Shown here: positions 1-64,000 of the stretch, in pieces
Layout: the number at the start of each line of letters is the position of its first letter
Numbering within the stretch: position 1 is the stretch's first letter
DNA from: Hyphochytrium catenoides
Lineage: Eukaryota; Protista; Hyphochytriomycota
Assembly (NCBI GenBank): GCA_900088475.1
Contig: FLMG01001065.1
Span: 4,093 to 68,092 of the forward strand
Direction: 5' to 3'
DNA length: 64,000 bases
Position numbers and translations under genes: made by a program
Notes under the pieces: model-generated
The model's input: the letters and a program-made list of their open reading frames with translations, nothing else
Database searches by the model: none
Told to the model about the DNA's origin: nothing

Positions 1-55
1 CTCTCTCTCTCTCTCTCTTTTTTTCCTTCCCTCTCTCTTTCTCTGTTGCCCCTAG

Positions 56-1201
56 TACACCTTCGACCAAGCCAACGCCGTCATTTATCAAGCTCTCTGG
101 CTTCTCTCTCCTCTTCTCTTTCTCCCACAAATCAAAGAGTCTTTCCAAATGAAGAAGAGACTCTGTCTCGCATCTCTCTCTATGGCTTTAACGGCTTCTT
201 ACGCCTTTGTCCCTTCCTCTCTCGAAGAGAGAGACCCAGAACTCTATGAAAATGCCTTGGAAATTTCTTCTCTCATTGGCGCGGTTGGTTTGCATCTCTA
301 CACTTTCTCTCTCTCTCTCTCTCTCATTCTCTCTTCTTTCGCTAATGAATGGAATGTCTCTGCGCCTTCCGCGAAGAAGAGAGCAAACATTCAAAAGCAT
401 GAGAGAGAAGAAGAAGCAGGGAAAGAAGCAGAGAGAGGAGGAAAGAAAGGCACCAAGGAAAAAGGGGAGAAGAAAAAGAAAATTCTTGTCTCTCCTTTCC
501 CTTCCTCTCTCTCTCCTCCTCCTGAAGAGAAACAGTCTGACGAGGAGAAGAAAGGAGAGAAGAAGAAAGAGAGCGACGGTACACTAGAAGACAGAAGGAG
601 AAACCAGCAGAGAGACAACGAAGACAGAGAAAGAGAGACTCCAGACGAGGAGAAGAGAACAAGAGAAAGAAAAAAGAGAGACGAAGAAGAAGAAAGAGAC
701 GACTTTCCTCTTCTCACTTCCACAGAGGAACTGAAGAGTTTCCTATGGAGAGCTTCCCGGGAGCAGAGAGAGACTTTTCAGTCTTTCCTCGTCTCGGAAT
801 TTTGCGTGGAGAACATCATTTATTATGAAAAGTCTATGGAGTTTAAGAATATCGGAAAAGGAGAGAGAGAGAGAAAAGAAGAGACGGGGAGAGAGAGAGA
901 GAAAGAGAGTGGCGAGGGAAGAGGGGAAGAAGAGGACTTGAAGAAGGTGGAGGAAGACGAAGAAGAGAAGGCGAAGCAGAGACGACTTCTCCTTTCTCAA
1001 GAAATGCTCTCTCTCTTCATAGTTCCCGGTGTCTCCCTGGAGATAAACATTAGCACAGAAATGCGAGAGACACTTCTCTCTTCCTCGGAAAGAGAGAGAG
1101 AGAGAGAAACCTGTTGGGACGCCGCGGATGAGGAACTTCTCAAGTTGATGCTGGATCCCTATATGCGGTTCGTGATGAAGAGAGAGAGACGGAAGAAATG
1201 A
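56..1201 (+). CDS. Terminal exon of a 7TM-RGS protein (last TM helices plus C-terminal RGS domain); 5' exons lie upstream of the window
   Basis: Pyrimidine tract + AG acceptor at 54-55 opens the frame of ORF 149..1201. RGS motifs FQSFLVSEFCVENIIYY, LFIVPGVSLEINIS, WDAADEELLKLMLDPYMRF follow hydrophobic segments. KESFQMKKRLCLASL aligns with KEAFNMKGRFIKASL of the paralog at 29805-32452. Confidence 0.8.
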   Translation, partial: YTFDQANAVIYQALWLLSPLLFLPQIKESFQMKKRLCLASLSMALTASYAFVPSSLEERDPELYENALEISSLIGAVGLHLYTFSLSLSLILSSFANEWNVSAPSAKKRANIQKHEREEEAGKEAERGGKKGTKEKGEKKKKILVSPFPSSLSPPPEEKQSDEEKKGEKKKESDGTLEDRRRNQQRDNEDRERETPDEEKRTRERKKRDEEEERDDFPLLTSTEELKSFLWRASREQRETFQSFLVSEFCVENIIYYEKSMEFKNIGKGERERKEETGREREKESGEGRGEEEDLKKVEEDEEEKAKQRRLLLSQEMLSLFIVPGVSLEINISTEMRETLLSSSERERERETCWDAADEELLKLMLDPYMRFVMKRERRKK

Positions 1202-1758
1202 AGGGAACTAACGGGAAAGAGATATGGCAACAATGAGAGAGAAGAGAGAGAGAGATGGCAAGAGAGAAACAATTAAGCATAGAAAACCTTAATATAGACA
1301 TACAAAGAGTTTGTTTGACTTGACAAAGAGGGAGAGCCAGAGAGAGAGAGAGTATTCTATTGCTGCACCAGAATTGACAATTTGCTGCAGGAAATGAGAG
1401 AGAGAGAGAAACGAAGCGGGAAGCGTACGCATGCAAGAGCTTATTTGTCTTCTTCTTTGAGACTCGCCCTACTGTCTCCATACTTAATTTTTTCTCTCTC
1501 TCTCTCCCTCTCTCTCTTTTTTTTTCTCTCTCTCTCTCTATATATCCCTCCCTTGTCTCTTTCGTTTTGGCCACTTGGTACTCCTCCTGTCACTGGTCTT
1601 TCGCAGAGAAAAGAAAGACTAGGAGAGAAACATTGTACGAAAGGAAAGGGAAGGCAAGGATAGCTTGAGAATAGTGAGAACGGGAAAGAGAGAAAGAGAT
1701 CTAAAGAAAGAGAGAGAGTAAATGGCGAAGGGGTCCTGGGATCGATCTTATCAAAGCA

Positions 1759-4276
1759 CTACGAGAGAGGAGAGTCATACCCTTCTCCTATTTTTAGAGT
1801 TTCTCCTCCCAGGACAATGTCCACCTCATCTCTTGAACTTCCTTTCTCTCTCTCTCTCTCTTCCTCTCTTTTCCCTTCTCTCTCTTCATAGTACTGTGGG
1901 TCTTGGTCTCTGAGAGTAGATGACGATAAAAGAGAGAAAGACCGTGATCTTCGGCCTCTCAAACGTCCGCCCTGTTCCTCTTCTTCACCTTGCCTTGCTC
2001 TCTCGTTTCTTTCTCTCTCTTTCCCTCCTACCATCATTCCGTCTTCTCGCTCTCTTCCTGGAGAAGAGGAAAGATGGCGCCGGGGAGGTGACTGCTGGGA
2101 AGAAGAAGAACGAGAGAGAGAACGGCGGTGTCTCTTCTCTCTTTCCTCTCCTCCTGCTGGAACTGACTCTCCCTCAAACGCTACAGGCTTCTGCTGCTCA
2201 GAATTTCCGAGGGTCCTGGCCCGCTAATGGCGATGGTGTCAGTTAAATGGAAAGAGAGGAAGAGAGAGAGAGAGCGAAAAGAGAGAAAAGGAATCTTTCC
2301 TGAATGAGAAATAAGATAGTGAGCACAGCAAATTGCGAAGAAGACAGAGAGAAAGGGTCAAGCAAGAGAGACAGGGAAACGGAGAGAAAGAGATAGAATA
2401 AAGGAAGAGGAAGGGAGAGACCATGAGAGAGAGAGGGACAGAGAGAGAGAAAGAGGGAAAACCGTTGACTTCTTACCTGTCTAGAGGAAGCTCTTCTTAG
2501 GGCCACTGGAGAATCAGAAAGAGAAAGAGAGGCCCTAGGCGCATCTTCCCGTAGGGCGTCTCTCTCTTCCTTCTGCTGCGGTGATTGAGAGGAGAGAGAA
2601 AGAGAGTATGGTGCTCTTTCCTCTCCTCTCGCCTGTGGCTTGCGTTGCCGAAGGGAGAGAGACTTTTCTGGGGTCGAGGAGAGAAAGGCAGAGTTTGAAT
2701 TTGAGGAGAGAAGAAGAGCGGCGTTTCTTAAGTCAATCTTAGAGGTTTCCGCCAATGCTTCGGAGAGAAGCTTGTGAATCCACTGAAGCTTGATGTTGGC
2801 GTCGGCAACTAAGAGAGAGAATAAGAGAAAGAGTATCAGCGGGGAGAGAAAAGAAAGAGAGACGAGTCAACTCTTTGCCGAAAAACGAAGAGACATCAGG
2901 CATTCCCGAGAGACATAGAAGAGAGCAGAATAAGAAAGGGAAGAGACAGAAAAAAGTCGTTGCTGAATGACAGAAAAAGCTTTGAGGAGAGAAGGAGAGA
3001 AAAGCTTACCAGCCTGAGACTCTCTTGCATTTATTGCTGGCTCCCTTGCGTTATTGCTCGCCACTGAGTAATCCATAACCTTTGGCTCCTTCAAAGGCAA
3101 GCCCTGCACCTCTGTATGTTCTTCTAGCTCCAGGCGGAAGAAGGTCATTAGAAAGCCGAAGATGGACTTGCAGACGAGATCGAGGAAGGCGTGGATAATA
3201 TAATACGCCTGCCTGCTGATGTGCCCTGAGCCCTGCCAGGAGAAGATAAAGAGGAGAGGGAACAGTGGCCAGAAGCCAAAGAAGACCTGCAGAAAAAGAA
3301 ATGAAAGAGTGGTTAGAGCGCTGCACCTATCTCCATGATGAGGAAGAGAAGAAGGAGGATCAGGGAAGGGTAGAGATAATCTTAGAGAAGACTGTGGAAA
3401 GAGAAAGAGAAAGAGGACAATAAAAGAGGAAGGTCTCCCTGCGGAAGAGAAGGCAGCTAGTATAAATCTCTGAACAAAGAACAAGAGAAACAACGCGATT
3501 AGGCTTGCCAAGTGGTAAGAAGAAAAGAATAGATGAATGAGGAAAAGAAGGAGAGAGAAGAAGATTACATCTTGAAGAGAGACAGAGATAAGTGAAAGGA
3601 GAAGGAAGCGTTTCTTCTCGAGGACGAAACGATGAGACCACATCAGAAGGCATATCCATGCATCCTGGAAGCCGCCTCAAGCCATTGTTCCACGTACCAC
3701 GCACGCCCAAAACAGCAACCTTTGGCACTTGGGCGGGTACACCTGGTACCTCTTCTTGACGTCTCTTATGAGAAAGAGAGATAGCGGAATGAACCAGCAG
3801 CAGCCCAGCGCATAGTAGGCAAACCGAAAGGCTGAAGGCGTGGCAAAGGCCGCGACGGCGCACCACAGAGCAACAAAGACAGCAATGGAATAGCGCAGCT
3901 TTTGCGGTATGTCCAGCGTGAAGGCAAAGTCTACGATCAGCAAGGGACAGGTGAAGACATAGTCTAAGTACCAGTACCAGTTGAGAGAGAAAGGCGTGCC
4001 GCCGCCGTCGAAGAAGTCAAAGCTCTTCGCGGCGTACATTGTTCCGCATAAGAGGCAAACAATCCCTGATATTGAGTTCACTTCCGGAGCGCGGCCGGAC
4101 TTGTAGGGCTTACACGAGTATCCCATCCCGAGGTCGAGACGGTAGAGCATCCAGATTCCAGATCCAGCGATGGCGATAGCAGAGATGGCGCAGATGCTGC
4201 CCAGCAGCGGATAATCCATGTCATTGACGCTGCCCCTGGGCCATCCCTCAGGTGGGCGAGAGTCATAGAACGGCAT
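1759..4276 (-). CDS. KCR2: Kalium (K+-selective) channelrhodopsin, KCR2 type; predicted exons 4276-3698, 3286-3010, 2808-2477, 2223-1759 (~550 aa)
   Basis: 7TM rhodopsin MPFYDSRPPEGW...NWYWYLDYVFTCPLLIVD...HAFLDLVCKSIFG with W102, D105, T109, C110, D116, W210, Y221/Y222, D229, K233 and A136/A140. All three introns are GT..AG, phases 0/1/0 close in frame, and intron positions equal those in the paralog. Recognised from memory as HcKCR2. Exons 3-4 are less certain than exons 1-2. Confidence 0.93.
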
Positions 4277-4839
4277 CCTTCTCTCTCTTTCTTTCTCTCT
4301 CACACGATCTCTCTCTGTCGCCTCCTTTTTCTATCTTTTTATTCCCTTGTTGTTGCTTTATATTTCTTCAATGCGTCGCGAAATGTGGATTGGTTGAGAG
4401 AGAGGAAAGGCGAAGGAGGATATGACAGAGGCTCAATGACGGCAGGTCTCTCCTTGTTACTTTTCGTCCACCGTCTTCTTCCGCCTGCGTCTGCCAGTCA
4501 CTCTTACCAGGACCGACCGACCAGCAAGAAGAACAGAAAAGGAGATACTACTGATAAAGAGCTAGAGTATTATCATAAGCTCGTCTTCCGCTTGACTTGG
4601 GAATTGAGTTCTAATGAAGCGTCGGATGATGAGGCTCTGGCAAGAGCAGCAGCTGGCCACAGCGCAAGAAAGAAGCGAGAAACAAAGAAGAGAGAGAAGG
4701 GGATCAGAAGAGGGAAATTGAGAATTAGAACCATATTCGAAGATTGAAGTAGTGGAGATGACCAGTTCTGAATGATCTGCAGATCAAAAGGAGAGAGAAG
4801 AGGGATGGGAAGCGAGAGAGAAAGAGAAGTGAGGAGGCA

Positions 4840-5160
4840 GAAAGAGGAAAAGAGATAGAGAAAGAGATAAGAATGAAGAGAGAAAGAGGGCGCGGAGGAG
4901 AAGAAAAAGAAGAAGAAGAAGAGAGAGAGAGAGAGAGACAGAGAGCTAGAGAGAGAGAGCAAGGGGAAAAGAAGAGAGAGGAAAAGTGAGAGAGAAGAAA
5001 AGTGAGAGAGAGGAAAAGAGATAGAGAAAGAGATAAGAATGAAGAGAGAAAGAGGGCGCGGAGGAGAAGAAGAAAAAGAAGAAGAGAGAGAGACAGAGAG
5101 ACAGAGAGCTAGAGAGAGAGAGCAAGGGGAAAAGAAGAGAGAGGAAAAGTGAGAGAGGAG
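4840..5160. repeat. Purine-rich local tandem duplication (~170 bp unit, 2 copies) upstream of KCR2
   Basis: gaggaaaagagatagagaaagagataagaatgaagagagaaagagggcgcggaggagaag occurs at ~4845 and ~5010. Confidence 0.7.
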
Positions 5161-5239
5161 AAAAGTGAGAGAGAGGAAAAGAGAGAGGAACCAGAGAGGA
5201 AAAGTGAGAGAGAGGAAACGAGAGAGGAAAAGAGAGAGG

Positions 5240-5280
<41 letters not shown>

Positions 5281-6299
5281 GATGTATCACACTCATATCG
5301 GTCACTGGTTGAATGACAGTATTATATTACTTAATTAGGGGAGTTACAGGCGCAGAGACCATGTCAGAAGACTCATTGCATTGAACAACAAGGATGGGCC
5401 TTCGGGCGTAACTGCTCCATCGCCTTCATAGCATGTGTGTGTGTATGTCCATACGATATCGCACCGAGGCCGAGACTACTTGTAAGTGGACTTATATGGC
5501 ACGTACAACTACCAAATGCCAGTCATTTGTACTTACAATTGCTAGTGCCGGGTAAAACAGTACTTGTACTTGTAGTAATCACCACACACACCTAGAACTA
5601 CCGCGTACCTTAGAAGTTCTACCATCGTCTCTAGGTCTGCAACGAGGCTGGTCAATATATTCTCTGAAAAGCTCCGGCCAACCGCGAAGTGTCCGTACTA
5701 GTTAGTAGTGCATCTATTTTTAGAACGACGCGTGCGTAGGAGACTGTAAGATTTGGCAATCGGCTGATTTCACATACGTAAGGGCGGTTGGTGAAGGAGT
5801 GATAGTTCTCGAGATCGTAGAACGATTGGAAAGTCGTCCAGGCTACCCTACTGGCCATTTATAGAACTAAAACTTTCTCTAATAAAAGTATTGAATTTTG
5901 TTATACCCCTGTCTTTATACGAGTGCCCGCACATGCCTCTACAAGGTGCTTTCTTTGTACTACTGTTTTACCACTTATTACCACTTTTATGTGGTAGTTC
6001 TACTCTTCATTGCATGGCTCTTGACTCTTCACCCGACAGCACGTAATTTTGGTGTTGGTTCTCGGCACTTATGATACCGTGGGACTCTCACTATGTATAT
6101 GGCTGTATTATGGATCAATGGGGCGCCTGACATTTGTTGTTGACTGCTGGCACCTAGTGCCAAGAACTCTGACTAAGATGGACGCCACAAAGCCTCATCT
6201 CTGTGGCAGTTTAGAGGCCTGTCAAAGCAAGAAAGGTACGACCGTAATCGTATCCGCTTCTCTTTCTGAAAATAGCGACAATGTGTTTTCCTGGCTCTC

Positions 6300-8760
6300 C
6301 ATGCCCCTGTCGCGACCCCTTGGTCGCTTCTTCCTCCTCAACCTGATCTCCTCCACACTCATCATCAGTGAAGGAAGAATCATAATTGATCTCTTCAGTA
6401 ATAACATGGGGAGAAGGAGGAGGAGGAGGAGGTGAATCATTATCAATCACAATGTCATCATCAGCAACTTCAAACGCCGCTTGTTATTTATAAGTAACAG
6501 GCCCCGCTGTCGTGTGGGCCCTTGGCCGCCTTTTCTTCTTCCGTCTTTAACCATTTGAAAATGATTGTTTCGAGAATGCCACCTTCTGCGCCCTTCCTTG
6601 CCGCCTTCCATGATTATACTCCCCTCTCTTCTTCTGCACTCTTTCCTGCTTCTTCTTCCTCCCTTGCTCCTGCCGCTGCTCCTGCTTCTGACAACACCCC
6701 CTTGGCTGCTGGCCGTGAACAGGATCAAGATTTCCTTCTTCCTCTCTCGCATTATTCGGTGGTGCGTCCTTCGGTCAATGATGCCCGGCGGGCCCGTGGT
6801 GGGGGCCGAGTGAGGTCCTAGCTTCCCTGCTCTTCTCTTCTCTTTGGCCTATTTGGCTCTTTCTCCATTCTCTTTTGTTGCTTCGTAGTACATATTTGCA
6901 TCTCTTCATCTTCTTCAAAAAGTAGTCGATTATACACGCCTTACTAATTTCTGAAAATATCATTTTTGCTTTTGTACGGCCAGGCAAAGTTGCTGACCGC
7001 TAGAGGTCTTATTTGCCGGAGAAGCCGCCGTTCGTTACAACTCTCAGTCAGAGATTTCCAGATTGATGACAGAGACTCTGGATTGATATTTAGAGCTTCA
7101 ATAGATTGAGATTTCTGACGAATAAAGACCTTGAACTCGGAATCTAGCGGGGCTTGCACGAAGGGAACTAAGCGCAAGCTTACATGGTACAACGAATGAT
7201 TCTTCCTTTACTGATGATGAGTGTGGAGGAGATCAGGTTGAGGAGGAAGAGACCAAGGCATTGTAGCTTTCCTGGTTTCTTTTCTTCTTCCATTTTTTCT
7301 TCTTCTTCTTCTTCTTTTTCTCGATCCTCCTCTTCTTCTCCATCCTCTTCTTCTTCTGCTTTCTTCATCTTCTACTTCTTCTTTTACTCTTTAGCTAAAA
7401 AATCGTCTCCTCTTCATTTCTCTTCTCCTTCTTCTCCTTTTCCTCCTCCTCCTCCTTCTTCTGCTATAAAACCCCTCGTCTCGTCCCCAGCTTGATCTGC
7501 TCCGCGCTTATCATCAGTAAAGGAAGAAGCATTGTTGATCTCCTCAGTTAATAGTAAGGGGAGAAGAAGGAGGCGAAAGAGGTGAACCAGCAACCACAAC
7601 GTCCTCATCATCAAGCTCGACCGCCGCGAGGCAAGCAAGAGAAGGTCTTTTATAAACGAGCGTGTTTTTATAAAGGCCGTGGCTAGTAGACTACTCCTTA
7701 AGAAAGGAGATAGAAAATACTACGAGCAAGAAGAGGAACAAGAGAGAAAAGTAATGGGATAGAAAGAGAAAAAAGAGGAGAGAAGCATCAGGGAGCATCA
7801 AGGGCGGCCGATGATCAGGGAGGATCGACAGGAAGCGGCGGGTGCTGCGGCGACACCGAGGAAGCGGGGAATTCATCATCATCCTCACCAATAATGCGAG
7901 AGAGAAACATCATCATGCTTGATCCTCCTTCCGAAGGACAACATGAGGAGAGATTATAGAAGTAGAGGCCGCCGTATCTTTTTGAGGAGAAGGAGGAGAA
8001 GGAAGAAAAGAAAGAGGAAGAAGAAGAGAGCGGAGAAGAATTGAAAACAGGGAGAAACGGCGGCAGAACGAACCAGCAGGGAAACAATCATTCGGGTCGC
8101 CTCCTCGTGCAACAGAGCCAGGGACCCGCTTGTCTGATCAGACGCTGTCTAAGGTACTGCACATCGCGTTGAGCTGTGACCTTTCGATCGGCTTTGGATG
8201 CGCAAATGGCTTGCAAAGGCCTCCGCCATTGGGACATTGGGACAAAGGCCGCCACACTGGCCGACCTTCCCTCCACCAAAAGACTCCCAAATCAGAGCAA
8301 AAAAGTCGATGCGGCGGTGGGCATTGCAAACAGCCAAGATAGTTCTTTTCTTAGCCTGATGAGAATATTATCCAGACCGATCCGCTGCATAACGAAGGAC
8401 ATATTCTTATCAGGCTAAGAAATGAGCTGAGCCTATAATCACTGTTGTTGGCCCAGTCATTTTCACTCGACGTCCATCTGGGCTCGCAATGATATCAACA
8501 GTGAACGCGGAAGATAGGTGGTTATTCTACTCTCCACGCTTCTCTCCTCTGTACCGAGCCTCACTTCGGATCTTTTACTTTAAGAAAGGTTGGACCTCGC
8601 TCTAGCTTGCATGATTGAGCGTGATGATGATGATGGTCTCGGCGCCACGGCGTCCTCTTCTTCTCCTCTTCCGTCTCCTATCATTATTGCGGAAGAGTTC
8701 AACTATGACTCGTCTTCTTTCGGTTGATAATGAATGATGGTGGCTGGAGGAGAACGTGGT
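6300..8760. repeat. Cluster of decayed dispersed-repeat copies in both orientations between the KCR genes
   Basis: 6330-6390 is the reverse complement of 7195-7250; 6360-6470 is repeated directly at 7510-7620; 8615-8740 matches the reverse complement of 42960-43100. Confidence 0.65.
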
Positions 8761-10007
8761 GAAGAGGAGTCGAGGACTATGTGGTTCTTGTCTCTTCTTC
8801 CTCCTTCTTCTTCGTCTTTTGCTTCTTCTTAGCGATCTTCTAGTCGTGCCTGTAATAAGAGATCCTGCCAACGCGGATAGAGAGAAGCAGACCGTCGCCT
8901 TCATTGGGCATAGCAGCCGTTGGCCGGATCTCCTTCGCCTCCTCTCCTGTGAGATTCTCCCTCGACTGATTCGCGGTTCTATATCTATGCTTCTAGTGAT
9001 GGTGACGTCCTTGTTCTGCTCTTATTGCAGACGAGGCGGCGGGTCCACCGACGTTTAGTCTCTTTCTCTCTAATGCTGATGAGCCTACGACCGGTAACTC
9101 TTCTTAGCACTGGCAGCAGCATCTTCCAAAATCTCTCGGGCCGTTCAGCGGTGCTGCTGCACATGAGGTCCCAGTCTATCATCTCCATCATCAGTGGTAC
9201 GATGCTGCCAATGCTTGGCAGACTCAAGAATAAAATGTTTGAAGAAGGTAAAAGCATGAAGAAGAGGGAGGAGAAAACTTAGAGAGTGGCGAGGGTACCA
9301 ATGGATAGAGAAGAGAAGGAGCTAAAAAGGGAGACATAAATAAGAGAGTGGAATGAGAAGCTAAAGAAGGAAGGAAAAAGTTTATTAACTAAAAAACAAT
9401 GAGAGCCGAAAAGAGAGAGAAGAGAGAAAGAGAATAGAGACAACAAGAGAGAGAGAAAGACGAAGAGAGAGAGAGACACACGAAGAAAGGTAAATAACGA
9501 ATAACTATGGGAAGAGAAGGGAGAAGAAGGATAGAGAGAGAAGAGAGAGAGGGGAATAAAAGAGGTAGAAAGAAGAGAGAGAGAGACTAAGTGGAGAGAT
9601 AAGGCGTATATATGGGAAGGGAAGGACTCCAGGGTAGTGGTATCACTTTTTGGTTTCTTTTATCTCTTCTTTTCTTTCTGTCAGAACCGCTACTGCAGCT
9701 CTCCAACAATGTAATCAGCTACTTCATTCGTTGCATGGAAAGCACATAACGTCACTGGAGCCTCTTTCGGGAATTTCACGAAGAGAGAGAGAGAGAGAGA
9801 GAGAAAAAAAGAGAGATAGAGAGGGAAAAGGAGAGCCTCCTGAAAATGGAAAGGGAAAGGACAGAGTATCTTGTTATCATCCCTCCTCGGGAAAAAGAGA
9901 GTCGTATCCTCCTGTGTCATCTCGACCATCTCCTCCACTAGTAAGAACCGTCTCCTTCTCTTTGTTTCTCCCTCTTGTTTTTCTCTCTCAACTTCTTCTC
10001 TCTTCTT

Positions 10008-10353
10008 TTATTCTCCCTCTTGGTAGTCAGATTCTCCCCCTCTCTCTCTCGCCTTATGAGGGGAATATCGAGAACGCTGCATTCCTTCACCAATCAGCCC
10101 GTTTTCTCCAAGTCTTTCTCTTTCTACGTCTCTCTCGCCGTTTTCTTCTCCAATATCTCTCCTCCTATGCCCTCCTCTCCCTTCCCTTGTAGGAGAAGGG
10201 GAGGATCGGCAAGAGAGAGAGTGATTGACTGAGGAGGAAGAATGAGAGAGAGAGCGGCGGTGTCGTCTCTCTCTTGCCTCCTCTCCTCGTAGTGTCCCCG
10301 CCCCTATTGCGTCTTGTTCCTGATGTTGTGAGCTCTCAGATGCTCTCGCGCGC

Positions 10354-10398
<45 letters not shown>

Positions 10399-13060
10399 GT
10401 CAGATAAAGGAAGAGAAAAAGGAGTGCAATGGAGAGAGAGACCGATAGACAAAGGGACAGACAACTGAGATAGACGAAGGGAGAGAGAGCGAGAGAGAGG
10501 AGAAGAGACTTGGGAATATTAGGACTATAAAGACAAGCGAGGCACAAAGCCTTGCAGGGTGACACACATCCATATGAAAAAGGTAGGAACGAGGAGAGAG
10601 AGAGAGGGAGCGACAGGGAGAGAAGGAGAGAGAGAGAGAAGGGGAGAGACAAGGGGAGAGAAAAGAGGAAAGAGAGAGAGACAGAAAGAGGGTCACACCT
10701 GTCTAGAAGAAGCTCTTCTAAGTGCAGACGAACAATCCGAAGGGACAGAGGGCACAGCAGGAGTATTTCCGGACAGCGCAATGGCAGCTGATCCTTCTTT
10801 CCCTTCCATGTCTCTCTCTCTTCCAACTCTTTCTCCTCCTTTGTCCTTTTGCGAAGGAGAAGAAGGAGGAGGAGAGAGTGCTGAAGAAGCTGGCAAATCG
10901 GAAGGTCTGTCTCCTGCTTTCCCCTGCTGTTTACGATGGCGAAGAGAAAGAGACTGTCTCGAGTAAGAGAGAGACACAGGTTTGGGAGAGGGAAGAGCGT
11001 TGTTTCCTAGGTCAATCCTTGAGGTTTCTGCCAGCGCCTCGGAGAGAAGCTTTTGGATCCACTGAAGCTTGATGTTGGCGTTGTAGACTACAGGTAAAGG
11101 AGGAGAGGAACAGAGAGAGAAAGAGAGAGAGAGAATAGTGAGAGAAATGCGGAAAAAGAAAAAACAAGAAGAGACAGACAGAGAGCTTGCAAGAGATCAT
11201 GAGTAAAGGAGGAGTCAGTAAGCCCAGAAAGAAAGAAAGGATGGAAGGTTAAGAGAAAGGAGAGAGAGAGAGAGAGAGTTGCTAGCTCTTGATGAAGAAA
11301 GGGAAGGAGAGAAAGAGAGGCGACGCAGGAGGAGGTCAAAGCAGAAAAGCAGAAAAGAGAGAACAAGGAGAGGATCTAAAGAGAAGTCAAAAGACCCAGA
11401 AAAGGATAGAGAAGCTTGAGAGAGAGACGTCATCTTTTTTCTCTCCCGACAGAAAAACCAACTTACCAGCCAACGGATCCGTGTCACCAGGAGGAGGAGG
11501 CATCACTGAAGAAGAAGAAGGTTTAACGCCATAGGCGCTCTCGATGTCCAAGGACAAGGTTTCTGGCTCATTGAGAGGCAGACCTTGGACTTCTGTGTGT
11601 TCCTCGAGCTCCAGGCGGAAGACGGTCATGAGGATGCCAAAGATAGATTTGCAGGTGAGGTCCAGGAAGGCGTGGATGATGTAGAAGGCTTGTTGGCTGA
11701 TGTGCCCGGTGCCCAGCCAGGAGAAGATAAACAGGATAGGGAACATCGGCCAGAAGCCGAAGAAGATCTTCCCCAAAAAAGCGGGAGGAGGGAGGGAGAG
11801 AGACACAGACGGGCAAGGAGGAGAGAGAGANNNNNNNNNNNNNNNNNNNNNNNNNNNNNNNNNNNNNNNNNNNNNNNNNNNNNNNNNNNNNNNNNNNGAG
11901 AGAAAGTTGCAAGAACCCCAGAGTAACACAATCGTTAGTCCCAGAGGAAAGGGGAAAACGAAGCAAAAGACGTTCGAGGGGAAGATGATCGGAAAACAAA
12001 GAGGCGAGACAGAGTGGAGAGAATGTAACAGAAATGACGCTATCGACGAGAGACATAAAGGAGGAGAACCTTGTAAGAAAAAGAAACGATGCAGAGAAGA
12101 GTAAAATCGAAAGGTGTAATATGTATATAATGACAAAAGCAGAAAAAAGAGGAGAGACCGAGCGGAGAAGAAAGCCAACCGGACGACGCGAGAAGAGAAA
12201 GAAACTAAGAAAGGAGATGATATTAGAGCATTGGAGATGCAGTGAGAAGAAATAGAGAGAAAGGCGACAAAGAGAAAGAAGGAAACATTGTTGGCACAGT
12301 GGAAGAGGAAAAACGGACACCGAAGTAAGAGAGAGAGACAGCGGAAGACGACAAGACAGAGTGAAACACAGGCATGCTCTAGAATGGAAAGGGAGAGAGA
12401 ACGCGACAAAGTAGCTGGTAAGAAGAAGAAGAAGAAGAAAAGCAATGTTATCCTTGGCGTTCTTCTTCCACGACCACCTACCACGCACGCCCAGAACAGC
12501 CATCTCTGGCACTTGGGCGGGTACACGAGGTATCTCTCTTTCACGTGTCTCATCAGAGAGAGAGCAAACGGAGTAAACCAGCAGCAGCCCAGCGCATAGT
12601 AGGCAAACCGATAAGCCGACGGCGTGACAAACGCCGCGACGCCGCACCAAAGCGTCAAAAAGACTGCAAAAAAGTATCGGATCTTGTGCGGCAGATCCAG
12701 CGTGAAGGCAAAGTCTAAGATAAGCAAGGGACAGGTGAAGACATAGTCTAAGTACCAGTACCAGTTGAGAGAGAAAGGCGTGCCGCCGCCGTCGAAGAAG
12801 TCAAAGCTCTTCGCGGCGTACATCGTTCCGCATAAGAGACAAATGATCCCGGATAGAGAGTTCACTTCCGGCGCGCGGCCGGACTTGTAGGGCTTACACG
12901 AGTATCCCATCCCGAGGTCGAGACGGTAGAGCATCCAGATTCCAGATCCCGCGACGAAGACGCAACAGACGGCGCAGATGCTGCCCAGCAGCGGATAATC
13001 CATGTCATTGATGCTGCCCTTGGGCCATCCCTCAGGTGGGCGAGAGTCATAAAACGGCAT
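10008..13060 (-). CDS. KCR1: Kalium (K+-selective) channelrhodopsin, KCR1 type; predicted exons 13060-12482, 11767-11467, 11087-10699, 10352-10008 (~537 aa; ~424 aa if intron 3 is retained, stop at 10693)
   Basis: Spliced product ...LFWACV|IFFGFWPMFPILFIFSWLGTGHISQQAFYIIHAFLDLTCKSIFG...EPETLS with F88, N99, W102, D105, T109, C110, D116, T136, G140, W210, F221, Y222, H225, D229, K233. GT..AG introns sit at the same positions and phases as in the paralog. Recognised from memory as HcKCR1. An N-gap (11831-11897) lies inside intron 1. Confidence 0.94.
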
Positions 13061-13105
<45 letters not shown>

Positions 13106-13893
13106 TTCTTCCCCTTTTTTTCTCCCCTTCTTTCCTTCGATTCTCGCGTCCTTGGTTTGCTCGCTCTTGTCTTCCTTCCTTCTAAGCCCCTCTCTCCGCT
13201 ATAGATAGCAAGTCAGAAGAAGAGCTAAGAGAAGAAGACTGACGGTGAAGAGAAAGAGTTTATAGAGAGAAAGAGCAAGCTTCCACTTGCAAGGCTTGTT
13301 TCCTCTTCTCTATCCCTTTCAACGTTGTTCAATGAACTCCAACTTCTTTCTCTTTTTCTCTATTTTCGCCCTTGCCAGACGGAGAAACAAAGAAAGAAAG
13401 AGACCGTCAAACGTATCGAAGAAGAAAGAGAAAGCCTGGTTAACTTGTCTCTTCTCTTCTTTCTTGGCCGGGAAATTGAGATCTGTCACGTTATAGAAGT
13501 AGGAACTAGTGCTCGGTAGACCGGAAAACGGGAGAGCATATGAAGAGATCATAGGGATAAGAAAGAAGTACCGGAGGGAGGAGAGACGCGAGAAACTGAA
13601 GAGAGAAAGAAACGGAAGAGGAAGAGCAAGAGAGAGAGGGAGAGAGAAACAGGAGAGAGAGAGAGAACAAGAGGGTTAGCGTAGAACAAGGCAAAAGAGA
13701 AAGGAGACGATGAGTCAAGAGAAAAAAAGCGTAAAGCACGTAAGGTTGCCGCAGGGGTATCCTCTCTCTCTCGGATTAGGATTCGCGATAAAGCGCCTAG
13801 TTGTCCAGACCTCCTTGGGGATGCTGGCTCAGGATGCTAGAGGGGGATGGGGTGCGTAAGAGAGACAGAAGAAGCGGGAGAAGAGAGACAGAA

Positions 13894-13953
<60 letters not shown>

Positions 13954-14047
13954 GGGGAAGATTTGAAGGGAAGTGTGCTCCCAAGAACTGTAACGGTCGA
14001 GTGCCTAAATAAACAGAGCAACCATCCGCCGCACTTCAGCTGACAAA

Positions 14048-14087
<40 letters not shown>

Positions 14088-17000
14088 TAAACAGTGGCAG
14101 AGAAGACGCTAACAGAAGCCGAGTTCATGAGAAAAAGGGAGATTGATATTATGATGAACATTAACTGATAAGGCCGCAGAAAGAGAGAGAGAGAGACAGA
14201 GAGAGAGAGACAGCGAGAGGGAGAATGGGAGAGAGAGAGAGAAAAAGAGAGAGTGTCGCGACTTAGAGATGTTAGCGTGGTAACAGAAATAGCAGAAAGG
14301 AGAGAGGAACAGGAGGATGGGGAAGGGCGGGAGAGAGAGAGCAGAAGGCGTGAGGTTAGAGCGAAGATTGTCACCAAAGAATTGTTCGGAGAGAAAGGGA
14401 AAGAGAGAGGACTTGGGCGTTCAGAACAAAAATGAGAGAATATTGCTGGGCAGTTGCTCTTTGTCCGTTGCCAGGCAGCTCCTGGCTGGTGGTGCGACTG
14501 TCAACGAAGGACTATCAAACGCCCGAGCTCTCTCTCTTCCCCGTGCTCTCTCTCTCTTTCTCTCCCTCTTCCGTCTTCTCCCTTGGCTCTTCTTCTTGGG
14601 CTTGTCCTTTGAGGATGAAATGGGGTGGACGAGACAAGACTGAAATATAGAGGTCAGAGACGGAGAGATTGGAGGTAGAGAGAGAGTTATCTGCGCGAGA
14701 GAGAAGGATGGGAGGGGTAGGAATGGGGGAGGAGGAGAGAGAGAGAGGGGAGTGAGAGAGGGGGAAGAGAGAAAGNNNNNNNNNNNNNNNNNNNNNNNNN
14801 NNNNNNNNNNGAGAGAGAGAGAGAAAGCACCAGAAGAAACGAACTCAACAAGGGGACACCATCTCGGCCGTTACATCAGTCATGCTCAATACTATTATAG
14901 ATAAATAATACATCTGTTCTGAATACTCTTCCAAAAACCGCAGTAGATCGTGAATTTAGCGGTGGGTTGGTGTGTAAATTTACGACGTTTGCTTCCCTTT
15001 CTTTGCTGGGCCAGCTGCCAACATGCGCCAGCAGGAGGGAGAGGCTAGGAGCCAATACAATGAGAAAGAGAGAAACAGAGGAAGAGAGAGAGAGAGAGAG
15101 ACAGAGACAGAGAGAGAGAGAGTAGAGAGGGAGATACAGAAAAGAGAGGGAGAGAGAAGAGGAGAGAGGAGACAGGACAACAGAAAGCAGGAGTCCCAAG
15201 GATAGAGGAAGAAAGAGAGAGACAGACCCAACGCGAGGAGAACCACAAGAGTAAAGGAGGAGAGGAAGTAAGAAGAAAGTCGAGCGCAAAAGGCAGGGAC
15301 AAATAAAGAAAGACAGGCAGAGAAGAGAAGAAGAGAAACGGAGGACGGGAGAGACAGAGGGACAGCAAGACAACAGAAAGAGACAAACAGAGACAGAAGA
15401 GAGAAGAAAGAGAGAGAGACAGAGGAAGAAGAGGTGGTCATGTGCCGTCCTATAATTATCTTCAGTAGTCCTCCTAACCTACACAGCAAGGAGCACAGCA
15501 GGAGGAGAGAGGGAACAGACGAGAAGAAAGAACGAGCGGGAAGAATCTGCTAAACAAGAAGAACATTGATGATGAAGATTGAGAGAGGAATCAACTAACA
15601 AAAACGGAACGAATGAAGGACGGACGCTGATAATGAAGAGACGGCAGCAAAGACCGGGACTACTATTATGCAAGCGTAAGAGACAGAGCGGAGAGAGAAA
15701 GAGACAGAGCGGATAGAGAAAGAGACAGAGCGGCGAAAGAAAGGAGAAGATAGAAGCTTGGCCTAATAAATCATCATCCTCACTATCAGAAGAGAAACGA
15801 AAAGAAGGAGAAGGAAGGAAAAGAAAAAGACGACACGAAGCAAGAAGATAGCCAGTAAGAAGGCGCTATTTTGGTTGCGTTTGCTCTTCTCTTTATTCTT
15901 CTTTTCTCTTCTTCTTCTTCTTATCATTATCTCTTCTCTAGGGGCAGCAGCAGAAGATTTTCAGGAAGAGACGCACCGCAAGAAGGAAAGAAGAGAGAAA
16001 GAGATGTTAGAGAGAAGCATCAAGACAGAGGTAACCGAAAAGGCAAAAAGTTGCTAGGTTCTATTATGGATATAAGAAAGCAGAGAAAGAGAGAGAAGAG
16101 AAAGAGAACAAACGAGAAAGGAAAGGAAAGAAGAAGAGAGGAACAAAGCCCCACAGAGCATTTAGATGCGTCCTGGGTATTTCCTAATTGCTAGCACTGT
16201 CTCTGACCTCTCTTTTTTCTTTCTCTCTCCTCTCTTTTTTCTTTCTCTCCCTTGGACGGCGCTGCAGAAAATAGGTGTTCTCTCTCTCGCCTCCTAGATC
16301 TCTTCTTGTCTCTCTCTTCGTTCTCTCTCCTCTATTTTTCCTTTCATTTTGTCTCTCTTCCTTCTTTCTTCAGGTTCCTCCATTATGTCTCTTTATCGTT
16401 AGTAGTTCTTACCCCTCACTCTTTATCGGCTTCCCTACCGCTCTGGCTCCTCTCACCAACTTCTTTTTTCCTCTATATTTTTCTTCCTCTCATCTCTCTC
16501 TTCTTTCTCCTGCTTTAAAGCTGTCCGCCGCCTTCTTGCTCGACTTTGCTCCTCGCTCTCTTCTTCTCTGTTTTGTCTCTCTCTCTCTCCTAGGAAGCCT
16601 TATTAGAAGTGATGAGATCGCAGAGTTGGTTGGAAGCTCTTCTTCGTTGTGGTGCAAATAGCAGAATGAGATTAATGAAGATTATGAGCTCGAGCAGAGC
16701 TCAATGAACTAATGATCCCTAAGTCCTATAAAGCCTAAGTATGCAAAGCTATGAGAATGACATGCAAGAGAGAAAGCAGAAGAGAGGAACACTCTTAGCA
16801 GCGGGAGAGAGTAGAAGAGTGTTTGGAAATGATTGCATGCTCACCAAGGGATCCATCGTCTCAGACAAGAGCATCAGCAATAAAATTGGTGGCCAGAAGG
16901 AAGGGAAGAAGAAGTAAAAGTCGGAAAGAGAAAAATGCTCAAGAAGCAAGAACAAATTTCTAGAGAAATCATAAGAAAGAAAGCAGGACAAGGAATCAAG

Positions 17001-17099
17001 AAGAAGAACATTCCTTCTTGCTATAGAGACCTCAGAAGAAACAAGGGTTCTCAACAGCCCTTCTTCTTCAAGGAATACTCAGATCCTTGAAAGTCGTTG

Positions 17100-19700
17100 C
17101 AAGGAGAGACTTGGTTAGTGAGTCAGTCTGCCAGCATATCCCTCGTAGGGACAGAGATTATATCAATATGTTTGACCTCTTCCGGGAGATAGGATTTTTT
17201 GACCAGCTTCATTGCACCTTGGTTGTCTTGATATAATCCTGCTATTTGCATGAGATGGAAGAGTTGGTTGGAAGCTCTTCTTCATTGTCGGGCAAATAGC
17301 AGGATTCTATCAAGAGAACCAAGGTGCAATGAAGCTGGTCAAAAATCCTATCTTCCGGAAGAGGTCAAAACACATTGACATAAAGTCTCACTACATCCGG
17401 GGGGAGATAGGATGTTTGACCAGCTCCACTGCACCTTGATTGTATAAAGTCCTTTACTAGTTGTCGAAGCCATACAAGTTCCTGCGCAGCCATAGCAGCT
17501 GCAATGTACTCTGCTTCAGTAGAAGACAGAGCAATTGTTGCTTGCTTACGGCTAAGCCAAGCAATTGGGGAGCAATTTAAGAGGAAGACAGCGCCAGAAG
17601 TAGACTTCCTATCCGCATCGTTCGCCCAGTCAGAGTCCACATAGGCCGTCAGATCAGTCTCCTCAGTAGAACCTCTGAAGATAATACCATAGTCGCTTGT
17701 GCTCTTCAGATATCTCAGAACATGCTTTGCCGCGTACGAGAGTTCAGTAGAAGGTTTCGCTGGATAGCGACTAAGGACGCCAACTGCATAAGCCACGTCA
17801 GGTCGCGCACCGGTCACCAAGTAGAGAAGACAACCCAGTAAACTCCTTTATGGTTCATTAGTGGCAATCTGGGCTAGAAGCCGTCGGTGAGAATCCCGGA
17901 GCTAATGGAGTGGTAGCAGGCTTGCACGGTTAGTTCCATCTTGCACCGCCTGTAGTAGAAGATCTAGGGTGAATCTCCTCGGCAACCCGTAAGTATCCTT
18001 TGCTTCCGATCACGGAGGTTCTCTAGACCCAAGTAGAATCGAACATTTCCTAGGCAGCAGGTAATGTCAAAACCACTGGAAAGGTGAAACTCGAATTTCC
18101 TTTGCAAGCTTGAGGTTGGAGGCAGCCAGTAGAATGTCATCCACATAGATGACCATGTAGATTGCTTGTCCTTGGACAGCGCCGAGTGTAGAGGCATGGA
18201 TCTGGCTGTGCCTGAATAAACTCGTGGCTGGGCTGACTAGAAATGAGTGCAGGACCTCATTCCATGCCCTGGACGCCTGCTTTATATCCGTAGAGGCTCC
18301 TTTTTAGTCTGCACACCAAATGTTCTTGACCAGGGTTGCAAAACCAGGCGGTTGACGCATGTAGATCTCTTCCACGATCTTGCCGTTGAGAAACGCCGTT
18401 TGAACGGCATAGTGTAGCAACTCAAGGTCCTTTTTCGCAGCGAGCGAGAGCAGTAAACGTATGGTGGCGTGCTTTGCGACAAGACGGCGCTTGTCCTTGG
18501 CTATGGAACCATCTTCGTTTCTCTTTACCTTGAAAACCCAGCCGTTCGACCAGGAGGAAGAGTGGTTAGCTCCCAGGTCTCCTTCTTACTGAGTGAGTCA
18601 AGTTCAGCTGGAGCAGCCGCCTTCCACAGATGTCCATCAGAACCATTGAGAGCTTCAGCTATGGAGGAAGGTTCTTCGCCTTATAGGAGCCTGGATAAGC
18701 TTCCCAATAAGGTCGGGTTGGCTTTGTTTCACGGCTGGAGCGCCTGCGGTCTGGGGCCGGGCTGGATGGAGACAGAAGAAGAGGCAGCAGAAGTGTGGTC
18801 CTGAATCTGGTTGATCTTCACTGGCCCCTTCTGCATCAGTGCTCCCCTTCTGAAGAGAGACCAGAGAGGAACTGCTGGCGTCTGAAGAACCAGAATCGAG
18901 AACTTCAACAGTGGCTGAGAAGCGAACCTGAGCCTGTTCCGCAGGAGGGCAAGTGGCGGGGGTTTGTAGTATCGCTGGAAGTTCTTCCAGCCCATGAGCT
19001 TGTTGGCGGAGGCGGTTGAGGTTGGTACACCCGAGATGGCCGCAGCGGATGTGCCATTTAAAGATATCCCTACGGACACCGCTAGAGAGCCGGTCCTCGT
19101 GCTCAGTGGTGGAAGCCGGGCAGATCTCTGCGCGATTAGCTGAGGGAGCGACAATCGGGATGGCCCGGTCGGTGCACATATAGGCCTTGGATCGCTTTTG
19201 CCAGTGAAGTAGAGAAGAAGGTCGTCATCGGTAGCTCGCATAGTGACCCTTTCTTCAGAGCTGAAGGCAACGTCTAGTCCCTTAGAAGAGGCTTGATTGA
19301 GAGACAGAGAAGAGATTCTTGGGGAAAATCCTCGATAAAATAGAGGACGTTGGTCAGAAGAAGGACCTCTCGGGATTGAAGCTGGTTATCAAACGAGACT
19401 GTGGAGCGAAGTAGGATGCTGCCGATGCCGGTAGCATATACAACGCCATTGTCTTGTCAGCGACTCTGATGGGTCTCGGGTCAATGGCTGCAAGGTCCCT
19501 GAACCAGGTGCGTTGTCTGGAGAGATGGGCAGAGGCACCAGAGTCAATATTATAGAAGATCATCTCCGAGTCGTTAGGGGACCCCGGGGCGACTTGGAAT
19601 GCATGCGGTTGCTGTCCAGGCTTGGTCTTGTTTGCTTGATGTTGCTGCTGTTCATAGACGCTTCTGGTCCCTGCGCTGCTTCTTGCCACACTCATCAATA
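17100..19700 (-). mobile_element. Degenerate Ty1/copia LTR retrotransposon pol remnant (frameshifted)
   Basis: In copia order on the minus strand: protease IDSGASAH (~19540), GAG-pre-integrase WHIRCGH (~19040), RT fragments including YVDDIL (~18145), RNase H AYVDSDWANDADRKSTSG...IAWLSRKQATIALSSTEAEYIAA (17500-17645), and a DMLAD tail (~17135). Confidence 0.9.
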
Positions 19701-19909
19701 ATCACGGTTGGGCTTCTTACAGTATCTGCACCAGACCTTTGGAGGAGAGTCTCTTTTCTTCTTCCTTTCTTACTCTCTCTCTCCCGTATTGTTTGCTTGC
19801 AGTTTGTTCACTCAAGACATCCGTGGGGGCTTCTCTCTTCTCCATTGCCTCAATCTCTCACACTCTCTCTCTGTCTCTCTCTTTCTGTGCCCCTTTCTCT
19901 GTCTCGCTT

Positions 19910-19956
<47 letters not shown>

Positions 19957-20816
19957 TTCTCTCTGTCTCTCTCTCTGTCTCTCTCTCTCTCTCTCTGTCT
20001 CACTCTGTCTCTCTCTCTGTCTCTCTCTCTGTCTCACTCTGTCTCTATCTCTGTCTCTCTCTCTGTCTCTCTCTCTCTCTCTCTCTTCTTCCCTCTCTCC
20101 TTCTTCTGTAGTTGGTGGATCTTTTTAGCGGAAGATCACATTTTGGGCCATGGTCAGGATCCCTAAGATCATCTCCGCGCCACTGCTGCTCTCAAGAGAC
20201 ACACATCCCCGCAATCATCGTGCTAATTGCGAATAGCGCTTCATTAACTCCTTATCATCTCTGATTAACGGTCGTATATCCCAAATAAGTAGTGGTTGGG
20301 GAGGATAAGATCTGCGTACGTGTCGTAGTGAGCTGTACGCCTGCAGAAAGTTGTATCCGGGGTTAGTAGCAGCCGTTAAGATCCTTGATCTAACTGGATC
20401 TATGCAGTTTTTCCAAGATAGGCAATTCTCGGTTAGATATTTATTAGGAATAAATAATATTGAAGTGAATAAACTAGCCCTATGTTTATGTTCCTGATCT
20501 TTTGATGGCGGTCCGTATCTTTTTGAGTTTATTCCACTTCTTGCTTTGGGAGGAAGAGGAAAGAAGAGAGAGAGAGAGAGAAAGAGGAAAGAGAAGAGTC
20601 AGCCAGACCGACAGAAAAACAGAGAGAGAGAGAGAAAGAGAAAGAGAGAGACAGCCAGACCAACAGACAAACAGAGAGAGAGAAAGAGAAAGAGAGAGAC
20701 AGCTAGACCGCCAGACAAACAGAGAGAGAGAGAGAGAGAGAGAGAGCAAAGAAAGAGTTTGAACCCCATAGAGATCGAAGCAGACGGAGAGAGTAGGCAA
20801 AAGAAAGCGAGAATGA

Positions 20817-20874
<58 letters not shown>

Positions 20875-21029
20875 TGTGGTGAAGAGGACGAGGAGAAAGA
20901 AGAGTGATGATGCTTGGACGGAGCGCAGCGCAGTCAACGCCGCCAAGAGGACGACGAGGACAAGACGGAGAAGAAATGAATGTACAGCATCCTGGGCCTG
21001 GCACCTGACTACAGAGCAGTGCGTGACAG

Positions 21030-21061
<32 letters not shown>

Positions 21062-21219
21062 TAACAGAACGGAAAGAGGCAGGCGGGGAGAGAGAAGAGA
21101 GAGAGTTAGTTTTGCGAGCACTAGGATAATAATAAGATACGAAGAGAGAGAGAGGGAGGAGGGGGAAGGGAAGAGAGAGACAGCAGAGAAAGAGAGGCGA
21201 GCATCAGGAAAATAAGTTA

Positions 21220-21276
<57 letters not shown>

Positions 21277-21459
21277 GAAAAGAAGCGTTGCGAGGTGTAC
21301 ACATCTCTTGGGAAGAGGGGAGAAGAGACCTGCCGCATGCGATGCCGAAATAGTGAAGGATTGAGCCGCATCGCGCCTCTCTCTTCTTGATGTCTCCTTT
21401 TCGACTCGATCGCTCTCTACCTTCTGTCTTGATTAAAGATTGAGGTCTGACTGTCCCCT

Positions 21460-21509
<50 letters not shown>

Positions 21510-22150
21510 GCCCGATGATCTTTCCCTTCCTCCATCTTTTTATTCCGAACAATAGCTTCATGAGCAAGCTTAGAGGGAGGTCTGCTGACTCTCTGGTGAT
21601 GAAGGTTATCGAAGGAAATAGAACAGCGGGTAGTAGGAGGCGCAGAGAGACGATGAGAGACAGTGAGAGAGAGAGAGCGACAGAGAGAGAGAGCGAGAGA
21701 GAGAGAGAGAGAGTATATAGAGTCACCGCAGCCCATGAGAGGAAGAAAGGAGGAACTGTTCTCTGCTGCTCCTCAGGCGCTTTCATTTACTTCTTCTTGG
21801 AAAGAGCGAGACTAGCGCAGATACTCGTGCTCTTCTCCTTTCTCTCCCCCTCTCTACTCTCTCTCTCTCTCTCTCTCTCCTCTCTCTCTTCACAGTCTCT
21901 CTGTACATCATTTGCTGGGCCGTCTCTCTCTCTCTCTCTCACAGCTCTTCACTTCCCAAACTTCCCTCCAAGTGCAACATCCACACCCAGATCTCTCCCG
22001 TTTGGCAGTCCAAGGAGAACAGCCGAAGGAAAGAAGAAGCGAGAGACGCAAGCACAACGCGACACTCCTCTTTCCCGGTCAATCCTTTAGAAGATAACAA
22101 GAGAGCAGCGCAACTCTCTCTCTCTCTCTCTCTTCAGAACAAAAAGCAAG

Positions 22151-23633
22151 ATGAAGCTCCTTCGTGGCATCACTCTTCCTCTTCTTTCCTCTCTCCTTCT
22201 TTTCTCTCTCTCCTCTTCTGCTTTGGAGAGACGGGAAGAGGGAGAAGAGACAAGACTCATCTCTCTCGAAGAGAACAGTCAAGTTTGGATGACAGAGAGA
22301 GAGATCATGGACTTGGTAGAGAAAAACATTCCCTTTGTCGATGTAACAGACGGCGTCTGGGACTGGCTAGCGAGCAACTCTCTCTCTTCTTCCGCTTCTT
22401 TCTCTGGAGAAGGAGACAGAGCGCTGGGCTTTCCATCGAAATCTTTCCAGAAACCTTTGATCACGAAGATTATCAAGGCCATCGACACCTCGTTCTTGAA
22501 AAGTTTCCTCGATCAGTTCACAGCTTTCAACAATAGATATTATACCTCGGCCACCGGCCTTCAAAGCGCAGAGTTTCTCTTCAATGAACTGACGAATCTG
22601 CAGGAGAGAGTCGCGAGAGAGAGACCTGATCTCTCTCTTAACGTGACAAAGTTCCAGCACTCGTGGCAGCAATTCTCTGTCATTGCTTCTCTCTCTCCCT
22701 CTTCTCCCCCGGACTCTTCTTCTCTCCCTCTTCCCGGCTCAAGAATCGTCCTTGGCGCCCATCAAGACTCTGTTAACAGTCGAAACCCTTCTAATGGAAG
22801 AGCGCCTGGTTATGACGATGATGGGACGGGATGCGCCAACAATCTGGCGACACTGAGGCTCTTCATAGAGGAGAAGAGCTTTGTACCTGGAAGACCCATT
22901 GAGTTCCATTTCTATGCTGGTGAGGGGAACAAGATAAAGAGTAGAAGCTCTCGTATCTCTCTTCTACCGCTTTCTCTCTCTCTCCTTGTCCTTCTCTTTC
23001 AGGTCTCTTTTCTCTTTGCTTCTTCATCGCTCTACTCTCTCTCTCTTTCTCTCTCTCCCTTTACCGTTGCTCCTTCTCTCCTTCAATCCTTCCTTTCCTT
23101 AGCTTTGATTACCGCTTTTATCAACTCATATCGTCGAGGCAAAAGTCAATCTAACTAAATCTCTCGCTCCCTCTCTCTCTCTCTCTCTCTTTCTCTGTCT
23201 CTTTCAAAAAACAGCCGAAGAAGTCGGTCTCCGCGGCAGTCAGAACATTGCCCAGCAGTACCGGACCGATAAGAAAGAAGTGTATGGCATGCTTAACTCT
23301 GACATGACCGGTTATCCCAGCAATAATCCCGTCTACGCCATCGTCACCGACAACGCTGATCCTTCTCTCACGTCTTTCCTCCGTCTTCTCGCGAGAGAGT
23401 ACTCCTCTCTCCCCGTGGTAGACACTCGCTGTGGCTACGCTTGCTCTGACCACGCCAGCTGGAACAGACTTGGCGTCCCTGTGGCGCATCATCATGAGGC
23501 GACCATTGAGACTGACAATCCCAAGATTCACTCTACGGACGATGTGGGAGAGATTCTCTCTCTTAACCATGCTGCAGAGTTCCTGAAGACCACCATTGCC
23601 TTCGCTGTGGAGCTCTCTCTCTACCAGGGATAA
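22151..23633 (+). CDS. Secreted M28-family Zn aminopeptidase (bacterial-type leucyl aminopeptidase-like); exons 22151-22919 and 23215-23633 (~395 aa)
   Basis: Signal peptide; IVLGAHQDS, RAPGYDDDGTG; phase-1 GT..AG splice restores HFYAAEEVGLRGS; MLNSDMTGY, CGYACSDHASW, IHSTDD. Confidence 0.92.
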
Positions 23634-24493
23634 GCAGGAGGACAGTTAAAGGAGAGAGGGGCTTAATGTCTCTCTCTCTCTCTTTGGGCTGGCTTCTCTT
23701 CCCATTTTTGTTGATGTTTGTTTGGTCTTTTCATCAGAAGGAAGCACGCTCATCATCATCAATTTGTATGTCTTTTCTATGGCGTTTTTATAAAATAAAA
23801 GAGACGAATGCTCTTCCACTATGATTATTGCCGAGAGAAATCAGCTTTGGTTCTTCTTCCTTCCTCTGATGATGATGATCAGAGAGAGAAAGTAGAAAGA
23901 GTCTTAGGACTCCTTAGCCCTGGTCCTTTCCCTTCTTCTTCGCGACAAAAGAGAGAGAGAGAGATCGAACTAAAGAAAAGTCAATCTCCCGAACGTATCG
24001 TCGAAGAGAATCTACTACTCTCTTTTCACAATGCCTCTGAGTGCCTGAGAGAATAAGTGCCTCTCGCTGAGGATCGTCTCTCTCTCTCTCTCTCTCCTCA
24101 AGAGGGGATGACACAATGAGTTCTTTTTTGAGATAGAGGACTCTCTCTCTCTCACCACACACACACAAATGCCGCGTAGGGAAAGACATAGATAGCAGAG
24201 GAAGAAAGGAGACGGGAGGGGATAAGAAAAGCGGAAAGTTGTTCAATATTCTCTTGCCTGTAGGCTTTCTTTAGCTTCTTTTCTTCGCCATCGTTTCCCC
24301 TCTCCTGCGGGTTCAGCTCCATCCATCGGCCCCAGGAAGGACTAATATAATGGTCAGTCTTCTCTCTTCCCTCTCCTTTGATGTTGGTCTTAAGTAACCT
24401 ATGGAGAGAGGAACTTCATCGTGATGACAAGTTTCCGGTCCAAGGCAATGATGCTCTTGAGAAGAAAAGAAAGAGAATATTGTTAGAGGTGAG

Positions 24494-24546
<53 letters not shown>

Positions 24547-25029
24547 TCAGAGAGAGGAGTGGCGAATGGGGGGTGGGGGGAGAGTGAGAGTGACCGAAAG
24601 ACGAGAGGAGAGAGATAGAAGGAGAGAGCGACGGAAGAGAAAGGGAGAAAAGGGATTGGGGGAGAGAGAGAGAGAGAATGAAGGAGAGAGAGAGAGTTCA
24701 AATAGACCGGTATTGATGATAATCTAGCTCTCTCTTTATGTGAAACAAATATGCTATACTATGGACAAAAAATAAGTAGAATGAAGGGAAGAGCTTGGAC
24801 AAGGAACATGCTAAAGAGGAATGAGAGGGAGAAAGTCATGCTGAAAATGGCCTTCTGCCTTCATTCTTATGATGAAGAAAAGAGAAGAGAGAGAGGGAGA
24901 GAGTAACACAGAACAGAGTCTTAGATCCATTCACGATGATGCCTGCTGGCTGCGTAGCAAGCGAGCGAGACAGAATGCGGGAGAAAGAAGAAAAAGCGGT
25001 AGGGAGAAAGAGAGAGAGAGAGAAAGAGA

Positions 25030-25322
25030 GAGACACCTCCCTACTCCTTACTCGGAGTAGGCAAACATCACCAAGCTTGATGCCATAATCAGCATCCCTA
25101 GGACAATGCCTTTGGTGCAGATCTTGAGAAAGAAGAGAAAGAGGGAGGAAGAGAAAGAGAGAGAGAGAGAGAGCGAGAGAGAGACAGAGAAACAGAGAGA
25201 CACTTCCCTACTCCTTACTCGGAGTAGGCAAACATCACCAAGCTTGATGCCATTATCAGCATCCCTAAGACAATGCCCTTGGTGCAGATCTTGAGAAAGA
25301 AGAGAAAGAGGGAGGAAGAGAA

Positions 25323-25353
<31 letters not shown>

Positions 25354-25459
25354 GAGAAAGAGAGAGACACCTCCCTACTCCTTACTCGGAGTAGGCAAAC
25401 ATCACCAAGCTTGATGCCATTATCAGCATCCCTAAGACAATGCCCTTGGTGCAGATCTT
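25030..25459. repeat. Tandem triplication (~167 bp unit) of the last ~24 codons, stop and 3' flank of the ZIP gene
   Basis: ccctactccttactcggagtaggcaaacatcaccaagcttgatgcca...ggtgcagatctt at ~25039, ~25206 and ~25373. Confidence 0.9.
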
Positions 25460-26614
25460 ATTCTTCGGATCGAGAGAGAACGCGGACGGCAGCAGTTCCT
25501 GCACCACCACCATCGTCATCATCCCGCCCACGACCCCAAATAACCAGCCAAAGGTAGCTCCAGAGATGGTGTTGTCTCCTCCGCTGGCAGAGAGAAAGAT
25601 CCAGGCCAGAAAGGCGCCAAAAGGCTCAGCAAACGTGGCGACAAGCGACCAAAGACAGGCTTTTGTCTTGCTTCCCGTGCTGCAGTAGACAGGAACCGCA
25701 ATGGCAAAGCCTTCAGGGACATTATGTATGGCGATGGCAAGGGCGATGGCGGCGCCAATCTGAAAGTTGTCAATGGCGCCAACATAGGTGGCGAAGCCTT
25801 CAGGAACATTATGCAGGCCAATGGCAATGGCAGCCATTATCCCTACCTTCTTGAGGTCAGCAAACTGCCTTTCTCTCTTCTCTCCTGCTCCAACGCCGTC
25901 TCCTCCTGCTGCTGCCGCTGGGTCGTCTTTCTTCATACTTCTAGGGTTATAGCCGGACTCTCTCCTGCTCATTCTTCCCTCTTCTTGCTGCTGATAGCTA
26001 GTCATCGGGGAAGCGGCGTAGCCCTGATGAGGGAGAGACGAGTCATCGGCCGGAGGAGAGAGAAGCATGCTCAGTCTTGGGGCGTGGGCGTGCTCCCCGT
26101 CATCGTGGATAAACTTATGGATGAGCAGGTCCAAGAGAGAGATCAGCGCCATTCCTACGAAATAAGCGATCGTAGAGCACAGCGTTGCCTTTCCTAGGGA
26201 ATAGCCATAGGTCTCAAAGTGCTCTACAGAGTGAGTCAGAATGTCAACGAGAGAGACATAAAGCATCACGCCTCCAGCGAGAGAGAGAGCGCCTGCCACA
26301 AAGAGGTCAGAGCCCGCTGTCTTCGCCTGCAGATGCTTTGTACAGAAGATAATGCTCGCGCCCACGAGAGAGAAAGCGCCCGCGCCGAACGCAAGGCCAA
26401 AAGCAGCGCCAACGCTTCCTTTCATCTCTCGTCCTGCTTCTCCTGTCATTGTGTCTAAGGTTTGTTGCTCAATTTGCTGCTGTTGCATGCCATCATCGGG
26501 AAAGGGGAAGGCAGATCCTCCGCTGCCGCCGCCAATTTGCTGCTGTTGGGCCGCCTGTTGGAGGTGGCGAGAGAGGCCGACAAGGACGGAAGAGTAAGAA
26601 ATAGGTGGGAACAT
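25382..26614 (-). CDS. ZIP family (ZupT/GufA-like) divalent metal transporter, intronless
   Basis: LSLAGGVMLYVSLVDIL, His-containing loop HDDGEHAH, two HNVPEG motifs (GLHNVPEG, AIHNVPEG), AEPFGA, GGMMTMVVVQELLP. Start codon uncertain. Confidence 0.92.
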   Translation of the reverse strand: MFPPISYSSVLVGLSRHLQQAAQQQQIGGGSGGSAFPFPDDGMQQQQIEQQTLDTMTGEAGREMKGSVGAAFGLAFGAGAFSLVGASIIFCTKHLQAKTAGSDLFVAGALSLAGGVMLYVSLVDILTHSVEHFETYGYSLGKATLCSTIAYFVGMALISLLDLLIHKFIHDDGEHAHAPRLSMLLSPPADDSSLPHQGYAASPMTSYQQQEEGRMSRRESGYNPRSMKKDDPAAAAGGDGVGAGEKRERQFADLKKVGIMAAIAIGLHNVPEGFATYVGAIDNFQIGAAIALAIAIHNVPEGFAIAVPVYCSTGSKTKACLWSLVATFAEPFGAFLAWIFLSASGGDNTISGATFGWLFGVVGGMMTMVVVQELLPSAFSLDPKNKICTKGIVLGMLIMASSLVMFAYSE

Positions 26615-27129
26615 GATGTTTCTTGCTTCTTCTTCTCTCTTGTCGGCAGTGAGAGAAAAAGAGAGAGAGGGCAGAGACGTAGACAGAGAGAGAGAGAGAG
26701 GAAAAGAAGACCTAACTGGTCGTCAAAGGTAGGGCTTTGTGCGCTGCTACGTTTGCGAGCTGAGCGCAGAGAAGTTTTGCCACCCGGCGATGGGCTGTTG
26801 AGCAATAGCAGAGATTGCAAAGTGAGAGAGAAAGAAGCCATCTTCATCGGTCCCTCTCTCCCGTTCCTCTTCTGTCTCCTCTCTTTCTCTCTTGTCATCC
26901 TGGCATCCTCCTCCTTCGCTTTCTGAGTGACGGCCGGTCATCTGTTTTGTCCTCTTTCCGATGCGATGAGTCCAACCAAGCGAATAGAAGGAGGCTCGTT
27001 GAGGCCATAGGAAGTACCAAGAGAAGGTGAAGAGGATAGATGGGCAGAAGAGCTGGAGAAAGAGAGAGAGCGAAAGAGGGAGAGAAAGAGAGAGAGAGAG
27101 AAAAGTATTCTGAGTAGCAGAAAGAGGAA

Positions 27130-27482
27130 ATCGCTCGCCAGGCGCAGAGAGTTGACTACCAAGAGTTCTCTTCTCACACCAGGGCAGAAAGGAAAACGTT
27201 GTTGGGAACTGCAGGGTTCTGCTGATGGCCTCTTTTCCGCAACTTCTACTGTGCTCTCTCTCTCTCTCTCTCTCTCTCGCTTTCTTCTCCTTCTCTCTCT
27301 AGCTTTTTTTTCTCTCTCTCCCTCCCTCTCGTCATGCGTATCCTGAGAAGCAGAAAGAGAAGAAAGCTAGCCAGGCGCAGAGAGTAGACGACTAAGTTTC
27401 GTCCCACGGCAGGGCATAAAGGAGAAGGTTGTTGGGAACTGCAGCGTTCTGCTGATGGCCTCTCTTCTGCAACTTCTACTGT

Positions 27483-27541
<59 letters not shown>

Positions 27542-27721
27542 AGGTTTTCTCTCTCTCCCTCTCGTCATGCGCATGCTAAGTGGCAGCAAGAGGAAAGAAG
27601 CTCGCCAGGCGCAGAGAGTAGACTACCAAGAGCGAGCTCTCCTCCCACAACAGGGCAGAAGTGAGGACGTTTGTTGGGAACTGCAGGGTTCTGCTGATGG
27701 CCTCTCTTCCGCAACTTCTAC

Positions 27722-27752
<31 letters not shown>

Positions 27753-27760
27753 CCACTCAC
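27130..27760. repeat. Three diverged tandem copies of a ~234 bp unit upstream of the ZIP gene
   Basis: gccaggcgcagagag...gttgggaactgcag[gc]gttctgctgatggcctct...gcaacttctactg followed by (CT)n at ~27137, ~27370 and ~27604. Confidence 0.85.
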
Positions 27761-28545
27761 TCTTTCTCCCTCCCTCTCTCTCTTCTCTTCTCTTCTCTTC
27801 TCTCTCTCCCCCTCTCATGCGCTTCATCCTTCATCGATCTCCGTCTCTCCCATTGCCCCTGGTGGTCGGACAATCATCGGTCTTCGTTGTCATTGCACCA
27901 GAAAACTGCACCAACAATGCGCCAACGACGGCAGAAACGGCGCCGCCCAATAAAAGTGAGTTATGTTTCTGCATAAAACTAAAAAAGAAAAGGGGTCAGA
28001 CACCTTTCGGCCGAAAGTGAAAAGGAAATCTGGTCACTTAGAGTTATCGCCGCAGGAAGGCAACAACGTGATATTAGTTTAGCAAGAACCCCTTAGATTT
28101 GGTATGCGGTCCTTTCGTCTCTTTTCATTTACCTTTTACTACCGTAATAAATATGTTGAGTTTCCCTAACCTCTTGTATATCTTTTGAGCTAGTCTCGGG
28201 TTTGATCGCTAATTTAGGGCTTTTTCCCTGCTAATGTCGCGTTGGGCTTCTTCTCCGACATTTCTTGAAATAAACCACACTCCCCAATATTCCAGTATTT
28301 TATCAAGGTAGCGCAAGCGCGTTTTGTAAAGAGTCACTGTTAGAACTATATTTATTTTTTTCAGAGATTTCTAGGTTCATGTAGCCTTATTTCTTCCCAA
28401 ATAAGAACAGTAAGAATTTTTGACTTCCCAACACAAGAACAGAGCAAAAAAATAGAGAGAAAGCCCTAGACTGCTGTGTATTCTGGTGTAATACTATAAA
28501 GTAAGTAATATTAAGTATTGTACCCTAATAAGCTGCCTAATAAAC

Positions 28546-28896
28546 TCTTCTTCTTCTTCTTCTCTTTCTGCTTCGTCTTCTTCTTCTATTTCTCCTTCTG
28601 CGTCTTCTTCTTCTTCTTCTTCTTCTCCTTCTCCGTCTTGTCCTCCTTCTTCTTCTGCTGCTGCGTCTTCTGCTTATTCTTCTTCTTCTTCTCCGTCTTC
28701 TTCTTCTTCTTCTTCTTCTCCGTCTTCTTCTTCTTCTTCTTCTTCTTCTTCTCTTTCTTCTTCTTCTTCTTCTTCTTCTTCTTCTTCTTCTTCTTCTTCT
28801 TCTCTTGCTTCTTCTTCTTCTTCTTCTTCTTCTTCTTCTTCTTCTTCTTCTTCTTCTTCTTCTTCTTCTTCTTCTTCTTCTTCTTCTTCTTCTTCT
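28546..28896. repeat. Long (TTC)n/(GAA)n trinucleotide microsatellite
   Basis: ~350 bp near-perfect ttc array; source of the poly-F/R/E/L ORFs. Confidence 0.95.
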
Positions 28897-29663
28897 CCGG
28901 CCTGTCGTTGATTCTTCAGCGGATCGCGGGGTAGCTCCTCCCATTGTCGTTCATCAGCTTGGTCATCAGCTTGGCTGGCTTTGTCTCTATCATTCTTTGC
29001 CCACATATGAGAATGACTCAGTCCATAGGATGCCGACTAAAGGCTGAGGAAGTCGAACCTCGTCATCGGTAACGCTACAGAGATATCCCTCGCTCTGGGC
29101 ACCAGGAGGTCCTTCACTCTCATTGTTGAGCTTTGTATTCTCTCTTGTTGTTGCTGCTGTGCTCATTGCTCTTCTTCCCGTCAACGCGGAGTCCCTGTAT
29201 GCTAAGCTTGTAGGGGATAGGCTTATATCCCAGCTCAACCGAGTCCGCAGGCATTATGGAGACGAAGATGAGAATGATGAACAAGAGTGAGAAGAGTAGG
29301 CTGCCCAGGCTCTGGCATCCATGGAAAGCTATGGCCGAAGAGAAAGAAGGAGCAGAAACAAAGACCAGTGCCATTGAGGAGAAACGAAGAAACGTTGATC
29401 TTCCTCGAACAACTAGAAATGAGATAAGACAATCATCTTCTCTGTCACTGCGTGGCCGGCGTAAGTCCCTGCTTCCTCGGTCTTCCTTTCTTTCTGGCCA
29501 GTTCGTTGTTTCTCTTGTTCTCTTCGCCTTCTCAGTAGTCTGCTGGGCATTGCTGAACAGTTGCTTGATAATAAGGGGCCACTCAGCCGCAATATAGGGA
29601 ATTCTTATAAAAGGTCAATAGAAGTAAACTGGCAATGAAACTTTTCTTTGTTGACGACTGCTC

Positions 29664-29712
<49 letters not shown>

Positions 29713-29804
29713 CTCGCCCGCTCGCTCTCACTCTCTCCGTCTGTCTCTTCTTTCTCTCTCTCGCCCCGCTCGCTCACTCGCTGCTACTCTTCCTCCTCTA
29801 CTGT

Positions 29805-31082
29805 TCAGCTCTCAGGTCTCACGGCCTTCTTGCCGCCGCCGCCTGCGCCCGCTTCTTGTTGGCGCGCGATGGCTCTCCGCACCGTCTTTCTATAAAAACG
29901 TTGAAATGGATCCATTAAGAGCTTGAAGACTTCCATGGCCGCAGGATCCCAGAAGTTAGGAGCTCTGCCTCTGGAATCCTGGTAGAGCGCGATGAGCTGC
30001 CGCCGCAATGAGGCAGAGATGTTGATCTCCATAATGGCGTGCGGCGCAATAAAGAGCTCCATTATCTTGGCACTAATCTGCTCTCTCTCCTGATCTGTCG
30101 ACGCCTTGCGCGCTTTGTCTGTCATCTTGATGAAGGCGATGTTCTCCACACAGAGCTCTTGCACGAGGTATTCCATAAACGCCTCTACGATCGTTTCGCG
30201 CTGGAGAAGGAGCTGTCGAAGATCCTCTGGGCTGCTCACACTCTTGAGCTCTACCAGTTGCTGCTCATGCGTAATGATCATGGCTCCACCGCTTGTCTTT
30301 CTCCCTGCTGCGGCTGGGAAAGATGCCTCTTGGACCACGGTGGCTCCTGATGCTGAGGTTAGCAGGGACAGACCGCCTGCTGCTCCTGCTCCACTCGATT
30401 TCTCGCCAATACTGTTGAAGGAGACAGTCTTCTCGTTCTCATAGCGGTAAGAGTCATACAGCGCAGAGATAGAGATCAGCCAGGTGACCAGATGGTTCGC
30501 AAAGGAAAAGACGAGGATGGAGAGACCGTAGACAGGTGTGAAGGCCTTGGGCCCGATGAGGCTGAAGCTGATGGGGATGCTGTCCACGAAGACAAAGCCA
30601 ACGAGCATCACGAGCGACGCCTTGATGAAGCGGCCTTTCATGTTGAAGGCTTCTTTTACATCTTTCAGGAGGAAGAGAGCCGCTGCGGCAATACCTAGAT
30701 TGAAAGAGATCGACGTGCTGATCCCAAGGGGCGTCTTCCATGATTCAGAAGAGAGAGAGAGAGAAGAGAAAGAAACAGAGAGAAAGAGAAAGAGAGAGGA
30801 GGAAAGAAAGAAGAGAAGAGAAGAAGAAGAGAGGTCAGCTCATAATCGCAGCGATACGGTCAAGGCAGAAAGCACTGTCAATGAAGTAGAGACGCAGAGA
30901 AGAGGATGATGGACTAGAAGACAAGGGATAAGAGCTACGGATAAGAGATCACGAGGAGGAAGAGCATTGTGGAAGAGTGAAAGCGTCCTCCTAGAACTCG
31001 GGTGGAGAAGGAGAAACAATAGCAGCAACCGCAGGGAATGAGCGAGAAAAAGGAAGAGAAGAGAAGAGAAGAAGGAGAGGGG

Positions 31083-31116
<34 letters not shown>

Positions 31117-31201
31117 GAGATGAGAGAAAAAAGAGAGAGAGACACAGAGAGAGAGACACATACACACACACACAGACAGAGACAGAGACAGAGACATTGA
31201 C

Positions 31202-31256
<55 letters not shown>

Positions 31257-32452
31257 CAGAGACAGAGACAGAGAGCGACAGAGAGAGCGAGAGAGAGAGA
31301 ACTCACATCAATATCCTGAAAGTTGTTACACTCTGCGCTAAGCAGTGACTTGTTCCAGTGACCCCAGGTCCTGGCCGCTCTCGGAAGGACACCGAGCCAG
31401 GTCCAGGCCCAGGAGACTGCTGCCGCGGGGCCAATCACCTTATAACTGCTCAGAAGCTGATAGTGAACCACAAAGAAGCTTGACGTGTTGCCCACCAGGA
31501 CTTCTTTGCTATAGCGGCTGTCCAGCCAGAGCTTGTAGATAAGATAGAGGATGATGAACATCGTCGGCACCAGAGGAATGTCCCAGAAGAGCAGACTGAC
31601 CCAGCACGGGACAGACTCTCCGCCCGTGGTGATGGGCAGAGCGGCGTGCCAGACCGTGAACGGCGTGAGGAGCTCCTGCGCGATGATCACCTTCATATTC
31701 AGCCTGGTGAAGGGGAACATGTTCCTTCTCTTATACATTTGATAGGCGGAGACAGGAGAGATGATGAAGCCAATGAAGACCATGAAGACGCCAGGATAGT
31801 GGCACCACCAGATGTCCATCGCCGAGTCATTCAACGCCGCTGGAGCCTCCGTAGGAGCCACGTCCGTGGTGGTTGGGACAGGAGAAGGAACAGAAGAAGA
31901 AGAAGGCGTCGTGGTGGTGGGAGAAACATCGGCCATCCTGTCCTCTCCTGCTGCAGTGTTATCGTGGGTTTGAAGAAGAGAGAGAGAACGTGACGACGAG
32001 GGAGGAGCGTCTCTCTTTTCCTTGTTTTCCTTTTGATCATCAGTCTTTTCTTCTTTCTCTTCTTCTTCTTCTTTTTCTAGAGCTTTGTTGACCTGGAGCA
32101 GCTCTTCTTCTTCTTCTTTCCTGCAGCGGAAGGGCAGGTCTGCTCCATCTTCTACCTTCCGCTTCCATGTGCCAAACGGCCAGGAGAAGGTAGAGAAGAG
32201 AGAGAGCGCACTTGCAGAGGAGGCAGCGGTGTCTTCTTGGGGAGAAAAAGAGGAAGATAAGCAGTCTCTCTCCTTCTCTCCACCAGTAGCGTGATAATAG
32301 TGTGGGAGATAGCGGAATGCGAGAGAAGTGGGGAGAGACGAGAAGAGGAAGAAGAGAGAGACAAAAAGAAAGAGGAGAAGAGAAGAAAGAGGGAAGCCTC
32401 TCCGGCGAAGAAGAGAGAACCTTGATGACGAGAAAGACTTTGTCGCTTCCAT
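29805..32452 (-). CDS. 7TM-RGS protein (GPCR-like membrane domain fused to RGS); exons 32452-31307 and 30734-29805 (~691 aa)
   Basis: N-terminal hydrophobic leader, Ser/Thr-rich stalk and multiple TM helices (YKRRNMFPFTRLN, VPCWVSLLFW). Donor GTGAGT at 31306 and an in-frame AG acceptor at 30736-30735. RGS domain FMEYLVQELCVENIAFI...FIAPHAIMEINISASLR...WDPAAMEVFKLLMDPFQRF. Confidence 0.85.
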
Positions 32453-32654
32453 TATTCTGTTCCTGGTCGCTAGTCGAGTCTCTCTCTTTCTCTCTCTCTC
32501 CCCTTTGCCTATTGCCTTTGAGCACTTCAAGCAGTGGATGCTGACCGGGAGAGAGCTCACTTCGAAGTCTCTCTTGACTTACGCGGCGCTTGGAAAGAGG
32601 ACGAGTAGCTCTCCCTTCGGGGAGCAACGAGACTTTCTGCCCTCTTTCTCTGTC

Positions 32655-32694
<40 letters not shown>

Positions 32695-33026
32695 CCTCTT
32701 TCGTACGCTCACTGCCCAGCATGCAACGGCAGCAAGAGATCACTTCTTCAAAGAGCTAGCTTAGCTTCAGCCAGCGAGCAGAGAAGAGAGAAAGAGAAGG
32801 AGAAAGAGAAGGAAAGAGAGAAGAGGGATGAAGAGTTAGAGAGAACAGATGAGCACGCGAGAGAGGCCTGGAGCAAAGCGTTACCCTGCCTGGAAGGCCG
32901 CCTCCCATAGGACGTATGGCAGACAGAAGGAGGAAGGGAAGGTGCCCTCATCATAAACGAGGAGAGGAAAAGAACTAGAAAGAAACATCACCGCTCTTCT
33001 CTCTCCTTTTCTCTTGGGGGAAAGGA

Positions 33027-33068
<42 letters not shown>

Positions 33069-33849
33069 CGTCATTGCAGATCACTTTCTTCCTTTTCTTC
33101 TTCTTCAGCAGGATGATTAGGAGGCCCCTGTGAGGCAGAGAAGAGCCAACACCCCGGAGAGACCGAGTAGAACGAAAGGAAGAAACCTCTCGGTTGCAGT
33201 GCCTTGGTGATGGGAGGATGTGCCTGTTTCCTAGTCTCTCTTCTTTCTCTCTCTCTCTCTCTCTTTCTCTCTCTTTCAAAGGGATCGCCAGGTGGGGAGG
33301 ACGGAGGAACCCAAGAGGAACGCGCCGCCTGTTTGCAGGACCGGCGGGAGGAACAGAAGAGGGAAGAGATCCTCCTCCCCGCGGTGATGGGACCGACGGT
33401 TGTCCCTCTCCTCCAACGAGACGCACCACCGCCTTCCGCTGTCTTAATCTTCTTGGTGTCCGTTGCAAGTTTCTTGTGGACGGGGGGTGGGTGTGTCCCC
33501 CCTGGCCTCCCCGTGTCTCCCCTTCCCTCTTTCTCTTTGTCTCTCTTTCTCTCTCTTCTCTCTCTTTCTCCTCTTTCTCTCCCACTAACTTTCCTGCCTC
33601 TCTCTCTCGTTCTCTTTCTCACTCTCTCTCTCTCTCTCCCTTCTTGTCTCACTGCATCTCTCCTCTCTCTCTCTCTCTTCTTCTCTCACTCTCTCACTCT
33701 CCTCTCTCTCTTTCTCACTCTCTCTCTCTCTCTCTCCCTTCTTGTCTCACTCACTCCATCTCTCCTCTCTCTCTCTCTCTCTCTTCTTCTCTCACTCTCT
33801 CACTCTCCTCTCTCTCTTTCTCTCTCTCTTTCTCTCCCTTCTTTTCTCA

Positions 33850-33880
<31 letters not shown>

Positions 33881-34116
33881 TTTCTCTTGCCATAAGGGTT
33901 GACAGCTTTTGCAGCAGTCTGCTACGTCCGTTACATGGGCGTGGTGGCTCTTTCTTCTTTCTCTCTCTTCTTTCTCTTATTTTGTCTCTGCCGTTCAGTC
34001 TCTTCTCCCTAGCGGCGCGCCATCTTTGTCGTTGGTGAGGCACACTCCCTGCCTCTTTTCTCAGCCATAATGGGTGGCAAAGGAGTGTGAGCAGACATCA
34101 AGACAGGAGAGAAAAA

Positions 34117-34172
<56 letters not shown>

Positions 34173-34759
34173 AATGATGATGGGAGGACTACTACCGCGG
34201 AAATAAACAATTTCTGACATACTCCCAACAAAAAGATGTTTAGAAAACGAAGAAGAGAAAGAGAGAGAGAAGAAGAGAGAGAGAAGAGATGGTGGCTTGA
34301 GATTTTGTGAAGAGAGATAATGGGCTAGATGATGGGAGGATATATTATAGGCGCATGGAAGAAGAAAAAGAGAAGGAGGAGAGAAGAAGGAGAAGAAGAG
34401 AAGAAGAAGAGAAGAAGAAGAGAAGAAGAGGAGGAGGAGAGAAAGGAGAGCAGAACTCATTATTTATTTTCTCTGTGATAAATGTCTTGGCGCTGCTGCT
34501 CCTCGAGTGGCGAAGGCAATGGAAGGGAGAGAGAGAAGCGGTGTCGAAAGCGGGCCCTAATAAGGAGAGAGAGCGCCCTGAGTCCTATAGAAAAATGAAA
34601 GGAGCAAGCGGGCTCTGCCACCTTTAGCGTCCTTCTTTCTTCCTTCAATGGCGAAAGATAGACAGGAGCCACAAAAGCAAGGAAGAAAGGAGAGAGGGGT
34701 GGCAGAGACATAAGAGAGGAAAACAGAGAAGAGGAAAACAGAGAGANNNNNNNNNNNNN

Positions 34760-34794
<35 letters not shown>

Positions 34795-35136
34795 GGAAGC
34801 GAGAAAGAGAAAGAAAGAAAAGGAAAGAGAGCAAGAAAGAGGAGAGAGAGAAAGAGAGAGAAAGAGAGAGCCAGAGAGAGAAGAGAGAGGGAGCCACAGC
34901 GAGAGGGAGAGAGAGTCCGTCCGCTGACAGAGGCAGCTTGGCGCAGTGAAAAGGCTGAGAGTGAGAGCCCCAGAGGAGCCAAGGTCGAGGTACTTTTCCT
35001 CCTTAAGCTAATGACTGAGGTTCCTTCTGTCCCATGTGCGGGTCCGCGATGTTTCTTCTTTAGACAGACGAAAGTGTCTTACCTTTTTTTGCTGGTAGCG
35101 ATGCTAAGGAAGGAAGGGATATGAATAGAGAACAAA

Positions 35137-35175
<39 letters not shown>

Positions 35176-35676
35176 NNNNNNNNNNNNNNNNNNNNNNNNN
35201 NNNNNNNNNNNNNNNNNNNNNNNNNNNNGAGAAAGAGAGAGAGAGAGAGAGAAGGGGGAGAGAGAGAAAGAGAGAGAAGGGAAAGACGGACTAGGAAGTG
35301 CGTGGAAACGCTAGAGACGGAGCGGATATGAGGAAGAAGGTGAAGGAAAGATAGGCTCAAGGTGCCGCAAGGCGAGGAAAGAGGGCTGGGGAGAGCGATA
35401 CGGAGGAGAGAGAAGACAGAGAGAGAGAGAAAGAGAGAGAGAGAGTCAGCGTGAAGCAAGGCGTTTATTCAGTGCCACAGGCTGCTCTGTCAATACTAAT
35501 CAGTTAGAGCTTCCTACATTATAACGAAAGCCTACGGTTCGGGAAGATCAAAAAGAGAGAGAGAGAGAGAGAGACGAAGAAAGGAGCAACCTAGAGAGAA
35601 AAGAGAAACGAAAGAGACAAACAAAGAAAGAGAAAGACACAAAGAAGAGAGAAAGAGGAAGGAGAGAATTCACTCT

Positions 35677-38517
35677 TTAGAGATCCGTGGCGGACATCAG
35701 GAAATCTCTGAAGCTTTTCGGCTTCACTGCTGGGAACTTATCGTTCTGAAGATCATGAAGATGCGTCTTCTCGTTGACCTGGTCAGGGAGTGTTAACGGA
35801 AAAGGAATAAAAGAAGAGAGAGAGAGAGACAGACAGAGAGAGACAGAGAGAGAAAGAGAAAGAAACAGAGAGAGAGACATAGCGGGAGGGAGAGACGGAG
35901 AGGGAGAGAGAGAGACAGAAAGAGACAAAGAGAGAAAGAGAGAGACAGAGAGAGAGACAGAAAGGGAGAGAAAGAGAAAGTGAGAGAGAGGGAGAGAAAG
36001 AGAAAGTGAGAGAGAGAGAGAGACAGAGAGACAGAGAGGGAGAGAAAGCGAAAGTGAGAGAGAGACAGAGAGAAAGAGAGAGAGAAAGAAAGAGAGAGAG
36101 ACAGAGAGAGAGAGAGAGACAGCCAGAGAGAGAGAGAGAGGCGAGAGAAAGCTGATCTTACGCAGTAGAGCTGATACTGCAACTGGACAACTCTGGTGGC
36201 GAGACATACCAAGGTCAACCATACACAGGGGGCCGAGAAGAGACGAATCGAGAGAGAAAGAGAAAAAGAGAAAGGAAGGAGGACAAAGAGAACAGGAAAG
36301 AGAGAGAGAAAGTTGTCGGACCAAAGACAATGAACGGACAATAAAGTGCAAGACGGACGAGGGAATGGGGGAAACAAAGAGAGCGAGAGGGGAGAAGAGA
36401 AGGATAAGGCTTTGAAAGGTCAAGGCCCCTAACGCCGTCCTCTCTCCTGTCTAACGCTCTCTCTTTCCTTCTCTCTCTCTTTTCCTGTCTCTCTCTCTCT
36501 CCCCATCGCTCGGTCCAGCTTTAGCTTTTGCTCTCTGGGATTCTTTACGGTTGACTGCACTTCTGTCTCCCCGATCCTCCTACATCGTCTCTACCGCTTG
36601 TTTTGTCTTTGACCGCAGTCTCTTATCTCTCGTTCCTCCTTACCGATAAGTCTCTCTCTCTCTCTCTCTCTTTCTCTTTGTCTCCCCCTCTCTCTCTCTC
36701 TCTGTGTCTCTCTCTCTCTCTCTTCTGGGCTCTCTTTTGGTTCTGCCACTCTCTCAGTCTGTCTCCCTCCCTTCTTGTCCCGTTTCCTTCTTATCTATTC
36801 GCTGCCTCTTCGCTCCTTCTCTCTCTCTCTCTCTCACTCCCCTCTGGTTCCTTCCCCTCTCTCCCCCTCTCTCTTTCTCTCTTTCTCCCTTATCTGGCTG
36901 ACCTCCATGCTGGTGCCTGTTTGTCCTCTTTGAGCCTCTGGATCTCTTCCTCCAGGTCCTGAAGGCTGCCGAGACGATTCAACTTGACAGTCCAGCCTTT
37001 CACTGCCTCGTACAGCTGAGCCACCTCACACAGAGAGAGACGGTCGCCACGAACTAAAGCGAGAGCGAGAGCCAGAAAGAGAGAGAGAGAAAGAGAGAGA
37101 GAAAGAGAGTCAGCAAGAGAGAAAGAGTATCAGAAAGAAGAGCGTCATAGAGAGAGAGCGTCATAGAGGGAGAGTCAGGAGAGAGAGTCAAAGAGAGAGT
37201 CAAAGAGAGAGTTAGAGAGAGACAGGGTTACGGAGAGAGATGGAGGGGGCCATAGGTGAGGCTACCAAACATAGGGAGAGAGAGACATAAAGAGAAAAAC
37301 GTACAGGNNNNNNNNNNNNNNNNNNNNNNNNNNNNNNNNNNNNNNNNNNNNNNNNNNNNNNNNNNNNNNNNNNNNNNNNNNNNNNNNNNNNNNNNNNNNN
37401 NNNNNNNNNNNNNNNNNNCGAAGGCAAAGAGGGAAAAGAGACTGAAAAGGGTAACAGAGAAAAAAGGCCGGAGCGAGAAAGAGAGAGAGCATGCTCACCG
37501 TGCACATCTCCCACTACTTCTTCCTTTAGCACCGCCTCCACAGTGAAGGCAGCCGCATCTACACAGCCAGTAAATAAATCACTCCCTGGCAGCTTTGTCA
37601 TCTCTCTCTCTCTCTTTCTCTTCGTTTCTTCTCCCACACTCTTTCCGTGTTGCCAAGTCTCTCGCTTACCTTAGCTTTCACTCCCACTTCCCGTCTTTCT
37701 CCTTTCCTCCCGTTCTCTCCTTTCTCATCCTCTCTTTCTCTTTCATTCATATGCTGTGGCTCTCTTCCGTGTTCTCTCTCTCTCTCTCTCTCTCATCTGC
37801 TTACCTTCATAGCTGGTAAAGTCAATCTTCTCCTCTCCTGAGCCGTAGAAGTTCAAGGCCTTTGCCTCCTTGTCCCAGACGCCCAGAAACCCAAAGAGAA
37901 CCTCCATGAAGCAGCCGCAGAAGATGTGCACAGTGGACTGAGAGAGAGAGAGAGAGAGAATGATGGTGAAGGAGAGAGAGAGACGGCAAGAGAGAGAGAT
38001 GGAAGGAGGATACAGGGTCCAGAAGAAGATGGCAAGGAGAAGATTAGCTAGATGTTCTTTCTCTCCCTTGACCACCGCGAAACAATCGTGGTCGTCTCAC
38101 CTTCTCTGTCTCACTACCTTTCTCTTTCTCTCGCTTTTTCTCTCTCTCTCTCTCTCTTTCTCTCTGTCTATCTTAGAAAAGGAAAATCTCTGTAAGCACT
38201 AGCCATTCCCTCATTCTCACTTCGACCACGGCTCCTCGCTTCATTCTCTTTCTCTTCTGTCTCAGAGATTTCATACACTCTCTTACGCTCTCTCTTTCTG
38301 TCTCTCTTCCTCTATCCTCTTCTTCCAGCCTCATCTTTCCTCTAACGCTCTCTCTCTCTCTCTTCTCATTCTTCTTCCTCTGCCTTCGACTCTCTCCCTT
38401 ACAATGTCTTTGTGTTGGTCCGTGTACTCAGCGAACGCTCTCTGCCAGTCCTTGTGAGGGTGGCTGCCCGGCGGAAGGCGGCGATAGTCCATCGTAAAGT
38501 CAGAGGCCACGAATCGC

Positions 38518-38590
<73 letters not shown>

Positions 38591-39320
38591 AGCAGAGAGA
38601 GAAAACAAAAGCGAGAACGAGAAAAGCGTCAGCGACACAGAGGAAGAGCAAAGGGAAAGATCACATTGCTGTTGAGCTCTGCAAAGTATGATGTCCGACT
38701 GAAAAAGAAAATAAGTAGTTTCTCTTCCAACTCGGACTCCTCCGTTTGCTGCGGTTTGCCCGCCCTAGCCTCTCTCTCTTTCTTTTCTCTTTCTCTATCC
38801 CTACGTGGTCATCCCCAGAGGCCTTTCTCCGTCACCAGTATCTTTTTCTCTCTCTTCTTCTCTCTCTCTCTCTCGTCTTTCTCTCTTTCTTCTCTCTCTT
38901 ATTTCTTCTCTCTCCTCCTCCTCTCTCTCTCTCTCTCTCTCTCTCTTTTTCTTTCTCTCTCTCTCTCTCTCTCTTTTGGCTCTTTACCTTGACTCCACAG
39001 CTCCTAGCAGCGTCAAACAAGTTCTTCTGTCCCTCGAGAAAGACTCTCTCCTCTCCCACGACACAGGAGATGACCGCGAACTTGTCCTTGCAGGCTTTAT
39101 ACAGAGAATCACGGTCAAAGAGATCGCCCTCGAGAAAGACAATGCCTCTTTCGTCTCTCTCTCTCCCGCCAACTTTCTTCTTATCTCGTACAAGCCCAAA
39201 TATCTTTACTTCCTCTCCGCGGGTGCGGTGCAGATACTCTGTCACCAGAGAGCCTAGCCGCCCATTCGCACCAACGACAAGGAATTTTTTGGCGTTTACA
39301 TTCTCATAAGGCGTGATCAT
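35677..39320 (-). CDS. NmrA-like atypical SDR (NAD(P)-binding Rossmann fold); exons 39320-38988, 38516-38403, 37937-37805, 37558-37499, 37053-36903, 36192-36162, 35778-35677 (~307 aa)
   Basis: LVVGANGRLG glycine motif, EGQKNLFDAARSCGVK|RFVASDF, IDFTSYE|DAAAFTVEA, LQNDKFPAVKPKSFRDFL. All six introns are GT..AG and the exons sum to an open 924-nt frame. Confidence 0.85.
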
Positions 39321-39913
39321 CTTCTCTCTCTCTCTTTTCTTCGTCTTTTTGCTCTTCTTCTCTCTCTCTCTCGCTCTCTTAGCTCGCGTCTCTCCTCTCT
39401 CTCAGGTCCCTGCTTTCTTATATCTTTTTGTCTATCTCGATGCGGCCTCTCTCCTGTCTCTCTCGATCCGCTGTCTCTTCTCTTTTAGTGTTCGTAGAGT
39501 ATTTGTCAGTCTTTGGTTACCGATCACGGTTTTCAACTTGTGAGCTTTAGCAGAGATCGTAGACTGCAAGGAGGCTTTCGCGGCGGCAAAGAGTTAAAAG
39601 AGAGAGGAGAGAGAGAGAGAGAGAGAGAGTGAGAGAGAGAGACGGGTACGGGGAGAGAGAGAGAGAGATGACGCATGGGGATGGAGTGATGGACGGGACT
39701 GAAGCTAACTACTCCGTAGGAAGTATGGGATAAATTGGGGCAAAGATATGGGCAAAGACCAGAGGAAGGCTACAGACGAGTTCTTCTTGCAGCAGAAGAG
39801 GAAGCTATGATGAGATAGTTCTAGGGGGAAAGACGGCTTGATCTTGTTGGAGAGAAGAGAGAAGAAAGAGAGAGAGGGAGAGAGAGAGACAGAGAGAAGG
39901 CGGGGGAGAGAGA

Positions 39914-39983
<70 letters not shown>

Positions 39984-40299
39984 GCAAGATGGAATCAGAA
40001 CATGGGTCAAAGAAGAAGAGGACCAGCAAAAGAACAGGGCGACATGCGGGAGAGCGAAGAGAAAGGAAAGCAGCACCCTAAGTGCGGCTATGTTCTGATC
40101 TCTCTAACCGAACCAGCATTCTTATAGGTAATCAGAACCCTGGACGGTCCAGGTAGACAGGTTTGGGGCAGTTCTCAAGAAAGATTACGCGCAGCTGATG
40201 CGTTGTCTCGTCCTCTCCTTTCTTCCAGAGTGTTTCCACCTTATTGCTCTCCCTGCTTGTTCTCCTCTCTCTCTCTCCCTTTCTCTCTCTCTCTCTCTC

Positions 40300-43200
40300 T
40301 GTCTCGCTCTCCTATCTGTTGATGTGAGAGAAACCCAATCCATTCTGTCTGGGGGGGTTTCTAAGGCAAGAACGGTGGGGGTCTCTCTCTCTCTCTCTCA
40401 CTCTTCTCTCTCTTTCCCTTCGGCCTTCCTGTCTCTTTCTCTCTCTCTCTCTTTCCCCCTCTGTTGACGCAAAAAAAATTCAACCAATTCTTTTCTGGGT
40501 GGTGGACTCTAAGGGAAACAGAAGAGATTTGAGGCTGGGGCGGGTCTGTGCTTCTCCCTAAGGGTTGCCTTCTCTCTATCTTTCTGTCTGTCTCTCTCTC
40601 TCTCTCCCTCTGTCTCTCCATCCCTCCCTCTCTCTCTCTCTCCCTCTCCTCTGATGATGCAAAACAAACCCAATCGGGCGGATCTCTAAGCAAACAGCGC
40701 TTGATGCTGGGGCAGACTGTGCTTCCCCCTAACAATAACACCTGTTCCTCAACGACAAAAAAAAGTAATGGACTTCTCATCACTCATCTTCTTCCCAGAG
40801 CAACGAGGTAAATAACACTTCCTTCTTCCCTCGGTAAGGCTTCGGATTCACTCTAAGCAAACCGGCGGTCGTGGGCGATGCTGTTCGTCTCTTCTTCTCA
40901 GGCATCATTATGTTTCTTCTTCTCCTTCTTTTTTCTTCTTTATGTTATTAGGCTTTATCATGATGCCTGACAAGCTCTTCCATTCCTTGAATAGAGTGAC
41001 CAAGCAGGAGGAGGAAGCGGTGATGTGCGAGAGTATCGACCAAGAGGAGGAGGGGCTCGCTATTGACCTGTCCAAATCTTCATCATACCTCCTCTCTACG
41101 TCTTCTTGTTCTTCTTTCTCCATCTTCGTCTATATCATCTAAACTCTCTTTCTTCTTTCCCTGTCTCTGCCATTCCTTCTATGCTCTCATCAAACCACAG
41201 TCGTACTGATGGAAATGGCACTTTGTCTCTACCTTTCCTTACAAGGACGGTGCTGGCAGCAGGGAAAGACACGGCGAAGAGTGATGAGCATCTGTGACGC
41301 CCGTGGTGAGCTTCATCATATAAACGAAGAAAGAACACCTAAATTCCAATCCCAGCACTGTCCCATAACGAGTGTGCCATATACCATATAATGGAGCAGG
41401 AGAAGAAGAGGGGAAGGAAGAATCAAGATCCTCAGTCAAGGAGAAGTACAAGGAGGGAGATCCGTGGTGGGGAGAAGATAGGTGGTGGGTGCTGCTGTTG
41501 GCGGTAGTGGTAAACGCAGCCACTGTCTCGTTGATGGACCGTGGCGTACTGCCTACTATATGAGGAACAGGAAGAAGGATCGCTCGTGGGATGATGATGA
41601 AGAAGAAGGAGCAAAAGCTTTCAAATGTACTACGCTACGAGTCCTACCCCTTGGGCTGCAAATTGAAGTGATTGACCTCATGATGGAAGAGGAGCACATC
41701 CTCTTCGAGTAAGTAGCAAGGGGCTACTGGGACAGCGGGCAGGTGAGGAAGAAGGAAACAAGATCTGTGTTGGTGCATAGAAGAAGAGATTGTTCTCAGT
41801 CACTAGCTCTTTATGAAAAAAGCATATCGTGAAGCCCTGCTTCTTCGTAGGTGGAGGTCTTTGTGGTGGAGGACGGGCAAAGCAAGAAGAATCAATTATT
41901 AATAAAAATAGGAGTAGGAGGGGACAAAAGAGGTAAGGCCTTAAGCATCAAGAGTCTCGAAAAAAAGGAGGAAAATGATGGGTGGCTTTCTGTCAGCTTG
42001 GGACAGGGTGCAGGGAGGAGAATCACCTCCTGTCAACCTATCTGCTTCTCAATTGGTTCAGAAGACGCGAAGCAGAGTTGTCTGTTGGCTTCGACGCTGA
42101 AACCGGACAAGAGCCACGGTTCTATCTGTAGTAGATATAGAAAATGAGAACTATCAAGTGCTTGGATATGGATGGGCAGATCAACGACGACAGCATCGAA
42201 AGCGTGGAGCCGCTGGAGAAGAACTGAGGATGAGCTGCCCAAGGTAGGTCTAGGGAGTGAGCGAGACGACGTAGAAAGAGAAAAGTAATCACTGATACCT
42301 TAGGGATCGGGAGTAGCATAGTAGCACAGGAGAGTTCAAGAGGGGTTATTCTGAGGGGAAGTTCATCAATAGCGGTGAACAGAGAAGGTGACAGAGGAAG
42401 AAGAGGAAGCTTCTTTCTACATTGCTAAGAGCAGCTAGTCTTTTGCTTCGTGTTACAGAAGCAACCCAGTCATCAATAAAGCCGTTCTTCACCTTTCTGC
42501 TGCGCGCTTGTCGATCTTCAGTAGTGCTTTGTAGATCTGACTGTCGCCTTGGTGGCCAGCTCAGTCTACAAACTCTGCAGGGGAGCTTCCTATGTCTTCT
42601 GACGTCTGCTTCAGCTAAATAACCTTAGCTCCGAGTCAGCTAATCGATCCGTGGCACAGACCGAGTCTGACAACTTGCTCTGCTTCAGATAATCAGTAAT
42701 TGTCACACTGGGAGGAGATCGAGAGTTGTTGAGATTGAAGAGTGTCAGTTAACTTTTAATGCCACATTGTCATATAGCTCTAAAGAACTCATAATGGCTA
42801 AGAAGTGAATGGCGAAGAAGGAGACGGAGAAGGAGAAGAAGAAAGAAAAGAAGAAGGAGAAGAAGAAAGAGAAGAAGAAAGAGAAGAAGAAGAAAAATGA
42901 AGAGGAGGCGAGAGCTACAAAGCCCTGGACGGACTCTTCAACACATTCTGCTTCTCCGTTCTCACCATCAATGTCAGAAAAGGAAGAAGAATCATTGTTC
43001 AACACTTCCGCAATAATGATAGGAGACGGAGGAGGAGAAGAAGAAGAAGAAGGCGTGGCGCCGAGACGTTCATCATCATCACGGTCAATCATCCAAGCTG
43101 GAGCGGGGTCCAACGGGCTGAACAGGACTAGGCTTCAAGATCTGTAACGCATTCTTTTTGTGATGACAGAAGAGGATTGGTAAGGTTTGATGAGTCGTTT

Positions 43201-46200
43201 TTACTGGGTGGTATCGAATAGCCTAAACCACCAGATTACCAAATTCTAGGGAACGTTTCTGCAACTTTCCGAGGCTCTGATTGGTCAATCGATCTACTAG
43301 GAGACTCTCAGATCTGAAAAGGGGGTGCCACCCCCTTTTCAATTCACCATTAGGGTTCAGCACGCTTATTACATATTTTCTCAGGGATCGGCACTAGGTT
43401 AGTGGTTATTATTTCTTTCTGGTCCGAACAGCTTGGATTCGGAAGGCAGAGCACTTTCAGATCTTCGTGCTTGTTATCGATTCCTCTACCATCTGTCGGA
43501 AATAGACCCTAATTTCCTAGATCCTACCAGACTTTTCTCCTAGTACAACGTTGACGAACAACGATGACAACATGAACAACGATGCCAACATCCTCACATC
43601 CTCACCCTCATCGAAATCACTGCCCGAGCTTCAAGCTAAGAGGTTTTAGTAGAGATTTATTGACAGATGGTATCTCTCATCTGCCATCGCCGCCCTGGAT
43701 CTCCCCACCAAAAGAGGAGAAGGAGGATCGTCTTGTTCTCATAGTTCTCCCTCATGCAGTCCCACTGCTAATTGATGATAGCATAATCGAGTCAAGTAGT
43801 ACCTTTGCTTGTGAGCAAATAGCTGCTACTACGACAAAGATGATGCGTTCACATCTTCTCTGACTTTTGCATCCATTCTGAAGACTGAAGACGACTGCAT
43901 CTGAAGATTTTTATTGCGTTCGTGCCAAGAAGAGCATAGAACTTCTTCCTGTTCATTCACAGTACTCCCAAGCTATCACTTTAGATTGACCGCAGGAGTA
44001 ATAATATGAACTCACATGTTTTAGTGTCAAAGTAGCGTACTACTATTCTGGCTTTCACTCTGAACGTTTAGGAACTCGAGACCAGCTATTTGATAGCTTT
44101 GACCAGCCAAGTCCTAGGAGTCTAGGGCCATTCTGAAGTTCTGGTAATCTGGTGATTTGGTGGCTCCGGCTATTCGATACCACCCGCTATAATAAGAGAA
44201 ACGTCTTTACCGTCCACAAATCTAGGACTCCTGGTCATGATCCTAAAATTTTGGAGGGCATCCTAAAATTCTGGCAGGTGGCGAAACGGCTGAGCTCCTC
44301 CTGGAGAATGGCTGAATGGAGGCTCCTCATTGGTTGGGACAATTTGAGGAACTGTATTCTATTACGGATCTGAGATTAGTAGAATCTCATCAGATTGGCG
44401 TTCAAATTTATGAAACTATGGCCAATGTAAACCTTAGGCTTAACACTTGCCATAGTCAATAGCAGAGGAGATGCCCGCCTAGAGTTCACTTTTATGACAC
44501 CTTGGCGGCTTGCATCTAGACTGCTTTGTCCTCTCTCTTCTCTTGCTCGCTCGCTCTCTCCCTCTCCCTCCATCTCTCTCTCCCTCTCTTTCGCCCTCTC
44601 TCCTCCCTCTGTTGATGCATAACAAACCCAAACCATCCTTTCTGGCAGAGTTTCTGAGGAAAAACTGTGCTTCTCCCATAAGAGTTGCGTTCTTCCCTCT
44701 CTCTCTCTTTCTCTATTATCTCTCTCTCTCTGTCTGCTCTCTCTCTCTGTGCCTCTCTCTCTCTTCTAGGTCTCCCTCTGTCTCTCTCTGTCTCTCTGCC
44801 TTTCTCTCTCTCTCTCTCCTCTCTGTTGATGCAAAACAAACCTAACTCATTCTTCTTTCGGGGTGGTCTCTAGGAAGCAGTGCTTGATGCTGGAAGATGA
44901 CTGGGCTTCTATCTAATAATAACCCCTGTTTTCATAATCAATGACCACAAAGAATCAATGGACTCCTCATCACTCATCTTTCCAAAGGAACAAGGTAGAT
45001 AATAGAACTACTACTACTTTTCTCCTCGTCGGTGAGGCTTCGGACTCACTCTACGGAGGTGCGCTCTTCCCTTCTACCTCTCTCTCACGCTTTTGAAGCG
45101 TTGCTCTCTCTGCTTGGGCGCAGCAGAGGCAGGCAGCAGCTAGCTCAGGCGGTCGTGGGCGGTGCTGTTCGTCTCTTCTTCTCATCAGTGAAGCAGATCG
45201 AGCCCTCAGACTCGGCCTATGCTACTGATCGGTCGATTGGCTGGCTGGCACGGAGCTAAGGTTACTTCATTGAGTAGACGTAAGAAAACATAGGAAGCTC
45301 TTCTTCCGCAGAGTTTGTAGACTGAGCTGGCCACACCCAGACTGGTCAACCAGACTATCCCGCAACTCGGGACTCATACGACAGTCATATCTCAAAAGCA
45401 CTACTACTGAAGATTGACAATCGTGCAGCAGAAAGATGAAGAACGGCTTTATTGATGAATGGGTTGCTTCTTCTGTAACACGAAGCAAAAGACTAACTGC
45501 TGTTAGCAATGTAGGAAACAAGCTCCGCTCCCTCTTTCTGTCTCTTCCTCTGTTCACCACTACTACTACTAGTAGTAGTGAGCTTCCTTCATAATAGTCC
45601 CTCTTTACCTCTCCTAGGCTGCTACTCTGCTACTCCCTAGTAAAGGTGGTTCCGTGTCTAAATCTCTCTTTCCACGTCTTCCCTCTCACTCCCTAGACCA
45701 CCTACCTTGGGCAAGCAGCTTATCCTCACTGTTCTTCTTCTCCAGCTGGCTCCAAGCTTCCACGCTGTCATTGTTGATGATCTGCCCATACATATACAAG
45801 TACTTGGCTGTTCTCATTCCATATCTACTATAAATAGAATATTGGCTCTTTGTCCCGTTTCAGCTTCGAGTCCAACTCTGCCTCGCATCTTCTGAACCAA
45901 TCAAGAAGTAAATAGCTTGGCAGGTGATTCTCCGCCCTCCTCCTGCACCCTGTTACAAACACTCAGTCATTATGTGTCTTCTCTTTCTTCCTTCTTCTTT
46001 CTTCTTGTTATTAGGCTTTATCATGATGGCTGATTGCCTCTTCCATTTCTTGGATAGAGTGACAAGAAGAAGGAGACCAGATCTCTGTTGGTGAATAGAA
46101 GAGAAGATTGTTCACAGTCAGTCACTTTTTGTAGAAAGATACCTTGAGCCCTGCTTCGTGGGTGGAGCTCTTTGTTGTGGTGGAGGACGGGCACGAGAAG

Positions 46201-46350
46201 AACTAACTTCCAATAAAAAGAAGAAACGTCAGTTGTTCTTCGGCGCAAGACCCTGCTAATGGTGTAGAAGAGGAGTAGGAAGGCAAGAAAAGAGGTAAGT
46301 ATACAAGAGTTTCGAAAAAGGAGAAGAAATTGATGGGTGCCTTTCTGTCA
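40300..46350. repeat. Diverged segmental duplication with an internal inversion (40.3-42.7 kb vs 44.55-46.35 kb), probably decayed coding or TE sequence
   Basis: Direct matches 40650-40900/44820-45185, 40905-41010/45968-46075 and 41760-42000/46080-46350; inverted match ~42000-42690/45190-45955 (compare ORFs 42422+ and 45267..45560-). Confidence 0.75.
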
Positions 46351-48018
46351 TCAGCTACCCTCAACCATTTATAACTACTGCTATCTTACTAGAGGAAGAA
46401 AAGAAAGAGACTGAGAAGGCTTGCCCTCTCAATCCCTTGATGCAGCGAAGGGTTCCAACCAAACAACAAGAGAGTCAGCAACATCGGTCGGCAGTTCGGC
46501 GACCACTCCACTACTACTACTCAGAGGCTTGACCGCGCACTAATGAGCCCACTGCACTAATAGAAAGAAGCATCATCATAGAAAGAAAGATCATCATCAT
46601 CGACTGTCCACGTCAACATTTCTGTCGTTCTCGTACCATCTCTTGTACAATTGCTCTCTCTCTCTCTTATCTCTTCGCTGCTGGGCAGCCTCTCGTGCTG
46701 CTCCTCCGTCCCAGCACCAAACAAGTAGTAGACTCTCATCTAACAAACTCTTCATGGCACAAGAATGTGCGGATTCCAATCATCATTACCCCAACCCTGT
46801 CATTCTCTCTATTATTTACACATGGGTCTCACGGATGACGTAGGAAGAATGTGCGCAAGACTATCTTTATTGGTTGGCTTGAGCTTCGCTTGTGGCTACC
46901 ATTGTGACCGATAAAAGGACCTTGGCTTCCGATTTCCTAGGGAGACAGACAGATGAGGACAATGGGAAGAAGTGAGAAAGGAAGATACGTTCTACTCGTG
47001 TCCACGATCTTCGGCTTGCATCCTGGATACTTCTGCCGACAACGAGCTTTATCCTCCAATGCTGGCGGACTATTTTGAATAACATAGAACTAGAGGTTGT
47101 GTTTTGGCGTAGTGCCAAAGTTACAGTCCGCTCTTTGGAGTTCAAGGATATCACGCCGAGCCCGCAACATGGACGGACGCGGAAACAATGGAAGAGAAAA
47201 TTTTTAATCAAAGCTTGGGAAGAAAACCATAGAACTAGAGGAAAATTGGACAGCATCTTATCCATTCCAGGAACGTGCGTGGCAGACATGCAGGCTGGCA
47301 GAAAGAGCCAACCACAGAGCCAAACGCTGCTTCTTGTGAAGATGATGCTTCGTCATGGAAAAAGTCTATTATTGCAGGAAGATGGGCTTTATTGGACTAA
47401 AGTAAGCCTTTATTGGATGCAGGAAACTTCCACATGCACTCATAAAGGCGAGACAGAGTCTGCATAAAGGCGTTAATTGACCAAAGAAGCACATTGGCGA
47501 GATTGTGGTGGATAGTTAACGGAGAGAACTAAATGGAAAAGAGGTGGAAGAGGAAGAGAGAGTGGATAACACTTTGGGCTGGTACATAAGCCGTCTTTCG
47601 AATCTTGAGGTTTGAGGACCCACTCCACCTACGAATAAGCGGATGGGGCTGGTGTTTCTGATAATAATTAGACAATCGAGAATAAATAGTGACTTCTGGC
47701 TGCGGATGCTAGATTTATGCAGAGTGTTTGTTGGATCTTTTGGATAGGTGGGTGGGAGAGAGTTCGCTGCTGGTGAGCATCGCAAAAGAGCTAGAGCTAT
47801 TTTTATCAAGGAGAGGGTGGATGGGCATATAAGTGGTAGTACAGCCCTCCGCGAAGCCACACATTATGTTCCTGCAAGATCCTCGAACATTATAAAGGGC
47901 TTGCCGAGCCCATACATTACATGTCAGACAATGAAACGTCTGCGATGTGGAAGGGGTCGATGGTACATTTTGTGACACAGCGTTTGGAGAGGCCAAACAC
48001 TTCTTTGGATCACAGTCT

Positions 48019-48062
<44 letters not shown>

Positions 48063-48815
48063 TGGCTTTGCTCTCTCTTTCTCTCTACTCTATCTATCCA
48101 ACTTCCACTCACTGGACCTTTGAAAGCCACCAAACGCTTCGTCTCTCCTCTCCTATCTTTGCTTGTTGCTAGTGTCTCTCTCCCTCTCTGTCTGTCTGCC
48201 TCCTTACCTGCGCTAAATCTTTGTTGGCTCTCTCTCTCTTCCTCACTCATCCCTTTCGTGGAGAAGACTATGCTCCGACTTAGTGGCTGGTCTCTCCTCT
48301 CCCTTCCCCGCTCTCTCTGTATCCCTTGGATTTCTTTAACCTTAACGTTTTTCCGCCTAATAACCACGTTTCTTTCCACATTCCCCAGCAGAGAGACAGA
48401 GAGAGGAAGAGACAGAGAGAAATCAAGAAGAGAGTGAGACAGGAAAAGCCACCGATAAGCTTAGGGAGGGGGGAAGCAAGAAGGAAGACATAGGAGATAC
48501 ATGGCCAGTGGAAAGGGGAGAGGTAAACGCTGGGAGGAACATGACAGGGAGGGTGCGAGGAAGAGTGAGGGGGATAGAAGAAACAAGCCTCCTCTGTTCT
48601 CTGTGACGAGGGAGAGAGCGAGACAAAGAGCAAAGTCTTCGCTCCAGGACGGAGAAAGAGAGGAACAAAAGAGAGAACTCGGTTTGAGAGGGAGAGAGCG
48701 AAGAGAGATAAATTGAGAGGGAGAGAGCGAAGAGAGATAAAGAGCCAATGTACGGGTTCTAAGACCATTTGCTAGACAGAGAAGCAAAGAGTCACCTGCA
48801 TTCCCTTTTCCTGGA

Positions 48816-48865
<50 letters not shown>

Positions 48866-49530
48866 CTTTCTCTCACTTTATAGAAATCAGCAGGCTCCAT
48901 CATCTTACGCTCTGACCCTACGATTTCGTCGAAGTCCTTACATTTTCCCCTTACGGAAGCTTTTAATCCACCTGTCATTTGTGAGCCAGTACGAGAACGG
49001 CATGTGCCCCACTTTCTTGCTTCGCTCTCTTTCCTTTCCTTTGCCTCCCTTCTTCCCTATCCCCTCTTATCGCCTACTGCCTTAATAATCGCTCTTTGCA
49101 CTCTTTTGCGGCGCTGTCTGTGATACAACTCTCCTCCCTCTCTCTCTCTCAGCCTTGTCGGACAGTGCCACCCGCTTGCCCTCAGCGTATTAACTCTTCC
49201 CTCTGACAGGACTAACTCACGCCACACAGTGACTCTCTCTCTCTCTTTTTCTCTCTCGCCTCGAGCTCGGCTCCATTTCTCTGGAGCAACTGCATTGTCT
49301 CAGCATTGTCTCTCGCTTTTCCTGCACTTTGAAGATTGTTGAGCTCTGTCTCTGGCGCTTACCATCGGCCTCGAATCCGGCAAGATGGAGGAGGTCAACA
49401 AAATCTCGTAGTGGGTCTCCTCTCTCTCTCTCCCTCTCCCGTTTTGTCTCGATTTCCTCCCTTCTGCCAATTCTCGGTATCGCTCTCTTCCTCTACTTGA
49501 AGGCCTTTCTCTTGTGACAAAGAGAGAGCG

Positions 49531-51811
49531 ATGTTGCCTACTCCAGACTCATCGCTAGAGCAGCAACACGGCGCTCTCTCTCTCTCTCTTTCTTCTATCG
49601 CAATGAAAAAGAGAAGAGCAGATGGTGATCTTGGGCAAAGAGACAGGTTAACACTGAAAGAGGTGGTCATGGATGTGGATAGGGGGAAGGCCGAGGAGAG
49701 AAAGACTGAAGAGCCAACAAACGATGCTTCATTCGGAGAAGGGGAGAGGGTAAAAATGACGACCATTCCTCCTCCTCGCACTTCTCTTTCTGTTCTGGCG
49801 ACAAGAGCAGCCTTCCCTCATCTCTGTGTGGACCACTGCGAAGAGACGCCACCGGCAGGAGAAGAAGAAGCAGACCCCGGACAAAGGGAGTCTTCCTCTT
49901 TTCTCCGCTCCGTTTCTCCTCTCCGCTCTCTTCTCTCCCAGTTGTTCTCTCCCCAGTCTCCGCGTTCACCTTCCTGGTCAAGGCGCCGTCTCCAGACGTT
50001 CCTTCTTTTCTCTGTCCTTGTCGTGGTGGCGATCTGGAGCTTTGCTCCGCCGCCAACCTCTCTCTCTTCTTCTTTCTCATCTTCTTCTCCCGCTTTCTTC
50101 TCTTCTCTTTCTTCCTCTTCCCCAGGGAGAAACCTACGAAGGACCGCCAGCGCTCATCCCTGGGAGCAGACGTTAGAGGAGCTCTCGGGCACGACAGTAA
50201 GAAGAGAAGAAAGGGAAGAGAGAGGAGAAGAGGGCATAGCGCGCCCTCCCTCTCTCTCTTCGCTCTCCCCTTCTCTCTCCCTCTCCTCGTCGTCCTCTTC
50301 TCCTTCTTCCTCTCTCTGTCCGCCAGCCGCGGGACATGACGCCGCTGATAACTGGAAATTCGTTACCGTGACGTCTGATATTCTGATCACTGTGGCGTAC
50401 TATGCGATCCCCTTAGAGCTCAACTACTTCCAGAAGCAGGTCAAACTGCCTGAGAAGTTTGGCGGAATCTTACTGCTCTTTCAAATGTTTATATGCTGCT
50501 GCGGCTCCACGCACCTGATCGCCGTGTGGCAGCCCTGGTACAAGTTCTACTTTCTCTCCTCGATGGTCAAGCTCCTCACCGCCCTGGTGTCGATGTTGAC
50601 AGCCTGCGTTCTGGTCCATGTGATCCCTAAGGCGCTGGCCCTGCCAGGGATGGCGGAGAGACTGGAAGAAGAGTTAGGCGTTAGGGTGAAGAATGAATCG
50701 GATCTGAGAGAGAAGAACGAGATGCTGATGAAGTTTAGGTCCGCCTCTCAGAACATTGGGGACGCGGCGGGCGCAACGGAGATGTGCCGAACGGCCGCGA
50801 GGGAAATGTGTGAGAACATTGAGACAGTCAGCAGCGTGGCGATCTTTCTTCCTTCCTCTCTCACCCGCTTTGGGATCGGACTCTCTTCTTGTTCTTCCTC
50901 CGCTTCTGATGCTGGGGAAGAGGAGGAAGAAGAGGAGAAAGTAGAGGGAGACAGTAGTAAGGAAAACGATTATTTCTGCGCGGCAGAGTTCTCGAAAAGG
51001 TTCCCAGGTAGTGCACTATATAGCTTCTCCTGGAAAGAGGTAACGCTCAATTCAGATCGAGAAGAGATTCTCTCCGACTCTCTCTTCCCTGGCAACCGGC
51101 TGGTCTCTCTCTCGGAGGAGAGTGTGGAGAAGCTTATAGAGGGAGGAGCAGGAAATGAGGGAAAGAAGACCAAGACTGTTGCCTTTCCTTTCCACTCTAC
51201 CTCTCTCGTGCAGTTCTCGGTAGATGACAGTTCCAAGAACGGGCTTGTCCTCATCTCTTCCACCTCTCCCAGCAGTCGATGGACGCTGAAGAGATCAGAA
51301 GTCACTTTCTTAGAAGACATCGTCCATCAGGTAGAGATTGCCCTGTCTCAGGCTGTACAGATGGAGAAAGAGAAAGAGAGAATGTACGAGCTCTCTCTCC
51401 AGCAGAAGAAGAACGCAGAACTGGACAAAGCCAAGCAGTTGGCGGAGATGGAGAGTAAGCTTACGACGGAGTTCCTGGCCTCGATGTCTCATGAGATCCG
51501 GACACCAATGAATGCAATCATTGGGTTTGTCAGCTACTTATTGCAGTCTCCGGGCCTCTCTGCAGACCAACATGAGATTCTGCAGACGATTTCTTCGAGC
51601 TCTCAGACGCTCCTGACCATCCTCAACGATATATTGGACTTCTCCAAGGCGGAGACACGGCAGCTTGTGCTGAAGGAAGAGGTGTTCTCTGTGAGGCACT
51701 GCGTGGAGACAGCGCTACAGCTAATGGCAGGAAGTGCTGATAGCAAGGTGCTGTTCCCTTCCTTTCCTCGGCCTATTTTTCTACTCTCTCTTTTTGTCGG
51801 GTTTTCTCTGT

Positions 51812-51842
<31 letters not shown>

Positions 51843-54550
51843 CCCCTCTCTGTTTCCCCTCTCTGTTTCCCCTCTCTCTTTCCCCTCTCTCTCCATGGAC
51901 TCTCCATTCTCTTTCTCTCTGTGTTCTTTACTTTCATTCTCCTCTCTTTCTCTCTGCCATTTCTCTCTCTTTCCCTCCTCTTTTCTCTTCACTTTCATTC
52001 TGTAAGATTCTCTTGTTCTTCCTTTTCCGTCTGCCACCTCCATTCCTCCCTCTGTCTCTCTCCCTGTCTCTATAGTTCTCTTCCTTCAATTCTGATGGAC
52101 GAGGCGCCACTGCTTTCCAAGCCTACTGTGGATCTGGTTGCTCTCTGTCTGCCTAGCTTTTCCTACACTCTGTCTCTCTTCTCTGATGGCATTAAAATCC
52201 TCTCTATGCCTGAGTTCTTTTACTAACGCAACTGATTTGTTTTCCTACGTTTTACCGTCCCTTCTGCCTCCTCTCACCTCTCCGCTTGCTACTTACTCTA
52301 CCGGCTTCGGCTTCCTCTCCTCTCTGTACCCTGCGTGCTCTCGTTCAATCTCTTTTTCTCCTCTCTCTCTCTCTTTCTCCCCCTTTCTACTCTCTCCCTC
52401 CTCTCTCTCAGAGCCTAGATCTGAATTATTTCATGGAGGAAGACGTACCAGACGTGGTCTTCGCCGATCCTTATCGCCTGCAGCAGGTTATCCTTAACCT
52501 GCTGAGCAATGGGATCAAGTTCACAGAGAGAGGAGAAGTCTTTATTATTGTCTCTCTCCAAGGGTCCCCCGCTCTCATCGAGGAACTCGGGAGAGGAGAA
52601 GGCAGTGGAGAGTACATCGCACCAAAGGATCCTTCGTCTCGCCATCTCCTAGGTGTAGAAGAAGAGTCCTCTCTTGAAGGGGAGGAAGAAATAGAGACCG
52701 CAAGAAACAGAGAGAAGAGAGAGTTGCGAAGAAGAAGACGGAAAGGAGAGAAAGGCGTATACCACCAGAAGAATGGTCACGTGGCGGCCAACGGACAAAT
52801 TGGCGGAGGGAGAGAGCGAAAGGTAAAGGGAGGCGGAGGCAGGGATGGGGACGAAAAAGAAGAGGAAAAGGAGAGCAAGAGGGACAAGAGAGAAATAGAG
52901 ACAGTGTTCTTCCACGTCATAGACACGGGGATCGGCATCCCTTCTTCCTCTCTTCGCCTTCTTTTTCAGAAGTTCAAGCAGGTGGACTCTTCGATCGGAA
53001 GGAGATACGGAGGGACGGGCCTTGGGCTGGCCATCTCCGCGAAGCTGGTACATATGTACAGGGGAATGATCAAGGTGACCTCACAGCCAGGGAGGGGCTC
53101 GGCCTTCTCATTCTCGATGGAGCTGCCCGTCGTGAGAGAGACAGAAGATGAAAGAGAAAGTTTTCTCTCTTCGTCCTCTACGTCTCCCTGCTACTGGGCG
53201 GTGGATGAGGCAGCTGGGCGGCTGAGCTCCCAACTGGGCGATGAACTGGAAAAGGACGTGGTCGCTCCTGCGCTCTCTCGGAAGAAAAGCAGCGGAACGG
53301 GTTCTCTCTCTTCGTCGTCATCTTCTTCTGCAGCGTCTCTCTCTTCCTACTGGCTTTTGGCCTTGGTGGCCTCTGCCAGTGTGAGGACAAGAGATGCCAC
53401 GGAGCAGCTTCTGAAGAGTCTCAACGTGGAAAAAGTCCACACATTCAATACCGTCGAGTCTCTTCTTGACTTTGCGAGGGACAGCCGCGGAAGGGAGGAA
53501 GAAGACGAAGGGAAAGAAGAGAGAGGAGAGACGGTGGGAGGGGGAGAGAAGAGAAAAGAGAAGAAGAGAAGAAGAACCAGGGTGACGCTGGCCCTCGTTG
53601 ACGAAAATCTTCTTTGTCACATCGTCCCTGGAGGAGAGACAGGCGCACGATACGATGCGTTCGTCTCTCTCCCTTCGACCTACGCCATCACTCTTGCCCG
53701 TTCTTCCCAGACTGCGGCGGATCTCTCTTGTCCTCTTCCTCCGGCCTATCTCCACAGAGCGCTGTGCAAGCCTGTCCGCAGAGATCTGCTCAGGAATCAC
53801 CTGGGTGCGATCGTTGAAGCCCTCGAGGGCGGAGAGAGAGACGAGAGTCTCTCCGGAGGAGGAAGAATGGGAGGAGAGGAGGCAGGTCGGCTCAATCTCT
53901 CCTCTACTTCTTCTCAATTGCCTAGAATTGGATCCAGAGGCAGACGCGGAAGAGGTACGTGGACGTCCTCCAGGCAGGAGATCCCGAAGCAAGTGAAACG
54001 TGTCCTGGAGCAAGTGGCCGTCCTCATTGTAGACGATAACGCCGTGAACCGCAAGGTAATGATCCGTCTGCTGGAGCTTTTTGATATGAGGAACGTCCAA
54101 CAGGCGGCGAACGGCTATGAGGCGATCTCAATGGTCGCTGATGGGCAGTTTGACATCGTTTTTATGGACGTGGCGATGCCGGTGCTGGACGGGTTCTCAG
54201 CCACCCGACGGATCCAGTCGGAACTCTCTTCCTCATCCTCCTCGTGTCCTTCTGTCCTTCAAGGACAAGAAGAGAGAGCGGTAGAAGGAGGGAAGGTCCC
54301 TGAAAGGAAGATGAAGAGAGAAGAAGAGGAGAGAGGGAGCAGTGATGAGGCTAAGAAGGAAGAGGTGGCGAGGAGAAAGAGCTTCACAGGTCGGAGAATC
54401 CCTTGGATCATTGCAATGACAGCTAGCACTTTGATGGAAGAGAGACAGCTCTGCTTTGACGCGGGGATGAATGACTTCCTGGCCAAGCCCATCACTCCTC
54501 CAGAGGTTGCCAACGTCCTCACGCGATTTGTGCAGCAAATTGGGGCGTAA
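49531..54550 (+). CDS. Ethylene-receptor-like (ETR1-type) hybrid histidine kinase: ethylene-binding TM domain, GAF-like region, HisKA, HATPase, pseudo-receiver, receiver; exons 49531-51747 and 52412-54550 (~1450 aa)
   Basis: SDILITVAYYAIPLELNYF...FICCCGSTH...KLLTALVS...LVHVIP; H-box FLASMSHEIRTPMNAIIG; splice gives ADSK|SLDLNYFMEEDVPDVVFADPYRLQQVILNLLSNGIKFT; DTGIGI, LFQKFKQVD, GGTGLGLAIS; receiver VLIVDDN, VFMDVAMPVLDG, IIAMTA, MNDFLAKP. Confidence 0.93.
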
Positions 54551-57181
54551 GAGAGAGCGGGGACGGACGGTTCGGAGGAGGGCAGGGAGGGAAAGAGAGG
54601 AAAAGAGAGAGAGAGAAAGGAGAAGAATGGGGTGGTGGTTCTCCTGCTCTCTCTCCTCTTCTGTCCCTTCTCTTCTTTCACGGCTGAGGAATTTTTTAGG
54701 TAGCTTCGTATATGCTTCGAGAGGAAGAGGAGAGCATTCCCATTCAGGAAACAGCGAAAACTTGGAGAGCGATGATCTCACTCTGTCCCTCTTTCTCTCT
54801 TCTTTCTCCCTTTCTTATTTTGCGCTTAGTAGCCCATGTCTGCCTGGCAGTACCTGTCAGCGTCTTCCTCCTGCCTTTGCCACCTTTTGTTACCGGGGAT
54901 GGCAGGGTCTCGGGTTTTGACTCTCACTCATGGTCTCTCTCTCTCTCTACATTCCCGCTACTTGCTTCGACTATTGCTTCCTCTCCCACTCTGCTTCCAC
55001 TGTTTTTCAAGGGATTTAACACGCGCGTTTCTGTCCCTGTTTTGACTGTGGGGGAAAGGAGCCTCATCCTCTCATTCCCTCGTCTTTTTGTTTATCAGGA
55101 GCTTTCCTTCCTTGGTTCCTTCTCTCTCGTCCTCTCTCGATGAAGCTGCAGAAATAGCTGAGTGTAAAGAATGACCTAAGTGAAGAAGCTGCTTTGCCTG
55201 CCAGTACGTTGTAGAGCCATCTCGTTAGACTGAGGGAAGACACGCTTCTCTCTACATTCTCCTTGCCTCTCTCGTGCTGCTAGCTGGCTCTCTCTCTCTC
55301 TGTATGTTCCTCCTATCGATAAGACCCCTCTTTAGTTCGCTTCTTCCTTGGGGTTCTCTATATCTCTGTCCACTTCTCTCTCTCTCTCTTCCCATGCATG
55401 GCGATACCAGTGCTAGAGCCGCCTAGCTCTAAGAGAGATATCCTTGGACAAGGCGAAGAGCTCGTCTCCTACCCAAGTGGCGCTTCTCTCCACTTCCACA
55501 GAAGACATTGTGCTTGACTGTATTCAATACATAGCCAGCTCTATTGTTGCCTTCTTCTTCTCTCTCTTTCTCTCTCATTCTGTCTCTCTTTCTCTCTCTC
55601 TGTCTTCAGACTTTCTGCTAGAAGGCGTCTCTTTCTCCTCACTCTCACCTCACTCGTGGTCTTTTCTCCATGCTGCTATAATTCTTTTATCTGTCTATGT
55701 CGTTAGCAGAAGGAAAGACAACAGCGAGAGACAACAAAGGGAAACAGGGAAGAGAAGAGAAGCTCGTGTCTCTCCTTTTCTCTCTTCTCTCTGTCCTGTT
55801 GGTGCATGTTCACTTTTTCTCTTCTCGCGTGCGACTGCATCTCATTAGATGTTAGATTTCAATTCTGTAAAAACATGACTAAAGAGGGAAAGGAGAGAGA
55901 GAGAGATGGGAAATGTGAAGGGAGTCTCTTGTGTGCGTGAAGAGGGAGAGCAAGAAAAGAGAGAGGCAATGGAGACCAGTCTAATAACACTGAAGAGCGG
56001 AGGAAAAGAGAGAGAGATAAGACAGAAAGAGAGTGTCTTTGTGGGTGAAAGAGGCAAAAAGGCGATGACACCAGCAGCCAGACGGGCCACCATGAGTGAA
56101 GAAAGAGAGCAGGAAGACAAGAAGACCCCAGCAGATAAATGGAGACCTACAAGCCGCAGGGATCACTAGCGGCAGTAACACAACCGCCGTTAGCGGGAGC
56201 AGCAGGGTGTCTCTTCGTCTACCCATAACTCTTCGATGAGGAAAGCTACTCCTAAGTTCACCTTACTTTCATCTATTCTAACTCATTCCTCTTTCTTCTC
56301 CCTCCATTCCCTTGAGCTGGAGGACGCGCTAGCCGGAGTAATGGTAAATTGGGCTCATAATTTGTTGAAAATCGAGTGAGGGGTGAGCTCTGGTGGCAGA
56401 CTGTGGGGGGGAAGAGAGAGACTTGGAAAGCTTGTCAGAATCTGAGAGGGTTAGCTCAAGGTCTGCATGACGGGAACTCTTGATTTCCTCTCTTGCCACT
56501 GCCTTTACAAGCAGAGACATAGTCACTTTGCTCCCCGTGGTTGGCGGCTCATACTGAAGCCAACAGCTTCCAACAGCTCTGTCTCTCTCTCTCCATCTCT
56601 CCCTCTCCCTTCTTTCTGCGATCTCACGATCTCCCACTCTCGCTTCGCGTCCCACTCTCATTCTCCCATGTGAGCCGGGCCCTCTTCTTGCCCCCTTCAG
56701 TCCTTCCTCTCTCTCCCTCTACTATTCCCTGTTTCCTCTACTATTCCCTGTTTCCTCTCTGCTTCTCTCTGTTTACTTTTGCTCTCTCTGCTTCTCTCTC
56801 CCTTGTTGCTTCTATCTTTCTCGTTCTTTCTCTCGCATCTCTTTCTGTGCCAGGGACCCACAATGGGCGAACTGATAACTGACAGTGCACACTTGGTTGC
56901 CCTGTTCTTTAATAGAAAAGACGGCAAAAATCAGTTATTTGCATTGCAAATAAGCGTCTGAGTAATATTCCTTATTTATGAAAAACAGCAGGGATCTGGC
57001 GTCAGATTCTGAAGACCTCAGGGTAGGGTGGGTACTGGACTCCCTCCCTTTCCCCCTCCCACTGCCAACACAATGTCCGCCCTCCATGTCTTCCCCCTTT
57101 CGGTCTCTCCCTGTCTCTTGCTTGCCTTCACCGACTCTGTCTCGCACCTGAGGCGCATCTGATCATCTTATTCCTGGTTGT

Positions 57182-57223
<42 letters not shown>

Positions 57224-57830
57224 GGTGGCCAGCCTTCGCTTCTTATTGGAAGATACGCGTGCAATGGCCCTAGGATGGCGCAAGAGAGAAAGAGAGAGAG
57301 AGAGCGTGAGGAGAAGAGACACTTTTTTCGTCAGAACGTAGTGAGAAAGGCATTGAAGGAGAAGAGTTAAGGGATAGGTTGAGGGGATAATAATGAAGAA
57401 TGACTAGTGCCATGGGGAGGATCCGATTGCGACAGCAGAGAGTTGAAGAGAGGGAGAAACTGGCCTTCACACACATTCGTCTCGTCCTCAATATTTCTGT
57501 GGGATCGGCGTCCAAGAAGTGATCAATCTAGCCGGGACATGACCTCCTCCATATCCCTTTTTTTCATCTCTCTCTCTCTCTTTCTTTCTCTCTGTCTCTC
57601 TCCCTTCTCTCCTTTCTGTCAGCTTCATCAGCCTCTGCCCTCAAACTAGAACTATGTGAGGAGAGAGGAGATAACTTTGTGTCAACCATTGTTTGCTTGC
57701 TGTCTCTTCATCACTATTCATCTTTCACTTTCCAGCGCAAACGTACACACAGAAAGTCACCCCGGCTGACTGGCAGCAACCACTAAAGCAGTAAGAAGAG
57801 ACGAGAAGAAGAGTTGATCAATTTGTAGCC

Positions 57831-58616
57831 ATGATAAAGCTCGTCTCTCTTCTCGCCGCGTCCTCCCTCCTGCTCATCCTCACGCCATCCACCTCAGAAG
57901 CCTCAAAGATCCGCGGCGTTGGTGACATTCACCGCGATAAAGATCTGCGCTACTGCGACCCGACCACCGGAGATGAGTGCGGCACGTGCCTGACCGCATC
58001 CTTCGCGGAGGCGGGAGAGGGCGTCGGCTGGTTTGATTCTTCCTTTGGCCTCTGCTGGGGAGAGAAGAAGGATAAGGCCTTGGTGTCCCTCTGGGTAGAC
58101 CTCAGAGATGTGCTTAAGAAGGACAACCGCCACGTCCTGCCTGCGAACTGCTCTCTGGAAACCATGACTTACCATCTGCACAGCAAATGGGAGCATCCTG
58201 AGGGCAAGGATTGGGGCCTAGGAGCAGAGTGCGGACCCGCGCTCACCAGCGGGCACTACGATCCCACCTTCGCTTGCGGACCCTCTTCAGAGCACGTCGC
58301 GAGCGGGGCGTGCAAGGACAAAGGAAAGGACCCTGCGCAGTATAAATGTCTGGGGAACTACCAGGAGTATCGGAAAGACCCGCAGATCTGCGAGCTGGGA
58401 GACACGTCGGGAAAGGGCGGATACTTGAAGTTCCCTGGGAAGAAGCGCGTCGTGGAGGAGACCTTCGTTGACGTGACGCCTCCATCTTACTACGAGTTCA
58501 GGAACGGGAAGTATAAGAGTCTTGTCTTTCATTGTGCCGGAGGACAAAGAGCTTTCTGTGCCAAGCTTGAGCTCAAAGAGTGTGGCGGGGGACCTGAGAA
58601 GGAGAAGGCTTTTTAA
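57831..58616 (+). CDS. Secreted Cu/Zn-SOD-fold protein, probably a Cu-only superoxide dismutase
   Basis: Signal peptide; YHLH, GHYDP, CELGDTSGK, SLVFH...QRAFCA; Cys-rich; no obvious pair of extra Zn-ligand His between GHYDP and GD. Confidence 0.75.
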   Translation: MIKLVSLLAASSLLLILTPSTSEASKIRGVGDIHRDKDLRYCDPTTGDECGTCLTASFAEAGEGVGWFDSSFGLCWGEKKDKALVSLWVDLRDVLKKDNRHVLPANCSLETMTYHLHSKWEHPEGKDWGLGAECGPALTSGHYDPTFACGPSSEHVASGACKDKGKDPAQYKCLGNYQEYRKDPQICELGDTSGKGGYLKFPGKKRVVEETFVDVTPPSYYEFRNGKYKSLVFHCAGGQRAFCAKLELKECGGGPEKEKAF

Positions 58617-61167
58617 GATCTGACCACCAGTCTCTCTCTCAGCTTCTGACTGCTTTATTGTTCAGCTGGGAGTGAAGAAGGCCGCCAATGAAAACAGCGC
58701 CTTCAAGTGGTTGCTGGCCTTCCTGGTTGCGCCTCCACGCTTTTGATATTTTTTATAAATAAGTGAAAAGTAATGATCAACTGTTCATCGTTTCCTTCTC
58801 ATCGTGATAAAGAGGACATTCACTGACGGAGTTGACAACCTTAAGAAATCTTAAAAAGTGGACGGTTGGCACTCTCCAGATGGGCTCCAGGGTTATTCTC
58901 CACAGAAGAGTTAGTGCCAATTATGCCTTGAGGGGCCACTGCTCCGGATATGTGTCGGAAGAACGCTGGCGGTCAGGATGAGGTTCTTGCCCCTGAGGAG
59001 CTTGAGGCAAAGCCGCCAGGGTGGTGGGAGGAGGAAGAAGAACATGATCCACTATCAGCACAAGTCTGGCCTTTCATCGTCAGAGAGTGTTCACAAGTTT
59101 TCCATCTACATCCCCTCGATGCTGCTCCTGCGCTTCCTTCTTCTCGTCTTCCCTATAATCCCTGGCGTATCTCCTGTTGCTCTCCTCCTTTTTCTTCTCC
59201 TCCCGCTTGAGGCGGCACCGCCACCTGCTGTTTCTTTCAATCCTACTTTTTGTCGTCGCCTTCTAGTGGACGCAGCAGGTCGCTGTGGCGAGCTGACTAT
59301 TAGGAAGAATGTGCTTTGTAGCGTCACTTGCTTCAACAACAGGCGGCGCGAATTCTAAACTTGGCGGACCTACACCGGCGAGTCCTCCCACCGACAGCAA
59401 CAGTATGCTGCACGAGAGGACGGTCTATAAATAAGGAGGTCCAAGTAATCAAGAACTTATGTCATTGTGGTCTGCGGAACACCTATATAGGAGAGAGGCC
59501 TCTGTTTTACTCCACCCTGTTCAGTCTCGACAGAAAAGTCTCTTACCTGGGCACCCACCTGTTGCCGATCCACTCATGATGTCTAACGACGGGAAACGTG
59601 GTCTTCCTCTCCGCCCAAGAATTGTACACGACATCTACAAGCACCACCTTGTAGAACTGCTCTGCATTCTGGTGAATAAATACTTTACGGCGCACTCCGC
59701 TCTCCGCTATTGGCGGGCGTCGTCCCCGTACGCTAACAACGATGCTCTAGGCGCTGTCCATTTCCTCCGGGGCCGAAGCACAGCGATCTTGGAAAGCGGT
59801 CGGCGGTAGCCAGTTTGTTTCTTGAAAATCAGACTTTGCTCTAGCAACCCGACGATTTCTAAGATGGGAAACATTGAGTCCCATGGTCCTCGGACTATTC
59901 TCATGAAATAGTCACAAACCTCTTGGAGATGAGGGCTACATAGTGGCCTACACAAAACAAGCGAGAAGAATGTGGTAGTTCACCAGAAAGATGAGATGCA
60001 GCAGTAGGAGGAAAGACAGATCCACAGTGCTTGCAGCGTCAATGAGAGGTTCTTTCTCGACAGACACAAAAAGTGTTGTAAGGACAAGGAGGAAGAAGTG
60101 TCGGAGGAGGAAGAAGAGAATTTGAATGGCTGTGCTGACGACACCTACCCTTAGAGCTACAGTAGGGCAGAGCTTGCATGGCTGTCTGATACTCGTCTGA
60201 AGATGCGATCCACTTAGCCATCCTTTCTCTGCGAGGTTGATGTGATTCTCTTGGTAGTGCCATTCGCCACCTCCCCGCATGTTGTAGACCCGCTAGATAG
60301 AACATACTCCATTCTCGGTCTCTAATGCACAGAATTCTTGATGTGCAATGGACAACAAGGTTGGCGAGATGCCTTTTTCCCTCGCCTCTTTAGTAAACCC
60401 ACCAAGTCTCCAGAAATGTAACATTGTCTGATTGCTTCAGTGCAAGGTAGAAAGTATGGAGCAACAGCGTCAAGCTTTGCTTTGCGGGAGCCCTTCGTAA
60501 GAAATTAATCTTCGCATTTCTACCTTTGAACCTTGATGTTAATTCTCTTCCTTTGCTTCCTCTGGGAAAGAGATGATTTTTCAGCTTGTCCTTAGATGCT
60601 TTCTTGTTGATGAGCTAGTTCGGTTCTTCGTGTTCTCAGTTTAGGGCCTTGACTGCTTTAGGAAACAATCAATGCCTTCTTCTAGTTTGCTAAAGAAATT
60701 ATCATGATTCTCTGTCAACGCTACGAAGCAAGACATAGTGACGTCTTCGACACAGAAGCGGAGTGATTCTCATTTACGACTGAGGCCAAGCATGAGGACA
60801 CATCTCTTGTTTTTTGCCGAAGCGTCAGTGCCCGCCCACTGGGTAGACCCTCCTCACACATCAAAGATAATTCTTGAATGCTCAGAGCTCAACCCTTTAC
60901 TTAAAAAAATTCAGGCTGCGGGGAGCTGTTGGAGTCTGAAAAGACAGCTATGTATGTGGACGGCGAGCTGGCATGCTTAGCTACCCTACTCCAAGCTCCA
61001 ACCAAGTAGAAGCCGAGACATGGAGCAAACAAGATATCCTGTTTGTATCTATTGCCTATGTCAGGATGTTCATATACCTTCAGGCCTCCCTGCTCGGGAT
61101 ATGAACTCTTTCTAAGTTATAATCTTAGGTTTTATCATGGATTATTATGAATAGTTGACATAGTCCA

Positions 61168-62130
61168 TGTTATAATGTATAGGATTTGAAGACACTCTTA
61201 TTTATGTTATCTGGTCTACTGATATAGACAGAAAGAGTATGAAGAGCTTATGGGACCTTTTTTTCCCGTTATCATGTAGTCTAGCTTAGAAACTGTGCCT
61301 TGTTAACTCTACATGACCCAGTTACTGTCTCCCCACTTCCCATGATGACTTACCTTGTGATAAAAGCCTAGTTACTAGAACCCTGAAACACTCTGTTTTG
61401 TGTCCTTTCCCTCTTATGAGGTAGAGTCTGGAAACTGAGAGCTTTTCCAGAGCTTTGTCAGCTTCAGCTCTCAACAGTTCAGGATAAAAGCTAGCTTGTG
61501 GGCCCTCAGTTGGAATTATACTGGAGCACGCTCACTCTGGTAATGACATCGTCCATTCACCCATACTAATCAACAAACGGTACCGCTTCATCATTAACAA
61601 GACACTAACACCAAGGTTGTTCAGAATCACCATTTTGGATCCGCGCCATACAAAATGCTGGAAAGCTGAGCCAAATGCTCACCACCCACCGGCTTTCAGG
61701 AAGTCACGCTCTAAGGGGAATCTGTCAAATGCCTTGTAGCTGAAAGCACTGGTCGCCAAAGTAGAAGGCTAGCAACCTTTAAATATCCTGTCGTTAAGAT
61801 CATCCCCCAAAGTGCATCTGCGAGCAGGTTGTGCCACTTAAACGATCACCCTAAGTGCCAATGAGCGGCGCTTTCCACCACCTTGCTCGCTTGCAGGTGC
61901 ACTTGAGTTCTGCTGCCCATAAGTCTCATTACTAACATGTTTTTAGCAGACCTCCTTTTCTTCCCACTTGTTGCTGACTTTGGCTAATATGCTGAGAGGA
62001 ACTTTTTGATGAGGTTACAGAGCTTGATGGCAATGCCTGAAGCTTCTGTATGAATCCAACAGTACAAGCAAGATGATACGGTAACAGCGGGACTGGGTAA
62101 TGATATGATGGGATTTCAGTGAATGAATCA
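61168..62130. mobile_element. Diverged, interrupted copy of the LTR at 62342-63059
   Basis: Starts TGTTATAATGTAT; 61168-61480 aligns with 62342-62655 and 62015-62130 with 62735-62840, with ~500 bp unrelated sequence between. Confidence 0.65.
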
Positions 62131-62199
62131 TCAAATCGGTCTGGTCTTCTCTGCAGATGGTTTCGTCGTCCTAATGCACTCCAGGACTCCAACTACGCA

Positions 62200-62341
62200 A
62201 ATGTCTCACCTTCTACCACGACTGTCCTTCAACTGCTCACGAACCCAACAATGGATTATCGATAGTGGTGCGTCTGATCACGTCACGAGAGAAAAGAGCT
62301 GGTTCCGCGAATATCAAGACATCAAATCCGTCACGCTATAC
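62200..62341 (+). mobile_element. Ty1/copia protease fragment truncated at an LTR junction
   Basis: WIIDSGASDHVTREKSWFREYQDI ends exactly where the LTR begins (62342). Confidence 0.8.
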
Positions 62342-63391
62342 TGATATAATGTATGGGATTTGAAGACACTCTTATTTAGGTTATGTGGTCTACTGATATG
62401 CTCGAAGTGAGTATGAAGAGCTTATGGGACCCTGTTTCCTGATTATCACGTTGTCTAGTTGTTCTAGAGAGTAACTGTGTCTCGTATAAACTACTAGACC
62501 CAGTTACTACTTCTTGACGTCATATGATGACTTACCTGATGATAATAACCTAGTTATCATAACTCTGAAACACTTTGTTTTGTGCCTTCTTCCTCTTGTC
62601 AGATAGAGTCTGGAACTGTGAGCCTTTTAGATCTCTTGTCAGCTTCTGCTCTCCACATCCCCGCAGGTCCAGACTTCCTGAGTGTCCGTCGGCCTCCGCC
62701 TTGTCCTCTCCGGAAAGTAGACTTTAATGAACTTTACAGAGCTGGGTGGCAATGCCTGAAGCTTCGGTATGAGCACAATCTAGATGAAACGATAACAAAG
62801 GGACTGGGTATTGATCTGTGATTGAGTTTTCTCTGAATGAATGCTGAGTCCTGAGAGTCTGGGTCTCGATATCTTTGCTCTGCCTAGCTTCCCTCATCAT
62901 CTCTCTCTCCTCTGCTGTTCCTGTGTTCTTCTGGATATTCTTCTCACATCCGTCTTTCCCATAACACAGGTCTACCCGTAACGTCTATGTCCCTGAGAGC
63001 TAGGTGTGTATAGAGAGTGACTACTGTACTACTGACAACCAACATTGTAGCACTCAACACTCCCCCTCATGCCTAGCTTCTCAGGATCATCAGTGGTGAG
63101 GGTCGACTTAACTCACCTAATTGTCGCTCTCACTCACTCTCTCCCCCTCAGACGAAGCTAGGTGGGTAGTAGTGGCAAGAGTACTGACACTAGGAGGGAG
63201 CACTCCAAGGTGAGGACGCAGTGTCCGAAAGAGAGGAGCAGGTAAAGGCTTGGTGAGGCAATCGGCTACCATAGCTGTAGAGGGAGTATAGACCAGCGTA
63301 ATTTTTCCATTGGCGACCTTCTCTTGCAGGACACAGTGCTTGACATCTAAAGTCTTTGACTTTGGTCGTGAAGAGGAGCAGAGGACAATTG
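62342..63391 (-). mobile_element. 3' end of a Ty1/copia element: RNase H tail (63117-63391), polypurine tract (63060-63069) and 3' LTR (62342-63059)
   Basis: KTLDVKHCVLQEKVANGKITLVYTPSTAMVADCLTKPL; minus-strand TGAGGGGGAG directly followed by TGTTG; ~718 bp LTR bounded by TG...CA. Confidence 0.85.
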
Positions 63392-63596
63392 TGTTATAAT
63401 GTATGGGATTTGAAGACACTCTTATTTAGGTTATGTGGTCTACTGATATACTCGAAGTGAGTATGAAGAGCTTATGGGACCCTGTTTCCTAGTTATCACG
63501 TCGTCTAGTTGTTCTGGAGAGTAGCTGTGTCTCGTATAAACTACTAGACCCAGTTACTACGTTTTGATGTCACATGATGACTTACCTGATGATAAT
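63392..63596. mobile_element. Truncated third LTR copy abutting the RNase H region
   Basis: Highly similar to 62342-62546, begins TGTTATAATG. Confidence 0.8.
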
Positions 63597-64000
63597 TGGC
63601 GAGCCCGAAGGGCGAAGCTTTTTTGTTTAGGTTTTTGCGTCAGGCGGTGCAGAAGTTTTTTCCGATTTGTTCGTCCGCCTCTGTCTGTCTGTCTGTCTGT
63701 CTGTCTGTGTATCTGTCTGTCTTCTGTTCACAGGTAGTAAATCGTACCCCCGGACCAGCACAATTCTGAGGTTGACGATAATTCATGATTTGTTTCCAAT
63801 CACCATTTTTATAAGCATTCTCTGTTCGAATAAACGTAAGTGCTTACGTAAATAGGAACATGAAAGGGGGGTAAAAAGAAACCAAAAGGACTTTGATAAC
63901 AAACGCAAACGTCGTTAATTCTGTGATTGGTCAGTTTTTGTAATCACCAGATAATCAATTCATCGAAAGCATATTGTTCGTCTTGGGTTCATTAGTTCAT
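63597..64000. mobile_element. Possible non-autonomous Helentron/DINE-1-like element (one end only)
   Basis: LTR homology stops abruptly; then a GC hairpin gcccGAAgggc, T-rich spacer and (GTCT)n microsatellite (63672-63722). Confidence 0.35.

What the first reader, a model, noticed from the sequence alone, without database searches (positions are those of the whole stretch)
1759..13060. Tandem pair of pump-like rhodopsins with the signature of light-gated K+-selective channels (kalium channelrhodopsins)
Seen: two co-oriented paralogs 8.8 kb apart with identical exon structure, 7TM rhodopsin domains, Schiff-base K233 in DLxCK and a DTD motif (D105/T109/D116, equivalent to bacteriorhodopsin D85/T89/D96). 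The conserved Arg (BR R82) is replaced by Trp102, C110 is present, and F88/W102/W210/F-Y221/Y222 plus N99 cluster on the extracellular side. There is no TVGYG filter. Established: this combination defines KCRs, monomer-pore K+-selective photochannels used as inhibitory optogenetic tools. From memory these are HcKCR1/HcKCR2 of Hyphochytrium catenoides, so the system is described rather than new, though a naive annotation would call them proton pumps. Inference: native role in zoospore photobehaviour via hyperpolarisation, which to my knowledge is unresolved.
Basis: partly seen in the sequence, partly recalled or inferred. Interest (0 to 1): 0.97.

Follow-up and report, generated by a model that had tools for sequence, protein, structure and literature searches.

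The report
Known potassium channelrhodopsin genes HcKCR1 and HcKCR2

Summary
The observation and the interpretation both hold, and the system is already described.

- **Identity.** Two minus-strand genes start 8,784 bp apart. Joining exons 1 and 2 of the upstream gene (13060-12482 and 11767-11467) gives a protein identical over all 265 residues to the solved HcKCR1 chains (PDB 8GI8, 8H86). The same join in the downstream gene (4276-3698 and 3286-3010) is identical to HcKCR2 (PDB 8H87).
- **Residues.** There is no GYG.
- **Assembly gap.** The gap at 11831-11897 lies inside intron 1 of HcKCR1, 64 nt before the acceptor. Contig ends on both sides run into a (GA)n repeat. The exon join across it reproduces the published protein, so no coding sequence is affected.
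- **Exon structure.** Both genes have the same four-exon plan, giving predicted proteins of 537 and 550 aa. Exons 3-4 rest only on paralog conservation and GT-AG sites, because no RNA run was listed.
- **Third paralog.** HcCCR is not in this window. The 2018 genome paper already lists two adjacently numbered rhodopsin genes and a third elsewhere.
- **Open question.** The native role remains untested.

The scan had already noted this stretch, its tails and HcCCR in other notes.

The parts
12482..13060 (-). HcKCR1 exon 1 (codons 1-193: N-terminus, TM1 to TM6)
   Evidence: 193/193 identical to PDB 8GI8_A and 8H86_A. Pfam PF01036 Bac_rhodopsin.
11768..12481 (-). HcKCR1 intron 1 (GT-AG), holding the assembly gap 11831-11897
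   Evidence: Donor GTG|GTAGGT and acceptor GGGGAAG|ATC. Contig loose ends at 11830 and 11898 read (GA)n.
11467..11767 (-). HcKCR1 exon 2 (TM7 with Schiff-base K233, then the start of the cytoplasmic tail)
   Evidence: Residues 194-265 are identical to 8GI8_A. Phase-1 donor CTG|GTAAGT.
10699..11087 (-). HcKCR1 exon 3, predicted (cytoplasmic tail)
   Evidence: In-frame island conserved with the paralog (tblastx 85% over 27 aa). GT-AG borders. No RNA evidence.
10008..10352 (-). HcKCR1 exon 4, predicted, including the stop codon
   Evidence: Open frame from the acceptor to the stop, with conserved RHRRSLS island. No RNA evidence.
3698..4276 (-). HcKCR2 exon 1 (codons 1-193)
   Evidence: 193/193 identical to PDB 8H87_A. 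Pfam PF01036.
3287..3697 (-). HcKCR2 intron 1 (GT-AG, 411 nt)
   Evidence: Donor GTG|GTACGT and acceptor CTGCAG|GTC.
3010..3286 (-). HcKCR2 exon 2 (TM7 with K233, then the start of the tail)
   Evidence: Residues 194-265 are identical to 8H87_A. The chain diverges only where the construct's linker begins.
2477..2808 (-). HcKCR2 exon 3, predicted
   Evidence: Conserved with HcKCR1 exon 3. GT-AG borders.
1759..2223 (-). HcKCR2 exon 4, predicted, including the stop codon at 1759-1761
Evidence: Open frame from the acceptor to TAG.

Best explanation
The stretch holds the native genes of the two kalium channelrhodopsins of Hyphochytrium catenoides. HcKCR1 lies at 10008-13060 and HcKCR2 at 1759-4276. 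Both are on the minus strand, in tandem, and each has four exons.

Each gene encodes a seven-helix retinal protein of the bacteriorhodopsin-like (pump-like) cation channelrhodopsin clade. According to the published work on these exact sequences:
- light isomerises retinal bound to K233 and opens a pore inside each monomer of a trimer;
- K+ is preferred over Na+ (PK/PNa about 23 and 17);
- the preference arises because aromatic side chains W102, F/Y221, Y222 and H225 on the extracellular side form a size filter, and D116 on the cytoplasmic side also contributes.

Shown here: identity of the coding sequence, gene structure, tandem arrangement, and purifying selection on the 7TM domain. Taken from the literature: channel function and selectivity. 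Inferred only: that in the organism these channels hyperpolarise zoospores in light, and that the long C-terminal tails are translated.
For: - Identity to solved HcKCR1 and HcKCR2 chains is 100% over residues 1-265, with E-values of 1e-134 to 1e-137 for exon 1 alone.
- All signature residues are at the stated positions.
- Paralog-specific residues match the papers.
- Published PK/PNa values are 23 and 17, and 25.7 in an independent laboratory. In that study, W102Q and Y222A lost selectivity.
- The pair is under purifying selection and is not a recent copy: dN/dS is 0.20 and dS is 0.46 over the 7TM domain.
- The 2018 genome paper lists rhodopsin genes Hypho2016_00006030 and _00006031, numbered consecutively, and a third, _00010050. 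This fits a tandem pair here and no third copy in this window.
Against: Nothing contradicts the identification. Limits:
- No RNA run could be listed, so exons 3-4 and the protein lengths of 537 and 550 aa are predictions.
- A database search for full-length relatives returned nothing.
- Function was not and cannot be measured with these tools.
- A 2026 preprint reports that KCRs also act as H+ pumps without K+, so 'channel only' may be too narrow.
Confidence: 0.98

Rival explanations
1. The genes encode non-selective or Na+-preferring pump-like cation channelrhodopsins such as the third paralog HcCCR, not K+-selective channels.
For: HcCCR is the next best PDB match, with E-values of about 1e-97 to 1e-102 for exon 1. 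It shares W102 and the DTD motif.
Against: - Both genes are residue-for-residue HcKCR1 and HcKCR2, not HcCCR.
- The three positions that separate the classes read L69/I73/Y222 and I69/V73/Y222 here, against F69/S73/T222 in HcCCR.
- An earlier follow-up of this scan places HcCCR on another piece of the genome.
Confidence: 0.01
2. The two copies are alleles or an assembly duplication of one gene in a heterozygous diploid genome, not two paralogous loci.
For: The genome paper reports a diploid with about 2.75% SNP frequency and a short-read assembly with gaps. Some contigs of the source runs lie on both copies at 90% likeness.
Against: - The copies differ at 45 of 265 residues, with dS of 0.46, far above allelic divergence.
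- Their introns differ in length and are not alignable.
- They lie 8.8 kb apart in one scaffold with unique sequence between them.
- Each equals a different published protein with a different action spectrum.
- The 'other letters' in the laid contigs are simply the paralog's bases at 16 of 17 places.
Confidence: 0.01
3. In the organism the proteins work mainly as light-driven outward proton pumps, as a naive reading of the DTD motif and the Pfam hit would suggest.
For: - Pfam sees only Bac_rhodopsin.
- The proton acceptor and donor aspartates of bacteriorhodopsin are kept.
- A 2026 preprint reports H+ pumping by KCRs in the absence of K+, and detectable pumping with K+ present.
Against: - With physiological K+ inside the cell, the published currents are passive, reverse near the K+ potential and are large.
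- The arginine equivalent to bacteriorhodopsin R82 is replaced by W102.
- A cell always contains K+.
Confidence: 0.03

Closest known systems
HcKCR1 (kalium channelrhodopsin 1 of Hyphochytrium catenoides; PDB 8GI8, 8H86, 8IU0)
   Same: The exon 1+2 translation of the gene at 11467-13060 is identical over residues 1-265.
   Different: Nothing differs in the 7TM domain. The genomic gene is predicted to continue into a tail of about 270 aa (537 aa in all). That tail is absent from the expression constructs.
HcKCR2 (PDB 8H87)
   Same: The exon 1+2 translation of the gene at 3010-4276 is identical over residues 1-265.
   Different: After residue 265 the PDB chain carries construct sequence. The genome continues with a native tail, for a predicted total of 550 aa.
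HcCCR (Na+-preferring paralog; PDB 8GI9, 8IFU)
   Same: Same clade, with the same W102 and DTD motif. The literature gives 70-73% identity in the 7TM domain.
   Different: It has F69/S73/T222 in place of L or I69, I or V73 and Y222. It lies on another piece of the genome, not in this window.
Pump-like / bacteriorhodopsin-like cation channelrhodopsins (ChRmine, GtCCR2/4, B1ChR2)
   Same: Clear sequence homology: B1ChR2 has E 1.7e-24, GtCCR4 1e-12 and ChRmine 2e-7. The literature reports trimers with a pore in each monomer.
   Different: Hydrophilic residues lining the extracellular vestibule of ChRmine are aromatic in the HcKCRs (F88, W102, F144, F/Y221, Y222), which gives K+ selectivity.

Membership tests
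Kalium channelrhodopsins (KCR) | Microbial-rhodopsin 7TM fold with the retinal-binding lysine in TM7 | tested here: met
   Pfam PF01036 matches exon 1 of both genes. K233 sits in DLTCK / DLVCK.
Kalium channelrhodopsins (KCR) | Bacteriorhodopsin-like DTD motif (D105, T109, D116), which places the protein in the pump-like cation channelrhodopsin clade | tested here: met
   The residues were read from the spliced translation of both genes. The literature describes the motif.
Kalium channelrhodopsins (KCR) | Trp at the position of bacteriorhodopsin Arg82 (W102) together with Tyr/Phe at 222; both are required for K+/Na+ discrimination | tested here: met
   W102 and Y222 are present in both genes. 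The requirement is stated, and the mutants W102Q and Y222A lose selectivity.
Kalium channelrhodopsins (KCR) | TM2 positions 69 and 73 are aliphatic (L/I, I/V), not F/S as in HcCCR | tested here: met
   L69/I73 in the upstream gene and I69/V73 in the downstream gene, against the paper.
Kalium channelrhodopsins (KCR) | No canonical K+ channel signature (TVGYG) | tested here: met
   No GYG in either predicted full-length protein.
Kalium channelrhodopsins (KCR) | Measured light-gated passive current with PK/PNa well above 1 | not testable with these tools
   Published for the identical sequences: 23 (HcKCR1) and 17 (HcKCR2), and 25.7.
Kalium channelrhodopsins (KCR) | Sequence identity to the type members | tested here: met
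   265/265 to HcKCR1 and 265/265 to HcKCR2 PDB chains.
Light-driven outward proton pumps (bacteriorhodopsin type) | Conserved Arg at the bacteriorhodopsin R82 position in the proton-release pathway | tested here: not met
   W102 is found in both genes. [quoted passage not shown]
Na+-preferring cation channelrhodopsin HcCCR | F69, S73, T222 | tested here: not met
   L/I69, I/V73 and Y222 are found.

The most novel reading that the evidence does not exclude
The only part not covered by the literature I read is the native gene beyond residue 265. Both genes are predicted to add a cytoplasmic tail of about 270-285 aa. The tail is mostly low-complexity, but it has islands conserved between the paralogs:
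- a helix-like ANIKLQWI.KLLSEALAETS.IDL segment just after exon 2;
- two basophilic-kinase-type sites, ALRRASSRQRAR and RHRRSLS.SSSS.

If these tails are translated, they could control gating, trafficking or localisation of the channels in zoospores. That would explain why two spectrally different K+ channels are kept. All published work uses the tail-less 1-265 constructs.
Probability: 0.25. Interest if true: 0.4.

Novelty: already known. Interest (0 to 1): 0.1.

Why it matters
KCRs matter a great deal as inhibitory optogenetic tools and as the only K+-selective channels without the tetrameric TVGYG filter. That importance has been in the literature since 2021, and these are the type genes themselves.

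This check adds bookkeeping only:
- exact genomic coordinates and intron positions;
- proof that the assembly gap is intronic;
- the tandem layout with a 5.7-kb spacer;
- a dN/dS estimate;
- predicted full-length proteins with untested tails.

The biological question of what a non-photosynthetic, fungus-like protist does with two light-gated K+ channels stays open and needs experiments on the organism.

Tried and rejected
- **RNA evidence for the gene models.** The look-up of sequencing runs with kind rna listed no run, so exons 3-4 could not be verified.
- **Bridging the gap with the source DNA runs.** Logan contigs of X1-X3 stop at both edges of the gap in (GA)n, and none spans it.
- **Full-length relatives.** I ran the search for homologous proteins with the 557-aa read-through frame of HcKCR1, scoring residues 1-193, so that proteins of 306-975 aa would be seen. 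226 word-sharing candidates were found and none scored below 1e-5. This is a blank, not evidence of absence. I ran no further search on the short length class, because the PDB matches already settle identity.
- **A third rhodopsin in the window.** tblastn of both proteins against the 64 kb found only the two genes.
- **Pfam on the predicted tail exons and on the larger ORFs of the spacer.** No family was found.
- **Variant letters in contigs laid on HcKCR1 exon 1.** I considered whether they were alleles. At 16 of 17 places they equal the HcKCR2 base, so they are the paralog's contig laid at 90% likeness.
- **blastn between the two gene regions.** It was swamped by GA/CT microsatellite hits. 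Only three real blocks emerged: exon 1 with about 75 nt of leader, exon 2, and the start of exon 3.
Full report
**What is there.**

The region holds two genes on the minus strand. Both begin with the same N-terminal peptide, MPFYDSRPPEGWP. The start codons are at 13060 and 4276, which is 8,784 bp apart. The stop of the upstream gene and the start of the downstream one are separated by 5,731 bp.

Exon 1 and intron 1:
- Exon 1 is 579 nt (193 codons) in both genes and ends at the same valine codon, before a GT donor.
- Intron 1 is 714 nt as written in the upstream gene and 411 nt in the downstream one, and it ends in AG.

Exon 2:
- It carries the seventh helix with the Schiff-base lysine.
- It ends one base into a codon at a conserved CTG|GTAAG donor.

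**Identity.**

I searched each exon translation by reference against the sequences of all solved structures.
- Exon 1 of the upstream gene is identical over 193/193 residues to chains named Kalium Channelrhodopsin 1 / HcKCR1 (8GI8, 8H86, 8IU0; E about 3e-137). Its exon 2 continues the identity from residue 194 to the end of the 265-residue construct.
- Exon 1 and exon 2 of the downstream gene are identical in the same way to HcKCR2 (8H87; E 3e-134). They diverge only after residue 265, where the deposited chain carries construct sequence.
- The next best matches are HcCCR, then B1ChR2, GtCCR4, GtCCR2 and ChRmine. Bacteriorhodopsins appear only at E about 1e-4.

The upstream gene is therefore HcKCR1 and the downstream gene HcKCR2. 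The window must come from Hyphochytrium catenoides or a nearly identical strain.

In the spliced translations, both proteins have F88, N99, W102, D105, T109, C110, D116, W210, Y222 and K233. Position 221 is F in HcKCR1 and Y in HcKCR2. H225 and R244, also implicated in the literature, are present. Neither predicted full-length protein holds GYG.

The 45 differences between the two 265-residue domains include exactly those the papers name:
- V73 (KCR2) against I73 (KCR1);
- Q/L211, R/Q218 and Y/F221;
- A136/A140 against T136/G140, which another note of this scan links to colour tuning.

**The assembly gap.**

The N run at 11831-11897 lies within intron 1 of HcKCR1 (11768-12481), 64 nt upstream of the acceptor.

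Three results show that it does not touch coding sequence:
- The acceptor and donor are intact on either side.
- The join of 12482 to 11767 reproduces residues V193-I194 of the published protein.
- Contigs of the DNA runs that hold this sequence end at 11830 and 11898, with loose ends reading (GA)n.

The gap is an unassembled dinucleotide repeat, and only the intron's length is uncertain. No contig bridges it, so strict continuity of the scaffold at this point rests on the assembler's pairing and on the exact protein match.

One trap for annotation: the HcKCR1 frame stays open through the whole of intron 1, giving a 557-codon ORF at 11387-13060. A purely ORF-based call would therefore insert about 240 spurious residues.

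**Downstream exons.**

Outside exons 1 and 2, the only non-microsatellite similarity between the two loci is a block at 2802-2615 against 11081-10906. In the frame that continues exon 2, it reads as a conserved peptide, 85% identical over 27 residues.

Using GT-AG borders, I obtain:
- exon 3 at 2808-2477 and 11087-10699;
- exon 4 at 2223-1759 and 10352-10008.

This gives proteins of 550 aa (HcKCR2) and 537 aa (HcKCR1), with the same intron phases in both genes.

The tails are 47% identical over aligned positions. The conserved islands are ANIKLQWI.KLLSEALAETS.IDL, SLSLR.RK, ALRRASSRQRAR and RHRRSLS.SSSS. They have no Pfam domain.

These exons are predictions. No RNA run was listed, and a protein search aimed at full-length models returned nothing.

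**Paralogs, not alleles.**

- Over the 265 codons, dS is 0.46 and dN is 0.092, so dN/dS is 0.20.
- The introns are of different length and do not align.
- This divergence is far beyond the roughly 2.75% heterozygosity reported for this diploid genome.
- The variant letters seen when contigs were laid on HcKCR1 exon 1 equal the HcKCR2 base at 16 of 17 places, so they come from the paralog.

**How it works.**

This part comes from the literature on these exact sequences, not from tests here.
- HcKCR1 and HcKCR2 are light-gated channels with action maxima at 540 and 490 nm and PK/PNa of 23 and 17. An independent laboratory found 25.7 for HcKCR1.
- Cryo-EM shows trimers with a pore inside each monomer.
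- W102, F/Y221, Y222 and H225 form an aromatic constriction on the extracellular side, with N99 hydrogen-bonded to Y222.
- W102Q and Y222A nearly abolish selectivity, and D116 also contributes.
- Three changes (F69L, S73I, T222Y) turn the Na+-preferring paralog HcCCR into a K+-selective channel.
- A 2026 preprint adds that KCRs pump H+ when K+ is absent.

**Known or new.**

The 2018 genome paper already lists three type I rhodopsin genes: Hypho2016_00006030, _00006031 and _00010050. The consecutive numbers of the first two fit the tandem pair seen here. No third copy lies in this window, and an earlier follow-up of this scan found HcCCR on another piece of the genome.

The discovery paper used the 7TM domains of two of these predicted proteins. 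I found no statement in the papers read about the tandem arrangement, the intron positions or the tails. These are details of a known system, not a new one.

The native function is discussed only by analogy with algal phototaxis receptors. In the genome paper's photoreceptor section I found phototaxis reported only for zoospores of some stramenopile algae, not for this species.

**Verdict.**

The novelty class is 'already known', so the interest score is low despite the importance of the family.

Noticed in passing
window 149-1201 (+): A 350-codon ORF with a Regulator of G protein signalling domain (Pfam PF00615, E 9.5e-8, residues 206-342) converges on the 3' end of HcKCR2. It ends about 560 bp from the HcKCR2 stop codon. 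Much of the ORF is Glu/Lys/Arg-rich low complexity, and its true gene model is unknown.
   Followed up: partly
window 11387-13060 (-): The HcKCR1 reading frame stays open through all of intron 1 and across the N gap, giving a 557-codon ORF. ORF-based annotation would therefore fuse exon 1, the intron and exon 2 into one false protein.
   Followed up: yes
window 1759-3009 and 10008-11466 (-): The predicted C-terminal tails of both channels share short conserved islands, including two Arg-Arg-x-Ser motifs of the kind used by cAMP- or cGMP-dependent kinases (ALRRASSRQRAR, RHRRSLS). All published constructs stop at residue 265. Other notes of this scan cover these tails.
   Followed up: partly
window 6329-6383, 7196-7250 and 7481-7533: In the spacer between the two genes, a 55-nt segment recurs as an inverted repeat 812 nt away (98% complementary). 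A third, more diverged copy (83%) lies 233 nt further on. No ORF nearby has a Pfam match. It may be a small foldback or transposon remnant.
   Followed up: no
window 4800-5290: Upstream of HcKCR2 there is a purine-rich (GA/GAA) low-complexity tract that contains a tandem duplication of about 163 nt (4897-5024 against 5060-5187, 95% identical). Similar GA/CT microsatellites fill introns and leaders throughout the region, and they cause the assembly gaps.
   Followed up: no
window 12723-13051: Contigs of the source DNA runs laid here with 10-17 differing letters are the HcKCR2 exon 1 sequence (16 of 17 differing letters equal the paralog's base). They are not alleles of HcKCR1. This is a caution for read mapping on the pair.
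   Followed up: yes

Follow-up and report, generated by a model that had tools for sequence, protein, structure and literature searches.

An ETR1-type hybrid histidine kinase gene of the early-diverging-fungi subtype in Hyphochytrium catenoides, a candidate ethylene sensor

Does a fungus-like protist that stands far from plants carry a working ethylene-receptor gene, and if so, of which kind? The question was raised by a locus of the hyphochytrid Hyphochytrium catenoides on contig FLMG01001065.1, within a stretch of 64,000 nucleotides that was analyzed as a whole and is called the window below. An earlier, sequence-only reading of the same DNA had described an ETR1-type hybrid kinase, still intact, in a fungus-like protist outside the plants. 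The host is indeed such an organism, and the family, the domain order and the key residues were borne out by Pfam, AlphaFold and Foldseek.

By its sequence, the locus is a nuclear single-intron gene of H. catenoides with a predicted start codon, and all features given below lie on the forward (+) strand. Two open reading frames (49531-52005 and 52286-54550) are joined through a GT(51748)...AG(52411) intron, giving a two-exon gene with a predicted product of about 1451 residues. Exon 1 (49531..51747, 739 codons) comprises the N-terminal extension, the ethylene-binding domain, the GAF domain and HisKA, and exon 2 (52412..54550, 712 codons plus stop) the HATPase_c domain, the pseudo-receiver and the receiver. 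The one intron, as read from the sequence, is spliceosomal (51748..52411, 664 nt, GT...AG) and CT-rich, which is a host-like style. From the ATG at 49531 onward the frame of exon 1 is open, and the same frame has a stop upstream, at 49498. Homology to Allomyces macrogynus AMAG_07058 continues in both frames flanking the intron, exon 1 ends in AAG|GT, and the junction K739|S1 corresponds without a gap to residues 562|563 of the Allomyces protein. The first ~270 codons are low-complexity and CT-rich, and other frames are open there too. An alternative N-terminal intron (GTAAGA at 50197, CAG at 50326, 130 nt) was rejected on reading the sequence, as it breaks the frame. Searches, folding and trees were run on the exons one by one, not on the joined protein; exon 2 residues are accordingly counted from S1.

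The low-complexity N-terminal part, together with nearest relatives that are all fungal, might suggest that this is no working Hyphochytrium gene but a silenced remnant, an assembly error or contamination. This is very improbable, since the 4.3 kb of coding sequence are free of stops with every catalytic and binding motif intact, the CT-rich intron is of host style with a junction exact by homology, and a neighboring gene on the same contig matches HcKCR1 at 100% identity. No fungal protein is more than 43% identical, which argues against fungal contamination. The neighboring ORFs between 35.7 and 58.6 kb gave no Pfam matches.

The predicted domain order is an extra hydrophobic segment, ETR1_N, a GAF fold, HisKA, HATPase_c, a pseudo-receiver and a receiver. 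The extra N-terminal hydrophobic segment, already noticed in the sequence-only reading, was located by hydropathy at aa 153-178 (RLQTFLLFSVLVVVAIWSF..., 49987..50064, Kyte-Doolittle maximum 2.2), upstream of the three-helix domain in the low-complexity N-terminal part, which is predicted to be coding. The three-helix domain itself, first placed at ~50347-50646, was recognized by Pfam as ETR1_N (PF25487), a predicted ethylene/Cu(I)-binding domain with three transmembrane (TM) helices at 50362..50643 (exon-1 aa 278-371; score 96.3 bits, cut-off 27, E 1.4e-27; positions 5-97 of the 97 in the profile). Three TM helices are predicted both by the hydropathy peaks (aa 277-295, 306-333 and 339-375) and by the AlphaFold helices (2-33, 37-62 and 69-98 of the model, pLDDT 89-97). 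The PDB sequence search matched no solved ETR1 transmembrane domain.

The binding-domain motifs TSDILITVAYYAIPLEL and FICCCGSTH are present, as is K347. Residues D283 (codon 50377-50379), Y290, I293, P294, I321, C324 (codon 50500-50502), H328 (codon 50512-50514) and K347 (codon 50569-50571) stand at the offsets expected for ETR1 D25, Y32, I35, P36, I62, C65, H69 and K91, so that every equivalent named beforehand was recovered at ETR1 spacing, the sole spacing difference lying in the TM2-TM3 loop, which is short of 3 residues relative to ETR1. For Tyr32, Ile35, Pro36 and Ile62, in the ETR1 numbering used here, equivalence is by offset from D283 and C324. Conservation was assessed in a sample of 191 binding domains. 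C324 and H328, one turn apart on helix II, occupy columns that are invariant or nearly so in the alignments, and the columns of Y290, I293, P294 and I321 are likewise invariant or near-invariant. Among the domains with a readable motif, an equivalent of D283 occurs in 178 of 179 and one of K347 in 169 of 175. The CCC run at the predicted Cu site, also pointed out previously, is real and was the only case among the 191 domains.

The roles of these residues in ETR1, including the Asp25/Lys91 pair, are described in PMC10266040. A domain that binds copper while the signal is something other than ethylene (a different small ligand, unsaturated or gaseous, the redox or copper status, or none at all in a constitutive scaffold) would accord with the unique CCC run and the shorter TM2-TM3 loop, and the receptors with proven binding are those of plants, Synechocystis and Azospirillum, with no fungal or protist homologue among them. 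We consider this reading rather unlikely, however, because all residues of high-affinity binding (the D, C, H and K and the Y/I/P/I positions) are retained and the same set gives ethylene binding in the family members that have been tested (PMC10266040).

Downstream of the membrane, a long connecting helix with the LEEELGVRVKNE motif and a domain of GAF fold whose acidic loop is of low complexity were predicted by AlphaFold and Foldseek at 50644..51291; the linker motif is common to the Hyphochytrium protein and its fungal homologues. Pfam returned no match for a GAF domain. The GAF-like region of the sequence-only reading is nevertheless supported at the level of fold by the AlphaFold model (pLDDT 87), which also shows the three TM helices, the linker helix and the DHp, by Foldseek matches to the GAF domains 6ozb, 3ci6, 3p01 and 3trc (TM 0.55-0.69, E about 1e-4) and by an Atlas feature search that likewise indicates GAF-HisKA families. 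HisKA/DHp follows at 51466..51657 (Pfam E 1.1e-19; PDB matches to GacS, RetS and the DHp of ERS1) with the H box SHEIRTPMN and the predicted phospho-acceptor His654 (51490-51492). The HATPase_c catalytic domain (52412..53131, Pfam E 1.2e-21) contributes the N box LLSNGIKFT (52499-52525), G1 box DTGIGI (52922-52939), F box FQKFKQ (52964-52981) and G2 box GTGLGLAI (53012-53035), which completes the set of five boxes that had been claimed. This domain is split by a charged, low-complexity insert of ~117 aa (52556-52906), and an insert at the same position is found in Allomyces AMAG_07058.

A degenerate first receiver, proposed earlier at ~53350-53820, could be confirmed by fold at 53357..53854 and is invisible to sequence searches (phmmer against the PDB, E about 1; hhalign against a receiver alignment, probability 3%). 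Its AlphaFold model is a (beta-alpha)5 CheY-like structure (core pLDDT 74-95) that matched receiver domains in Foldseek with TM 0.65-0.75. Asp397 (LALVDEN) and Lys453 (CKPV) are retained, and ASAS replaces the acidic pair after beta-1. In all full-length fungal homologues a spacer of 130-400 aa separates HATPase_c from the receiver, and this region aligns with the Hyphochytrium pseudo-receiver. The C-terminal Asp receiver (54017..54526, Pfam Response_reg E 1.4e-21) is intact, as had been stated, with the DD pair (LIVDDN, 54023-54040 region), the predicted phospho-acceptor Asp586 (FMDVAMP, 54167-54169), the T (AMTAS, 54407-54427 region) and the K (LAKP, 54476-54493 region). It holds a low-complexity insert of ~53 aa and matched PDB receivers in two halves (E 1e-19).

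From this architecture, the product is probably a membrane-anchored ETR1-family hybrid histidine kinase of the early-diverging-fungi subtype that lets a saprotroph register ethylene; that the Hyphochytrium receptor senses ethylene is an extrapolation from sequence, and it may do so. A Cu(I) ion would be held by C324 and H328, with D283. Ethylene would bind the copper, and the change would be relayed via a D283-K347 polar bridge to helix III and along the long connecting helix and the GAF domain to DHp, where autophosphorylation of H654 would be altered, probably lowered, by analogy with ETR1. The phosphoryl group would then pass to D586 of the C-terminal receiver and on to a separate HPt protein and response regulator. 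The pseudo-receiver is most likely a docking or dimerization module and not a phospho-acceptor, because the Mg-binding acidic pair is missing. Ethylene might also be sensed with a main output other than His-Asp phosphorelay, either through a Raf-like kinase attached to the receptor, as known from plants, or through Ca2+ passing the transmembrane domain. Such outputs have precedents in plant ETR1, which signals mainly via CTR1 according to a 2020 review, and in the Ca2+ permeability recently claimed for plant ethylene receptors (PMC13261662 and bioRxiv 2025.10.20.683334). For the Hyphochytrium protein they appear improbable, as the full set of kinase boxes is preserved together with the Asp, Thr and Lys of the receiver, which indicates selection on phosphotransfer.

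The predicted receptor is real but is not a new kind, because its nearest relatives, genes of early-diverging fungi, are of that kind too, and it shares their subtype. The novelty was overrated in the sequence-only reading, since members of the class had been described before from fungi, Capsaspora, Acanthamoeba and diatoms; the homologues it had named in cyanobacteria and early-diverging fungi were found by protein searches and in the literature. Fungal ethylene-receptor homologues were reported by Herivaux et al. (2017), among them AMAG_07058, and form fungal HK group XVIII of Kabbara et al. (2019). The Hyphochytrium protein is of the same kind as Allomyces AMAG_07058, with which it is collinear over the full length, Catenaria CaHHK1/2, Rozella RaHHK2 and Conidiobolus CcHHK3. 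These homologues have in common the order ETR1_N, LEEELG.R..NE linker, GAF, HisKA, HATPase_c, receiver-like spacer and receiver; the HATPase_c insert between the N and G1 boxes is shared with Hyphochytrium, and their N-terminal extensions of 120-230 aa include, in several cases, an extra hydrophobic segment like that of Hyphochytrium. The Hyphochytrium protein differs in its stramenopile host, in an identity of 30-43%, in a much longer low-complexity N-terminus, in the CCC run at the Cu site and in the 53-aa receiver insert.

Arabidopsis ETR1 likewise has a three-helix domain with D25, C65, H69 and K91, a GAF domain and a receiver. In the histidine kinase with all boxes Hyphochytrium resembles plant subfamily 1 (ETR1), and in the extra N-terminal hydrophobic segment plant subfamily 2 (ETR2, EIN4). 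Compared to plant receptors, it adds the pseudo-receiver and large low-complexity inserts, at about twice the length. EIN2 and CTR1 are plant-lineage components, and neither is expected downstream in Hyphochytrium. Bacterial and cyanobacterial ETR1_N kinases (SynEtr1, AzoEtr1 and many ETR1_N-PAS-HK proteins) are 40-55% identical in ETR1_N over ~120 residues and carry PAS or phytochrome modules where Hyphochytrium has the linker and GAF domain. SynEtr1 and AzoEtr1 are proven to bind ethylene. The diatom Fistulifera solaris FsolaHK12-15, compared by description, share with Hyphochytrium a stramenopile host, three TM helices and all conserved binding residues. They were the first ethylene-receptor homologues reported in SAR, and were attributed to plastid endosymbiosis (Kabbara et al. 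2019). The 2020 review also names a 'free-living pseudofungus' among the SAR lineages with cytokinin or ethylene receptor homologues.

Among 1.84 billion proteins, the best matches were ethylene-receptor homologues of early-diverging fungi, with identity of at most 43%. No plant receptor was present among the 40 characterized of the best 150 library matches, all named eukaryotic-side matches were fungal with no diatom among them, and the word-index protein searches, which are insensitive (2 matches for the binding domain alone), returned no plant receptor either. Phylogeny of the binding domain against the kinase core, a check suggested earlier, was carried out as separate trees: sensor half and kinase half both grouped with Blastocladiomycota, Rozella and Entomophthoromycotina (support 99/98 and 90/98), and a strongly supported branch divided the bacterial ETR1_N kinases from the fungal and Hyphochytrium group. 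This grouping of both halves fits a gene transfer from fungus to pseudofungus; the topology with all fungi together and Hyphochytrium outside was not rejected (AU test not significant, p 0.063) in a sample free of plant, diatom and amoeba sequences.

We tentatively propose, as a possibility that we hold to be somewhat short of even, a transfer of the entire receptor gene between the hyphochytrid lineage and an early-diverging fungus close to Blastocladiomycota, Rozella or Entomophthoromycotina; one of the known giant-virus insertions of the genome may have served as the vector. A scan of IMG/VR with fungal-type motifs found no relative that would link the gene to giant viruses, and a single-protein scan of metagenome contigs gave no match. 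Early-diverging fungi and hyphochytrids alike form zoospores and live as saprotrophs on decaying plant and algal material.

The analysis places an ETR1-type sensor gene in a fungus-like stramenopile that, to our knowledge, has no plastid. Affinity to fungal and not to algal receptors weakens a red-algal-plastid origin of the stramenopile homologues and makes the gene a further candidate for transfer from fungi to pseudofungi. If the transfer is true, pseudofungi would have borrowed ethylene sensing, among other traits, from fungi, in contrast to the plastid legacy proposed for diatoms. Beyond this, the Hyphochytrium gene is one further member of a described family. Ethylene binding or function had not been tested for any non-plant eukaryotic homologue according to the 2020 review. 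The same 64-kb window carries the optogenetics genes HcKCR1 and HcKCR2. H. catenoides is a saprotroph on decaying plant and algal matter that is culturable and forms zoospores, and with these genes in the window it could be the organism in which an ethylene receptor from a eukaryote other than plants is functionally tested for the first time.

The gene at 49531-54550 on the forward strand of the window is genuine and intact and encodes a hybrid histidine kinase of the ETR1 family, of fungal type, in Hyphochytrium catenoides, which bears out the sequence-only reading of an intact ETR1-type kinase in a non-plant protist. The description of the host as fungus-like was also right, H. catenoides being a hyphochytrid, a stramenopile "pseudofungus" with a free-living, saprotrophic and zoosporic habit, and HcKCR1 lies on the same contig. 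Two long plus-strand open reading frames (ORFs), 49531-52005 and 52286-54550, are joined across a CT-rich stretch running from GT at 51748 to AG at 52411. Exon 1 (49531-51747, +, 739 codons) and exon 2 (52412-54550, +, 712 codons plus stop) are in frame with each other, and each was analyzed as a separate sequence in all searches. The junction has comparative support, because the separately aligned exons end and start, gap-free, at residues 562 and 563 of AMAG_07058, the Allomyces macrogynus homologue.

Low-complexity, CT-rich sequence resembling that of the intron makes up the first ~270 codons, where other frames are open too. The start is thus putative (candidate codons: 49531, 49603, 49669, and 49756, +), and so is the claimed extra N-terminal hydrophobic segment. 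By hydropathy, one strongly hydrophobic segment was seen at aa 153-178, ~100 residues upstream of the three binding-domain helices and preceded by positive charges; an N-in orientation of this segment would give the binding domain the ETR1 topology. CT-rich (TCTC) low complexity runs through the intron (51748-52411) and a large part of the putative N-terminal coding stretch (49531-50340); with several frames open there, gene models built on ORFs are unreliable in this genome.

The ethylene-binding domain was identified in exon 1 by Pfam ETR1_N at aa 278-371 with 96.3 bits (E 1.4e-27; cut-off, 27 bits). Numbered from the ATG at 49531, the equivalents of ETR1 Asp25 (D283), Tyr32, Ile35, and Pro36 (Y290, I293, and P294), Ile62 (I321), Cys65 and His69 (C324 and H328), and Lys91 (K347) are present at ETR1 spacing save for the loop between helices II and III, which is 3 residues shorter. 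All of these equivalents had been proposed earlier, and the motifs then quoted were likewise all found. Roles in copper/ethylene binding and signal transfer are described for ETR1 Asp25, Cys65, His69, and Lys91 (PMC10266040). The Asp and Lys of the D283 and K347 columns are nearly invariant across the 191 binding domains sampled. The CCC run noted earlier at the copper site (C322-C324, 50494-50502) occurs in no other of these 191 ETR1_N domains, five of which have CC; its last Cys is the predicted copper ligand, and the run may supply an additional metal ligand or be a site of lipidation.

The AlphaFold model of the sensor half (aa 272-739; mean pLDDT, 87), built on a 43-sequence alignment, showed, in order, three helices, a connecting helix of 40 residues, an alpha/beta domain, and the pair of DHp helices. 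The alpha/beta part resembled solved GAF domains in Foldseek (TM, 0.55-0.69), by which the region between the connecting helix and DHp is assigned a GAF fold; the GAF-like region of the sequence-only reading was thus recovered in the predicted structure, though missed by Pfam. Pfam further matched HisKA in exon 1 (E 1.1e-19) and, in exon 2, HATPase_c (E 1.2e-21) and Response_reg (E 1.4e-21), both exon-2 matches being split in two by low-complexity inserts. The complete H, N, G1, F, and G2 boxes and the Asp receiver were found as claimed, the C-terminal receiver with its acidic pair, acceptor Asp586 (exon-2 numbering), Thr, and Lys. A charged insert of ~117 residues (52556-52906) separates the N and G1 boxes of the ATP-binding domain; the Allomyces homologue also has one there. 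Another of ~53 residues (54212-54406 region) splits the C-terminal receiver, both halves of which match solved receivers.

Between HATPase_c and this receiver, the degenerate first receiver proposed earlier was borne out by the predicted fold without a sequence-level match: phmmer against PDB and hhalign against a receiver alignment did not detect it, whereas AlphaFold predicted a (beta-alpha)5 domain, similar to solved receiver domains in Foldseek (TM, 0.65-0.75). This pseudo-receiver, alignable across fungal homologues, retains the Asp that closes beta-3 and the beta-5 Lys-Pro and has Ala-Ser-Ala-Ser in place of the Mg-binding acidic pair; it is probably not phosphorylated. All full-length fungal ethylene-receptor homologues have a spacer of 130-400 residues from HATPase_c to the receiver; the stretches behind this observation include residues 861-891 of the Synchytrium endobioticum homologue. 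The spacer is apparently a degenerate receiver domain that has been conserved, and the literature consulted makes no mention of it.

In word-index searches, the best named match was Allomyces AMAG_07058, one of the fungal homologues listed in Herivaux et al. 2017, with cyanobacterial ETR1_N-PAS kinases next; the Allomyces protein as query retrieved a Blastocladiomycota and Rozella family. An exhaustive HMMER search with aa 272-610 against 1.84 billion cluster representatives yielded 6243 relatives at E up to 0.001, with no near-identical self match among them, and the Hyphochytrium proteome is therefore absent from that library. The top-ranked named matches were all early-diverging fungi, namely, Conidiobolus (E 1.8e-39, 43% identity), Basidiobolus, Neoconidiobolus, Entomophthora, Blyttiomyces, Rozella, Allomyces, Entrophospora, Synchytrium, Paraphysoderma, and Amoeboaphelidium. 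The remaining characterized matches were bacterial by name or by ETR1_N-PAS architecture, and the 40 characterized out of the 150 best included no plant or diatom protein. No relatives were found in IMG/VR with fungal-type motifs or in metagenome contigs by a single-protein scan.

In a rapid tree built from 182 binding domains, a strongly supported branch placed Hyphochytrium on the fungal side, opposite 161 bacterial-type rows. The exon-1 tree (36 rows, 385 columns, bacterial outgroup) resolved it as sister to Entomophthoromycotina, Rozella, and Blastocladiomycota (support, 99/98), with chytrids, an aphelid, and Glomeromycotina outside this group. The separate exon-2 tree recovered the same group (90/98; best identity, 41%, to Paraphysoderma). 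The suggested comparison of binding domain and kinase core therefore points to one shared history of sensor and kinase core. The nested position would fit a fungus-to-pseudofungus transfer; placing all fungi together with Hyphochytrium outside was 11 log-likelihood units worse and was not rejected in the AU test (p 0.063). The nesting is also explicable by old paralogy or by sampling bias, because the trees were built without plant, diatom, and amoeba sequences.

The claim of homologues in cyanobacteria and early-diverging fungi agrees with these library matches and with the literature. [quoted passage not shown] 2017), Capsaspora, and Acanthamoeba. Homologues of the diatom Fistulifera were presented as the "first in SAR" and ascribed to plastid endosymbiosis (Kabbara et al. 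2019). The 2018 Hyphochytrium genome paper, which includes a transcriptome, contains no discussion of the family. A 2020 review reports homologues of cytokinin and ethylene receptors from clades of SAR, a "free-living pseudofungus" among them, and says that none of these had been studied functionally. The Hyphochytrium gene belongs to an already described family and has probably been catalogued in passing before; it is of moderate interest for its fungal affinity and for the chance of a first functional ethylene-receptor test outside plants and bacteria.

Elsewhere in the window, flanking ORFs of 130-260 codons (35677-48768 and 54700-58616) had no Pfam match. The ORF at 11387-13060 (-) matches HcKCR1 (PDB 8h86) with 100% identity over both exons, which identifies the window as H. 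catenoides DNA, and reads as a single 557-codon ORF. The solved protein covers only its residues 1-194 and 432-506, and since it maps only to either side, the ~237 codons (~711 nt) between look like an in-frame, stop-free intron.
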